Positions 1 to 50,004 of a stretch of 50,004 nt of DNA are shown here, one piece after another. The stretch's first letter is position 1. Every line of letters begins with the position of its first letter. The position numbers were made by a program, and so were the translations under genes. The notes under the pieces are model-generated. The model was given only the letters and a program-made list of their open reading frames with translations, was not told where the DNA came from and made no database searches. The DNA is taken from positions 1-50,004 of the IMG/VR virus record IMGVR_UViG_3300033159_000002; one strand, 5' to 3'.

Positions 1-127
1 TGAAAGATGACGACGTAATCAACAGTATCAATAAACTCAAACAATTTGAGAGTGCTGTTATTGCAGCGTTACTTGAGGATTTACAGCAGGAAGTACGTTA
101 CATCACAGTCCCCTCACTTATACTTCC
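1..127. repeat. Terminal direct repeat (identical to 49878-50004); circular-assembly overlap
   Basis: TGAAAGATGACGACG...CTTATACTTCC occurs at both ends; 127 nt is a typical assembler k-mer overlap; an ORF reads through the junction. Confidence 0.95.
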
Positions 128-419
128 TCTGTTCAAAAACTCCGTGAGGAACGTCATCAGAAATATGATAGTTATTTCTGACGCAGTTTATGCGCAAGTC
201 ATGAGCAAAATAAGTAAAGATGTCGACGACAGCGAGAAATTAATGGAAGACCTAAAGCTTATACAGCACTACCTCGATATAGTAAACAGTTTCTACCTCG
301 CAGTTGATAACATAAGCATAGTGATAGTAAATCTCTTAAACACGAACTTACCCGCTGACAAGGCACCACGTTTAATTAACGAAATATTGACAGGGTATGA
401 CATATGGAAACAACACTGA
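1..419 (+). CDS. 3' part of the junction-spanning hypothetical protein (the tracked ORF 144..419 is truncated)
   Basis: Frame open from position 3 to the TGA at 417-419. Confidence 0.8.
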   Translation, partial: KDDDVINSINKLKQFESAVIAALLEDLQQEVRYITVPSLILPLFKNSVRNVIRNMIVISDAVYAQVMSKISKDVDDSEKLMEDLKLIQHYLDIVNSFYLAVDNISIVIVNLLNTNLPADKAPRLINEILTGYDIWKQH

Positions 420-994
420 TACTAACGGCAGGCGGAGTAGCTGCTACAGCAACTGCAGCCGCTCTGCTTTTAAGGAGAAAGAAAACTAAACCTGTCTATA
501 CTGTAAAAAATGTAGTATGGTGGATCGATAAACATATCTCTCCTAAAATGCTCACTGCGACAAAACCTAGAGTTGTTGACAAGGTATATGGGCAGTACGC
601 GTACCTTACTTCACCTATCCATGACATTAATTTAAAGATAGACAAGTTAATGAAGAGGACGAAGACTTCAAAACTCGACGACGACTTCTTGTCTAGACTT
701 TCCTATGCGTTCGTTGCGAAACAGTTCATAGGCAGGCCGTTCCTTTTCTTCGGCATTATAAGAAATAAGTATTTACCGCTGAAAAGAGTGGAAAGGAAGA
801 CGATACTGCAGGAGTTTGATACTCCGTCTTTAGAGTCAAGCTACATCGACCTTGACGTAGCTATAACAAAACCCCTTTTCATCCCACCTCTGTACTTCTT
901 CGTAAAAGTCACAGATAACCTAAGCTATTTCATTCTTCTCATAAATAGGAATGCGGTGAGACTGTTTGAGCCTGCAGCAGTATCAACAACATAG
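404..994 (+). CDS. Hypothetical protein with N-terminal membrane anchor
   Basis: Hydrophobic N-terminus followed by RRKK; overlapping operon arrangement. Confidence 0.7.
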   Translation: METTLILTAGGVAATATAAALLLRRKKTKPVYTVKNVVWWIDKHISPKMLTATKPRVVDKVYGQYAYLTSPIHDINLKIDKLMKRTKTSKLDDDFLSRLSYAFVAKQFIGRPFLFFGIIRNKYLPLKRVERKTILQEFDTPSLESSYIDLDVAITKPLFIPPLYFFVKVTDNLSYFILLINRNAVRLFEPAAVSTT

Positions 995-1403
995 GCGTAG
1001 CTACGTAGAAGAGATATTGATACAGCTACTAACTGCGAAGCTCAGCGGTGAACGGAACGACGACCAAATATGGGAGTTCTTGAAGGGAGAGCTGCTTGAC
1101 CTCCACCTAAGGTACGGTAAAGATGTGGACGATAAATTTGTGAAATACGTCACTAAGGCACTTGCAATACTGCTATCTGACATTAACGATTATACGATCC
1201 CGCTCTTTAACGTCTGGAATGCGAAGGAGAAATTGATAATTGCTCTCAAGGATAGTAAAACGTTAATGAATAGAATAAAAAGTAAATATATAAGGACGGA
1301 TGAGCAGGAGAGAGAAGTGTTGAATATTGTGAATAATGTGCTGATAAGTTCTGCAAAAAGTGTGCTGAAGGATTACAAGGTGATATGGGATGAATCGGTA
1401 TGA
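966..1403 (+). CDS. Hypothetical helical protein
   Basis: 145-aa ORF overlapping its neighbours. Confidence 0.65.
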   Translation: MSLQQYQQHRRSYVEEILIQLLTAKLSGERNDDQIWEFLKGELLDLHLRYGKDVDDKFVKYVTKALAILLSDINDYTIPLFNVWNAKEKLIIALKDSKTLMNRIKSKYIRTDEQEREVLNIVNNVLISSAKSVLKDYKVIWDESV

Positions 1404-2401
1404 CCCGCGAATAACCCAATTACGTTTCTTCGCATCTTTTTCCGTCGCTTTATACCATCTGTGGACTCTTCAATTAGTCCCCCTTGTGTTTTTTCCGCCC
1501 TGGTTGGTTAGGAGTTCCCCTATTCTTCGAGTTGTCGATTTTTCTGCTCCTTAACAGACTCGACGAAAATCCTTCGCTCCCTCGTTACTTTAAAAGGAGG
1601 GTTAGGAGGATATGGCCACTTTATTTCCTCGCCGTCGTCGTAGTATTCTTAGCCGACAGATACGTGCTCCACATGGACGTAACATATTACGACTTGATAC
1701 TCCATTTTGCGTTCGTTTCCTTCGTCCTTGCACCGTTTTCCTTTCAATATCTCTTCTGGTCTCTCCAGCTGGAGGAATGGATTTACTTAGCTATCCCCTT
1801 CATCCATCGAATGAACGATAAAGCAAAGTTTCACGTCGCAACATCACTAATTGTCATAACGTTAATATATAGTGCGTTTATAGTCCTCCTCCCCTACAAC
1901 GAGTTCCACTTACTTTACTTTATGCCTCCCTTCTGGTTAGGAGCATACGGGTGGGGGATATTCGCCTACCTTTTGCGGAAGAAGGGCTATAGATCGGGAA
2001 ATATACCTTATATTATATTAGGATTACTGCTTACACAATACATTTATACGACATTAAATACACACGACGAGATAACTTATGAATTCTTTACGCGGTTTCT
2101 GATTTACAACTTGGCGTTACCAGCTTTCGCCCTCCTTATCTTGAACCCACCTAAAGTCCTTAGTCGTGTAACAGTCTTCTTAGGCGAGGTGAGTTATGGG
2201 ATCTATCTGTGGACTTTACTCTTCCAAGAACTTTTGGGGGTAGCGGGAGTACTTTACGGTATCTTAGCTGCCATCGCAACGGAGTTCCCGCTGAGAAGAA
2301 AAGAAATAATAAAAAGGATGAAAGAGACCACAATCCTCACCCTTCAAGGTGAGGAGGAAGGCAGGAAAATGAGAAAAATAGGGAATAAAAAAGATACATG
2401 A
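1390..2401 (+). CDS. Acyltransferase-3 (OafA/YrhL-like) membrane O-acyltransferase, frameshifted at ~1479-1494
   Basis: Motifs GVPLFF, YFKRRVRRIWPLY, FWSLQLEE and GEVSYGIYLW in the 1484 frame; N-terminal RITQLRFFASFSVALYH motif in a different frame from ATG 1390. Confidence 0.85.
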
Positions 2402-2851
2402 TTAACCAGTTTCCTGACTACTAGTTTCGTTGCTTACGGTGCTTAACTGGTTCATTAACTCCTTTGCCCTTTCTCTAAAAACTATTAGCATTTCTGGCTG
2501 ATAGCGGCGAAATAAATCCAAATCTTGCAGTGGTAGCAAGGAAACTAGATATTCGGTTAGCTCGTTGTCATTCATTTCCAAACAGTTACCCCAATATGCC
2601 CTTATACATTGGTCTGCTAACTCCTTTATTTCATTTGTTAGCTCCTCCTTTCTTTCTAATACATCTGGTTTCAATGTTGATAGTCCTAATACTGTTGTGT
2701 TATTCTGAGTAACCCTTTCGTACTCCTTTCTAATAAGATAGCGTAACATTTCGTTCACACCCATGCTATATCTCTCGCATAGTTCCATTAACATCCTGTT
2801 CTCTTCGTCGTTTAATCTGAGTAGTTTCTTATTCTCCCTTCTCCTCCTCAT
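2402..2851 (-). CDS. Putative RHH DNA-binding protein with a C-terminal domain paralogous to 9566..9799
   Basis: LLRLNDEENRMLMELCERYSMGVNEMLRYLI fits the ribbon-helix-helix pattern; own TATA upstream. Confidence 0.6.
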   Translation of the reverse strand: MRRRRENKKLLRLNDEENRMLMELCERYSMGVNEMLRYLIRKEYERVTQNNTTVLGLSTLKPDVLERKEELTNEIKELADQCIRAYWGNCLEMNDNELTEYLVSLLPLQDLDLFRRYQPEMLIVFRERAKELMNQLSTVSNETSSQETG

Positions 2852-2972
2852 GTTCCCTCACTTTATATTATGCATAATGCTATATTTAAACGTTACGATT
2901 ATGCTAAGCAAAAAGTTTAAGCTTTAGTATCTCTGTTTTTTATTTTTTAGTTTTCTTTCCGTGTTATCTCTT

Positions 2973-3344
2973 ATGGGTATAATAGAGGCTTACAAAGCGC
3001 TGAAGGACATAAAATATAGGGTTTCAACTAATAATAAACCACTTCAAATACTCGAGGCAAAAGAAAACCACGTCATGATATGCAAAGGAGACACGTGCTT
3101 TGAGATATCTGAACCTGAAATACGTAATAATCGATACTTAGTACCAATCATAAAATGGCGTGGTAACGGCAGTAAGTTCAAAAGTATGGAAAAGAAGTAC
3201 ATATCACTTGTAGACTTAAATTACTACACAAACACAACTTCTTTCAAGGACTTCATAGACAGAGTGAAAAAAATTAAAGAAGTTGAGGAGGATCAAGCTA
3301 GGCTATCAAGGTTATTCGACTACTTAAATCTAATGTTTATTTGA
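2973..3344 (+). CDS. Hypothetical protein (probable leaderless start at ATG 2973)
   Basis: T-rich promoter TTTATTTTTTAG about 23 nt upstream of ATG 2973. Confidence 0.65.
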   Translation: MGIIEAYKALKDIKYRVSTNNKPLQILEAKENHVMICKGDTCFEISEPEIRNNRYLVPIIKWRGNGSKFKSMEKKYISLVDLNYYTNTTSFKDFIDRVKKIKEVEEDQARLSRLFDYLNLMFI

Positions 3345-3379
3345 TCAAGGGATGAATCCTTTTCATGTTGAATGATCGG

Positions 3380-3395
3380 TAAACTCCCCAGTTTA
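3380..3395 (+). repeat. TAAACTCCCCAGTTTA recombination-type motif (representative of ~15 copies)
   Basis: Perfect copies (either strand) at 3380, 11846, 14893, 15757, 16025, 16391, 23736, 25677, 37254, 48295; copies with 1-2 mismatches at 13061, 14258, 23475, 30827, 48073. Confidence 0.9.
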
Positions 3396-3425
3396 CCGAA
3401 CTAAAAGCTAAAGATCACGCAGATC

Positions 3426-3552
3426 TTAACACGGTTTTATTTTCATACTGGTGAAACCAAAAAAGGGCCGAGAAAAGTAGGGAAAGGTTCGAGATGCTAT
3501 TATATAGCAAAAGTGCGAGGTAAGGAAAAAAGGGTGACGTTAAGTCGAACTG
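3426..3552 (-). repeat. Dispersed non-coding repeat, copy 1
   Basis: Reverse complement CAGTTCGACTTAACGTCACCCTTTTTTCCTTACCTCGCAC... matches 30851, 38799 and 23265. Confidence 0.9.
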
Positions 3553-3580
3553 AGCCTAGCAGTTCATGGTAGGGAGCTGG

Positions 3581-3892
3581 CTAAGCACCATATGTCTGCT
3601 GTCTCCAGTACCAGTAGTATGTTAACGAGATTACAACGATACCGAGAGCAATTAGTACGGCGACGGCGTATTGGTTTGAAAGCACTGCCAGAATGTAACT
3701 ATAAACCACATAAAGATCTTGATAAATAGCTAAAGTCCATGCAACTTGGGGAGACGGTGCAGAAGAAACCATGTCTTTTGTAGGATTAAGTATAAACGAT
3801 ATACCTTGCAGTATCGAGGAGAAGATGAAAATCACAAATAAGGCCATTACTATTATTGACACAATTGAGATTTGTTCCTGTTGTTGAGCCAT
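3581..3892 (-). CDS. Small membrane protein (2-3 TM), possible virion component
   Basis: Long hydrophobic segments. Confidence 0.7.
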   Translation of the reverse strand: MAQQQEQISIVSIIVMALFVIFIFSSILQGISFILNPTKDMVSSAPSPQVAWTLAIYQDLYVVYSYILAVLSNQYAVAVLIALGIVVISLTYYWYWRQQTYGA

Positions 3893-3913
3893 AAAAAAGA
3901 ATCTGTACGCACA

Positions 3914-4183
3914 CTAATAAATAAAAACACGTTCTCCTTCCTTTAGTTCGCGTAAATATCTCCTCGCCTTCTCCCTAGCTAATTCGTCCGTTGATATCCT
4001 TATGAGGAAAGCTAACCTAGCCTTTGCTAGGTCGTCGGTCATTTCGATAATGTTGCATTCATGGTCATACGTATAGCCCCTCCTAAGATCCCTCATTATC
4101 ATGTCTGGTATTTCCCAGTCATGAGTAATTAATATACCTTCTCTTCGATAATAGCAGCTATTCCTCCCTTTGTAAATGTTCAT
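3914..4183 (-). CDS. Hypothetical protein
   Basis: Preceded by the conserved leaderless promoter TTTATTTTTTAGCTTTTCTCCCTACTTTTTCTT-ATG. Confidence 0.7.
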   Translation of the reverse strand: MNIYKGRNSCYYRREGILITHDWEIPDMIMRDLRRGYTYDHECNIIEMTDDLAKARLAFLIRISTDELAREKARRYLRELKEGERVFIY

Positions 4184-4239
4184 AAGAAAAAGTAGGGAGA
4201 AAAGCTAAAAAATAAAATTTAGCTTAGAACATGCTTAGC

Positions 4240-4656
4240 TTAGAACATGTCTGTGGATCTCATCAAGTACCTTATGACGAATATCAATGCGACTATTATC
4301 AACACTACTACGAGGATCTGGAATATAGACCCTAAAGTTGGCGCTATCGGTGAGACGTAGTTGTAATTGGCAGGGATTTTAACAGCAGTGTTGTTGAAGA
4401 CGTTAAGGATGTAAAGGCCGACACCACTGACGATAGATACTGTTACTGCACCAACTACTAAAACTACGATGGCAATTATGATATACTTAAACTTGTCCTT
4501 GTAGTTCTCATCATCGTCGGCCATCATTATCGGTAACCTAGTACCCATGACTGCGCTACTTAGACTAATGAACATCGTCCTTATCGCCATTATTACGTTG
4601 AGCAGTAGATTTATTAATAATATTCTTGCTACTGGGTTTAGTTGAGTGGATCTCAT
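4240..4656 (-). CDS. Candidate major capsid protein (spindle-virus-type two-hydrophobic-helix hairpin with N-terminal pro-region)
   Basis: Two long hydrophobic helices separated by a loop with an NNT sequon; TATATTTTTAAA 23 nt upstream of ATG 4656; architecture resembles fusellovirus VP1-type proteins. Confidence 0.55.
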   Translation of the reverse strand: MRSTQLNPVARILLINLLLNVIMAIRTMFISLSSAVMGTRLPIMMADDDENYKDKFKYIIIAIVVLVVGAVTVSIVSGVGLYILNVFNNTAVKIPANYNYVSPIAPTLGSIFQILVVVLIIVALIFVIRYLMRSTDMF

Positions 4657-4704
4657 TGTAATAAAGGTCAACATAAAGGTTTAAAAATATACTAAAACGA
4701 TTAT

Positions 4705-6772
4705 ATACTTAGTGCAATTGTATTCTTGTTGAATAACATCCTTTGCTTATGTACAGTGAAATACTTATTGACTTTTTCCATTGCTTGTGTGCAATAACGC
4801 ATTTATCGAACGTATTGATTGCTTATGTGCATGACAGGCATTATTGAGATCTGTTCTTGCTTATGTGCACGAAACAGTTTATTAAGACACCTTCTTGCTC
4901 GTGTGCAATTACTAACTTATTTATTAAGATTTTTTGCTCATGTGCATTAATAAATTTATCAGGGTGCAATAGGCTTCTTGTTGAAAATCGCCTCTTGCTC
5001 ATGTACAGTTTCCTTAATTATTATTTTTGCTCATGTGCATTTTTAACCCTAGTGAATATATTTCTTGCTTGTGTGCACACCTTTTGTTATTAATGCTTTA
5101 TTTTGCTCATGTGCATTGCTACTTTTAGTGAAGAAATTTCTTGCTAATGTGCAATGTATTATTTATTGAAATCGTTGATTGCTTGTGTGCAATGACGGTA
5201 TTATTGAATGGAGTTGTTGCTTGTGTGCAGGTACGGTTTTATTGAAGATAATATTTGCTGGTGTGCAGGTAGCCCTTTACTGAATTGTTCATTTGCTGGT
5301 GTGCAATCGAATTGTTGTTGAATGTAGTTTTTGCTAGCGTGCAGAGGATAAATTATTGATTTCCTTGTTTGCTAATGTGCAAAGATTTCGTGATTGAATA
5401 GTAGCCTTGCTAGTGTGCATATGGGATCTTATTAAATGGTAGTATTGCTCATGTGCAATTATCCGTTTATTGAATATATTCGGTTGCTGGCGTGCAAAAA
5501 CATAATTATTGAGTGAATTTCTTGCTTATGTGCAGGTCTTCACTTATTGATATTTTATCTTGCTTGTGTGCAACCACGTGTTTATTGAAAAGATTTTTTG
5601 CTAGTGTGCAATTATTATATTTCGTGGGTTTATAGGCTGGTATATAGTCTTCTAGTTATTAATTTTTCGCTTCTGTGCATACTCCCTTTTATTGAGAAGT
5701 ATCCTTGCTAGTGTGCATATGTATAATTATTGAACTAGTTGATTGCTTATGTGCAAAATGCCGTTTATTGACTATCTCTCTTGCTTGTGTGCAACATCAC
5801 AATTATCGAATTGCTTTCTTGCTAGTGTGCATAATGCCCTTTATTGAATTGATCCATTGCTAGTGTGCAAATTATTGATTATTAAATATATCCCCTGCTT
5901 GGGTGCACGTATTTGTTCTTGTGCACCATTTCTTCTTATTGAGTAACACTTTTGCTTGTGTGCAGACTATATTTTATTTGGAGAGATTAATTGCTCGTGT
6001 GCAGTGTCCCACTTATTGAAATAGGATATTGCTCGTGTGCATATTACCTATTATTGAATTGAACACTTGCTGGTGTGCAATAGCTAAATTATTGAATCGC
6101 TTTATTGCTAGTGTGCATTTTAAATTTTATTGAACTTTTTTCTTGCTCATGTGCAATAGAGAGATTATTGGATCACCACTTTTGCTGCTGTGCAGATCTT
6201 GCTAGTGTGCAGTAGGGCGATTATTGAGCTGACAGATTGCTAGTGTTGTGCAAGAAAGACATTGTTGAATTGCTATATTGCTAGTGTGCAGTGCGGAGTT
6301 TATTGAATATTTTTCTTGCTAGTGTGCAGAATATACATTATTGACCATTTTTGTTGCTTATGTGCAGTCTACATATTATTGAGAGCTTTTCTTGCTGATG
6401 TGCAAAAATTGCTTTATTGAAATGATATCTTGCTTATATGCAAGATTTCAATTATTGAATGCCTTGTTTGCTTGTGTGCATCCAACTTTTTATTGACGAT
6501 ATTTGTTGCTTATGTGCACTGCTCATTTTATTGAAGTGATTTTTTGCTAGTGTGCAATTGCATAATTATTGATTTCCTTTCTTGCTGGTGTGTATCAGCC
6601 TAATTATTGAATCCTTAGATTGCTGGTGTGCAGAGAACCGCTTATTGACCATTTTTTTTTTTTTGCTTATGTGCATTTCGATCATTAGGGAAGTAAAGGC
6701 TTGCTAGTGTGCATCAGCGGGTTGTCCATGTGCAATTATCATTTTATCGAACTTATTCCTTACTAATATGCA
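4705..6772 (-). repeat. TIGR-like dual-spacer guide RNA array, ~55 units, 38-nt period
   Basis: Plus strand: TTGCTnnTGTGCA-N9-TTATTGA-N9 repeated, with nearly all N9 segments unique; co-oriented with and ~25 nt downstream of the Nop/IS110-like gene. Confidence 0.88.
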
Positions 6773-6797
6773 ATTACGCAATAAAATAATAAATAGT

Positions 6798-7829
6798 TTA
6801 CTGTATGACTTTCTTCTTCTTAAGCCACGTTATCACCTCGTTCTTATCAATCCCTAACTCCTCCACGACTTTCTCAAATTTTGCCTTATATTTGTCGCTC
6901 TTTATGTCAACGTAGTAGTCAGTTATTGGCGCCTCTATGAAGTCTTCGTGCTCCTTAAGTATTTTGTACTCCTTCCCTAGCACCACCTCATAGGCCTTAT
7001 GTAATGGCACCCCCTCACGATAATACAATGATATGGCGAAGAGCTGAGATATCAGTAAGGATATTGCTTTCCTAGTCGCCGTACGCTGTACTCTGAGCTT
7101 TGGCCAGTCAGGGTGCTTGGCTGCTACATCCTCCTTAAAACTCTTTATAATTTTTGAATAAACACCGCCCGCCATCATTAGGTTGTTGGCTAGGATTCCT
7201 AACAAGAACGTCTTCACCTCTCTGTTGTATGGAACGTTTTTGGCTGCAGTACCTATGAGCTTGGTTCCATCAACGGGACATAGCCATCCTTCCTTCGACG
7301 GGGTCGCAGGTTTACCGTTGCTGGACTTGCCTGCGTAATACCAGTAACCGCACTTCGGGCACTGGAACATAACCGCAAGTCCTGCATAGCTCCTGAACTT
7401 ATTAGCATTGTACCCGAATTGTGGCGGAAATGCATAAACTATGAGCCTTGCAGCATTAGCTGGTCCTATACCCCTAATAAATGCTAGGAAGTTCGTAAAT
7501 TCTGGGAATTGTGTTATGACACCAGCGAGGAGCCCCTCCACTGTCTCTTGTTGTTTTAGTAAGTCGTAAAAACGTTGAATAAGTTCATTGGACGGTGTTT
7601 CCTCGACAACTTGCACTGGCTCACCGCATAGTGGGCACCTGTCCCTTTTCTCGTCCTCCTTCAGTAGAACCGCGTGTTTATTCTTACAAATAGTATACCT
7701 CTTTAGGAATACCCAACCGCTTCCGTTTTTCTTCGCTCCTATTCTATTTCCTAGGGAAACACGCAATTTTACAACGTCATCCCTGAACCTTACTAGATCC
7801 TTCAAATAGACTAGGTTCTTTTCACTCAT
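6798..7829 (-). CDS. Tas-like (TasA-type) Nop/IS110-Tnp-domain RNA-binding protein with two Zn-ribbon insertions; no RuvC or HNH evident
   Basis: Coiled coil (LVRFRDDVVKLRVSLGNRI), IRGIGPANAARLI and NANKFRSYAGL motifs of the IS110 Transposase_20/Nop fold; CKNKH..CPLC and CPKC..CPVD insertions; RBS GGGGTGA before ATG 7829. Confidence 0.8.
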   Translation of the reverse strand: MSEKNLVYLKDLVRFRDDVVKLRVSLGNRIGAKKNGSGWVFLKRYTICKNKHAVLLKEDEKRDRCPLCGEPVQVVEETPSNELIQRFYDLLKQQETVEGLLAGVITQFPEFTNFLAFIRGIGPANAARLIVYAFPPQFGYNANKFRSYAGLAVMFQCPKCGYWYYAGKSSNGKPATPSKEGWLCPVDGTKLIGTAAKNVPYNREVKTFLLGILANNLMMAGGVYSKIIKSFKEDVAAKHPDWPKLRVQRTATRKAISLLISQLFAISLYYREGVPLHKAYEVVLGKEYKILKEHEDFIEAPITDYYVDIKSDKYKAKFEKVVEELGIDKNEVITWLKKKKVIQ

Positions 7830-8001
7830 GTTTTTCCTCACCCCTCCTAAAAGTTATAGTCTTTTTCTCCAAATCAAGATACGGAATGAATTCCTTTAAA
7901 AAAACAGCTACCTTGGCTGGAACTACGATATAATATACCTGCACTTCTTTCCCATTTTGTTTCTTCACGGTTTTTACGTACCATTTTAACTCGAGTTCCA
8001 T
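7822..8001 (-). CDS. Small AbrB/SpoVT-like DNA-binding protein, first gene of the Tas operon
   Basis: YYIVVPAKVA swapped-hairpin-like motif; BRE/TATA GAAAACTTTTTAAA ~22 nt upstream of ATG 8001; overlaps the Tas start. Confidence 0.5.
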   Translation of the reverse strand: MELELKWYVKTVKKQNGKEVQVYYIVVPAKVAVFLKEFIPYLDLEKKTITFRRGEEKHE

Positions 8002-8036
8002 AATATATAATTCAAACACTTGTTTAAAAAGTTTTC

Positions 8037-8456
8037 TCACCTATTTGCCAATCGTAATAATAACTTATGTAACAACATTACTATTATTAACGACAGCATG
8101 GCAGCGATCAAAAACGACATAACATAGTATACCGATATATCGTTTTCTGACGGGACAACGACTACGTTATAATAACCTGGTTGTACGGTTGTGGTGTTCA
8201 CATACACGCTCCCGTTTACTTCCAACACTCCCCCTCCCTCTATGCTCAGCGTCGAATAAGGGCCTGAAGGGTAATAATAGTACTTCCCAGACGGTGTAAA
8301 GTTATACATGCCAGGCTGGAAGTACATGTTAAAAGTGTAGTAAGTCCTGGCTATAAGCGTAGTTAGCGCTGAGGCTATGGCGAGAGTTGAGAAAACGAAG
8401 ACGATCGCGTAAAACACGATCTCCTTCATCTTGTGGCACCCCGCCAGTAAGGACAA
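8037..8456 (-). CDS. Membrane protein (N- and C-terminal TM, sequon-rich beta region)
   Basis: Two TM segments; NFT, NGS and NTT sequons. Confidence 0.7.
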   Translation of the reverse strand: MSLLAGCHKMKEIVFYAIVFVFSTLAIASALTTLIARTYYTFNMYFQPGMYNFTPSGKYYYYPSGPYSTLSIEGGGVLEVNGSVYVNTTTVQPGYYNVVVVPSENDISVYYVMSFLIAAMLSLIIVMLLHKLLLRLANR

Positions 8457-8462
8457 GGTAGT

Positions 8463-9071
8463 CTACTTCACTACAGCAAAAGTAAACGAGGAGGACTCTA
8501 TATTTTCCCCTAATATTACAATATCCCTTTCCTCCCCAAGAGCATACACTCTTATCACGTTTTCATCGAAGACCACCTTTTTGACCTCCCTCGACGGGGG
8601 GAAGGGTAAAGCGTAAAAGAACGGCATAGTCCCCGCGTTCACCAGCAATAATGCGTATAGGTAGTCTTCGTACGGAGTCCTATTGTCTCGGTGGAGGAGC
8701 ATTGAAAGGTCATTATTGCTGTCGAAGTAGTCGGGGATTTTGATTTTGATCTTCGGCACTTCGATGTCCTTCTTCTTTTTAATGTCCTGTAAGTAAACGA
8801 ACGGCCTTGTTGTCTCTTCAACGACATACGTGTATTTGAAGTATTCATCTTCAATTTCGACAACGTTATCGGTAACCCTTGAGGACAGTGGGGTGGAGAA
8901 TGTTGCCCTAAAACGGAATGATGGGGAATCGTAAAACTCCCGGATCGCAGACAAAGCAAAAAATGTATCAATTGGTCTGTACTCTGTTTTTTTCAGTAGT
9001 TTGAGGTAATCTGAGACCGTATTTACTTTTACGTTATACATAACTTCCAAGTAGGACAGAATAGTACCCAT
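8463..9071 (-). CDS. Hypothetical protein
   Basis: 202-aa ORF with a TTTTTCTTAT-type promoter. Confidence 0.7.
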   Translation of the reverse strand: MGTILSYLEVMYNVKVNTVSDYLKLLKKTEYRPIDTFFALSAIREFYDSPSFRFRATFSTPLSSRVTDNVVEIEDEYFKYTYVVEETTRPFVYLQDIKKKKDIEVPKIKIKIPDYFDSNNDLSMLLHRDNRTPYEDYLYALLLVNAGTMPFFYALPFPPSREVKKVVFDENVIRVYALGEERDIVILGENIESSSFTFAVVK

Positions 9072-9140
9072 AAATTTAGGACAGATTGTGATAAGAAAAA
9101 CCTAGAGCTAACTTTTCCTCACCCTTCATGGCGAGATTTG

Positions 9141-9569
9141 TCACTTAATATATTTTAATACGACACGCTCATCATGCAGCAACACTACCTGTGTGTGTGT
9201 GTGGGTTTTGAGATGATATAACGCGTGCGGAAACTTTGCATGCATCATTCTCTTCATAAAGACCATTATTAAAACGTTCTGTTGGTATAATAAGTGAAAC
9301 CAACTAGTCGTTGTGTCAAATGGTAAATATAATAGAATTTCACTATGAAGGATTTTATGACTCGTTATAGCTCTTAATATGAAGGGTTTTTTGTTTGAGA
9401 ATGGCGGGTTGCAGTAAGAGTGGTCTGGCCATAGTTTTACTGCTGCATTAAATTTTGTTTTATCTAGGCAAACGTCTGTGAACTTTAGTTCTTGTGTTAT
9501 AATATCATAAAGGGTTTTAGGCGTTGGTTTATTGTCATGAACCCCTTTCGGTGGAAATTTAATTGTCAT
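9141..9569 (-). CDS. Phage Dam-like DNA N6-adenine methyltransferase
   Basis: DNKPTP, FTDVC, W..SYCNPPF catalytic motif, LYLPFDTTTSWF (PF05869-like pattern). Confidence 0.75.
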   Translation of the reverse strand: MTIKFPPKGVHDNKPTPKTLYDIITQELKFTDVCLDKTKFNAAVKLWPDHSYCNPPFSNKKPFILRAITSHKILHSEILLYLPFDTTTSWFHLLYQQNVLIMVFMKRMMHAKFPHALYHLKTHTHTQVVLLHDERVVLKYIK

Positions 9570-9799
9570 TGGGACACCTCAGTACCTCTTGTTTTTAAAT
9601 CTTCTTTTACTGTTTTTCTAAAAATAGCTAACATATATGTTTCATAATATCTAAAAATATTTAAATACTCTAATGGTAATAACGGCGTTATATATGCTAT
9701 TAATTCATAGTCGTTTAGCTCTAGAACTTCTTCACCATATCGTTTTGCAAATTCATGAGCTATTTCGATTATTTTTTGTTCAACTTCTTGTCTTGTCAT
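9566..9799 (-). CDS. Small helical protein, paralog of the C-terminal domain of 2402..2851
   Basis: LELNDYELIAYITPLLPLEYLNIFRYY versus LEMNDNELTEYLVSLLPLQDLDLFRRY. Confidence 0.75.
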   Translation of the reverse strand: MTRQEVEQKIIEIAHEFAKRYGEEVLELNDYELIAYITPLLPLEYLNIFRYYETYMLAIFRKTVKEDLKTRGTEVSQ

Positions 9800-9873
9800 T
9801 TTAATTCACGTTTTCGAAATATTACAAATTTAAAAATTTTCTACTTTTTTCCCGTTTATTTCGTTAATTAATA

Positions 9874-10884
9874 TCATATGATCACCTCAAGCTTTCTTAA
9901 CAAGGTTGGTTCTCCTAGCTCATGGCCGCACCTCGGACATTTTCCGCCGAACATTGACTTTATTTCTGATGGAGCTCTTACACCATAATAGTCCTGCCCT
10001 ACCTTTTCAAACCTATACAACTCATATCCGCAGCTTTTACATACGTACCTTATAGGCCCTAAAACCTCTACTATTTCCTTATATCTGTGCCTTATGATCG
10101 TTTCAGAAATATTCAGTGCTTTTGCTACTTCTTTTTGTGATTTCCTATTGTCCATTAGTATAGCCACCACATACACCGCAGCAGCGCTTAACGTTAAGTA
10201 ATTGCCGCTAATTAGCCCATTCTTATACATGTAGTCTATCAGCTCTGCAGCTTTTGTCCCTATAATCGGCGGTAGGTTTAATTTGTCAACTATTTTAGGG
10301 ATATATTTGGTCGGTATTATTGTAGGCCTGAATTCTGGGATAACTGTTTTTATCCTCTTCGTGGCCTGCCAGAACTCGCTTATGGAAACATCAAACTTTG
10401 CCTTAAATTCCTGCAAAGATATAGGCACATTATTCATTTGGCACGAATAGTATAATACTGCGGCAATTAGCGCATTTAAACTTATCCTCCTTTCTAACCC
10501 ATTCTCAATTAGCCTTCTTAGTATAAGTGCGGCAGTTTCTTTCACATGTTTTGGTAGATCTAGTTTTGATGCTTCTCTGTTAAGCCTTGAAAGGTATGTC
10601 ACTAATTTTTTCTCCCTAGTAGATGAGATCCTACTCCAGTTATGTAACCTTTGCATTTTCATTAGCTTTATCCTATCTTTTACCTTAGCATATCTTCCTA
10701 TCGTGGTTGAAAGGCCTTCATCGTGGATTTTTAGGGTCAGTGGGGATCCAGTCCTTTCCCGCTCTAAGACGTCCTCATGATTATATACTCTCCATTCTGG
10801 TCCTAGGTCTACAACTCTGTCCTCTATAACTTCCCCTGTCTCTGTGTCAACGTACTCTCCTCTTTCAGGGTCAAAGATTATCAT
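9874..10884 (-). CDS. tfb: Transcription initiation factor B (TFB/TFIIB) homologue with C-terminal Zn-ribbon fusion
   Basis: [38 protein letters not shown], two cyclin repeats, [25 protein letters not shown], then CKSC...CPRC. Confidence 0.92.
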
Positions 10885-11225
10885 GCCCTCACCCCTTCCT
10901 CGCCCTCTCGTGGAACTAACACGTCATAGTATTCGACGTCGTGGGGTCTTACGAATCTTATAATGAAATTTTTCTTCATTTTTTTCACGTACTCTGGATC
11001 GTGAATACAATAATCTCTGTACATATCAGGGTCGTTGAAACAGCGTATGCTCTCTACTTCCCATTTGAAATGTTTACATTCGCCGAGTGAAAAGTCTCTT
11101 TTTCTTGGGTACGTTTCACTTTCCGCCAAAAGAACATTACACTCTTTGCACCAGATGCCCTCAACACCAATATCGTCCCACTTGACTTCTAACACTTTAC
11201 TCCATTTGGGATCAATAATTACCAT
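10881..11225 (-). CDS. Cys/His-rich putative Zn-binding protein
   Basis: CKEC...CKHFKW...C...C. Confidence 0.65.
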
Positions 11226-11229
11226 GCCC

Positions 11230-11481
11230 TCACCCCTTAAACTCCTTAGTTTTACGTAATTCGCGTAAAACTGACTTTAGGTGTCTAGTTTGAGCGTTAT
11301 AGTCTTTGATCTGTATCGCAATCTCAATCGCCCTCATTAGTATATCGTTTTGTTTCTTGAGCTTCATGTTTTCTTCTTCAAGCTTCTTAATCTTGTTCTG
11401 TAACATGGTTATAGTGTCTATGGCTTTAGCGTATTGTTGTTCTAATTCCTGATTTCTCCTTATTATCTCACTAACCGTCAT
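11230..11481 (-). CDS. Coiled-coil protein
   Basis: Heptad-rich; RBS GAGGGTG before ATG 11481. Confidence 0.65.
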   Translation of the reverse strand: MTVSEIIRRNQELEQQYAKAIDTITMLQNKIKKLEEENMKLKKQNDILMRAIEIAIQIKDYNAQTRHLKSVLRELRKTKEFKG

Positions 11482-11608
11482 TTTCAACACCCTCTTTGGA
11501 GATCTTTTCTATCAAAACTAGCACTTTTTTCTTAATCGTAACGCAGTTCATATAGTCAGCGTCTTCGTAGATATTCTCTAAAAGCGTTAACAGAGTGCTC
11601 TTCTTCAT
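11471..11608 (-). CDS. Small protein (45 aa, MKKSTLLTLLENIYEDADY...), absent from the ORF track
   Basis: Fills the operon gap and overlaps both neighbours. Confidence 0.55.
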   Translation of the reverse strand: MKKSTLLTLLENIYEDADYMNCVTIKKKVLVLIEKISKEGVENDG

Positions 11609-11796
11609 ATCTCCTGTACCCTCATTTCGTTGTTTTTGTAATTCTCTTCAACGAAATTTTTCTTAATTTTCTTCATGGACAAGTACGATTTGATAGCTTC
11701 TCTGATTACCTCACTTCTCACTTGTTTAGTATTTATGCAGTATAGGTCTAGTTGCTGTAACAATTCCTCCTCTAATTTAAATGTCACAACTCTCAT
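11605..11796 (-). CDS. CopG/RHH transcriptional regulator
   Basis: MRVVTFKLEEELLQQLD...RSEVIREAIKSYL; RBS GAGGTGA. Confidence 0.88.
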   Translation of the reverse strand: MRVVTFKLEEELLQQLDLYCINTKQVRSEVIREAIKSYLSMKKIKKNFVEENYKNNEMRVQEI

Positions 11797-11818
11797 CTTC
11801 TTCACCTCATGGTAATTC

Positions 11819-12130
11819 TTATTCGTCTTCCTCACCTTTTTGCGGTAAACTCCCCAGTTTACCGTCAAATTCTGATACCATTTGCCTCAAACTTAAATCT
11901 CTTTTCTCTTCAATTAATTGTAACTGTTTTGCGTAATAATGTAATCTTGTCCCGACTTCTGCTTCATCATACTCCATTTTGTTATGTAAGTAGAATTCTA
12001 AATTCTCTATAATCTCTTTCAATTCCTTGTAAATTCTTATTGCCGTCCTATCAATCCTAGTTAATCTCTGAGCCTTATAGGCTAGAGCATACGCTTTCTC
12101 TAAGTGCTGTTGCAAAGTAGTTTCAGCCAT
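11819..12130 (-). CDS. Hypothetical helical protein
   Basis: Operon member with RBS; its C-terminal KLGSLP is encoded by a motif copy. Confidence 0.7.
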   Translation of the reverse strand: MAETTLQQHLEKAYALAYKAQRLTRIDRTAIRIYKELKEIIENLEFYLHNKMEYDEAEVGTRLHYYAKQLQLIEEKRDLSLRQMVSEFDGKLGSLPQKGEEDE

Positions 12131-12410
12131 TCCTCCTCACCTCCTTAATTTCCATTAAATTCTTTCTGTAAACATTGTATAACTCATTTACATGATGACA
12201 TAAGAAGCCGTGGGCTCCAGCTTCACATGAGCAGGAGAAGCGGATCCAGCCATTATCAATAATAATCTCTGTGTGGTGGTATGTAGTCGGCCTAGAGCTA
12301 CTAGCTACGTCTCCGCTTACCCTAATTATTCCATGCTCGTCCTCTTCAATAAGGATTATTTTGACTTTCTTATCGGGTGATATGTATACGTAATTAGCAG
12401 TAGTGCTCAT
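12123..12410 (-). CDS. SWIM zinc-finger protein
   Basis: FSCSCEAG..FLCHH (CxC-xn-CxH). Confidence 0.8.
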   Translation of the reverse strand: MSTTANYVYISPDKKVKIILIEEDEHGIIRVSGDVASSSRPTTYHHTEIIIDNGWIRFSCSCEAGAHGFLCHHVNELYNVYRKNLMEIKEVRRNG

Positions 12411-12763
12411 TCTCCCACCTCAACCTTCACGAATTTTATTTTCCCTTGATCTAGGAATTGCTTTATCTCATCCTCTTTTAGTACACGACCTTCCTCTAGC
12501 CTTATAGTTAGAATTAGTGCTATTATTATATCCCCTGCATTTGCAACTATACTTATTCTATTCTCTTTCAGCTGCGTAGAACACATCGTATTTATTAAGT
12601 CAACAGTAGCCTTATGGCCAACAGCATTAACCAGATCCTCAGCATTCTTTATTGTTTCACAGAATTCCTTCTCATCGGTCTCTTCGAATTTTGCTGTAAC
12701 CTGTCTATGTTTCTGTAACTTCAGCATGCTAGGACTGAAAGAATTAGTTAAGAAGACAGTCAT
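12407..12763 (-). CDS. acrIII-1: AcrIII-1 (DUF1874) viral ring nuclease, anti-type III CRISPR
   Basis: FLTNSFSPSML, NAVGHKAT (catalytic His), ENRISI, GD and RLEEGRVL motifs of the STIV B116/SIRV1 gp29 family. Confidence 0.9.
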   Translation of the reverse strand: MTVFLTNSFSPSMLKLQKHRQVTAKFEETDEKEFCETIKNAEDLVNAVGHKATVDLINTMCSTQLKENRISIVANAGDIIIALILTIRLEEGRVLKEDEIKQFLDQGKIKFVKVEVGE

Positions 12764-13113
12764 TCCTCCTCAGCCTCCTCTTCTTGAGACTGTAGGATCT
12801 TTATCGCTATCAGAACACTCTCAGCCTCCTCCTTAGCCTTCTGTATCACCCACTTCCTTGCTCGAGGGTTGGCTAAAACTACAGCCAGTATGGTATCATT
12901 CGCTAGGTGGATCTTACCGTTTATGGCTTTATGGACTGCAGTCCTGCTCAGCAACTCTTTCAGATCTTCAGAAAACTCCTCTGCGAATTCTTTTCTTGCT
13001 TCTTTAGATAAAGACTCTACTATTTTTGATAAAAAAGACAAAAGAAGATCTTCCTCCCCATCAACTGGGGAGTTTCCCGAAGCCACAACTGAGCCCATAT
13101 TTCCACTCTCCAA
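12760..13113 (-). CDS. Hypothetical protein, possible HTH
   Basis: LSRTAVHKAING helix motif; first gene of the leftward operon. Confidence 0.6.
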   Translation of the reverse strand: MESGNMGSVVASGNSPVDGEEDLLLSFLSKIVESLSKEARKEFAEEFSEDLKELLSRTAVHKAINGKIHLANDTILAVVLANPRARKWVIQKAKEEAESVLIAIKILQSQEEEAEEE

Positions 13114-13221
13114 TGTTTAAAGAGTATTACTTATTTATAAACTTTTCTACCCTCTCAAAGGGATATTTCATTTTCAGCTTACTCCGTCCGCTTTAAATAG
13201 TAATAAAGATAGTAATATATT

Positions 13222-13413
13222 ATGGGATCAGTTATGGAGAATGATATATATTTACAAGGATTCCTAGACTCCCTCGAATTAGCTATCCGTAAAGTGTCAA
13301 CTGCAAACTCGAAAGAAGAAGCACTAAAACTATTACTAGCTATGAAGGAAAATATCGAATCAAGAAAGATAGCTAGGCTTGAACGTATGTTAGACGAGCT
13401 TAAGACATTGTGA
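13222..13413 (+). CDS. Small helical protein whose 3' end is altered by the MITE insertion
   Basis: Leaderless with TTTAAATA TATA; the stop codon lies within the element's left end. Confidence 0.7.
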   Translation: MGSVMENDIYLQGFLDSLELAIRKVSTANSKEEALKLLLAMKENIESRKIARLERMLDELKTL

Positions 13414-13732
13414 GCTACCCCTCCTTGAAGGGCGAGGCTTTACGCCCCCCTTATATTTAAATACCTCTTTGCAAAAATCTCTTAGTGACGCTAATGACGC
13501 TCCTCCCCAGCTCGATTGAGGGCTTAATGGGACTGTGGGAGGAGCAAGCAGTGACGCCTCTTTCCTTTAAGGGACTAGAGCTCGGCAATGAAAGTCCCCC
13601 TTTCAAGTGGGAGTGGTTCTCTGAGCCACTCGACTGCCCGCCAAATGAGGGATGTAAACCCGAACCGATGGTGGGAACGATGAACCCTCTGGAAGGGAAC
13701 CCTCGACCCTTCCAGGGCGGGGAGGAAGTCAG
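13404..13732 (+). mobile_element. Non-autonomous IS200/IS605-derived element (SMN1-like MITE) retaining the tnpB 3' end/omegaRNA region
   Basis: Left end GTGAGCTACCCCTCCTTGAAGGGCGAGGCTTT after CTTAA; right end ...GATGTAAACCCGAACCGATGG...CCTCGACCCTTCCAGGGCGGGGAGGAAGTCAG; ~330 bp; no tnpA or intact tnpB. Confidence 0.8.
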
Positions 13733-13800
13733 TTCTTAGGGTATTACGCTTTATACTAACAAAAGAATTTTTATTTAGAATTCTCAAACTCTTAGAGAGT

Positions 13801-14133
13801 GTGAAAACAATGAAGAAAGAAAAGGTTACTATACTTACGAACGAGATAAAGGTACTCTGCCTACTATATAATGAGAAATTAACAAGGGCGGAAATATCAC
13901 AAAGGACAGGGTTAGATTATTCAAGTATAAGCTACATCACATTGAGGCTAGAATCACTAGGTCTCATTAGGATAGTAGGAACCAAGCATGTAAAGAGAGG
14001 ACCTTTAGAGGATGTATACGAAATCACTGAGAAGGGTATCCAGGAGATAAAACAGGAACTTGACAGAGTGTGGAATTATATGGAAACTTTACTACGAATA
14101 AAAGAAACCGCTACAGTTCCAGTAACAGGGTAA
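13801..14133 (+). CDS. Winged-HTH transcriptional regulator (MarR/PadR/ArsR-like)
   Basis: LTRAEISQRTGLDYSSISYITLRLESLGLI...YEITEKG. Confidence 0.85.
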   Translation: MKTMKKEKVTILTNEIKVLCLLYNEKLTRAEISQRTGLDYSSISYITLRLESLGLIRIVGTKHVKRGPLEDVYEITEKGIQEIKQELDRVWNYMETLLRIKETATVPVTG

Positions 14134-14275
14134 AAAGAAAACGAAGGGGGCGAAGCTCAATGAAACTATTATCTTCGATCCTTATAAGCTTTACGCTTGT
14201 TTTAGTCCTCTTCTTTATCATGCTACAAGTAGAATTCTCGATTGAAAGAATAGACGATAAACTAGGGGGTTTACC

Positions 14276-14914
14276 ATGATTGTCGGTATCGGGAAAGGTC
14301 CTTTGGCAGACTTTGTTAACAAAAACTTCAGATGTGAGTATATTTACGCGTATCCTAAGTTCTTCGACAATAAAGTCCTATTGCTAGAGAAGAGAGACAG
14401 AGCATATATTCATTATATTAAATTATTAATAAGGAATATGTACAGAGTAAAGATAGCGTTATGGCCAGATTATATCTCATATAAAGTTGCAGCAAAGATA
14501 GCTAACCTAGATCTGTTACGTAATATAAGCTTCATAGTCCCTATTCACAGTCTTAGTGATGTTGAAATAGGAGAAGAGTTAGAGGCCCAAGGTTTCAGGG
14601 TATTCTATGGGTATGCATCTGATAATAAGTACCGGGACTATGAAATCGATGAGTTTTTAAGAGAGGCTAAGGGGCCTCTGTGGTACCTCGGCGTTAGTAC
14701 GAAGAAAGAGCTAAAAGAATTACTACTCTACAGCTTTGACGGCTTTGACGTCACAGGGTACCTCTTCGGCAGAAATGAGAATAGGAAGGATCACAAGGTA
14801 CTTAAGAAAAACGTAGAAGAGCTACTTAGGACTGTATCTAAGCCTCATGGTAAACAAACGTCATTGTATGATTTTTCTAGAATACAAGATGATAAACTGG
14901 GGAGTTTACCATGA
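14276..14914 (+). CDS. Hypothetical protein, possibly a TGT/DpdA-like TIM-barrel remnant
   Basis: ALWPD, IVPIH, LWYLG and FDGFD spacing reminiscent of tRNA-guanine-transglycosylase-like proteins (weak). Confidence 0.4.
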   Translation: MIVGIGKGPLADFVNKNFRCEYIYAYPKFFDNKVLLLEKRDRAYIHYIKLLIRNMYRVKIALWPDYISYKVAAKIANLDLLRNISFIVPIHSLSDVEIGEELEAQGFRVFYGYASDNKYRDYEIDEFLREAKGPLWYLGVSTKKELKELLLYSFDGFDVTGYLFGRNENRKDHKVLKKNVEELLRTVSKPHGKQTSLYDFSRIQDDKLGSLP

Positions 14915-14941
14915 TCCACGTGAAATGGGGGTGAAAAGATA

Positions 14942-15685
14942 ATGTTGAGGCCTACCCTTACACAATTGTTAGATGTGTACTTCCAAACTGAGAATGAAGA
15001 GGAAAAAATAAACTTAATCAAAGATATTGCAATAACGCTGAAGTATGATATAGTCGCAGCTCTGAGTAATGCAGGGGACGATGTAAAACTCAAGGACGTC
15101 GTTACAGATACTAAACGTAAACTAATCCTCATTAAGTTTTACCTTACAAACCAATACCTAGCTGCTAAGGATTTCGTCATAGCTATTAAATTCTCTACAC
15201 AAAAAAGCAAACCATTGGTTCCAGCGCAGATAGAGAAATACGTAAGAAAAATCAAGGGCTGGATAGCTGCAAAACTTTACAGGAAACAATACCCCTACGA
15301 CCTAACATACATTATTATAGGACCTAAATTCACAAAAGGAGTTTATACTATGAGGAGAGAAATAGAGGACGGAAAGTATTTCTACATAGCCACTCCTGAT
15401 ACGCTCATAGAAGTGATTGAGAATTTGGTAGAGTACTTTAAGGCCAGGGCAGTGGCGTTCGCGGAAAGGCTAATGGAAACAAAAAGAAGCCTAGAAAGCA
15501 AGGGGATAGAAGGGAGGTTTGATAAAGGTATTGATGCAATAAAACAATTAGTAAAAATATCACATAAAATTAAAGGGATTGTAACGAAGGTAAGGCAGTT
15601 AATGGAAAGGGATTATTATGAAATTGCAGCAAAGCTTATAGAGGACGAAAGCTACCTGGATGAGATAGATTCGTTCTTGCGATAA
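14942..15685 (+). CDS. Hypothetical protein, possible degenerate restriction-endonuclease fold
   Basis: FVIAIK...QIEKY...YIIIGPKFT pattern; catalytic acidic residue not evident. Confidence 0.4.
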   Translation: MLRPTLTQLLDVYFQTENEEEKINLIKDIAITLKYDIVAALSNAGDDVKLKDVVTDTKRKLILIKFYLTNQYLAAKDFVIAIKFSTQKSKPLVPAQIEKYVRKIKGWIAAKLYRKQYPYDLTYIIIGPKFTKGVYTMRREIEDGKYFYIATPDTLIEVIENLVEYFKARAVAFAERLMETKRSLESKGIEGRFDKGIDAIKQLVKISHKIKGIVTKVRQLMERDYYEIAAKLIEDESYLDEIDSFLR

Positions 15686-16436
15686 CGGACGAACAAACAA
15701 ATACCTAATTCTATCAATAATTTTTCTCACTCTTGTAATAAAAATTCAAACATCGGTAAACTCCCCAGTTTAATTTCAAAATCTTTCTTCTACTTTATCA
15801 AAAATTCTTTACAATAAACTCCTTAACTGTTGAGCAGAATTTCAAAAAGAGTCTGTGGGTTTAAAGTAATTTCAGATTGTTTTCCAATTTTGTAATTTTA
15901 ATATGAACTGACCCTAGGGAGACGTGAACCTTCAGATTTTCTATTAATACCGTTATTATACTTAATAAATAGGAATAATTAACAAAATACGTACTTTTTT
16001 TCAAGTTACTGCTTTAAAATTGAATAAACTCCCCAGTTTACTCATAAGAATTACTAGGAAAGTTGAAAGAACGTGAACTACATAGGAGTGTAAAAAACGC
16101 CCATGAATTATGTAACGATATGAGGATCCAGGGTGAAAGCCCTAATGAATCAAAAATTATGCTTATCCTTCCTCCTATCCCTAGTAATATAAGAGTATAC
16201 TATATAACTCTAGTAATAATGAATGCCTAATGGCTGTTTGTGCCTATCCTGTAGGCCTTCCTAATGGTGTGGTGTGATAGGAAACCCTAGGACTGTGGGG
16301 CCCCTAGGCTATAGGATCTAAGTTATGCTTCCCTTATTTTTTTAATAATATAATAAGGGGGTTAATTTCACTGAGTTGTTACTTTTTCAATAAACTCCCC
16401 AGTTTACTGAGAAAAATCAACGCAAAGTTAATAAAC

Positions 16437-16754
16437 ATGTGTTGTTATATTCAACTTATGAAAAAGATTTCAAAAAACAATTATTATAGCACTGCTATTG
16501 ATAGTATAGCTAATTCGATGAGTGAAGAGGAATACATAAAGGCCAAGGAGTTCTATAGGTTTCTCGTCGATATAACGAGGTGTAACCACGGTATCTTAAG
16601 GATCGATAGGGAGAAACTTATTGACATTACAGCTGCTTACATGAAATGCACGCCCCTGGAAGCCTATAATATACTAACAAAGATGAAGGGTTACGGTTGG
16701 ATAAAAACCCTAGACAAAGGTTATATTATAGTTGACATAGAAAGGGAGATATGA
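16437..16754 (+). CDS. Putative winged-helix protein
   Basis: EAYNILTKMKGYGWIKTLDKGYI wHTH-like C-terminus. Confidence 0.5.
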   Translation: MCCYIQLMKKISKNNYYSTAIDSIANSMSEEEYIKAKEFYRFLVDITRCNHGILRIDREKLIDITAAYMKCTPLEAYNILTKMKGYGWIKTLDKGYIIVDIEREI

Positions 16755-16927
16755 TTTTTATGGAGAGAAAGGAGGGCTTTTTCATTTGATCTCCTTCCTT
16801 GAGCAATAAGTATTGGGCCTCTGCTACTTACAAAAGAGGGGGTTAAAGGGGTTGAAAGCCCCTACCCTGGAAGAGTGGGATGAAGTCAGATCTGCTAGGT
16901 TAAGAGAACAAATGGAATCCTTACTTG

Positions 16928-16959
16928 TTTCCTAATCAGTTAAACAAAAAGTTTAAATA
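16928..16959 (+). promoter_or_regulatory. Conserved early-type promoter TTTCCTAA-N16-TTTAAA (copy 1 of 6)
   Basis: Also at 24506-24540(-), 24586-24617(+), 25138-25169(+), 25811-25842(+) and 27017-27048(-), with fixed 24-nt spacing. Confidence 0.85.
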
Positions 16960-16992
16960 TAATTCAACAAAAGGTATAATAGGGGTCAAAAG

Positions 16993-18993
16993 ATGGCGGG
17001 TAACCTCCAAGAGAATTTCCAAAATCAAGAGTTTCCAAGTCTAAAACAAAAAGTCCAAGGATTCATAGAAAGTTTAGGAAATATAGAGTGTAGCGAAGGT
17101 AGCTATAATGACGAAGAGTATGGTCTTAACGGTTACTACTACTACTGTGAATCTCAGAGTAAATGGTTTACTCTTATTATAAATGACAGTGGCGTATACA
17201 TCAGGACACCATTCCATTTTTCAAAATCTGAACAAGTAATATCAAAGCTCTCGAAAGTATTTAATATAAACCTCAATAAACTAAGATTTTCACAACTAGG
17301 TTTCTTCCGTTTATTTAAGCTAGAACCTTTACCTGACGAAATAATTAACCTTAACTTAACTACTGATGATGATGAAATAGACCTTTCTACTACTACAAAC
17401 AACAGAATTTTAATAGATGTCATGGATAAGATTTCCCTCTTATACGACAAAGGAACAAAGAAATTCATCATTTTAAGTATAAAGAACTGGGAAACATACG
17501 AAAAAATTAGAGATTTTATAGACCATGACGTTAGAGAAATACTTGATAAATTATTATCATCAAAACCAGAATTTATCGTAAGAACGGCTTATGGTGAAGA
17601 ACTAGGATTAGAAGGGAAAAGGAAGGAAATCACGTTGAAGTTATTAAGTAAGTTAATGCCAATTGTTAATAAAATCAATAAAATAGAGATAAGAATTAAT
17701 GAAAATGAGAATGAAGTGATCCTAAACGATATAGTACTAGGACTAAAGGACGAAAACTGGGGAGATATACCTATTGATGTAATCGAAAAATTACTGACGC
17801 TTAAAAACACCGCAGTTATTGAACTTCATAAGGACTTTTGGTTCATTAAAGTACATTATAACCATTTGCTAGAAGTTGCTAATATACTAGGGATTGATCC
17901 GATGCAGACGATACACGATATAAATCCTAGGAAGGAAAGTCTATTGGTTTATGAGCCTAGAGATTATTATATATTTTCCGATGGTTGTGGTGGAGATTAC
18001 TACCATATAGTCCCGTCCAAAAACCTCCAAAAATATTTGCAATTATTAGGAGTTAATATCACACAAACTAGAGCTGATGGTTTTGAAATTAATGATGATT
18101 ATAAGTACGTTATAATACAAGGACAGAGTGATGAAATTCATGTTGGAGTTTACAAAGAGAATAAGCTCCTAACATCCTTGAAAACATATCTGTGGTATTT
18201 TGGCGTGAAGGACTTTAGTGAACTCAAAAATCTCAATAAAGAGAAAGTTATAGATATAATTAATAGACAGATCAATGAAAGGTACTTCTATCCTATGCCG
18301 TTTGACCAGGTCAAACAATACGTTGAGAAGTTTCTTGATACTACCATCAAAGTTATCGATGAGACGATTGGTTATGTAAGGGACAAAGTCCTAGATTTTA
18401 CATCACCGATTAAGGACATTGCTGAGATTAACTGTATATTCGATAAGGACTGTGAAGTCGCATTAGAACTAGATGAACAGGATAGGTTATCATCCTACTA
18501 TTCCTTAATCAGCACAAATGAGGGTCATATGCCTGTACCGATTTTCTTAGAGTATGCTGGGTTATGTGGACGTTATTCAGATGATGAAGACGATATAAGT
18601 ATGGTAAAGAATATGTTATACTTCATTAGGGGTTACGATAAAGTAATTTCGGAGTACGAGAGAGATTATAGTTCAATTGGCGACGATGTGAGGGGAGCGG
18701 TGTCAGAATTATTCCAGAAAGCTGTAGTGTTGTACAACAAGTTACTGCAGAATAAAAATAACTTACCTCACCCAGAAGATGATGAGGATTATGAAGAATA
18801 TGAATGCCCACAACATACTTTGCCAGATGGGATGGGATACTGCCGCAAGTTTGACTATGAACCACTAATGAAAAAGAGTGAGGAAGAACTGGCAAATGAA
18901 ATTATACAATCACTTACCGAAATAAGGGACAAAATGACTAGAATAAGGGAGAAATTGTTAAAGTCTGACTCTGTGCCTGTTATTGAGACATAA
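16993..18993 (+). CDS. Large acidic hypothetical protein (666 aa), early regulon
   Basis: Long ORF with conserved promoter and GGGGT RBS. Confidence 0.85.
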   Translation: MAGNLQENFQNQEFPSLKQKVQGFIESLGNIECSEGSYNDEEYGLNGYYYYCESQSKWFTLIINDSGVYIRTPFHFSKSEQVISKLSKVFNINLNKLRFSQLGFFRLFKLEPLPDEIINLNLTTDDDEIDLSTTTNNRILIDVMDKISLLYDKGTKKFIILSIKNWETYEKIRDFIDHDVREILDKLLSSKPEFIVRTAYGEELGLEGKRKEITLKLLSKLMPIVNKINKIEIRINENENEVILNDIVLGLKDENWGDIPIDVIEKLLTLKNTAVIELHKDFWFIKVHYNHLLEVANILGIDPMQTIHDINPRKESLLVYEPRDYYIFSDGCGGDYYHIVPSKNLQKYLQLLGVNITQTRADGFEINDDYKYVIIQGQSDEIHVGVYKENKLLTSLKTYLWYFGVKDFSELKNLNKEKVIDIINRQINERYFYPMPFDQVKQYVEKFLDTTIKVIDETIGYVRDKVLDFTSPIKDIAEINCIFDKDCEVALELDEQDRLSSYYSLISTNEGHMPVPIFLEYAGLCGRYSDDEDDISMVKNMLYFIRGYDKVISEYERDYSSIGDDVRGAVSELFQKAVVLYNKLLQNKNNLPHPEDDEDYEEYECPQHTLPDGMGYCRKFDYEPLMKKSEEELANEIIQSLTEIRDKMTRIREKLLKSDSVPVIET

Positions 18994-19020
18994 GGTGGTG
19001 ATAAAAAAGGGGGAAGAAGG

Positions 19021-19575
19021 ATGAGTTACAAATTACAGATCCAATTAAAAGATGAAAAATATCCATATTTCGAGGATAAAGTATTAGACATTACCAATAT
19101 CGGTTTTAGAGCTAAAGGCAGGATAATTTATATTAGCGGAAGGTTTGTACAGAATGGAGGAAACGGTGAAAAATTCGTGGTGTTTGAGAGAATCAGTCCT
19201 ATTGCGCTAAAACTAGTAAACGCAAAGATAACACAAACTGAAAAAGGAACATTGATAATAAAATATGAACCTAATGCTGTATTATATATCATCGAAATTC
19301 CAAGCGGTTACAGAGGAGACGTTGAAACTCAAGTGAGCGGCGAATGCACCAAGACTGTGGTATTACGGTCACCTGCTGGGAGTCTAGGTTATGTTGACCA
19401 TATCTGGTGTAATGGAAACGCTGAAATCCAGTATAAAATTTCAGGCAGGACAAGAACTGCTGGATATGGTCGTCTCATTGACTATTTCGGTGAAACTCTT
19501 AGCGGAAAAATAATAGTCAAAGACGGTAAGGTCGAAATAATTTATGATGAGCAATTAGACCAATTGTTAAGCTAA
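19021..19575 (+). CDS. Beta-rich hypothetical viral protein
   Basis: SGYRG and RSPAGSLG motifs; RBS present. Confidence 0.8.
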   Translation: MSYKLQIQLKDEKYPYFEDKVLDITNIGFRAKGRIIYISGRFVQNGGNGEKFVVFERISPIALKLVNAKITQTEKGTLIIKYEPNAVLYIIEIPSGYRGDVETQVSGECTKTVVLRSPAGSLGYVDHIWCNGNAEIQYKISGRTRTAGYGRLIDYFGETLSGKIIVKDGKVEIIYDEQLDQLLS

Positions 19576-19610
19576 TAGTTATTTTTTCTTCTCTAGTTTT
19601 TCGATAAGCT

Positions 19611-20150
19611 TTATAGGGAGAACGAGGAGGATTCAAGGAAGCAATTAATCTTTGAGAAATATAACCTCTCGTTTTTGAAAATGTTAGCTAGCACCCTGTA
19701 CAGATCGGCGAGGGAAAACCTATAATGTGGGTATATTAACTCAGCGTTATAATATACTGCGCATTCACCGAACTCATCCTTAAAAAACGAAGGTAAGACG
19801 GGTACATTCCCAAACGTTATTGCAGCATATATGTACCCTACGTTTATCCCTTCCTCCAAATAAATGTACCAGTTGCCTAAAAAAAGCGCATTAGGGTTCA
19901 TCACTACATACGGTTTTTTGACAGGTGCCATCACATTATTTGCCCACTTCTTCAACGCTTCTGTCTTCGCGTCTTCTGACACGATATAAGCGTTAATAAA
20001 CGATTTCGGTAATATGTCGACGACTGGCGGGACGTACTCTTTTCCCTCCCTTTCCGCAATTATTTTTGAGATTGTAACCTTCTGCGGCTGACCGTTCTTA
20101 TAAGCAAATTCTCCCTTAAGTACTTTCTCAACAACGTCCTTAAACATCAT
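19611..20150 (-). CDS. Hypothetical protein
   Basis: Last gene of the leftward operon. Confidence 0.7.
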   Translation of the reverse strand: MMFKDVVEKVLKGEFAYKNGQPQKVTISKIIAEREGKEYVPPVVDILPKSFINAYIVSEDAKTEALKKWANNVMAPVKKPYVVMNPNALFLGNWYIYLEEGINVGYIYAAITFGNVPVLPSFFKDEFGECAVYYNAELIYPHYRFSLADLYRVLANIFKNERLYFSKINCFLESSSFSL

Positions 20151-20928
20151 CGAACCTCTCTACCTCTTCATCATTTTGATTAAACCTCTGTATTCTTTCC
20201 TCAACAATTCTCCTCCTCTTTTCCATCATTTCATTCCAGATCTCGTCTGGCATCCTCAGGTTCTTTATATAGTAAAACATCACTGGAGTATCGATCTCCT
20301 TTAGCGTCCCAGAACGGGTTGAAGCAACTTCCCTCCTGGTGAAAATTACCTTCCCCTCCTTTTTTACTTGGACTCTCCATGTTGCGATGTCCCGGAAGAA
20401 CTTTGCCACTCCTATGAGCCTAGGGACCGTGAAAATTATGAGCGATATGAAGTCCTTAACATATACGAACGCATCAAAGAGCTCAAGCATCTTCCTCTTC
20501 TCTGCAGCACTCCTCATGTTCCAGGTCGATGATAGCCCTACTGCAGAGGGGTCGTCGAAAAGCACAACGTCATAACGTTGTCTGTTCTTTATATTCTCCA
20601 GTAGTTGCTTTAGGTCGTCAATGTCAAATACCACTCTCTTCCTAACTTCTTTTACGTCTTCAAACACGTAAAGCATCGACTGGATAACATAGCTGGTCTT
20701 ACCGCTCCCTGGCTCACCGTAAACAATAATCTCGTCATGTGTGTAGTAGTCTTTCTGTTTGACAGCATTGCTTATGAACCACACTAGGGGATTATAATGG
20801 AAATCGTTGGCTAACTGTGCTAGGGCACTCCACCCTTCTCCCCTGGTCTGTGGGACCATAATTTTCTGATAAATCGGGAGTAGCACCTTATAGTAACTCT
20901 GATAGTCTTCTAATCTCATCATAACCAC
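20140..20928 (-). CDS. P-loop NTPase (possible packaging or fusellovirus B251-like ATPase)
   Basis: Walker A GEPGSGKT, Walker B VVLFDD. Confidence 0.85.
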   Translation of the reverse strand: MVMMRLEDYQSYYKVLLPIYQKIMVPQTRGEGWSALAQLANDFHYNPLVWFISNAVKQKDYYTHDEIIVYGEPGSGKTSYVIQSMLYVFEDVKEVRKRVVFDIDDLKQLLENIKNRQRYDVVLFDDPSAVGLSSTWNMRSAAEKRKMLELFDAFVYVKDFISLIIFTVPRLIGVAKFFRDIATWRVQVKKEGKVIFTRREVASTRSGTLKEIDTPVMFYYIKNLRMPDEIWNEMMEKRRRIVEERIQRFNQNDEEVERFDDV

Positions 20929-21085
20929 CTAAACATTCGACGAGTTTGCTCTTTCTCCTTTCGCCAGTTTCTAGGAATAATATAATGTGGTTGATCTCCT
21001 CGTCGTTAATATAATCTATGCATTCCTCCTTCATTTCGTCAACCAGCAGGCGCTCCAGTATCCTTCTTGTTTTTTCTTCCTCCAT
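20888..21085 (-). CDS. Small hypothetical protein
   Basis: Overlapping operon member with RBS. Confidence 0.55.
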   Translation of the reverse strand: MEEEKTRRILERLLVDEMKEECIDYINDEEINHIILFLETGERRKSKLVECLGGYDEIRRLSELL

Positions 21086-21353
21086 TTTTCGACCCCCTTT
21101 CCTTATTAGTTTCCGCCCTTTTAGGGCGGGGAGCCACCAGTTTTGTCACTCTTAATATCCTTATTAATACTAGGAGGAAAACTATGCTGCTTATTGCGAG
21201 GGATGTAAAATTGTTATACAAGTAGGAGAGAACGACCATTGCCATACTCAGCACTGCAAATAATAATTCGAAGTTAACAGTAGTTAGGTATCGGTTCTCT
21301 GCAATAACGTAAACTATTAGGAGCGCTGCAGAAATAAATTCGAGTATCACCAT
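21039..21353 (-). CDS. Small 3-TM membrane protein
   Basis: Three hydrophobic segments and a basic tail. Confidence 0.7.
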   Translation of the reverse strand: MVILEFISAALLIVYVIAENRYLTTVNFELLFAVLSMAMVVLSYLYNNFTSLAISSIVFLLVLIRILRVTKLVAPRPKRAETNKERGSKNGGRKNKKDTGAPAG

Positions 21354-21718
21354 ACGTTGACACCAAGATTTGGATAGATAACGCTCTCGCTCACTGCGAT
21401 TTCGCTAAGTACCTCAATTAGTAATGTTAAGGTCCTTTCCATGTAATCGTCAATACTTTCTCCTTCTTTTCTTTTAAGCTCCCTCAGTATTTCGTTTATA
21501 CCCTTTCCTAGTTTTTTCGTGATGTAATCTGTTCTATCCATATGCATCAGCAAGGATTCGGTTGCGCTTACAACTGCAAGGAATGCAGCTTTGCGCTGCG
21601 GAAAGGCTATGCTGTAGTTATTAACCTCATGGATTATCTTGTTGAGAAGATGGGTGGCGAACTCCCTGTAGGTCCTTAACGGTGTTAACTCTATCCCTGC
21701 ATCTATTCCGCTTGACAT
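21347..21718 (-). CDS. Hypothetical protein
   Basis: Operon member. Confidence 0.65.
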   Translation of the reverse strand: MSSGIDAGIELTPLRTYREFATHLLNKIIHEVNNYSIAFPQRKAAFLAVVSATESLLMHMDRTDYITKKLGKGINEILRELKRKEGESIDDYMERTLTLLIEVLSEIAVSESVIYPNLGVNVW

Positions 21719-22086
21719 TCCTCAACCCCGTCTACTGCGAGTAGGTAAATGTTACTGTTCTTCCCTTTCATCATCTTTATGCACTTCAGCCTGCTTAGTA
21801 TAAGCTTTACACGTTGCTTGACTTCCTGCGAGAGTGCCTCGTTCAGTTTCGTGTATAGTACTACGTCATCTTCGTCATAATAAACGTCAAAAGGGTATGA
21901 AAGGATAATGGGGGGTGACACAACACGTTTAGCCTTAACGTTCTTTAGTAGTGCTATAGCTTTTACAGAATGTATGTTACCGTACAGAATTGCAGCGTTT
22001 TCATGTGTCTCGTACTGCGTAAGATAGTTAAAGAGTTTAGTGGGAGTGTATTGCGCTTTAAGTAATGCCCTGTACTTTTTTATCAC
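21703..22086 (-). CDS. Hypothetical protein
   Basis: Operon member. Confidence 0.65.
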   Translation of the reverse strand: MIKKYRALLKAQYTPTKLFNYLTQYETHENAAILYGNIHSVKAIALLKNVKAKRVVSPPIILSYPFDVYYDEDDVVLYTKLNEALSQEVKQRVKLILSRLKCIKMMKGKNSNIYLLAVDGVEECQAE

Positions 22087-22418
22087 TTAATCTCAGCCTC
22101 CAACCACTTCTCTATAGCTTCATTACTTTTTGCAGGGACAACCGCACCGTAGTTATCGTTCTCGTTAAGCTTTTGTATAAAATAGTATTTTATCTCAGGC
22201 ACTTTGGACCAGAGCATCCTAAATCTCTCAGCAGTGCCCGACAGTATTTCTATTACTTCGTATTTATTATAACTTAGTATTTGCATGTTTATCTCTCCTA
22301 TGCTACACAAGACTGTGCGCCAGATCGGCAGCGATGTGTCTGCATATAGTATTATCGCTGACGCTTTTTTGATCTTATCTAGGAATTCTTGTTTCGAATT
22401 TACAATTAACCTGTCCAT
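22083..22418 (-). CDS. Hypothetical protein (leaderless start at 22418)
   Basis: CTAACATTTTTCTTATT promoter identical to the one upstream of 44854. Confidence 0.65.
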   Translation of the reverse strand: MDRLIVNSKQEFLDKIKKASAIILYADTSLPIWRTVLCSIGEINMQILSYNKYEVIEILSGTAERFRMLWSKVPEIKYYFIQKLNENDNYGAVVPAKSNEAIEKWLEAEIK

Positions 22419-22465
22419 ATGAAGCAAAGAAGGTATAATAAGAAAAATGTTAGCATGAACATGAT

Positions 22466-22960
22466 TTAGTAGTTTTTCCGAATCTTCGGATACCCAAAAT
22501 ATTCATGATACTTTTTATAGACGTAATTTAGGATTTCTTCTCTACTCTTCCTAACCCATTCTCTGAAAAACACCTCAACTTCCTTTTCCTGTTCCTCAGG
22601 CTTAAACTCATCTTTTAAAACATAATTCCTTATGTACCCTATTGTTGCCCCGCTCAGCGGATCTCTTACTTCTTTCTCCTCTTGAATGTCAACCTCTCCT
22701 GTTTCGATTAGTCTATCGATGTAATCTTGCAGTTTTGATGAATAAGGACCGAAGAACCAGGGCTTAAAATTCAGTCCTAGATTAATTCCCTTCTCTTTCT
22801 CTAACAAAAAGAAAATCTTCTGCAGTTTGGTCGGAGTGACCTTTGCATTCTCCTCTTTTGCGATATAAAGCAGTAATTTGATTAAACGATAAATTCTGTC
22901 ATCGATTAACATGACCAACCCTAATATTAAAGTATATAGAGTGCATAAAAAGAGCACCAT
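22466..22960 (-). CDS. SocA/Panacea (DUF4065/YwgA)-like antitoxin-domain protein
   Basis: TPTKLQKIFFLL...FKPWFFGPYS signature. Confidence 0.7.
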   Translation of the reverse strand: MVLFLCTLYTLILGLVMLIDDRIYRLIKLLLYIAKEENAKVTPTKLQKIFFLLEKEKGINLGLNFKPWFFGPYSSKLQDYIDRLIETGEVDIQEEKEVRDPLSGATIGYIRNYVLKDEFKPEEQEKEVEVFFREWVRKSREEILNYVYKKYHEYFGYPKIRKNY

Positions 22961-23264
22961 CCTTATAGCCCAAACCCCCTCCTTCTACCTCTCCTTTTCA
23001 TCATTTTTTCTTTCTACGTATCTCTGAGGTCGCGTAAAGATATGGAAAAAGAGTTCCTAATACTAACAAAAATATAAGAATAAGCAGGATTATTGCTGAG
23101 ATCTGTTGCATGTTATAACTTAGCCTACCCTGTGTTTATAAACTTTCTGAGAAGAGCTAGGAATGTCAAATAATATCACATGACATAAAATTCACGACTT
23201 ATCGGAAACTTTTGACGACGGAAAGTTAGTAAGCTATTAAGCAGTTCTAATTAATGTCTATATC

Positions 23265-23368
23265 TTTTCTTACTTCGCACTTTTGCTATATAATAGCACC
23301 TCGAACTTTTCCCTATTTTTCTCGCCCCTTTTTTGGTTTTATTAGCACGAAATTAAAACCACGTTAAG
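23265..23368 (+). repeat. Dispersed non-coding repeat, copy 2 (5'-truncated)
   Basis: TCGCACTTTTGCTATATAATAGCACCTCGAAC...GAAATTAAAACCACGTTAAG. Confidence 0.85.
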
Positions 23369-24200
23369 AACCGATGTACTCTTACAACTAAACATTGCTA
23401 GAAGACGGATATTAGCACGTTAGGAACTCCTAAATGTCACATACAGCAAAATAATTACTTTGAATTTTTCTCAGTAAACTAGGGAGTTTATACAATTTTT
23501 AAAAATAGGAATAATAGTTATAAGATAGAGTAATAATAAGTGTCTAGTATCCTTCTCGACTTGATTCTATTTTATAGGATTATATTTTTCCTTAGATCGT
23601 TCAAACAAAAATCAATTATTAAATTAATTAAGAATTCAAAAGAGAATGAAGGAAGTACCGCCGTTTATTTTTGTTATTTTACGTCGAATTCATAAGGATA
23701 TATTGATAAGGGTTGCAGCTGTGAAATAAAATCAATAAACTCCCCAGTTTACCGCAAAAAATTGCAAAAATAAAATCATGTATCTATCAATTTCAAACTC
23801 AGATTTTCTAATAGGTCCATGAATTAAAATTTGAAAAACAAGCCATGATTCTTTTATAAATTGTAAACCTAAGTTAGGTCTATATAGCCGTATACAGACG
23901 TAAATTAGGTTCTGACTTTTTTGAAAGACGTTGCTGTTATAAATTCAAAAAATAATACGTAGCCCTCTCAAAAATTCTAAGGAGCTATTAGGGAGCTTCT
24001 AAGAAAATTTAGTGTTATATGCGCTACTAAGGTGCTGTATGCAGCAACAGCAGCAAAAGAGCTCCACGGATTAATCTTTGAGAGGGATTATTTGACAGAA
24101 CATTGAGAAGGAAACCACTTGAAATGAAAGTATAGTGGCAAACGGGAATTAGGAGATAAGAAATAGCACAAACGGAAAAAATTAGGAAAGGAATAAAAAA

Positions 24201-24470
24201 TTAGGACTTACTTGGAACCAAGAACCAAATCGTAGTTCCAGTATCAATTTTTTTGACAGCAAGTCTTGCTATCTCATCAGTACCAGCGCAAATATACTCG
24301 TCCATCGGGATTGGATAGCACCCGTTCCCCACTGGTATCCATTCAAAATGATTACAACTGTCAGCTCTAACTTCTGCACCGTTCCTATATTCTATATATA
24401 ATATTTGTCCGTCTGCTGAACACTTGAAAATTACTTGATCCTGTTGTAGTTCCCTTATGACTTGTGCCAT
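24201..24470 (-). CDS. Cys/His protein, early regulon; remote paralog of 10881..11225
   Basis: Start revised using the promoter and RBS; SCNHFEW..C..C..LVP. Confidence 0.7.
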   Translation of the reverse strand: MAQVIRELQQDQVIFKCSADGQILYIEYRNGAEVRADSCNHFEWIPVGNGCYPIPMDEYICAGTDEIARLAVKKIDTGTTIWFLVPSKS

Positions 24471-24654
24471 CTTTTTCATCCCCATAATAATGTTTGTTGA
24501 ACTAGGATTTAAACTTTTTGGTAAATAAGTTAGGAAACAACTTCCCTTCATTTTTAGCTGCGGTTCATGATATCCTCCCTTATTATTTCCTAACCAGTTG
24601 ACCAAAAAGTTTAAATACCACTTCAATAAATGGTATACGTGGGGGTAAAAAGAT

Positions 24655-24978
24655 ATGGTAAAAAGAGAGGAAAACCCACCTCATGAAGATTTTGAGACAC
24701 TGAAGAGCGCCTTAAGGGAGGTATTAAAGGAGTACTTTGAACTCTATTTCGGTCCTCCTAAGACAACAGAGGATTTGGACAGGGTTTACGACTTTGTTAA
24801 GGACGATCTCGGCATGGCGTCAATCAAGGACATTAGGGAACAGATGGGTATGACCCTGGAACAATTCATGGCTAAGTTCCGTGATTACATAATTAGAAAT
24901 TACGAATTAATCTCGGGAGGAAAGGAAGGGATTGTAAAGGGCGGAGTGCTTTACGGCATAATTAGGAGGAGGAAATGA
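24655..24978 (+). CDS. Hypothetical protein, early regulon (possible HTH)
   Basis: Conserved promoter; ASIKDIREQMGMTLEQF. Confidence 0.75.
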   Translation: MVKREENPPHEDFETLKSALREVLKEYFELYFGPPKTTEDLDRVYDFVKDDLGMASIKDIREQMGMTLEQFMAKFRDYIIRNYELISGGKEGIVKGGVLYGIIRRRK

Positions 24979-25204
24979 TATCTGATTAAAATTTTTTGCA
25001 AAATTCTCACTTTTTTCCCTAACATCAGCGCCGTTTTAATCTAATTTTGTTATTATACAACACACTTTCGTTTCCATGCTAGTTTTCTTATTCAGTATAT
25101 TATTAGTTGTAGTTACTCTAATACTCTCCCTTATTTGTTTCCTAACCTGTTTTGCAAAAACTTTAAATACTTGTTAAACAGAGAGTATAAATAAAGGTGA
25201 AAAA

Positions 25205-25480
25205 ATGGTTAAACTCCAAAACTCTATATGTGATAAAATCCTTGAAGTTATTCCTAAAGAGTTAGATAACATATATACAATTGAAGAAAAACTTGAGTCA
25301 ATTGGAATAAGCGTAAAATTTATAAATCGTGAGCACATATTCCCATATGCCTATTACCACTATTTACTTTACAATAAATATGTTCTACATCTTTTTTTCA
25401 AACAGGGGATACTAAATTACATAGCTATCTATGAAGAAAGACCAGAGAAAAAATTTTATGTTTGTGAAAAATCTTTATAA
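25205..25480 (+). CDS. Hypothetical protein, early regulon
   Basis: Conserved promoter and AAGGTGA RBS. Confidence 0.75.
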   Translation: MVKLQNSICDKILEVIPKELDNIYTIEEKLESIGISVKFINREHIFPYAYYHYLLYNKYVLHLFFKQGILNYIAIYEERPEKKFYVCEKSL

Positions 25481-25875
25481 TAAAAATTACGTTTTTTTAA
25501 GCTTAAACTAAATCATTATACTGTTTAAGTTAATCTCCCTTTCTCTTTAAATCCTAATCTAAGGCTGTTTATTCTTCCGTTCTTATCATATGCTATAGAG
25601 TTTTCAATTGTTAAGTAAGCAGTGGGAAGCGCTACTCATGGGATCCCAGCTTTCTATGCTCATTAGAAAAATTCAATAAACTCCCCAGTTTACCGCAAAA
25701 AATTCAAGTCAATTCTGCGCTTGAGGAACCTTTGCGCTACATGTGCAAAAAATGGGCCAGCGGTGAAGGCGAATTATATTAATATAATAACGAATAATTG
25801 TTCGTATTTATTTCCTAACTAGTTGGTAGAAAAGTTTAAATATTGGTTTACCAAAGAATATTATGGGGATAAAAA

Positions 25876-26316
25876 ATGGCGGGGGAAAACAATCAAATAC
25901 AACAAGATCAATACACTTTTTTAATATACAGCTATCATACGTGGGGTTCATTCGGACAGCACGAGAAAGTTATGAAGTTTCTCATTGATATCGACAATAA
26001 ATCACAAAAACCCCTTTGGGAAGTAGTTGTTAACGTTAAATGGTCAAATAACGACAACAGAAAAAACAAACACAGAGAAGCATATGTAAAAGAAGAAGAC
26101 ATTATGAATCTTAAAGGAAAAATCTTAAAAGAAGTAAGAGATTACCAGAGTTCCTCAAAGAAGGAAATAAGTGTAAAATATTATATTATTTCTGATAATG
26201 GTATGCAGGAAATTAAAGCAGAAACAGGAGTAAAAATAAACGGCAAATATTATGATATTATAGAATTCAACGGCAAAAAAATTATGGTTAATAAAGATGA
26301 GATAATAGTACAATAA
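25876..26316 (+). CDS. Hypothetical protein, early regulon
   Basis: Conserved promoter and RBS. Confidence 0.8.
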   Translation: MAGENNQIQQDQYTFLIYSYHTWGSFGQHEKVMKFLIDIDNKSQKPLWEVVVNVKWSNNDNRKNKHREAYVKEEDIMNLKGKILKEVRDYQSSSKKEISVKYYIISDNGMQEIKAETGVKINGKYYDIIEFNGKKIMVNKDEIIVQ

Positions 26317-26551
26317 CGTTGTTAGCGCTGCAATATTTTTATTTCTTTAGGAGGAGAACTACTACCTTTTCATCCACTTTTCCTGCCTAAGTTAAGAGGA
26401 TCAATAGAATCTCTTTCTAAATGAGTCGCTCACTCTCTAAATATTTAGCCAATTAATATCACCTGTCTAAAGTCGATTAAACTGTAGCTGTAAAAAGTAT
26501 TAAGTAACTGATAAGAAGAGATAAATGGAAAAATAATGGACTTTTAAAAAA

Positions 26552-26995
26552 TTATTGAGATATAAGATCTTGATCTTCGACATAATGAAACAGCGGCAAT
26601 TCGTTTTTGTTGTTTAATAACAACGATTGAATATTTTTTGGCAACCTAGTCAGTAACATTTTTTGTTCTTTTCCTTCATATAATTTCCATTCTTGTAGTA
26701 CCTTCATCTCGCCATTAACTTCAACAACTCTTACTGTTATATAGGTATTGCCAAGATTACTTCTAGTCACACTGTAAACTAGGTATCTTCCAGGCAACAA
26801 TGCATATGATCGTACTCCGTGACTACCAGTTCTACTTGTATGCAGCTTAGACTTTATTATTTTTCCTGTCCTGAACGAAATTATAATAGTGTCGTCTCTA
26901 GCTCCCATACCAGTCCTCTTGTAACTAAAACTGAATATTTTGGGTCGAGTTTGTGTTGAGGTTTTGTTTTCTTCCACCAACTTTTCCACCTTCAT
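26552..26995 (-). CDS. Basic beta-rich hypothetical protein, early regulon
   Basis: Conserved promoter; SRTGSHG..YALLPGRY motif. Confidence 0.8.
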   Translation of the reverse strand: MKVEKLVEENKTSTQTRPKIFSFSYKRTGMGARDDTIIISFRTGKIIKSKLHTSRTGSHGVRSYALLPGRYLVYSVTRSNLGNTYITVRVVEVNGEMKVLQEWKLYEGKEQKMLLTRLPKNIQSLLLNNKNELPLFHYVEDQDLISQ

Positions 26996-27333
26996 ATATA
27001 ATGTTTGTTGAACTAGTATTTAAACTTTTTGCAAAATAAGTTAGGCAATAATTAAGTGATTGATTCTTAATCTAGTTAAAGCTTTGATAGGTCCATCTGT
27101 TTTAATCTGAGGACCATTAAAAAAACTGCAAGCGTCAAGGTGGCGGGAAGAAGGATAAGGTCCTACAGCTGCTGGAGTTGTTTCTCTTCCGGCCTGAAGC
27201 GAAACCCAGTGGGGTTTTAAAGTTTCTCTTTAGAAGTATAAGACGGGAAAAAGCGAAATGGGAAATAAGAGGGATTTAAGTCAATTTCCTAAGAGCCAAA
27301 TTCAATTTTTTACAACCTATTGTTATAATACAA

Positions 27334-27585
27334 ATGAGGTGGCAAAAAATGAGTAAAAATACATATTATATATATAAAATTACACTTGATGAGTATACAA
27401 CATACAATATTTGTGTTCCTAAAGATCAGATAGAAGAATTTGAACAATGGAAAGAGACAAAAGACGTGATTATCTCTGATTGGGTTGGTGAGACTGACGA
27501 CGATGCTGTATGTTGTACTGTATTCGATCACGGTTACGAGTTTCCTGACGGATGTGACAACCCATTATATCTAGAAGAGGAATGA
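27334..27585 (+). CDS. Acidic Cys-containing small protein
   Basis: First gene of the rightward operon. Confidence 0.65.
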   Translation: MRWQKMSKNTYYIYKITLDEYTTYNICVPKDQIEEFEQWKETKDVIISDWVGETDDDAVCCTVFDHGYEFPDGCDNPLYLEEE

Positions 27586-27594
27586 GGTGATAAC

Positions 27595-27918
27595 ATGAAA
27601 TATTTATGGCAAATTGTTAGAAAATTACAAGAAAAAGACGAACTAAATGAGGAAGAATGGAAAGACCTAATTGACTATCTAAACGTCTTGAAAGAGGGGT
27701 TACAGAAGCTTAGAATTATATTGTACAATGATTATGTGAGGTATATCGTCGATTTTGACGTGGTATTTAAAGATCCCTGGTATGTTTCTGAGGTGCGTTT
27801 AAAATGTTTGGAGATAGAGGGAGGATGCGGATTTCTCTATCTAGACGACTTCTTATGGAGAATATTCACAGATCAAATAGAAGTAAAGCCTTTCATAAGC
27901 GAGGTGACTGACCAATGA
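27595..27918 (+). CDS. Hypothetical protein
   Basis: RBS GAGGTGA; CLEIEGGC. Confidence 0.7.
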   Translation: MKYLWQIVRKLQEKDELNEEEWKDLIDYLNVLKEGLQKLRIILYNDYVRYIVDFDVVFKDPWYVSEVRLKCLEIEGGCGFLYLDDFLWRIFTDQIEVKPFISEVTDQ

Positions 27919-28220
27919 TTTTCAATTCATCTACTGTACAAAAATACATTTTGAATGGCGCTAAAGCAGTCGCGACAATTAGGAAGGCTGGTTATTATGA
28001 GTTAGGTAAGAGGGTTGTAATGAAAGTTGGAGACAGGAGATTTTATGGTAAGGTTGTTGCAATAGCCCCTGTCAAATCCTCCTACCTAAGAGAGTATGTC
28101 GACTATAGCGGGTTTCAAAGCGTTGAGGAATGGGTAGCGGAAGCCGAGAGGATCTATAAAGCCAAGATAGACCCCAACAAATTTCAAATAATTGTTGTGG
28201 TGATTCACCGTGGTCTATAA
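27915..28220 (+). CDS. ASCH/PUA-like domain protein
   Basis: ILNGAKAVATIRK...GKRV...YSGFQSVEEW. Confidence 0.7.
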   Translation: MIFNSSTVQKYILNGAKAVATIRKAGYYELGKRVVMKVGDRRFYGKVVAIAPVKSSYLREYVDYSGFQSVEEWVAEAERIYKAKIDPNKFQIIVVVIHRGL

Positions 28221-28767
28221 TAAGTATAATGAAATTATAGAGCATTTGAGAGAAGCGAAAGTCGATTTAGGAAATGCTGTACTTACTATTATGGATAGGA
28301 TTAACAAAATTATAGAACATCATAATGAAAATTTTGATAAAGAACAATTTGACGAATTACAGTTTCTCGAAAAGAAACTAGAGGAAATTAAAGAAATAAG
28401 AGGAGAGATAGACGACATTATCTTAGACCTCCAAGATCCTTCAAGATCCTTAGTTGACCAGCCCATTATTTTCGACTCGCCTTATGTACAGAAGTATATC
28501 ATGAGCGGAGCTAAACTCGTAGCAACAATTATGAGGACTGGCTATTATTACATAGGCAAGAAAGTTACGATGAAAGTTGGAGATAAGGAGTTCTACGGCA
28601 AAGTTGTTGCAACAAAACCCCTTAACCTTTTCACATTAAGTGAGTATGTTAACTATAGTGGTTTTGGTGGCGTCTGGGAGTGGTTGTTTGAAGCTACTCA
28701 GCAGTATAAAGCTGCAATGAATCCCGATAAATTCGAAATAGTTGTCATTGAGGTGGATCGCAAATGA
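28210..28767 (+). CDS. Coiled-coil plus ASCH-like domain protein (paralog of 27915..28220)
   Basis: C-terminal ~100 aa are clearly similar to the preceding ORF. Confidence 0.75.
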   Translation: MVYNKYNEIIEHLREAKVDLGNAVLTIMDRINKIIEHHNENFDKEQFDELQFLEKKLEEIKEIRGEIDDIILDLQDPSRSLVDQPIIFDSPYVQKYIMSGAKLVATIMRTGYYYIGKKVTMKVGDKEFYGKVVATKPLNLFTLSEYVNYSGFGGVWEWLFEATQQYKAAMNPDKFEIVVIEVDRK

Positions 28768-29198
28768 AGGTCGCAATATGGATTTCCAGGGAGAAAATAT
28801 TGCCAGTCCAGTGGAAGTTGCTGAAGGACGCTGGCTATAATATAATAGTATATAATAAAGGAATATACAATGTCGAGGACTTTCTAGACGAGGTAAAGAA
28901 CTTAAATAAGGAAATATATGAAAGAGTCTTGCTAATCCCAGTAGTCCCAGAAAGCGTGAAGATGAAACTTCTAGAGGAGATTAGGAATCGTAACCTAAAA
29001 TTTGAGGTCGTAGAACCAGTAATGAAGGAAATAGGAAGATACGATAACGAGGTACTGTGCAAAATGCAGCTATCGCAGAACCCAGACAGCAGAGTCACAG
29101 TGAAGCTTAAGGACGGTACGTGTAAAGTATACGAATTCGTAGAGTTCAAACGTCTAGTTGAATACGTTAAGCGCTATGATGAAGGGTGGTCACTATAA
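28764..29198 (+). CDS. Hypothetical alpha/beta protein
   Basis: Operon member; WISRE..Q..L and IPVVP motifs. Confidence 0.7.
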   Translation: MKVAIWISREKILPVQWKLLKDAGYNIIVYNKGIYNVEDFLDEVKNLNKEIYERVLLIPVVPESVKMKLLEEIRNRNLKFEVVEPVMKEIGRYDNEVLCKMQLSQNPDSRVTVKLKDGTCKVYEFVEFKRLVEYVKRYDEGWSL

Positions 29199-29215
29199 GA
29201 TGAACAATACTAGAG

Positions 29216-29446
29216 GTGATGAAAGTGGAAGAAGATTGGGAAGAAGAAAACGAAATGGATCTCTATGAAGAAGATGATGAGGAAGAGCTAGAAAACATAG
29301 AGGATGAAGTAGATGAGATCTGCAGGAGGGTAACGAGTTGTGAGGACTGTCCATGGGAGGTATGCGGGGATTTGTGCGAAATCATTTGCGAGGATGAGGA
29401 AGAGGAATTGGAAGAGGACATGGAGGATCTCTATGAGGAGGAGTGA
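29216..29446 (+). CDS. Extremely acidic Cys-cluster protein
   Basis: More than 50% D/E; C-x5-CxxC-x4-C-x3-C-x3-C. Confidence 0.7.
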   Translation: MMKVEEDWEEENEMDLYEEDDEEELENIEDEVDEICRRVTSCEDCPWEVCGDLCEIICEDEEEELEEDMEDLYEEE

Positions 29447-29464
29447 AATAAATGGGGAGGTAAA

Positions 29465-30055
29465 ATGATTGAACTTAAGGAAATTTATAAAATACGCCCT
29501 AAAATAATCCCTAAGAACATCATTTACACTATTGACAGTTACGCTGAGAAGCAGTCGATTAGGATGTCGGTGAAATACGCAAGAGTAGACGAGGACTTAG
29601 GCTGGAAAGTGCCGTTGGTCTGGGATTATGACGACCTAAAGAAAATTAAGGGATTTGATAAGCTTATAGAGATCGTCAGTGGCAAGAAAGTGATTGAAAT
29701 AGGAGGAGGTAACGGATATTTAGCCTATATATTGTCGCATTATGCCAAACATGTAGACACATTTGAGGGTTGGTCTCCTTATGCAGTGGTTTATAGTAAT
29801 TATATATTTCCAGAGGTGGTAAGAAAGGAACTTAGCCTCAACTACATTATAAGATACGTAACAGAAGATGATTTGCAGTATTTAGGTAGGTATGACGTTG
29901 GAATTTATTCTGGACTAGATAAGTACAGCGAAATTCTAAGCATGCTCAGCAAGGTCTCAGAGAACGTTATATGGATAACGTTTTGCAACGTAAAGGAGAA
30001 AGACAAAATTAATACTGATATTGACGTTTGTATGTTCAATCTGAAGAGGGAGTAG
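29465..30055 (+). CDS. Class I SAM-dependent methyltransferase
   Basis: KVIEIGGGNGYLA motif I; VDTFE motif II. Confidence 0.8.
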   Translation: MIELKEIYKIRPKIIPKNIIYTIDSYAEKQSIRMSVKYARVDEDLGWKVPLVWDYDDLKKIKGFDKLIEIVSGKKVIEIGGGNGYLAYILSHYAKHVDTFEGWSPYAVVYSNYIFPEVVRKELSLNYIIRYVTEDDLQYLGRYDVGIYSGLDKYSEILSMLSKVSENVIWITFCNVKEKDKINTDIDVCMFNLKRE

Positions 30056-30113
30056 AATGAAAGTGATAAAGCGATTGACAGATCTCGTTCATTCTAGTGG
30101 TAGGTGAGGAAAA

Positions 30114-30842
30114 ATGGACAAGGATGAACTTAAGCGAATAATACTAGAACTTCCCGATAACTCACCGAAGTTGTTGGAGTATTTGAAAGAAGCTAAGGAG
30201 AAAGGATGGACTGATGTTATCGATATGATTGCCGTGAAGTTAGGACTAAAGGAGGCGAAGAAGAAAGGAAAGAGAGAGGAGAGCGAGTTACTTAAGAAGA
30301 TTCTGAAGCCACTGGGCAAAAAGAAGATAGAACATAGTTGGGACTATTCGGTTGATTTTCTCGAAGCCAAGAAAGTCCTCACTAACGCTTACAAACAGCT
30401 ATTTGATCTCAATCTGATGCCCTATGAGGCTTATGTGGCAATTCTCTTGATACAGCTGATTAACGGTGCTAGAATTAAAGAAGCGATCAGAGCGTTCAAA
30501 ACATTCGTGGAATCAAATCAAAGGGAGTTCCAACTAAAAGCAGAAAAGCATGGCAACATAAGGTTCTTCATTATTCCTGAGGTCATTAGAAACAGACTAG
30601 CGTATAAATCGATACTGACAATTGATGATGATAAACTAGAAGCGAGGATAAGGATGTTTGCACGGAAGTACTTGAAGTGTAATACGCATTCGCTACGATA
30701 TGCACTGATCTCCTTTTTGGCAAAAAATGCAACAGATCCAGCACTTATCGCGAAAATAACTGGACATAAGAAGTTGGACAGAATTGTACAGTATACACAG
30801 ACGAAAGACGCGATTGAAATCTTACGTAAACTGGGGAGTTAA
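30114..30842 (+). CDS. Tyrosine recombinase (Xer/integrase-like, minimal)
   Basis: NGARIKEA (R), AEK (K), HSLRY (HxxR), TGHK (H) and QYT (Y) catalytic set. Confidence 0.9.
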   Translation: MDKDELKRIILELPDNSPKLLEYLKEAKEKGWTDVIDMIAVKLGLKEAKKKGKREESELLKKILKPLGKKKIEHSWDYSVDFLEAKKVLTNAYKQLFDLNLMPYEAYVAILLIQLINGARIKEAIRAFKTFVESNQREFQLKAEKHGNIRFFIIPEVIRNRLAYKSILTIDDDKLEARIRMFARKYLKCNTHSLRYALISFLAKNATDPALIAKITGHKKLDRIVQYTQTKDAIEILRKLGS

Positions 30843-30850
30843 CCTATGTT

Positions 30851-31009
30851 CAGTTCGACTTAACGTCACCCTTTTTTCCTTAGTTCGCACTTTTGGCTAT
30901 ATATACCTCTTCGAACCTTTCCCTAGTTTTTATCTCCCTATTTCAGTTTCACCACTACGAAATTAAAACATGTTAAGGCTTTCCGTCCCCCTAACCCCTT
31001 TCTTTGTAA
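30851..31009 (+). repeat. Dispersed non-coding repeat, copy 3
   Basis: Aligns over ~160 bp with 38799-38958. Confidence 0.9.
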
Positions 31010-31101
31010 AATTGTATATATTCCTTATATATATAATATAAGGGAAAGATCTGACAAAACGAATGATAAGCTCAGTGAGGAGGAAATCAGCTCTCTTGTT
31101 T

Positions 31102-31138
31102 TTTATTTTTTAACTTATCCTCCTACTTCTTATTAATG
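31102..31138 (+). promoter_or_regulatory. Leaderless T-rich promoter class TTTATTTTTTA...CCTACTTCTT..ATG (representative)
   Basis: Similar sequences precede ATGs at 2973, 4183(-), 31136, 38317, 39420, 39886 and 44190. Confidence 0.8.
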
Positions 31139-31369
31139 ACATTTCGTAAAATAGATAACGGGGTAGAAATAAAATACGATAATGGTTATACCATCAAGAT
31201 TAAGGTTGAAGGAGATAAGCTTAAGCTGAGAGAAGAATATGAAGGTAGGCCGTACACTGACACGATGTTTTACCTCTCGCCAAGCCAAGCAATCGAAATA
31301 AAAAAGGCGTTGAAAGAAGCTAAAAGTGCAGATGATGTATTGAGGTTACTGCAGGGTGTTGTGAGATGA
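31136..31369 (+). CDS. Small hypothetical protein
   Basis: Conserved leaderless promoter. Confidence 0.75.
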   Translation: MTFRKIDNGVEIKYDNGYTIKIKVEGDKLKLREEYEGRPYTDTMFYLSPSQAIEIKKALKEAKSADDVLRLLQGVVR

Positions 31370-32244
31370 TTTACAGACCACGTTTTACATACGTTAAAGC
31401 TACTCATGAACAAGAAGAACGAGAAACAGCTTCCCCTAATCCACCAACACGTGAGCAAGAACTAAAATCTACAATATTTGGGCCTGAACGTGGACCTCTA
31501 GACCTATTGCAATTGAAACCCAAATTACCTATAACACCTCTCCCCCAGATTGCTTATCCATGGCACGAACCCAACCAGCCTGCATTTACACTTAGAGACC
31601 TGCAGCAATTGCTCAGCCACTTATCTAAAACACCTCTCCCTAGGTTGCCTACGCCTGAGGGAGAACCTAGAGAAGCACCATTCCCCAAACCACCAACACG
31701 TGAGCAAGAACCTGAACCAATAGCATCTATACCTGTGCCCATATGGAAAATACTATCACTTGTCCACATATACCCTGCTCCCAACCCACACCCTACAAAC
31801 CGTCCAATAGGTATAACAGTAATACAACCAACTCATCAAATACCATTAATGTCACCACCAACACGTGAACCAGAACATGAACTAACAGTAATTGTACCTA
31901 GAGACCTACAGCAATTACTTAACCAGTTACCCATACAACTCAGAGACATACTGCAAAACGCAAAATTCATAACCACCCTGCCTATCACCAACCCCCCAAG
32001 AGAACCGATCGTTAACCCACCAATACCTATAACGCCAATACCTATAATAAGACCTTCTGAGGGTGGATCGGAACGCGAACAAATAACATCTTTGCCTATC
32101 GAGCTCCCAGAGCCAACACCGCCTATAATATTTACACCTAGAGACCTACTGCAACCACTTACCTATTTCCTAGCACAAGAGCAGGAACTTAGACCACCTA
32201 CATTCACACCTCAGGAGCTATTACAAGCACATTTGACGTACTAA
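31366..32244 (+). CDS. Pro-rich low-complexity repeat protein (paralog family with the 32257 N-terminus and 37526)
   Basis: Repeated PPTREQE and FTxRDLQQLL motifs. Confidence 0.8.
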   Translation: MIYRPRFTYVKATHEQEERETASPNPPTREQELKSTIFGPERGPLDLLQLKPKLPITPLPQIAYPWHEPNQPAFTLRDLQQLLSHLSKTPLPRLPTPEGEPREAPFPKPPTREQEPEPIASIPVPIWKILSLVHIYPAPNPHPTNRPIGITVIQPTHQIPLMSPPTREPEHELTVIVPRDLQQLLNQLPIQLRDILQNAKFITTLPITNPPREPIVNPPIPITPIPIIRPSEGGSEREQITSLPIELPEPTPPIIFTPRDLLQPLTYFLAQEQELRPPTFTPQELLQAHLTY

Positions 32245-32256
32245 AGGTGATGTGAG

Positions 32257-35200
32257 GTGTTCTTCAGACCACATTTTACATATATTGAAGCAGCTACAGC
32301 AGAACAAACACAGGCTAGGGAAGCTGCTGCAAACGAAGAATGGAGGAAAAGGCTCCTCCTAAGACCTTCTGAGATTAAAATACAACACAAATCGATAACG
32401 TCTATACCTAGAGAAGTAATAATAAAGCTTACCCACCTTTCAGCACATGAGCAAGAACCAATCGTTAACCCGCCAGCACATATAACCCTAGTACGTATCA
32501 TAAGGCCTCGTGAGAGTGAGCAGGAACCAAACCCGCCAGCACATGAAAGACAAAGGCGTATCTATTTCTTTGGAGGATCTTCCCCTAATTTACCTACCGA
32601 TCTCCAGAAGCCTAGGCCGTTTATAACATATGTTCCTAATAGTTTTTGGGATCAAATTACCCGTAAGCAAGAAACAAACTCATCTGCTGTACACCACACA
32701 GAAGGGCTTAGTCCATGGGCACGTAGTCATATAGCAATGGCGCCTGATGAAAGAACTCCAACACCTAAACTAACCCCGTTCGACCAACTTCATATGGCAG
32801 CATCTGGTATCGAAGGGTCCCCAACACTGAATTCTGGTCCTGTAATACCACACATTTATAACCCTCCACCAATAATGCCAGTCAATTCCCCACCATCACA
32901 GCCACCAGCTCACAACAATGCTAGTCCTCCACCACCGCCTCCATCCAATAACACACCTTCGCAATCCAGTAACCCATTCGGCTTCTTCGGTTCTTTATTT
33001 GGTTCAGTCGTTAACGCTGTGACTAACGCAGTAAGTGGAGGTAATAATTCGGGAGGAGGTCAATCAAATAACCCGCTCACGTCGTTCCTCAGCTCTGCTG
33101 CAAATGCTGTGTCTAGCATGGCGAATGCTATTGGAAACGCAATAAGTCATGGCCAAATCGTTGCTAATGCGGCAACTTCTGGAGGCCAACCCAGTAACCC
33201 ATTCGGTGCGATAGGTTCGTTCTTTAGTTCAGTTGGTAATGATATTACCAATGCTGCATCCACATTTGTTAGTGATGTAACTAACGCAGTACAGAGTGCT
33301 GGGAGCGCAATAACTGGAGCATTGTCAACTGCTGGAAATGCAATAAAGAACGCTGCGTCCACAATTGGTAGCGACATAACTAACGCAGCAAAGGATGTTG
33401 GAAACGCAGTAACTAGCGCATTATCAACTGCTGGGAAAGCAGTAACTGGTGCACTGACGGATGTCGGGAACACAGTAATTGGAGCACTTTCAGCTGCGAA
33501 TAACGCAATACAGAACGCGTATAACTCCGTTTACGGAAACAAAATCCAGCAAGAGAAGCAGCAATTAGAGAACCAGCTCAAACAATTACAGCAGCAAGCG
33601 CAGCAAGAGTTAAACCAAATTCAACAGGAGAAACAGCAAGTACAAAACCAGTTGCAGCAAGTGCAGCAGCAAGCCCAACAAGAGTTAAACCAAATTCAAC
33701 AGGAGAAACAGCAAGTACAAAACCAGTTGCAGCAAGTGCAGCAGCAAGCCCAACAAGAGTTAAGTCAGCTTAACCAAGCCCAACAACAAATACAAAGTCA
33801 GTTGCAACAAGCCCAACAACAGGGTCAGCAGGAATTAATGCAAATAAGCCAACAGGAACAACAATTACAAGCTGAGTTACAACAAATACAACAATATGAA
33901 GCACAAGCCGAGCAGATGCTACAACAGAATCCTAACAATCCACAATTACAGAGCTACTTACAACAATTGCAGCAACAGCAACAACAAATACTGCAAAACT
34001 TAGCTCAGCTTAACCAGGCACAGCAGGAAGTACAGACGTACTTACAGCAAACTCAGCTTCAAGCACAGCAGGAGTTAATGCAAATTAACCAAGCCCAACA
34101 ACAAATACAAAGTCAGTTACAATTAGCTGAACAGCAAGCCCAACAAGACTTAGCTCAGCTTAACCAAGCCCAACAACAAGTACAGACGTACTTACAACAA
34201 GTGCAACAACAAGCCCAACAGGATCTGAACAAGCTTAACCAAGCCCAACAACAAATACAAAGTCAGTTGCAACAAGCCCAACAACAAATACAACAAGAGT
34301 TAGCGCAACTCAACAAACAACAACAAGGGGGTAACCCACTCCAACAGTTCTTTACTGACGTAGCTGATGTTTCAGCATTAATAGGCTATTACGCTACTGA
34401 AGGATTGGGCGGTGTCGGAGAGGAGTTGGCTCACCTTGTACAGGGTAAGGGTCTTGAGAATTTCAGCCAAGCGATTGCACAGTTCAATAAGGCAGGAGGG
34501 CAAAACATCGCTAAGATTGTAGGTGATGTCACGGAAGTCGCGTTACCTGCGATAATTACTGCGGTCGTTGCACCTGAACTACTACCCGCCGAGCTCATCG
34601 GCGAAGCATCATCGGTAGGTATCGGCGAAGTCGCTACAAAGCTCACCACAGGTCACTGGCAATCACTACAGCAAGTGTTACAGGAGGCAAATGAGGGTGG
34701 TGTGCTAGGCGCTATCGGCGAAGCTGGCGGTCTAGCATTAGAGTCTGGCCTAGCGAAGGGGGCAGGCGCATTAACGAAGTTGTTGACAGGTAGCGAAGAC
34801 TTGGCGTCGCAAGTGGCACACCTAACACCAGTGTGGAGAGCGGCAGGCGGTGCGTTAACTAACGTGGCACTACAGTTACCTTTCTCGCAGAACCCTGAGC
34901 AGCTGGCAATCGCTGGAATCATAGGCGGTTTGGCAGGTGGCTTAGGCCCTGGTATAGCGGGCAAATTGATGAGCAAGATAGACGAGATTAGAGGGACTGG
35001 TGGTGTAGCAGAACTAGAAACGCTCACATCACCCCTCACTGGCGAGACCACAGAAGCGTGGAAGATAACGCTACCCAGCGGTGACACGGTTTACTTAGTA
35101 CCAAAAACTACGTTCGGAGAAGGAGATATTAGCGACTTCGTAGACGCATACACAGGTAAAACTACTTTAGCGACTCACGTGACTCCATCGCGTGATTTCC

Positions 35201-36651
35201 TTAATGAGGTTGCTAATGGAGAAGCGCTTGTAAAGGTAGCAGGCGAACCGCCTAAAGATGAATGGGCGTTCCGAGAGTGGGGACATTTAAGGAATTTATA
35301 CCTCTCGCCTGGCGAAAGTGAGGACGTGGGAGTAGCGTTAACTGCATACTCAGGACTAAAGGACACAGAGCCTGGCATACCTGAGTTCAGCATAGGTCGT
35401 TCAAGTGTGAAAAACGTACTCTACAGATTCCTTCACCCCTTTGATAGAGGTGGTATAATAGGTATAAAGACTGATGCTGTTGATATTGAACCTCCTGAGG
35501 AGTTAGTCGATTATATTTTGGCTAAGAAAGCAGAGTATTTGGCGAACGTAGAATCTAACTGGTTGAAAAAATTCGCGAATAACTTCGCCATGAAGGAGTT
35601 ACTTAACGATCCAATATATGGCCCCATGTATAAAGAATACATAAACGAGCTGCTGACCTATAGTGCTGAGCACGGGGAACCTGTAATCGACCCTGAGGGG
35701 TTATTAGGCCTCACTCACGAGAGGCAGATAGAACTCGCTCCTGGTGCTAAGTTGAGAGGAACTGGAGAAGTGTATAATATATGGGTGAGACAGACACCAG
35801 AACTATTTAGAAACCTACCTGGGCCTCTGCGTGATATCCTCTCCGACTGGTCGAGATTCAAGTATGTCGGAGCAGAAATCATCCCTGGCGAGCCTCTTAA
35901 CTTGTTTGAGGACACAGAGAGTAATGAGACAGGAGGAGAGAGAATACCAGAATTGGGTGGTGAAGAGGGAGGAGAGAGAATACCAGAATTGGGTGGTGAA
36001 GAGGGAGGAGAGAGAATACCTAAGTTGCAAGGTGAGGAAGGAGGTGAAGAGGGAGGAGAGAGAATACTTAACGAGGGTGGGGAATGGAGGCTACCAGAAC
36101 CGATTTTACGGGAACCGTTCTGGATGGAACGTGAACCTCAACTAGAGAGTTCAGAGTTACCAACATATACTTCACCTCCACGGGACATTTATTCGTCCCC
36201 CTCACCAATTAGCAACCCACCACCTCCAATAATATCATCCCCATCGGTACCCACCATTAACCCACCATCTTCAACGTTGCCACCGATACCTCCTATTAAT
36301 TCACCGCCTTCGCCATCGCCAATAACATCACCGCCACCTTCACCCACCATTTCACCGCCTCCTCCAATCAACTCACCGCCCTCACCGCCATCCATCAGTT
36401 CACCACCGCCAATAAATTCTCCTCCACCACCCCCTATTATTAATATACCACCATCTGAGTACATACAGATAGAATCACAATCATCACCACCACCGCCAAT
36501 ATTCTCTTCGTCAACTGTTACCGAAAACGAATCGCCAATGCCGATGGGCCCACCACCAATATTGCCAGCGATAATGCCAGGTGGTTTTGGAGGAGGCGGA
36601 AACAACAACATGGAAATTAGCGGGATGGCAGGCGAGGTGATCTACCTGTGA
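32257..36651 (+). CDS. Giant multidomain protein (1464 aa): Pro-rich, amphipathic 11-mer repeats, Gln-rich coiled coil, hydrophobic G/A helices, globular (ART-like?) domain, Pro-rich tail
   Basis: Sequence composition; 75-bp tandem repeat near 33604-33763; 36-bp repeats near 35932-36066. Confidence 0.9.
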   Translation: MFFRPHFTYIEAATAEQTQAREAAANEEWRKRLLLRPSEIKIQHKSITSIPREVIIKLTHLSAHEQEPIVNPPAHITLVRIIRPRESEQEPNPPAHERQRRIYFFGGSSPNLPTDLQKPRPFITYVPNSFWDQITRKQETNSSAVHHTEGLSPWARSHIAMAPDERTPTPKLTPFDQLHMAASGIEGSPTLNSGPVIPHIYNPPPIMPVNSPPSQPPAHNNASPPPPPPSNNTPSQSSNPFGFFGSLFGSVVNAVTNAVSGGNNSGGGQSNNPLTSFLSSAANAVSSMANAIGNAISHGQIVANAATSGGQPSNPFGAIGSFFSSVGNDITNAASTFVSDVTNAVQSAGSAITGALSTAGNAIKNAASTIGSDITNAAKDVGNAVTSALSTAGKAVTGALTDVGNTVIGALSAANNAIQNAYNSVYGNKIQQEKQQLENQLKQLQQQAQQELNQIQQEKQQVQNQLQQVQQQAQQELNQIQQEKQQVQNQLQQVQQQAQQELSQLNQAQQQIQSQLQQAQQQGQQELMQISQQEQQLQAELQQIQQYEAQAEQMLQQNPNNPQLQSYLQQLQQQQQQILQNLAQLNQAQQEVQTYLQQTQLQAQQELMQINQAQQQIQSQLQLAEQQAQQDLAQLNQAQQQVQTYLQQVQQQAQQDLNKLNQAQQQIQSQLQQAQQQIQQELAQLNKQQQGGNPLQQFFTDVADVSALIGYYATEGLGGVGEELAHLVQGKGLENFSQAIAQFNKAGGQNIAKIVGDVTEVALPAIITAVVAPELLPAELIGEASSVGIGEVATKLTTGHWQSLQQVLQEANEGGVLGAIGEAGGLALESGLAKGAGALTKLLTGSEDLASQVAHLTPVWRAAGGALTNVALQLPFSQNPEQLAIAGIIGGLAGGLGPGIAGKLMSKIDEIRGTGGVAELETLTSPLTGETTEAWKITLPSGDTVYLVPKTTFGEGDISDFVDAYTGKTTLATHVTPSRDFLNEVANGEALVKVAGEPPKDEWAFREWGHLRNLYLSPGESEDVGVALTAYSGLKDTEPGIPEFSIGRSSVKNVLYRFLHPFDRGGIIGIKTDAVDIEPPEELVDYILAKKAEYLANVESNWLKKFANNFAMKELLNDPIYGPMYKEYINELLTYSAEHGEPVIDPEGLLGLTHERQIELAPGAKLRGTGEVYNIWVRQTPELFRNLPGPLRDILSDWSRFKYVGAEIIPGEPLNLFEDTESNETGGERIPELGGEEGGERIPELGGEEGGERIPKLQGEEGGEEGGERILNEGGEWRLPEPILREPFWMEREPQLESSELPTYTSPPRDIYSSPSPISNPPPPIISSPSVPTINPPSSTLPPIPPINSPPSPSPITSPPPSPTISPPPPINSPPSPPSISSPPPINSPPPPPIINIPPSEYIQIESQSSPPPPIFSSSTVTENESPMPMGPPPILPAIMPGGFGGGGNNNMEISGMAGEVIYL

Positions 36652-36818
36652 GAGGTGTAGGTTGGATACACATCCAAAGACCTACATTCACACCCATAGT
36701 GTTCTACGATCCTACAGGGAAAGTGATTTATATGCCGCTAAACGCGTACCAACCTGTAATACCCAAGTAACCACCGATATACCACGTCGTTCTAGACAAT
36801 AACTTACTTACGCTTTAA
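36648..36818 (+). pseudogene. Short paralog of the C-terminus of 37526..38257 with a premature TAA at 36768
   Basis: GWIHIQRPTFTPIVFYDPTGKVIY...VIPK*PPIYHVVL versus GWIYEQRPAFTPVVFYNPAKGTIY...IIPKSPPTYHVVV; GTG start with GAGGTGA RBS. Confidence 0.75.
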
Positions 36819-37179
36819 TATAAACAATTTTTGAAGGGTCTTTCACTATAAGTCTGTAGTGGATTTCGAGAATTAGGACGCCATAATGTACACCGTTTCT
36901 GAACCACACCTCAGTAACACCAGCTCTATCTCTTTTCTTCTTCTCAACTTTAACATATTTCTTCTCAATTACGAAATGTGTTTTCTTGCCTATAAAAACA
37001 TGGTATTTGTTCTTTTTCAACATAAAACTACATGGTTGCCATGTGCCGTTGACGAAACACTCTGTGATTATATCGACGGCGCGATCTAACTTCCTCTCAT
37101 AGCCAGCGTTCTTGCTCGTGTAGAGTATGCCCTCCTTCGGCTCCCATATGCCCACCAACTTCTTCAAGGTTCTTAGCAT
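36808..37179 (-). CDS. Basic hypothetical protein
   Basis: Own TTTAAATA promoter; inserted in the opposite orientation. Confidence 0.7.
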   Translation of the reverse strand: MLRTLKKLVGIWEPKEGILYTSKNAGYERKLDRAVDIITECFVNGTWQPCSFMLKKNKYHVFIGKKTHFVIEKKYVKVEKKKRDRAGVTEVWFRNGVHYGVLILEIHYRLIVKDPSKIVYIKA

Positions 37180-37525
37180 ATCTATTTATCAGAAGCAAAA
37201 TATTTAAACACATATGTGTGCCCTAGGAAGGACTTTGTTTGAATTTTTCTCAGTAAACTGGGGAGTTTATTCAAAATTTCTAACGGGAATATAAAGTCTA
37301 CGTCAGTAGTTGAAAACCCGCACATCTCTTATTCACCGTCACACCTCGTCGTGATATAGCCACCCATCTGGTGTGACTGTACTCATATTTACATACAAAA
37401 TATATAAACTTCACGGCTTATCAGAAACTGCTGACAACGGCTTTCTGCTCCCTTAAGTACCGAAAAACTTTAAAAAACCTAAACCCTGTTTTTAAATTTA
37501 TACTTGAGTAATATACTTATAAACG

Positions 37526-38257
37526 ATGAGGAAAATGCCTATTCATAGTACAAACCGTCCAATTATAACAGAAGCACGACCAACACAAGAAGTGCCATCG
37601 TGGTCTCCACCAAACCAGCCTATATTTACGCTTAAAGATTACCAGCAATTGTTTGGTAATTTACCCATAACACCTTTCAACCAATTGACTTTTTATTATA
37701 AAGATCACCAAGAATCGGAAAAACAGGAAACCAGCCCACCTATAATATTTACAAACCCGCCTACTCATAATGCAAACAATCTACCTACCTATAATATAAA
37801 CAGTTCAATAGGTACAGCAATAATACCACTACCGTCTCCCACAACTAACCCATCTATAACATTTGGAAATGTACCGTTACCCCTCTGGCTATGGAGAGAG
37901 CTCTACCAACAATTCTCGCCTCTCCCCAAACCATCAGCACATGAGCAAGAAACTAGCCCACCTGCATCTATACTTAAAGACCTACGACAATTGCTCAGCC
38001 ACTTACCTAAAACGCCTCTCCCCAAATTGCCTGAGGGAGAACCTAGAGAAGCACCTCTCGCTAAACAAGAACAGAAACCTAAGCAAACGGGAGGCATAGG
38101 TTGGATATACGAACAGAGACCAGCATTTACTCCAGTGGTTTTCTATAACCCTGCAAAAGGGACAATTTATACGCCACCGATCGCATTCCAACCCATTATA
38201 CCTAAATCGCCGCCTACATACCACGTGGTGGTAGAGACTAACTCTCTAACGTTTTAA
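37526..38257 (+). CDS. Pro-rich protein, paralog of 31366..32244
   Basis: Shared LLSHL.KTPLP.LP..EGEPREAP block. Confidence 0.8.
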   Translation: MRKMPIHSTNRPIITEARPTQEVPSWSPPNQPIFTLKDYQQLFGNLPITPFNQLTFYYKDHQESEKQETSPPIIFTNPPTHNANNLPTYNINSSIGTAIIPLPSPTTNPSITFGNVPLPLWLWRELYQQFSPLPKPSAHEQETSPPASILKDLRQLLSHLPKTPLPKLPEGEPREAPLAKQEQKPKQTGGIGWIYEQRPAFTPVVFYNPAKGTIYTPPIAFQPIIPKSPPTYHVVVETNSLTF

Positions 38258-38316
38258 AAAATAGTTTTCAAAAAAAGAGAGCTTTTATTTTTAAGTATTA
38301 ACTCCAAATTCTTCAT

Positions 38317-38793
38317 ATGCAGTATTTAGTCTTACTTTTGCTCATATTCGTCGCAATTGCTATCATTATAACGTTGCTACCTTACGTAAGCCTCATAATA
38401 ACGGATATTAACAACGTCAACGCACGTGTGTACACACTATACAATTCAACCACGTACATGAGCGGTACGTGGCTCGTGAACGGCAGCGAAATTCAGCAAG
38501 TCTCTACAACGCCAACAAACAAACTCGTAATTGAGGTAGCACAGGGCTCTTATGTTTATATATCAAACCAGACGTGGAGTGAAATGCTGTCGGATAACGG
38601 CGATAATGGGCCTATATTCTCCCCCTATGCGACGTTCAACCTCTCAGCTGGTTACTACAAGTATAACATACCTACGCAGGCTTTCGACTTCGAACAGCCC
38701 GTGTATAGCGTTTTATCAAGTCTGGCGTTCTTCTTCGCAGCTGCTGTAGTATTTATTCTCTTCATGGTGTTGTCGTATAGCCGTAGGAGGTGA
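38317..38793 (+). CDS. Two-TM membrane glycoprotein, candidate virion protein
   Basis: N- and C-terminal TM; NST, NGS, NQT and NLS sequons. Confidence 0.75.
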   Translation: MQYLVLLLLIFVAIAIIITLLPYVSLIITDINNVNARVYTLYNSTTYMSGTWLVNGSEIQQVSTTPTNKLVIEVAQGSYVYISNQTWSEMLSDNGDNGPIFSPYATFNLSAGYYKYNIPTQAFDFEQPVYSVLSSLAFFFAAAVVFILFMVLSYSRRR

Positions 38794-38798
38794 ACTGG

Positions 38799-38958
38799 CA
38801 GTTCGACTTAACGTCACCCTTTTTTCCTTACCTCGCACTTTTGCTATATAATAGCACCTCGAACCTTTCCCTAGTTTTTATCCCCCTTTTCTAGTTTCAC
38901 CAGCACGAAATTAAAACCGTGTTAAAGCTTTCCGCCCCCTTAACCCCCTCTTTTGTAA
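38799..38958 (+). repeat. Dispersed non-coding repeat, copy 4
   Basis: See copies 1-3. Confidence 0.9.
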
Positions 38959-38998
38959 CGTATTATATTTTTAAATATGTTCGTATACGTATATCTTG

Positions 38999-39166
38999 AT
39001 GGCATACAAGGAACATACCCATACCCACTCTGAAAGGTTGCTAGCCTGGAGAAGGGAATTTGCTGAAGCTGCAAAGATGTGCAGTGCAAAGGTTAAGGGT
39101 TTGCCAAAGGGAGAGAAACTAAGAGCGTTCAGAGCATGTATGAGAGAAACCTTAAGAAAGAAATAA
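38999..39166 (+). CDS. Small basic protein (55 aa, MAYKEHTHTHSERLLAWRREFAEAAKMCSAKVKGLPKGEKLRAFRACMRETLRKK), candidate nucleoprotein; absent from the ORF track
   Basis: TATATTTTTAAA exactly 23 nt upstream, as for the capsid candidate; K/R-rich with two Cys. Confidence 0.75.
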   Translation: MAYKEHTHTHSERLLAWRREFAEAAKMCSAKVKGLPKGEKLRAFRACMRETLRKK

Positions 39167-39167
39167 C

Positions 39168-39344
39168 ATGTTCGGGCTCACGCGAAAAGAGCCACCAATC
39201 GACATCATCGAAAGCGATGAGAATACCATAAAACTGCACACAATAAACGGTACAGTGAACGCGAAGAAGATCCTCAGCGTCAGCGGTAAACATGTGATCT
39301 ATATAGACCAATACGGAAATGTAAGAGAAGCGCTCCTAAAGTAA
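39168..39344 (+). CDS. Small protein (58 aa, MFGLTRKEPPIDII...); absent from the ORF track
   Basis: Starts 1 nt after the preceding stop; followed by a T-tract. Confidence 0.6.
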   Translation: MFGLTRKEPPIDIIESDENTIKLHTINGTVNAKKILSVSGKHVIYIDQYGNVREALLK

Positions 39345-39419
39345 AATTTATTTTTTGTGGGGGTACCCCCACACCTCCATTGCTAATTTATTTTTTAATT
39401 CCTTTTCCTATTTCTTCTT

Positions 39420-39809
39420 ATGCTAACAACACTGGGTAAGTTCGCCTTAGCTTTCATTATAGCCTTTACTATCATAAACACTATGGTTCAGGTCGACTTA
39501 TCCTCAGTAGGTTACCCGCAAATACCGTATTTCACGACAATTGTAAACCCACAAGCGTTTACAGCTATCATCCACAGCACTGCGGTTACGAACATGCCGT
39601 TTGCCTTTATCCTCTATGCCGTAGGGCTCCTTATCTTCAACGCGTTAATTAATTTCGTTGCTGGCATACCTATCGTGTTTTATGAAATGGCTGCAATTAG
39701 CGGGAACCCTGGTCTTATCATAGGTGCTTTGTTAGTAGGTGCAATGCTACAAGCGATGGCATGGCTGTACTTGCTAGAGGTGCTGGCACAGTTCTTCTTC
39801 CCAGTCTAA
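39420..39809 (+). CDS. 3-TM membrane protein
   Basis: Hydrophobic; conserved leaderless promoter. Confidence 0.75.
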   Translation: MLTTLGKFALAFIIAFTIINTMVQVDLSSVGYPQIPYFTTIVNPQAFTAIIHSTAVTNMPFAFILYAVGLLIFNALINFVAGIPIVFYEMAAISGNPGLIIGALLVGAMLQAMAWLYLLEVLAQFFFPV

Positions 39810-39885
39810 TTATGGGGACACCCCCAATGTGGGGGAACACCCCCAATGCTAATTTATTTTTTAACTTATTCTCCTACTTCTTCTT

Positions 39886-40470
39886 ATGAAAGTCCTAGTT
39901 GTAGACCTCGATAACACTCTATTTAACACTCAAGCAAGGTATAACGCATGCTTAGCGGAACAAGGTGTCGCGTCTTTAGACTCCCTCCACGGGGAGGCTA
40001 GGAGGAAGTTCTGGGAGTGTTACCAGTCACCACGGTACATGGACTTCGACATCCCTAACAAGGGCGTACTTGACACAGTAAAAAAGGCGAAAGAAAAGGG
40101 TTGGGTCGTTATACTGCTGACTGGAAGGAACGGTGAGACACAGAGAGAAAAAACACTCGAACAACTACAGAAATTTAACGTGCCATATGACTACTTGATA
40201 ATGAGGAACCCCAATGACTATAGGAAAGAGGTAGAGTATAAGCGGGAAATACTTAACGGTCTGAAGGGGTTAGGGGATGTTATACTCATAGACGACAACC
40301 CGGAGGTAAGAAAGTTAGTATCAAAAGCGTTCCCTCCAGACGAAAGTCCAACAATTGATGAGGCAAGGGATCAGGGTGAACTAAACGTTATGTTTTACAC
40401 CAAATACCCACCTGTTATAACTAAGGGGGTGAGCAGAGTTGAAGATGAAGAAGTTTTTGATCTTGAGTAG
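39886..40470 (+). CDS. HAD-superfamily phosphatase (PNKP 3'-phosphatase/acid phosphatase-like)
   Basis: VVDLDNT (motif I), LLTGR (II), K (III), IDD (IV). Confidence 0.88.
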   Translation: MKVLVVDLDNTLFNTQARYNACLAEQGVASLDSLHGEARRKFWECYQSPRYMDFDIPNKGVLDTVKKAKEKGWVVILLTGRNGETQREKTLEQLQKFNVPYDYLIMRNPNDYRKEVEYKREILNGLKGLGDVILIDDNPEVRKLVSKAFPPDESPTIDEARDQGELNVMFYTKYPPVITKGVSRVEDEEVFDLE

Positions 40471-43400
40471 TTTACTTCTTTTCATACTTCTCATGCCTTT
40501 AGAAGTGTATGCAGTACAGTCCTTTCTGACGTTTTACGTTAACGTTATGGACTACGGTACTGTGCTCATGTTGCAGAACCAGAGTAACGTGTTAACAATT
40601 TACGAGATCCCCTCCTCTTTCTCCTCAGTTCCATCATTTCAGGGTGTGCAGACTACGGGGAAGGCGTTGGAGGCTGTGGAAAACGTCACGCTGAAGAGCG
40701 GTGAAGTGGCACTGGTACATGAATACGGAGTATCGGGATTCTCGACACAAAACTTCCTTTACCAACAAGTGAACGTACCCAGAATCGTTACACACTCAAA
40801 TTCCACTACGTCCTATTATTCGTCTTCTACGATTTATGTAACACCAGATCAAGGATACCAGTTACAGTTCACTCCATGGTTCGGTATTCAAAACCAGCCT
40901 GTGGATAGTGTCGAGTCAACAGGTTGGAAAGTATTTCCATATTGGCAAAACGGCGAACTGGTGGTGAACAGTACTGGAGCAAGTACTTATGGTCAATACA
41001 TTGCTTGGAAATATTCTCCAATATCAAACGTCATCAACATCACCATTCATATAACATCATTCCCAGTACAAAGTAATAATCCTGGTATTCTTATCGCCTC
41101 ACCTAACGTAGGAGACCAAACAAACATTGCTAATAATGGTTTTTACGCGTTGACAGTTAACTTCTATGACAACAAGATAGCGTTCCATTCTCCAACATCT
41201 GGTTTCATAATACTTGACTCTTCTCTTCCTCAACCTAACCCTAATTATCCGTTCACTTTCAGCGTCATCCTGACAGAGAACAGTGCTGGAAACGTTACAG
41301 TACAGAGCGTATACATCAACTCAACGGCTTACACAGTAAATGTAAACACTCCTTTCCCGTGGAGCCAGATAGGCTACGTGGGGATAACACCAGATATGGG
41401 TAACTTATTCTACGTCTCCTACTTCAGTGTCTCTCCAGCACCTTACGGTGGTGTTGAACAGTTCGTGAACAACGTGGAGTCAACATCATGGAAAGTGTTA
41501 CCTTATTGGGAAAACGGCGAACTGGTGGTGAACAGTACTGGAGCAAGTATTTATGGACAGTACATTGATTGGAGATATTCGCCGATAAGTAACACCATCA
41601 ACATAACGATCCACATAACATCGTACCCAACACAGAATGGTAATCCTGGTATCGTTGTCTACTCACCTACCGTAGGAGACCAATCATATGACGGTGTTAC
41701 TGGTTTTTATGCGTTATTAGTTGACTTCTACGGCAACACGATATGGTTCCATTCCCCAACATCTAGTTACACGCAACTTTACACTTCTCTGCCTCAACCT
41801 AACCCCAACTACCCCTTTACCTTCAGCGTAATACTTACGGAGAATTCGGCGGGTAATGTTACCGTACAGAGCGTATACATCAATTCAACAGCATACCCCG
41901 TAAATGTAAACACTCCTTTCCCGTGGAATCAGATAGGCTACGTAGGGATCGATGCCGAACAGTCTAACTTATTCTACGTCTCCTATTTCGGCGTCTCTCC
42001 TTTCCAGTATGGTGTAGTCAAATACACGGTCAACTCAATATCATTACCTTCAATGCCCGATACTTCTTCAGCCACCGTTCTGATTTCTCAGCTCTCCAAC
42101 GGCTCTTACGCCATCCTCGGCGTGTACAACGGGACGTGGCATGAGCTTAACCTACCGTTTGCCAATCCTAATGGAAAGTTCACAGTTACGTTCAACCCAG
42201 TGGGCCCAGTGAACATAACGTTGAAGTCCTCCAACGTCTTATCTTACGGAGCTTTATTCTCTCCAGGTAACGGCGTGTTGTTAGAGGCTCAAAACGCTAT
42301 ACCTCCGTCAAACCCGTCGAATTGGGCACCGTTAGGCTATGTGGGTACCAACGGAGAGGTAGGAGGAGGTGTTGATTGGGCTTCGCCACAATTTACTCCA
42401 GCTACGCTCAACAGTATAAACTATTACCAAGGTGGTACAATAGCGACGACTGACTGGGGTACCACGAACTTCACTTATTACTCTGCATCAATTAATCAGC
42501 ATCTAAACGGACAGATGAATTACGTTACTGTTGGTATAGGTTTCACATCAGGTTGGGCTAATGCGCCCTCTGGCTATTACCCTTTCCAAAACGGCTTTAT
42601 CGACATGGTATACATAGAAAATAACAGTATTGCGACGTCACAAACACCTCCTAACGTCTCTTCGATGTTGTTCTTCTTCGACCCCACATACATCACGCAA
42701 CAAGGTCAATACATAAACCCCTTCACGAACCAGACCTACCAGCTGACTGGTTCCCTAACTAGGGAAGTTAACGATATCGGCGTCATTACGTTCCTCGATC
42801 CAAAAGTCACAAACCCTGTGATTTATGTCCCACCGTTCACAGAGGTAATCGTGAGGAACTCTACTAGCTCACAAATATTCATAAATTACGAGACGTTTCC
42901 TTACCAGACTGCAACGGTACCACCTGGTAATTACCAGATCACGGTCATCCTACTTTACACAGCTTATTCCTTCGTTTTAATAAACTGGCAAGGCTGGAAC
43001 GTGACTATTTACGAAAACGGACAACCAATGATAGTAAACGACCCGATAACACAACAAATACAGCCCTTCGACACACAAGGGCTCTTATCCGCACAAATTG
43101 TGGCAAACCCCAATACGAAAGTGTTGACCATATACCTTCAACCGCTCTCCTCTGGCGTAGGTACTTATTCACCTAAGGAGATAGCGTTCCCGAAACCCGC
43201 ACCGCAGTTAATACTCCCGTTAACCCAACAAACGCCGTTCAGTCTGTCAACACTTACGGTAAGCGGTATAGTTACAGTAGCAATGGTTTTAGCAGTTGTG
43301 ATCGCGTTAGCCAGAGCTAACCAAGATCTGCTCGCAAGTATAGCTGCAGGAGGTGCAGTAGTCGCAGTGGTGGGTATTATCATACACCTCATGCCAATAA

Positions 43401-43471
43401 TCTTCATAGGGTCAGTCATGGTTATAATATCTACAACATATAGGTTTGCGAGGAGGAGCAGCCAGACATGA
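40439..43471 (+). CDS. Large surface glycoprotein, candidate receptor-binding/adsorption protein with a duplicated beta-sandwich domain
   Basis: Signal peptide; ~185-aa internal duplication (~40910-41440 and ~41475-42000); many sequons; 3 C-terminal TM. Confidence 0.8.
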   Translation: MKMKKFLILSSLLLFILLMPLEVYAVQSFLTFYVNVMDYGTVLMLQNQSNVLTIYEIPSSFSSVPSFQGVQTTGKALEAVENVTLKSGEVALVHEYGVSGFSTQNFLYQQVNVPRIVTHSNSTTSYYSSSTIYVTPDQGYQLQFTPWFGIQNQPVDSVESTGWKVFPYWQNGELVVNSTGASTYGQYIAWKYSPISNVINITIHITSFPVQSNNPGILIASPNVGDQTNIANNGFYALTVNFYDNKIAFHSPTSGFIILDSSLPQPNPNYPFTFSVILTENSAGNVTVQSVYINSTAYTVNVNTPFPWSQIGYVGITPDMGNLFYVSYFSVSPAPYGGVEQFVNNVESTSWKVLPYWENGELVVNSTGASIYGQYIDWRYSPISNTINITIHITSYPTQNGNPGIVVYSPTVGDQSYDGVTGFYALLVDFYGNTIWFHSPTSSYTQLYTSLPQPNPNYPFTFSVILTENSAGNVTVQSVYINSTAYPVNVNTPFPWNQIGYVGIDAEQSNLFYVSYFGVSPFQYGVVKYTVNSISLPSMPDTSSATVLISQLSNGSYAILGVYNGTWHELNLPFANPNGKFTVTFNPVGPVNITLKSSNVLSYGALFSPGNGVLLEAQNAIPPSNPSNWAPLGYVGTNGEVGGGVDWASPQFTPATLNSINYYQGGTIATTDWGTTNFTYYSASINQHLNGQMNYVTVGIGFTSGWANAPSGYYPFQNGFIDMVYIENNSIATSQTPPNVSSMLFFFDPTYITQQGQYINPFTNQTYQLTGSLTREVNDIGVITFLDPKVTNPVIYVPPFTEVIVRNSTSSQIFINYETFPYQTATVPPGNYQITVILLYTAYSFVLINWQGWNVTIYENGQPMIVNDPITQQIQPFDTQGLLSAQIVANPNTKVLTIYLQPLSSGVGTYSPKEIAFPKPAPQLILPLTQQTPFSLSTLTVSGIVTVAMVLAVVIALARANQDLLASIAAGGAVVAVVGIIIHLMPIIFIGSVMVIISTTYRFARRSSQT

Positions 43472-43737
43472 AGTTCATCACATATGTTATCCTAATATTT
43501 ATTATAGGCATTACAGCAGCAGTACTCAACTTAATTGAGGGCATCTATTTCGGCCTTGCGGTTCCGACACTCAACAGCGTGAAAATAGGTAATGTGAGTG
43601 CGAAAATGCCCAGCAACCCTATACCGTTCGCCAGTAATATAGTCGACGTCTTGGTATTATTAATAGGTATGCTCATCTTCATGATACTCATATACATTGT
43701 TAAAATACTGAGAGAGAGGAGTCCTTATGGGCCGTGA
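43468..43737 (+). CDS. Two-helix hydrophobic hairpin protein, candidate minor capsid protein
   Basis: Same architecture as 4240..4656, with an NVS sequon in the loop. Confidence 0.55.
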   Translation: MKFITYVILIFIIGITAAVLNLIEGIYFGLAVPTLNSVKIGNVSAKMPSNPIPFASNIVDVLVLLIGMLIFMILIYIVKILRERSPYGP

Positions 43738-43813
43738 TAAAATAAACGACAAACCTCGCCCTTTTAGGGCGGGGTAAAAAAAGCATAAACGTCTCTTTTC
43801 TTTCCCTCGTCCT

Positions 43814-44008
43814 TTAGGGCGAGGAGGAGTCAGAACCTCCTATAACCCTTGCTAATTCTGATTTTTCCTTAGAGATAAAGCCCCTTGCAAGGGCCTGCTT
43901 CATTAAAAAAACTATAGCTTCTTGTCTTGATTCCCATCCTTCAGCTTTCCACATACTATCAAATTGTTGAAGGATGCGTTCATCTATATTCAAGCTTATT
44001 CTAGCCAT
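43814..44008 (-). CDS. RHH (NikR/CopG-like) regulator
   Basis: MARISLNIDERILQQFD...SRQEAI. Confidence 0.85.
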   Translation of the reverse strand: MARISLNIDERILQQFDSMWKAEGWESRQEAIVFLMKQALARGFISKEKSELARVIGGSDSSSP

Positions 44009-44189
44009 TGTGTATAATGTATGTTTGATATAGTATATAAAGCTTATGACATACACTTTTGTATTACAGCCTACAACTCCTAAATTATTTTATAAAAATA
44101 GGGATTAAGGGAGACAAACCTCACCCTTCCATGGTAAGGAGGAGGTCAGCTTATTTTTTATTTTTTAGCTTTTCCTCCTACTTCTTCTT

Positions 44190-44822
44190 ATGAAAAGGTT
44201 ATTATTACTGCTTTTAGTCCCTCTCATGGCGTCTCTGTTAGTAGCAGCAACTACAGGTGGCGCTGTTTTAGACTGGTCAGACGGTAGTGCCGTTGTGACA
44301 ATACAGCCACTTTCAGAGACAGTCATAGACGGTTATGTTGTTAACGCTTTTTATAACGGCTCAAATCAAGTAGTCCTCTTAGCGGAACCTTACTACCAGG
44401 GGCAAAACTTGCAACAGGTTACGTTTTCACTTTACAACTTTTACACACACCAGCTAATCGGTAATTATACATTGGAAGACAACTACACCGTGGTGACAGT
44501 ACCTTCCAATATAACTGTTATTTACATTTACTTCGACAGTCAACAGTTTGGGCCGTTTTACATAGCGACAAACGGCGGCAATTATGCACCGCCTCTTCTC
44601 GACCAAATGCTGATGTATGCTATTCCGTTGTCTTCTGTGGCTTTATTCGGGCTTAGAGCGGGTCTGAGAAACGTCGGGCTAGGATTAATAGTCTCATCGA
44701 TATTTACAACGGCAGAAATGGTAGCACTAGGGGTTTCTAACGCGTGGTTATATGCGATCCCCACTCTCGAGGTAATGTTTGCCATTATACTGTTGTGGCA
44801 CAGCGTCCAAACGTCGGGCTAA
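44190..44822 (+). CDS. Membrane glycoprotein with signal peptide and C-terminal TMs
   Basis: Signal peptide, sequons, 3 TM. Confidence 0.8.
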   Translation: MKRLLLLLLVPLMASLLVAATTGGAVLDWSDGSAVVTIQPLSETVIDGYVVNAFYNGSNQVVLLAEPYYQGQNLQQVTFSLYNFYTHQLIGNYTLEDNYTVVTVPSNITVIYIYFDSQQFGPFYIATNGGNYAPPLLDQMLMYAIPLSSVALFGLRAGLRNVGLGLIVSSIFTTAEMVALGVSNAWLYAIPTLEVMFAIILLWHSVQTSG

Positions 44823-44853
44823 CATTTTTCTTATTTAACCATTTTTTTCTTTC

Positions 44854-45594
44854 ATGACAACAACACTTCCTCCACCTGTAACAGTTCCAGCACCGCCATC
44901 ACCGTCATCAGTAGTACCGTCTTTTTCACCTAGTTTTATTGAATATGCTATGATCGCAATTTTTGCAGGCGTAATAATTTATGTTGCCTATAAACTCTTC
45001 AGTAAACCTAACTACAGGTACTGGTTAAGACTTATTGACGGAAACGAGGAAAAGGAGATCCCGCTGACGAGAATAGACGAGGTCAACTTCGTTAGTGTGA
45101 AGGGGAATATACGTGTGTATAAAGACCCCACAGTGAAGATGATCAAGAGCGGGAGAAGGTATATCCTCTACGGTTGGGGTATACAGCCCTACTACATTGC
45201 TAAAGACCCACAGACGCTTATCAACGTCGGGATCCGGGACTTAATCCTAAGAGTTGGAAACAAGGAAATAAAGTTCGACGGTACGTGGAAGTCGATCGTG
45301 GACTACTACACTTACTTAATAAAAAGTAGGATTGACACAATGAGGGAACTCACGCTTGATACTAATACACAGCTCGTTATAGCGGTCGATTACCCTAGTA
45401 TATTTAAGAGTTCGATCGAGGACTTACTTCACACTAACGTTAAGCATTCGTTAAGGCAGTTAGAGGAAATAGTGAACATAGAGAAGAACGTAACAGCTAC
45501 TAAGTCTACAGATTTCTCGTGGATGAGGTGGCTCATCATCGCGTTCATGATAATGGGCGTATTCCTGTTAGCCTTGTCGGTGATACATAAATGA
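44854..45594 (+). CDS. Two-TM membrane protein
   Basis: N- and C-terminal TM. Confidence 0.75.
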   Translation: MTTTLPPPVTVPAPPSPSSVVPSFSPSFIEYAMIAIFAGVIIYVAYKLFSKPNYRYWLRLIDGNEEKEIPLTRIDEVNFVSVKGNIRVYKDPTVKMIKSGRRYILYGWGIQPYYIAKDPQTLINVGIRDLILRVGNKEIKFDGTWKSIVDYYTYLIKSRIDTMRELTLDTNTQLVIAVDYPSIFKSSIEDLLHTNVKHSLRQLEEIVNIEKNVTATKSTDFSWMRWLIIAFMIMGVFLLALSVIHK

Positions 45595-46898
45595 TCTGCA
45601 GAAAAGTCGTGAGAAACTCCTCAACCGAAGTTCTGAGGAGGCCTGTCGGTTGCGACGAAATTGCTCCTTACACCGATGTTAAAACAGTAGGAGAAGTCAA
45701 AGTGGAGGAGGTTAAAGACTACATAGTAGTTACTGCCGATGACGTGTATGTTTACCCTAAAAGTGTGTGGGAACGTATACAGTTTTATGTTGATTATTTC
45801 AGAAAAAGCGGTGTCTTCCCAAATCCTGGTTTACTCTTCACAGGCCCACCTGGGACTGGGAAAACCACACTATCAAGGATAATTACCGATATGCTAGGAC
45901 TAGACAGAGTATTTTTCAGTTTTGCTGAAGTGTTAGGGCCTTACGTCGGGCAAAGCGAGAAGGGATTTCAGGCAAAAATCGACGAAGCCGTAAGATTGCG
46001 ACCTTCAGCCCTCGTAATCGACGAGGCGGACACTTTACTCATGCAAAGAGAAATTATGATACAAAGGATAGGTGTTTCTTCTGCAGATATTAACATTAAG
46101 TCTATGTTACTCGATACGATGTCCAAGATGAGGGAAAGTGACGTGCTATTTATTGCAATAACCAATATCTCACCTTCTCTTATTGACAGTGCATTGAAGA
46201 GAGAGGGCCGTTTCGGTGAACCAGTCTACGTCCCAGTGCCTACTAAAGACGCGATAGAGATACTCATAGAGAGAAAGTTCCCGCAATTCCTCGATAGACG
46301 GGAAGAATTAGCCTCCAAATTGGCGTCATCAATGCAGAACTTTGCTAATATAGTGTCCTACTTGAAAAGGTTACAATACGGCATAGACAGACTGCCTGAG
46401 GAATCACTTCGCGGTTACAGGATAATTTACGTCAAGAAACCTTATACAGACAGGAGGCTTGAGAGGTTCTTTTCCTCACTCGACTACCCTGAGCTTTACT
46501 TCGTAAAGGCTAACCCAGACCTCGCAATACCCGTGCTCGCTGCTTATTTCGTCTCTGTCGGTAAAGGAAACGTAGTTGTTTATAACGCGAAGGGACTAGA
46601 AGAGGCGATAAAGGTGGCTGAAACGTATAACGCTGTACTCATCGTAGATGAGAGGAGCGGGATACCGATAAAGGAACTGTTCCGGGTAGCAAATGTCCCG
46701 ATCGTTGTGGTAGGAGAGAACGTAACAGCGAGGGAAGTTTTCCATGTGGACGAGTACAACGAGGACATGATCAATATCATCTTCAGTGCGTACAACATCA
46801 AGGCGACACCGAGGAGGTATACCCTAAACGATTTGGAAAGGATTGTTTACCACTGTAAAGGAGGCGATGAGAACTGCGTAAAGAAGTTGAGAGAGTAG
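45591..46898 (+). CDS. AAA+ ATPase (CDC48/Vps4-like classical clade) with a degenerate second domain
   Basis: GPPGTGKT, LVIDEAD, IAITN, and IDSALKREGRF arginine-finger region. Confidence 0.92.
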   Translation: MICRKVVRNSSTEVLRRPVGCDEIAPYTDVKTVGEVKVEEVKDYIVVTADDVYVYPKSVWERIQFYVDYFRKSGVFPNPGLLFTGPPGTGKTTLSRIITDMLGLDRVFFSFAEVLGPYVGQSEKGFQAKIDEAVRLRPSALVIDEADTLLMQREIMIQRIGVSSADINIKSMLLDTMSKMRESDVLFIAITNISPSLIDSALKREGRFGEPVYVPVPTKDAIEILIERKFPQFLDRREELASKLASSMQNFANIVSYLKRLQYGIDRLPEESLRGYRIIYVKKPYTDRRLERFFSSLDYPELYFVKANPDLAIPVLAAYFVSVGKGNVVVYNAKGLEEAIKVAETYNAVLIVDERSGIPIKELFRVANVPIVVVGENVTAREVFHVDEYNEDMINIIFSAYNIKATPRRYTLNDLERIVYHCKGGDENCVKKLRE

Positions 46899-46915
46899 CC
46901 GTATTTTTAGGGGCT

Positions 46916-47935
46916 TTGATGTTTGTCAACGGTATATTATACTTAGAAGTAGCCTCTTTTATAATATACCTATTTTATATACTAGGTGTAGTGTTTACTT
47001 TCCTCTACTTAGTAAAAGAGGATAAGAGGTTTGCCGACTTAATCGTGTTCTTTACATTTATCGCCACATTTACTGCCGTCTCGGTATACAGGCTCCCCTC
47101 ACAAACCGATGAGGAAAGCTTGGTATTATACGCAGCATTCCTCTTCAGGCATGGGGTTAATCCCTATACAACAAACCTCATTAACGCTTATAAGATGTTT
47201 CCCGTAGCTGAACCCGTAGTCACGGTTACACTCACCCCCACCTATTACGTTAACGTGTTCGGTTACCCTGCGTTATATTTCGAGATAGCCTCTGTTATAT
47301 ACCCTCAGATTGCTACACTGGCCACGACTTTCTTGCTTTACCTCTTTCTGAGGTGGAAGGGTAAGGAGAAGTTATTCTTTATCGTCATGTTGATTGAAGA
47401 AAGTTATTCGGCTTTTACAGGTGCGACGTTTGACATAATATCCCTAGCCATTGCAATCATAGCACTTACGACGAAAGGTTGGGTCAGATCGGCACTTATG
47501 GCGCTAAGCGGTGACATTAAGCAATATACGTTACTTTACTTACCGTTTATGTGGAAGGATTATTGGGGTAAGTGGAAAGAACTGGCAAAGAACATCCTCA
47601 TACCGTTGGCCGTTTTCCTAATCCCTAACTTACCCTTCATCTCGTTAAAATGGGCTTTTGATGTTTTAGGCCCTCTCACGCAACCTATAGCGAATCAAGG
47701 TATTTCGATCAGTTTGCTGAATCTGACAGGAGCACCTATACCGCACATTGCATATACTGTCGCTTTCCTAACACTCTACACCGCATTGTTGATATTGTAT
47801 AAACCTAACACTAAGTGGAAGTGGATCCTCCCAGCTTTTATCTGGCTCGTAAGCTGGAGGGATTTAAACTATTTCTTATTCTATATCACGATATGGGTGA
47901 GTAGTTATGAGCTGGAAGGTGCTGATAACGGTTAG
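46916..47935 (+). CDS. Polytopic GT-C-fold glycosyltransferase (GT87-like)
   Basis: TDE...GVNPY, FGYP and IKQY motifs; ~9-10 TM. Confidence 0.65.
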   Translation: MMFVNGILYLEVASFIIYLFYILGVVFTFLYLVKEDKRFADLIVFFTFIATFTAVSVYRLPSQTDEESLVLYAAFLFRHGVNPYTTNLINAYKMFPVAEPVVTVTLTPTYYVNVFGYPALYFEIASVIYPQIATLATTFLLYLFLRWKGKEKLFFIVMLIEESYSAFTGATFDIISLAIAIIALTTKGWVRSALMALSGDIKQYTLLYLPFMWKDYWGKWKELAKNILIPLAVFLIPNLPFISLKWAFDVLGPLTQPIANQGISISLLNLTGAPIPHIAYTVAFLTLYTALLILYKPNTKWKWILPAFIWLVSWRDLNYFLFYITIWVSSYELEGADNG

Positions 47936-48605
47936 TCTTATTGTACTCGAAATGCTCACGATTTCGTTATTGTTTAAGCCGACGTTACCGCTGACGGTCT
48001 ACATTGTAAGGGTCTACGACGTCGGTGACGTAGGGTACTGGGACGTAGTGTGCTTAAACGTTACCAATCACGGAAACTCCCCAGTTTACCCTATTTTCCT
48101 GCTTAACGAATTCGGCAGTGAGAAGAGGTGGGTGGTCTCGAGCCAAATCATGGCTTATGCACCTTATAACTGCACATTGCCTGTTATCCCGCCCCACTCA
48201 TGGCGTCTGATCAACATCTCTGCACCGTCACCCCTTTACTTCATACCGCCTTTTACCAAGATCTTCGTCCAGGTCTACTCGGGATATAATTTTGTAAACT
48301 CCCCAGTTTACGTAACACCTAATATAACTAGGCCTCCTATCATCAACCCAGACTTTTCCGTACTGTACTATAGCGGAAAGTATAACGAGGTGTTACCGTG
48401 GGGCTGGTACATCGAGCTTACTCCAGGAACCAAACTCTCCTATAACAACGGCGTTATTGTAAACGGAACTGCAATATTTTACCAACCAGTTTTCGGAAAC
48501 GTGACCGTGATAGGATATAATATCTATTACACGGTCTCTGGTAACGTCCTGTACATTTACGTCCATAACGGTTATGTGAGGGGTGTTGTGGAAAATGGGT
48601 CGTGA
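47907..48605 (+). CDS. Membrane-anchored extracellular beta protein
   Basis: N-terminal TM and many sequons; two recombination-motif copies encode NSPVY. Confidence 0.7.
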   Translation: MSWKVLITVSLIVLEMLTISLLFKPTLPLTVYIVRVYDVGDVGYWDVVCLNVTNHGNSPVYPIFLLNEFGSEKRWVVSSQIMAYAPYNCTLPVIPPHSWRLINISAPSPLYFIPPFTKIFVQVYSGYNFVNSPVYVTPNITRPPIINPDFSVLYYSGKYNEVLPWGWYIELTPGTKLSYNNGVIVNGTAIFYQPVFGNVTVIGYNIYYTVSGNVLYIYVHNGYVRGVVENGS

Positions 48606-48930
48606 GATATGCGAGAAATTTATAAACGATATTATCACGAAAGCTAAGAGCAAAATATATTATTTTAGTGACAAGAAGAACGGATTTTACAGCTATTACG
48701 GTGTACAGGCCAGAAAGTTGAAGTACTTTATCGAGGACGATGAGGAGATAGTGAAATTATGCGAAAAGAAGTATGACACGCTGGAGATGTGCGTATCTAA
48801 GCTATTAGCTTATTGTGCGGAAAGGGAGAACTACCCACCAGCGATTTATATTTACGCTAGAATATTTTTTAATAAACCGATAAACATAGATGAGTTAAAG
48901 AGGCTGGTGGAGAAAAGTGTTAGGCGATGA
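48583..48930 (+). CDS. Hypothetical protein
   Basis: Operon member. Confidence 0.65.
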   Translation: MLWKMGREICEKFINDIITKAKSKIYYFSDKKNGFYSYYGVQARKLKYFIEDDEEIVKLCEKKYDTLEMCVSKLLAYCAERENYPPAIYIYARIFFNKPINIDELKRLVEKSVRR

Positions 48931-49255
48931 GTTGATTATTACGCTCTCGATAGACTTTATAGCATTAGCACTCCAACTCTACCTCATCAACAAGGACACC
49001 CCGATTTACCTTGACGCCCTCATTACAATTTTTCTGGCAATCTTTAATTTCGCTTCATACCTAAACGGTTTGATATATGTGGCTGGTGAGAACGAAACAA
49101 AGATAAACAACTCGACAGTTATAATAACGCCCGTTTATAAGCCTGACCCCTTCGCTCCCCTTTACATGATAGGGTTCGTCATAACGATAGTGTCGGCTTT
49201 CCTGCTAATAATAAAAATATTTACAAAAAAAGGAAGTTTTGAATTATTCCCTTAA
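48917..49255 (+). CDS. 3-TM membrane protein
   Basis: Hydrophobic segments. Confidence 0.7.
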   Translation: MLGDELIITLSIDFIALALQLYLINKDTPIYLDALITIFLAIFNFASYLNGLIYVAGENETKINNSTVIITPVYKPDPFAPLYMIGFVITIVSAFLLIIKIFTKKGSFELFP

Positions 49256-49459
49256 TGTCTTTTCTAAAAGTGCACCACAATATGTGGTATCTAAATGCCT
49301 TTGCAGAAAAAACACGTTTTTAAACTTATGGCCACATATCGGGCATTTTTTCTCCTTTATCGAGCCTAGGATGTCAATATTCTTCTTCTCAGCATTTAGG
49401 ATTAACCATCTCATTCCGAGTAACTTTTTATATTTCGAGACCGCGTAAAGCTCTTTCAT
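49244..49459 (-). CDS. C2H2-type zinc-finger protein
   Basis: CPICGHKFKNVFFLQRHL...C. Confidence 0.8.
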   Translation of the reverse strand: MKELYAVSKYKKLLGMRWLILNAEKKNIDILGSIKEKKCPICGHKFKNVFFLQRHLDTTYCGALLEKTLRE

Positions 49460-49518
49460 TATATAATGAATTCATAATTTGCTTTAAAACTTTTATTATT
49501 ACACAGAAACATGTATCT

Positions 49519-49725
49519 ATGGACGTTATCAAAATAATCACCGCATATAACCCCCTATTTTCTCCAGAACAAGAAAATATTATCATGGTACCGCTAGACT
49601 ATGTCGAAGATGTTAAGGAGCTCGCAGAGTCATATAAGGCCAAGATTCAGATTTTTCAAAAAAGGAGGAGTAGGTTCGCTTATATAAGGTGGTATTACCC
49701 AACCGCTGGTGAGAAGAATGAGTGA
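49519..49725 (+). CDS. Small hypothetical protein
   Basis: Leaderless ATG after TTTTATTA; overlaps the next ORF. Confidence 0.6.
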   Translation: MDVIKIITAYNPLFSPEQENIIMVPLDYVEDVKELAESYKAKIQIFQKRRSRFAYIRWYYPTAGEKNE

Positions 49726-50004
49726 CGAAAAACAGCAGCAACAGCAACAGACTGGAATTAGGGGGACTAGCGCAAAAACCGTAGTAGTAAAAGTAAGCCC
49801 CCTCGCCTTTGACGAGAACCACGGACTCGTAAAACTGGTCAAACAGCCCCTATCAAAGATAAACCTCCTTGAAGAGTTGAAAGATGACGACGTAATCAAC
49901 AGTATCAATAAACTCAAACAATTTGAGAGTGCTGTTATTGCAGCGTTACTTGAGGATTTACAGCAGGAAGTACGTTACATCACAGTCCCCTCACTTATAC
50001 TTCC
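49718..50004 (+). CDS. 5' part of a junction-spanning hypothetical protein (~192 aa, MSDEKQQQQQQTG...), continuing at 1..419
   Basis: ATG at 49718 with GGTGA RBS; the frame is continuous across the circular junction into ORF 144..419. Confidence 0.8.
   Translation, partial: MSDEKQQQQQQTGIRGTSAKTVVVKVSPLAFDENHGLVKLVKQPLSKINLLEELKDDDVINSINKLKQFESAVIAALLEDLQQEVRYITVPSLIL

What the first reader, a model, noticed from the sequence alone, without database searches (positions are those of the whole stretch)
31102..44192. Non-canonical leaderless promoter classes in front of structural genes: candidate targets of the viral TFB
Seen: TTTATTTTTTA(A/G)-pyrimidine-rich-CCTACTTCTT(C/A)TT-ATG or close variants precede ATGs at 31136, 39420, 39886, 44190 and 4183(-), and looser versions precede 2973 and 38317. 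TATATTTTTAAA-N23-ATG is shared by the capsid candidate (4656, minus) and the basic 55-aa protein (38999). TTTTTCTTAT precedes 9071(-), 22418(-) and 44854, the last two with identical CTAACATTTTTCTTATT. All lack the purine-rich BRE of host promoters. Inference: a late or middle programme that needs a viral factor, plausibly the viral TFB.
Basis: partly seen in the sequence, partly recalled or inferred. Interest (0 to 1): 0.68.

Follow-up and report, generated by a model that had tools for sequence, protein, structure and literature searches.

The report
Virus-specific T-rich leaderless promoter class
A hot-spring archaeal virus places a near-identical T-rich box 22-23 bases before the start codons of its membrane and virion-type genes; among the large spindle-shaped viruses checked, this box is enriched only in the small clade that also carries its own copy of the transcription factor TFB, so it is a concrete, testable candidate for a virus-directed promoter switch in archaea.

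Summary
The window is a complete 50,004-bp circular virus related to Sulfolobales viruses YNP1 and YNP2. The 11-mer TTTATTTTTTA occurs 6 times here, 5 times in YNP1 and 5 in YNP2. Every copy lies 22-24 nt before an ATG/GTG, as do 44 of 45 unique sites in 16 related loci. A G-poor pyrimidine tract (YCTCCTAYTTCTTCTT) follows, with no Shine-Dalgarno sequence. Orthologous genes keep the element while the flanks diverge. It is about 260-fold rarer in five Sulfolobales genomes and at chance level in five TFB-less large spindle-shaped viruses. The two other classes (TATATTTTTAAA, TTTTTCTTAT) are also conserved. Early genes use canonical AAAAAG-TTTAAATA promoters with Shine-Dalgarno leaders instead.

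The viral TFB is real and derives from the host paralog TFB2. It has lost its N-terminal zinc cysteines, gained a C-terminal zinc ribbon beside the BRE-reading helix, and that helix varies.

The link between viral TFB and promoter rests on co-occurrence in one clade and on plausibility. No start-site or timing data exist. I put promoter function at about 0.9 and TFB dependence at about 0.35-0.4. "Structural genes" is only partly supported.

The parts
31102..31135 (+). Class A promoter (TTTATTTTTTA box + CT-rich proximal element) heading the operon of the 77-aa, 292-aa and 1464-aa genes; ATG at 31136
   Evidence: conserved before orthologs in 5 relatives
39387..39419 (+). Class A promoter before the 129-aa four-TM membrane protein; ATG at 39420
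39853..39885 (+). Class A promoter heading the operon of the HAD phosphatase (194 aa), the 1010-aa conserved large spindle-virus protein and an 89-aa TM protein; ATG at 39886
44157..44189 (+). Class A promoter before the 210-aa signal-peptide/TM protein; ATG at 44190
4184..4216 (-). Class A promoter before the 89-aa gene just downstream of the capsid gene; ATG at 4183
2939..2972 (+). Class A box with a diverged proximal element before the 123-aa gene; ATG at 2973. It sits in a divergent intergenic region, so the box here cannot be a terminator of an upstream co-directional gene
38284..38316 (+). Variant box TTTATTTTTAAG before the 158-aa signal/TM protein; ATG at 38317
3893..3925 (-).
4680..4691 (-). 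Class B box TATATTTTTAAA, 23 nt before ATG 4656 of the capsid-protein homolog. This implies that 4656, not 4674, is the real start
   Evidence: (phrog_16261, virion structural protein)
38964..38998 (+). Class B box TATATTTTTAAA plus the conserved CGTATACGTATATC element before the basic 55-aa gene; ATG at 38999
   Evidence: highest RNA-library contig depth at 39060-39259 (weak evidence)
44825..44834 (+). Class C box TTTTTCTTAT, 19 nt before ATG 44854 (246-aa gene followed by an AAA ATPase)
22438..22447 (-). Class C box TTTTTCTTAT, 19 nt before ATG 22418
9091..9100 (-). Class C box TTTTTCTTAT, 19 nt before ATG 9071 (202-aa gene)
9874..10884 (-). Viral TFB (336 aa). It is TFB2-like, with two cyclin repeats and an N-terminal ribbon lacking cysteines. 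A ~55-aa CxxC...CPxC insertion follows the BRE-reading helix
16922..16973 (+). Example of the contrasting canonical early promoter class (TTTCCTAAC..AAAAAG-TTTAAATA, with a Shine-Dalgarno leader). Further copies lie at 24580, 25132 and 25805
   Evidence: orthologous YNP1 region listed as early/anti-defence genes

Best explanation
The T-rich boxes are core promoters specific to this virus clade. They drive leaderless transcripts of the virion and membrane-protein module (roughly 31 kb, through the circle junction, to 4.7 kb).

Anatomy of the main class, with the A of ATG as +1:
- An invariant TTTA sits at about -33 to -30, where host promoters have a purine-rich BRE.
- A T-rich TATA-like octamer (TTTTTTAR) sits at about -29 to -22.
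- A G-poor pyrimidine tract follows, with CCTA near -13 to -10.
- Transcription should therefore start at or next to the ATG, and there is no Shine-Dalgarno sequence.

Inferred mechanism:
- Early genes, including the operon that holds the viral TFB, are read from canonical AAAAAG-TTTAAATA promoters by host TBP and TFB.
- The viral TFB is a TFB2-derived factor with a new zinc ribbon next to its BRE-reading helix.
- With host TBP and RNA polymerase it then assembles on the BRE-less T-rich promoters and switches on the late module.

This would resemble a phage sigma cascade.

Probabilities: promoter function about 0.9; non-early, virion-module role about 0.7; dependence on the viral TFB about 0.35-0.4.
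For: Shown:
- Extreme positional fixity. 16 of 16 exact boxes in three complete genomes, and 44 of 45 unique sites overall, lie 22-24 nt before a start codon.
- Conservation before orthologous genes while the flanks diverge.
- CC at box+20/21 in 37 and 43 of 45 sites, and C at -13 in 42 of 44.
- No G, hence no Shine-Dalgarno sequence, upstream. Early genes have GGGGT/GGTGA leaders and an AAAAAG BRE.
- Box + N20-22 + ATG occurs 4 times in 8.8 Mb of five Sulfolobales genomes, against 6 in 50 kb here.
- The products are a capsid homolog, TM or secreted proteins and giant proteins.
- The published early/anti-defence gene set of YNP1 lies in the other module.

For the TFB link:
- The viral TFB is full-length and is 52-63% identical to cellular TFB2. 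The S. acidocaldarius match lies next to TFE-beta and near TBP.
- Its recognition helix departs from the cellular ITEVTIRNRY.
- A confidently modelled extra zinc-ribbon domain follows that helix.
- The motif is present in all three complete TFB-encoding genomes. In five TFB-less relatives the 11-mer is at chance level, 2 copies against 3 for the reversed control.
- TFB-less SMV1 uses A-rich BRE-type sequence plus a palindromic operator at its structural genes.
- The literature states that the role of viral TFBs is not established (PMC9501531).
Against: - There are no start-site or time-course data. The RNA-library contigs only show that relatives of the region are present in metatranscriptomes.
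- Co-occurrence of TFB and motif is confined to one clade, so it counts as a single event.
- The box is invariant across viruses whose TFB recognition helices differ ([30 protein letters not shown]). There is thus no covariation.
- A 60%-identical TFB with the same C-terminal ribbon lies on a ParA/ParB plasmid-like contig. No class A element was found in the 21 kb seen.
- TFB-encoding rudiviruses show no enrichment of the box.
- The TATA-like part is close to the Sulfolobus box A consensus (my own knowledge), so host TBP/TFB1 might suffice.
- Loss of the N-terminal zinc cysteines could even impair RNA polymerase recruitment.
Confidence: 0.4

Rival explanations
1. The boxes are promoters read by the ordinary host machinery (TBP with TFB1 or TFB2). 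Timing or strength is set by another DNA-binding protein that binds the conserved pyrimidine tract or the box, or by nothing at all (constitutive weak or strong promoters). The viral TFB then has a different job, such as general support of viral transcription or cell-cycle manipulation in the manner of TFB2.
For: - The TATA-like part is near-canonical.
- The virus encodes other regulators: an RHH protein at 11605-11868(-), a wHTH (MarR/TrmB) protein at 13801-14133(+), and a weak C2H2 finger at 49244-49459(-).
- SMV1 controls its structural genes with a palindromic operator beside the TATA box and has no TFB.
- There is no covariation between the box and the TFB helix.
- A TFB of this type exists on a contig without the motif.
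Against: - The conserved element is asymmetric and non-palindromic. That fits dimeric RHH or wHTH regulators poorly.
- The invariant TTTA occupies exactly the BRE position.
- The configuration is nearly absent from host genomes.
Confidence: 0.35
2. The viral TFB is a decoy that shuts off the host. It binds TBP-DNA but recruits RNA polymerase poorly because its N-terminal zinc ribbon has lost all four cysteines. The T-rich promoters are unrelated to it.
For: - The first CxxC is deleted and the second is replaced by DTETG in all viral-type TFBs.
- The Pfam zinc-ribbon match falls below the family cut-off.
- Zinc-ribbon integrity is needed for polymerase recruitment in TFB/TFIIB (established knowledge).
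Against: - The cysteine-less ribbon is highly conserved in sequence and is still modelled as a beta-ribbon.
- The B-reader/linker region is as conserved as in TFB2. A pure decoy would not need that.
Confidence: 0.1
3. The T-rich box is mainly an oligo-T transcription terminator for the upstream co-directional gene. Promoter-like spacing is secondary, or the element serves as both terminator and promoter.
For: - Archaeal termination uses oligo-T tracts (established knowledge).
- Five of the sites lie shortly after a co-directional gene.
- Two are preceded by GC-rich hairpins such as GTGGGGGTACCCCCAC.
Against: - The fixed 22-24 nt distance to the next start codon in 44 of 45 sites is not explained by termination.
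- The site at 2939 lies in a divergent intergenic region with no upstream co-directional gene.
- Some relatives have only 5 nt between the stop codon and the box.
Confidence: 0.1
4. The similarity is a by-product of recent duplication or gene conversion of a promoter cassette and has no special function.
For: - The five core copies within one genome are 71-90% identical over 41 nt.
- RNA- and DNA-library contigs cross over between copies.
Against: - The same element precedes the orthologous genes in YNP2-like genomes whose proteins are only 52-87% identical.
- The box is invariant while the flanks are scrambled.
Confidence: 0.03

Closest known systems
Canonical Sulfolobales BRE-TATA core promoter with leaderless mRNA
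   Same: - A T/A-rich box centred about 26 nt before the start.
- Start at or next to the ATG.
- No Shine-Dalgarno sequence on first genes of operons.
   Different: - The BRE position holds an invariant TTTA instead of purine-rich sequence (AAAAAG in this virus's own early promoters).
- The proximal region is a conserved G-free pyrimidine tract, not merely A/T-rich.
- The configuration is about 260-fold rarer per base in five host-order genomes.
Early / anti-defence-gene regulatory sequences of archaeal viruses (PMC11065993), including YNP1 (SYV1)
   Same: A virus-specific promoter consensus repeated before many genes of one genome.
   Different: - That class has a strong BRE + TATA and inverted repeats, and it marks early genes.
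- In YNP1 it covers gp38-41 and gp53 in the other half of the genome.
- In the window it corresponds to the TTTCCTAAC..AAAAAGTTTAAATA class, not to the T-rich boxes.
Virus-specific promoter element of rudiviruses SIRV1/2 (GTC motif after the TATA box; host activator Sta1)
   Same: [quoted passage not shown]
   Different: - The sequence differs.
- SIRV promoters keep BRE/TATA.
- Their known activator is host-encoded.
Phage sigma cascades and T4 late promoters; TATT late promoters of beta/gamma-herpesviruses read by a viral TBP mimic
   Same: - The logic is shared: host-type early promoters, a virus-encoded copy of a general initiation factor, and a distinct minimal late promoter lacking the usual upstream element.
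- This comparison comes from my own knowledge.
   Different: - Different machinery.
- Factor dependence is proven in those systems and is not tested here.
Cellular TFB paralogs of Sulfolobales (TFB1, TFB2, TFB3) and the viral TFBs of Italian rudiviruses
   Same: - The viral protein is a TFB2-type, full-length TFB.
- Viral TFBs have been noted in ARV2, ARV3, MRV1, SSRV1, YNP1 and YNP2.
   Different: - This lineage has lost the N-terminal zinc cysteines and gained a C-terminal zinc ribbon.
- The rudiviral TFBs are only 25-32% identical, and their genomes show no enrichment of the box.

Membership tests
Archaeal core promoter (BRE + TATA + initiator) | T/A-rich TATA box about 26 nt upstream of the transcription start | tested here: met
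   TTTTTTAR lies at about -29 to -22 from the ATG in 44 of 45 sites. The spacing equals that of the virus's own leaderless canonical promoter at 26995(-). The start site itself is inferred.
Archaeal core promoter (BRE + TATA + initiator) | Purine-rich BRE directly upstream of the TATA box | tested here: not met
   The positions upstream of the TATA-equivalent are W-W-T-T-T-A, and G is almost absent. The canonical class in the same genome has AAAAAG.
Archaeal core promoter (BRE + TATA + initiator) | Transcription actually starts downstream of the box | not testable with these tools
   Only assembled contigs of two RNA libraries were available. They show neither ends nor strand.
Early / anti-defence regulatory motif of archaeal viruses (PMC11065993) | Strong BRE + TATA with flanking inverted repeats before small early genes | tested here: not met
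   Class A lacks a BRE and inverted repeats. The YNP1 genes listed in that paper's supplement (gp38-41, gp53) are not the orthologs of class A genes.
TFB/TFIIB family (the proposed reader) | Two cyclin-fold repeats with a C-terminal helix-turn-helix | tested here: met
   PF00382 matches twice (E 4e-16 and 1e-11). Residues 86-275 align to P. woesei TFBc (1d3u, 1ais; E 8e-29). The AlphaFold2 model shows the helices at pLDDT about 80-90.
TFB/TFIIB family (the proposed reader) | N-terminal zinc ribbon with four cysteines | tested here: not met
   The first CxxC is absent and the second is replaced by DTETG in all viral-type members. The PF08271 match scores 26.7 bits, below the cut-off of 29. A beta-ribbon is still modelled.
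TFB/TFIIB family (the proposed reader) | Supports promoter-specific initiation with TBP and RNA polymerase | not testable with these tools
   This needs in vitro transcription.
Factor-switched late promoter system (sigma-cascade-like) | Virus encodes its own initiation factor, expressed from a host-type promoter | tested here: inconclusive
   The factor is present. It lies in a minus-strand gene array whose upstream promoters (13113, and the RHH gene at 11868 with a palindromic operator) look canonical. The transcription unit is not mapped.
Factor-switched late promoter system (sigma-cascade-like) | A distinct promoter consensus restricted to genomes that have the factor | tested here: met
   The box occurs 6, 5 and 5 times in three TFB-encoding genomes. 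The five TFB-less relatives hold 0, 0, 0, 0 and 2 copies, which is chance level. Caveats: this is one clade, a same-type TFB lies on a plasmid-like contig without the motif, and rudiviral TFB genomes are not enriched.
Factor-switched late promoter system (sigma-cascade-like) | The promoter class requires the factor | not testable with these tools
   There is no biochemical or genetic test.

The most novel reading that the evidence does not exclude
The TFB2-derived viral TFB, with its relocated zinc ribbon, specifically reads the TTTA-TTTTTTAR / CCTA promoters. It thereby redirects host RNA polymerase to the virion module. This would be the first virus-encoded general transcription factor shown to switch promoter class in archaea. 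It would also be the first promoter specificity assigned to any TFB2-type factor.
Probability: 0.3. Interest if true: 0.85.

Novelty: new variant of a known kind. Interest (0 to 1): 0.66.

Why it matters
Archaeal viruses encode no RNA polymerase. How they time their genes is largely unknown.

This genome pairs a sharply defined promoter class, atypical of the host, with a rearranged TFB2-like factor. That gives matched cis and trans parts which can go straight into the established Sulfolobus in vitro transcription system.

A positive result would have two consequences:
- It would give archaea their equivalent of a phage sigma cascade.
- It would shed light on the unstudied host paralog TFB2.

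A negative result would still define a BRE-independent promoter type.

Tried and rejected
- **RNA evidence.** Two metatranscriptome runs hold relatives of the region, but only as assembled contigs. They give no 5' ends, strand or levels. One contig merely crosses between two motif copies.
- **Reverse-orientation reading.** On the opposite strand the element reads as purine-rich sequence followed by an A-rich box, like a BRE/TATA promoter pointing away from the gene. I rejected this because it would run antisense into co-directional upstream genes and would not explain the fixed distance to the ATG.
- **5' leader or Shine-Dalgarno reading.** Rejected, because the tract has essentially no G, and CCTCC has the same sense as the anti-Shine-Dalgarno sequence rather than being complementary to it.
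- **Hairpin around the box.** GGAGGA...TCCTCC is seen at 31136 and 44190 only and is not conserved in orthologs.
- **Rfam.** The scan of the whole window gave no family.
- **Bacterial-type promoter/terminator scan.** At shuffle level and irrelevant to archaea.
- **Box in TFB-encoding rudiviruses.** No enrichment over the control.
- **Genome-collection scan with the TFB alignment.** It returned mostly generic archaeal TFBs. It was useful only for obtaining Sulfolobales genome handles.
- **Covariation between the TFB recognition helix and the box.** None; the box is invariant.
- **Pfam on the C-terminal insertion.** Only sub-threshold generic zinc-ribbon matches.

Full report
**What the window is.** The window is a complete virus record of 50,004 bp with a 127-nt direct terminal repeat, so it is a circular assembly. 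Its nearest named relatives are Sulfolobales viruses YNP1 and YNP2. More distant relatives are the large spindle-shaped viruses SMV1, SMV3, SMV4, ATSV and ATV2.

**Checking the observation.**
- The 36-nt consensus gives four hits at three or fewer mismatches, against none in 100 shuffles.
- A matrix built from the five core sites scores them 42-48 bits. The best of 20 shuffled genomes reached 18.5.
- The looser sites at 2973 and 38317 score 17-19. I add a further one before 3892(-).
- The exact 11-mer TTTATTTTTTA occurs six times in the window, five times in YNP1 and five in YNP2. It does not occur in SMV1.
- All 16 copies sit 22-24 nt before an ATG or GTG that opens an ORF.
- Over 16 related loci, 44 of 45 unique sites obey this rule.
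- About one copy in ten would be expected to have such a codon there by chance, so the association is not chance.

**Anatomy.** Aligned on the box, the consensus is TTTATTTTTTA-R-Y-T-Y-T-T-Y-C-T-C-C-T-A-Y-T-T-Y-T-T-C-T-T, followed by the ATG.
- CC at box+20/21 is present in 37 and 43 of 45 sites.
- Aligned on the ATG, C at -13 is present in 42 of 44 sites.
- G is almost absent from -36 to -1.
- The sequence upstream of the box is not conserved. Some relatives have only five bases between the preceding stop codon and the box.
- The virus has its own canonical leaderless promoter at 26995(-), where TTTAAATA lies at -29 to -22 and AAAAAG at -35 to -30.
- By that comparison, the T-rich box is a TATA-equivalent TTTTTTAR preceded by an invariant TTTA exactly where a BRE would lie.
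- With no G there can be no Shine-Dalgarno sequence, so these should be leaderless messages starting at or next to the ATG. This last point is inference.

**Conservation.** The same element precedes the orthologs of the 77-aa, 129-aa, 194-aa, 210-aa, 89-aa, 123-aa, 158-aa and 103-aa genes. This holds in YNP1, YNP2 and a dozen metagenomic contigs, while the surrounding intergenic sequence diverges.

The two other classes are also conserved.
- TATATTTTT(T)AA lies about 24 nt before the capsid-protein homolog and the basic 55-aa gene. The latter also has a strongly conserved CGTATACGTATATC before its ATG.
- TTTTTCTTAT lies 19 nt before 9071(-), 22418(-), 44854(+) and their orthologs.
- All three classes share an ATTTTT core at about -30 to -25.

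**Contrast within the genome and with hosts.**
- Genes in the 13-30 kb region use TTTAAATA preceded by AAAAAG or similar.
- Several of these share an upstream TTTCCTAAC element, and most have GGGGT/GGTGA leaders.
- In YNP1 the corresponding region holds the genes that a published study assigned to the early, anti-defence class by their BRE/TATA regulatory sequence (PMC11065993). None of them is a class A ortholog.
- In five Sulfolobales genomes totalling 8.8 Mb, the pattern box + N20-22 + ATG occurs four times, against one for the reversed control. That compares with six in 50 kb here.

**What the genes are.**
- Products behind class A promoters include a four-TM 129-aa protein and signal-peptide/TM proteins of 210 and 158 aa.
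- They also include a TM protein of 103 aa and small soluble proteins.
- One is a HAD-type phosphatase, which heads an operon with the 1010-aa protein conserved in large spindle-shaped viruses.
- Another operon ends in a 1464-aa repeat protein with weak tape-measure-like matches.
- The capsid homolog (phrog_16261) uses class B.

"Structural" is therefore plausible for the module as a whole but is not shown gene by gene.

**The viral TFB.** The ORF at 9874-10884(-) has two TFIIB cyclin repeats and aligns to the archaeal TFB core structures.
- Its closest cellular relatives, at 52-63% identity, are one particular Sulfolobales paralog.
- In S. acidocaldarius that gene lies next to an Rpc34-type gene (TFE-beta) and close to TBP.
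- Together with the published numbering (TFB2 = Saci_1341), and my recollection that TFE-beta is Saci_1342, this identifies it as TFB2. TFB2 is the low-abundance paralog whose transcript is induced before the G1/S transition.

The viral-type proteins share three changes:
- The N-terminal zinc ribbon has lost its cysteines.
- About 55 residues carrying CxxC...CPxC are inserted directly after the last helix.
- The recognition helix of the helix-turn-helix, ITEVTIRNRY in cells, becomes [30 protein letters not shown] and so on. The arginine and tyrosine stay invariant.

The AlphaFold2 model folds the insertion as a small beta-rich domain at pLDDT 71-88. In the solved TFBc-TBP-DNA complexes that helix lies in the major groove of the BRE (established knowledge). 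The new domain should therefore sit beside the DNA just upstream of the TATA box, which is where the invariant TTTA lies. This is inference.

**Testing the link.**

For the link:
- The three complete genomes that encode this TFB all carry the box.
- SMV1, SMV3, SMV4, ATSV and ATV2 encode no TFB and have 0, 0, 0, 2 and 0 copies, which is chance level.
- In SMV1 the structural genes have TTTTTTAA-type boxes with A-rich upstream sequence and a palindromic CAAACA(G/T)(C/A)TGTTTG operator. That is a different solution.

Against the link:
- The TFB-encoding viruses form one clade.
- The box does not vary with the recognition helix.
- A 60%-identical TFB with the same C-terminal ribbon lies on a ParA/ParB-bearing contig. 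No class A element was seen in the 21 kb examined.
- Rudiviruses with their own, distant TFBs show no enrichment.
- No transcript ends could be obtained.

**Verdict.** The elements are almost certainly promoters of a virus-specific, BRE-less, leaderless type. Assigning them to the viral TFB is a reasonable and now sharper hypothesis, but it is not demonstrated. I found no paper describing this promoter class. A review explicitly lists the function of viral TFBs as open.

Noticed in passing
window 4700-6760: About 2 kb of non-coding DNA is made of roughly 50 head-to-tail 38-nt units with conserved TTGCTNGTGTGCA and TTATTGA blocks. It lies next to the capsid gene, and relatives (for example L011) carry the same array. 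It may be an iteron-type origin or a protein-binding array.
   Followed up: no
window 3381, 11847, 15758, 16026, 16392, 23737, 25678, 48074, 48296: - The palindrome (G)TAAACTCCCCAGTTTAC occurs in nine copies, mostly at or just before the starts of small genes in the early region.
- One copy sits at the start of the RHH gene at 11605-11868(-), upstream of the viral TFB.
- It looks like the operator of a dimeric repressor.
   Followed up: partly
window 9874-10884(-) and alignment A1: - The viral TFB lineage has an unusual architecture: a cysteine-less N-terminal ribbon plus a new CxxC...CPxC zinc ribbon inserted after the DNA-reading helix.
- It derives from host TFB2.
- I did not find this described in the papers searched.
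   Followed up: partly
L111 and L112 (metagenome contigs): The same TFB type (60% identity, with the C-terminal ribbon) occurs on a contig with ParA, ParB, a helicase, MoxR/VWA genes and an IS605-type element. The contig looks like a plasmid rather than a spindle-shaped virus.
   Followed up: partly
L009 (SMV1) upstream of gp05, gp06, gp09, gp10, gp13, gp14, gp16, gp24, gp25: SMV1 structural and neighbouring genes share a palindrome, CAAACA(G/T)(C/A)TGTTTG, placed right beside a TTTTTTAA-type TATA box. This is a separate virus-specific promoter/operator class.
   Followed up: no
window 38976-38998: - The conserved CGTATACGTATATC lies between the box and the ATG of the basic 55-aa gene and is almost invariant in six relatives.
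- It contains a GTATAC palindrome and may be an operator.
- A loose resemblance to the published aCcr1-box was not tested.
- The neighbouring bin 39060-39259 had by far the highest contig depth in two RNA libraries.
   Followed up: partly
window 23265-23367, 30875-30977, 38823-38925: Three copies of a roughly 103-nt intergenic repeat (68-85% identical) contain GCTATATAATAGC. Two of them lie shortly upstream of T-rich promoters. A DNA-run contig joins 38917 to 44150, which suggests variants or recombination near these repeats.
   Followed up: no
window 13801-14133(+): A winged-helix protein (TrmB/MarR type) also gives a weak, sub-threshold match to the TFIIE-alpha family (17.5 bits, cut-off 22.9).
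   Followed up: partly
window 33234-34321 and 35920-36084; 40901-41764: There are long in-frame tandem and dispersed repeats inside the 1464-aa and 1010-aa genes. Metagenome contigs show length variants (skips of about 570-590 nt) in the 1010-aa gene.
   Followed up: no
window 4656 versus 4674 (-): The position of the promoter box implies that the capsid-protein gene starts at ATG 4656, not at the upstream ATG 4674 that a longest-ORF call would choose.
   Followed up: yes
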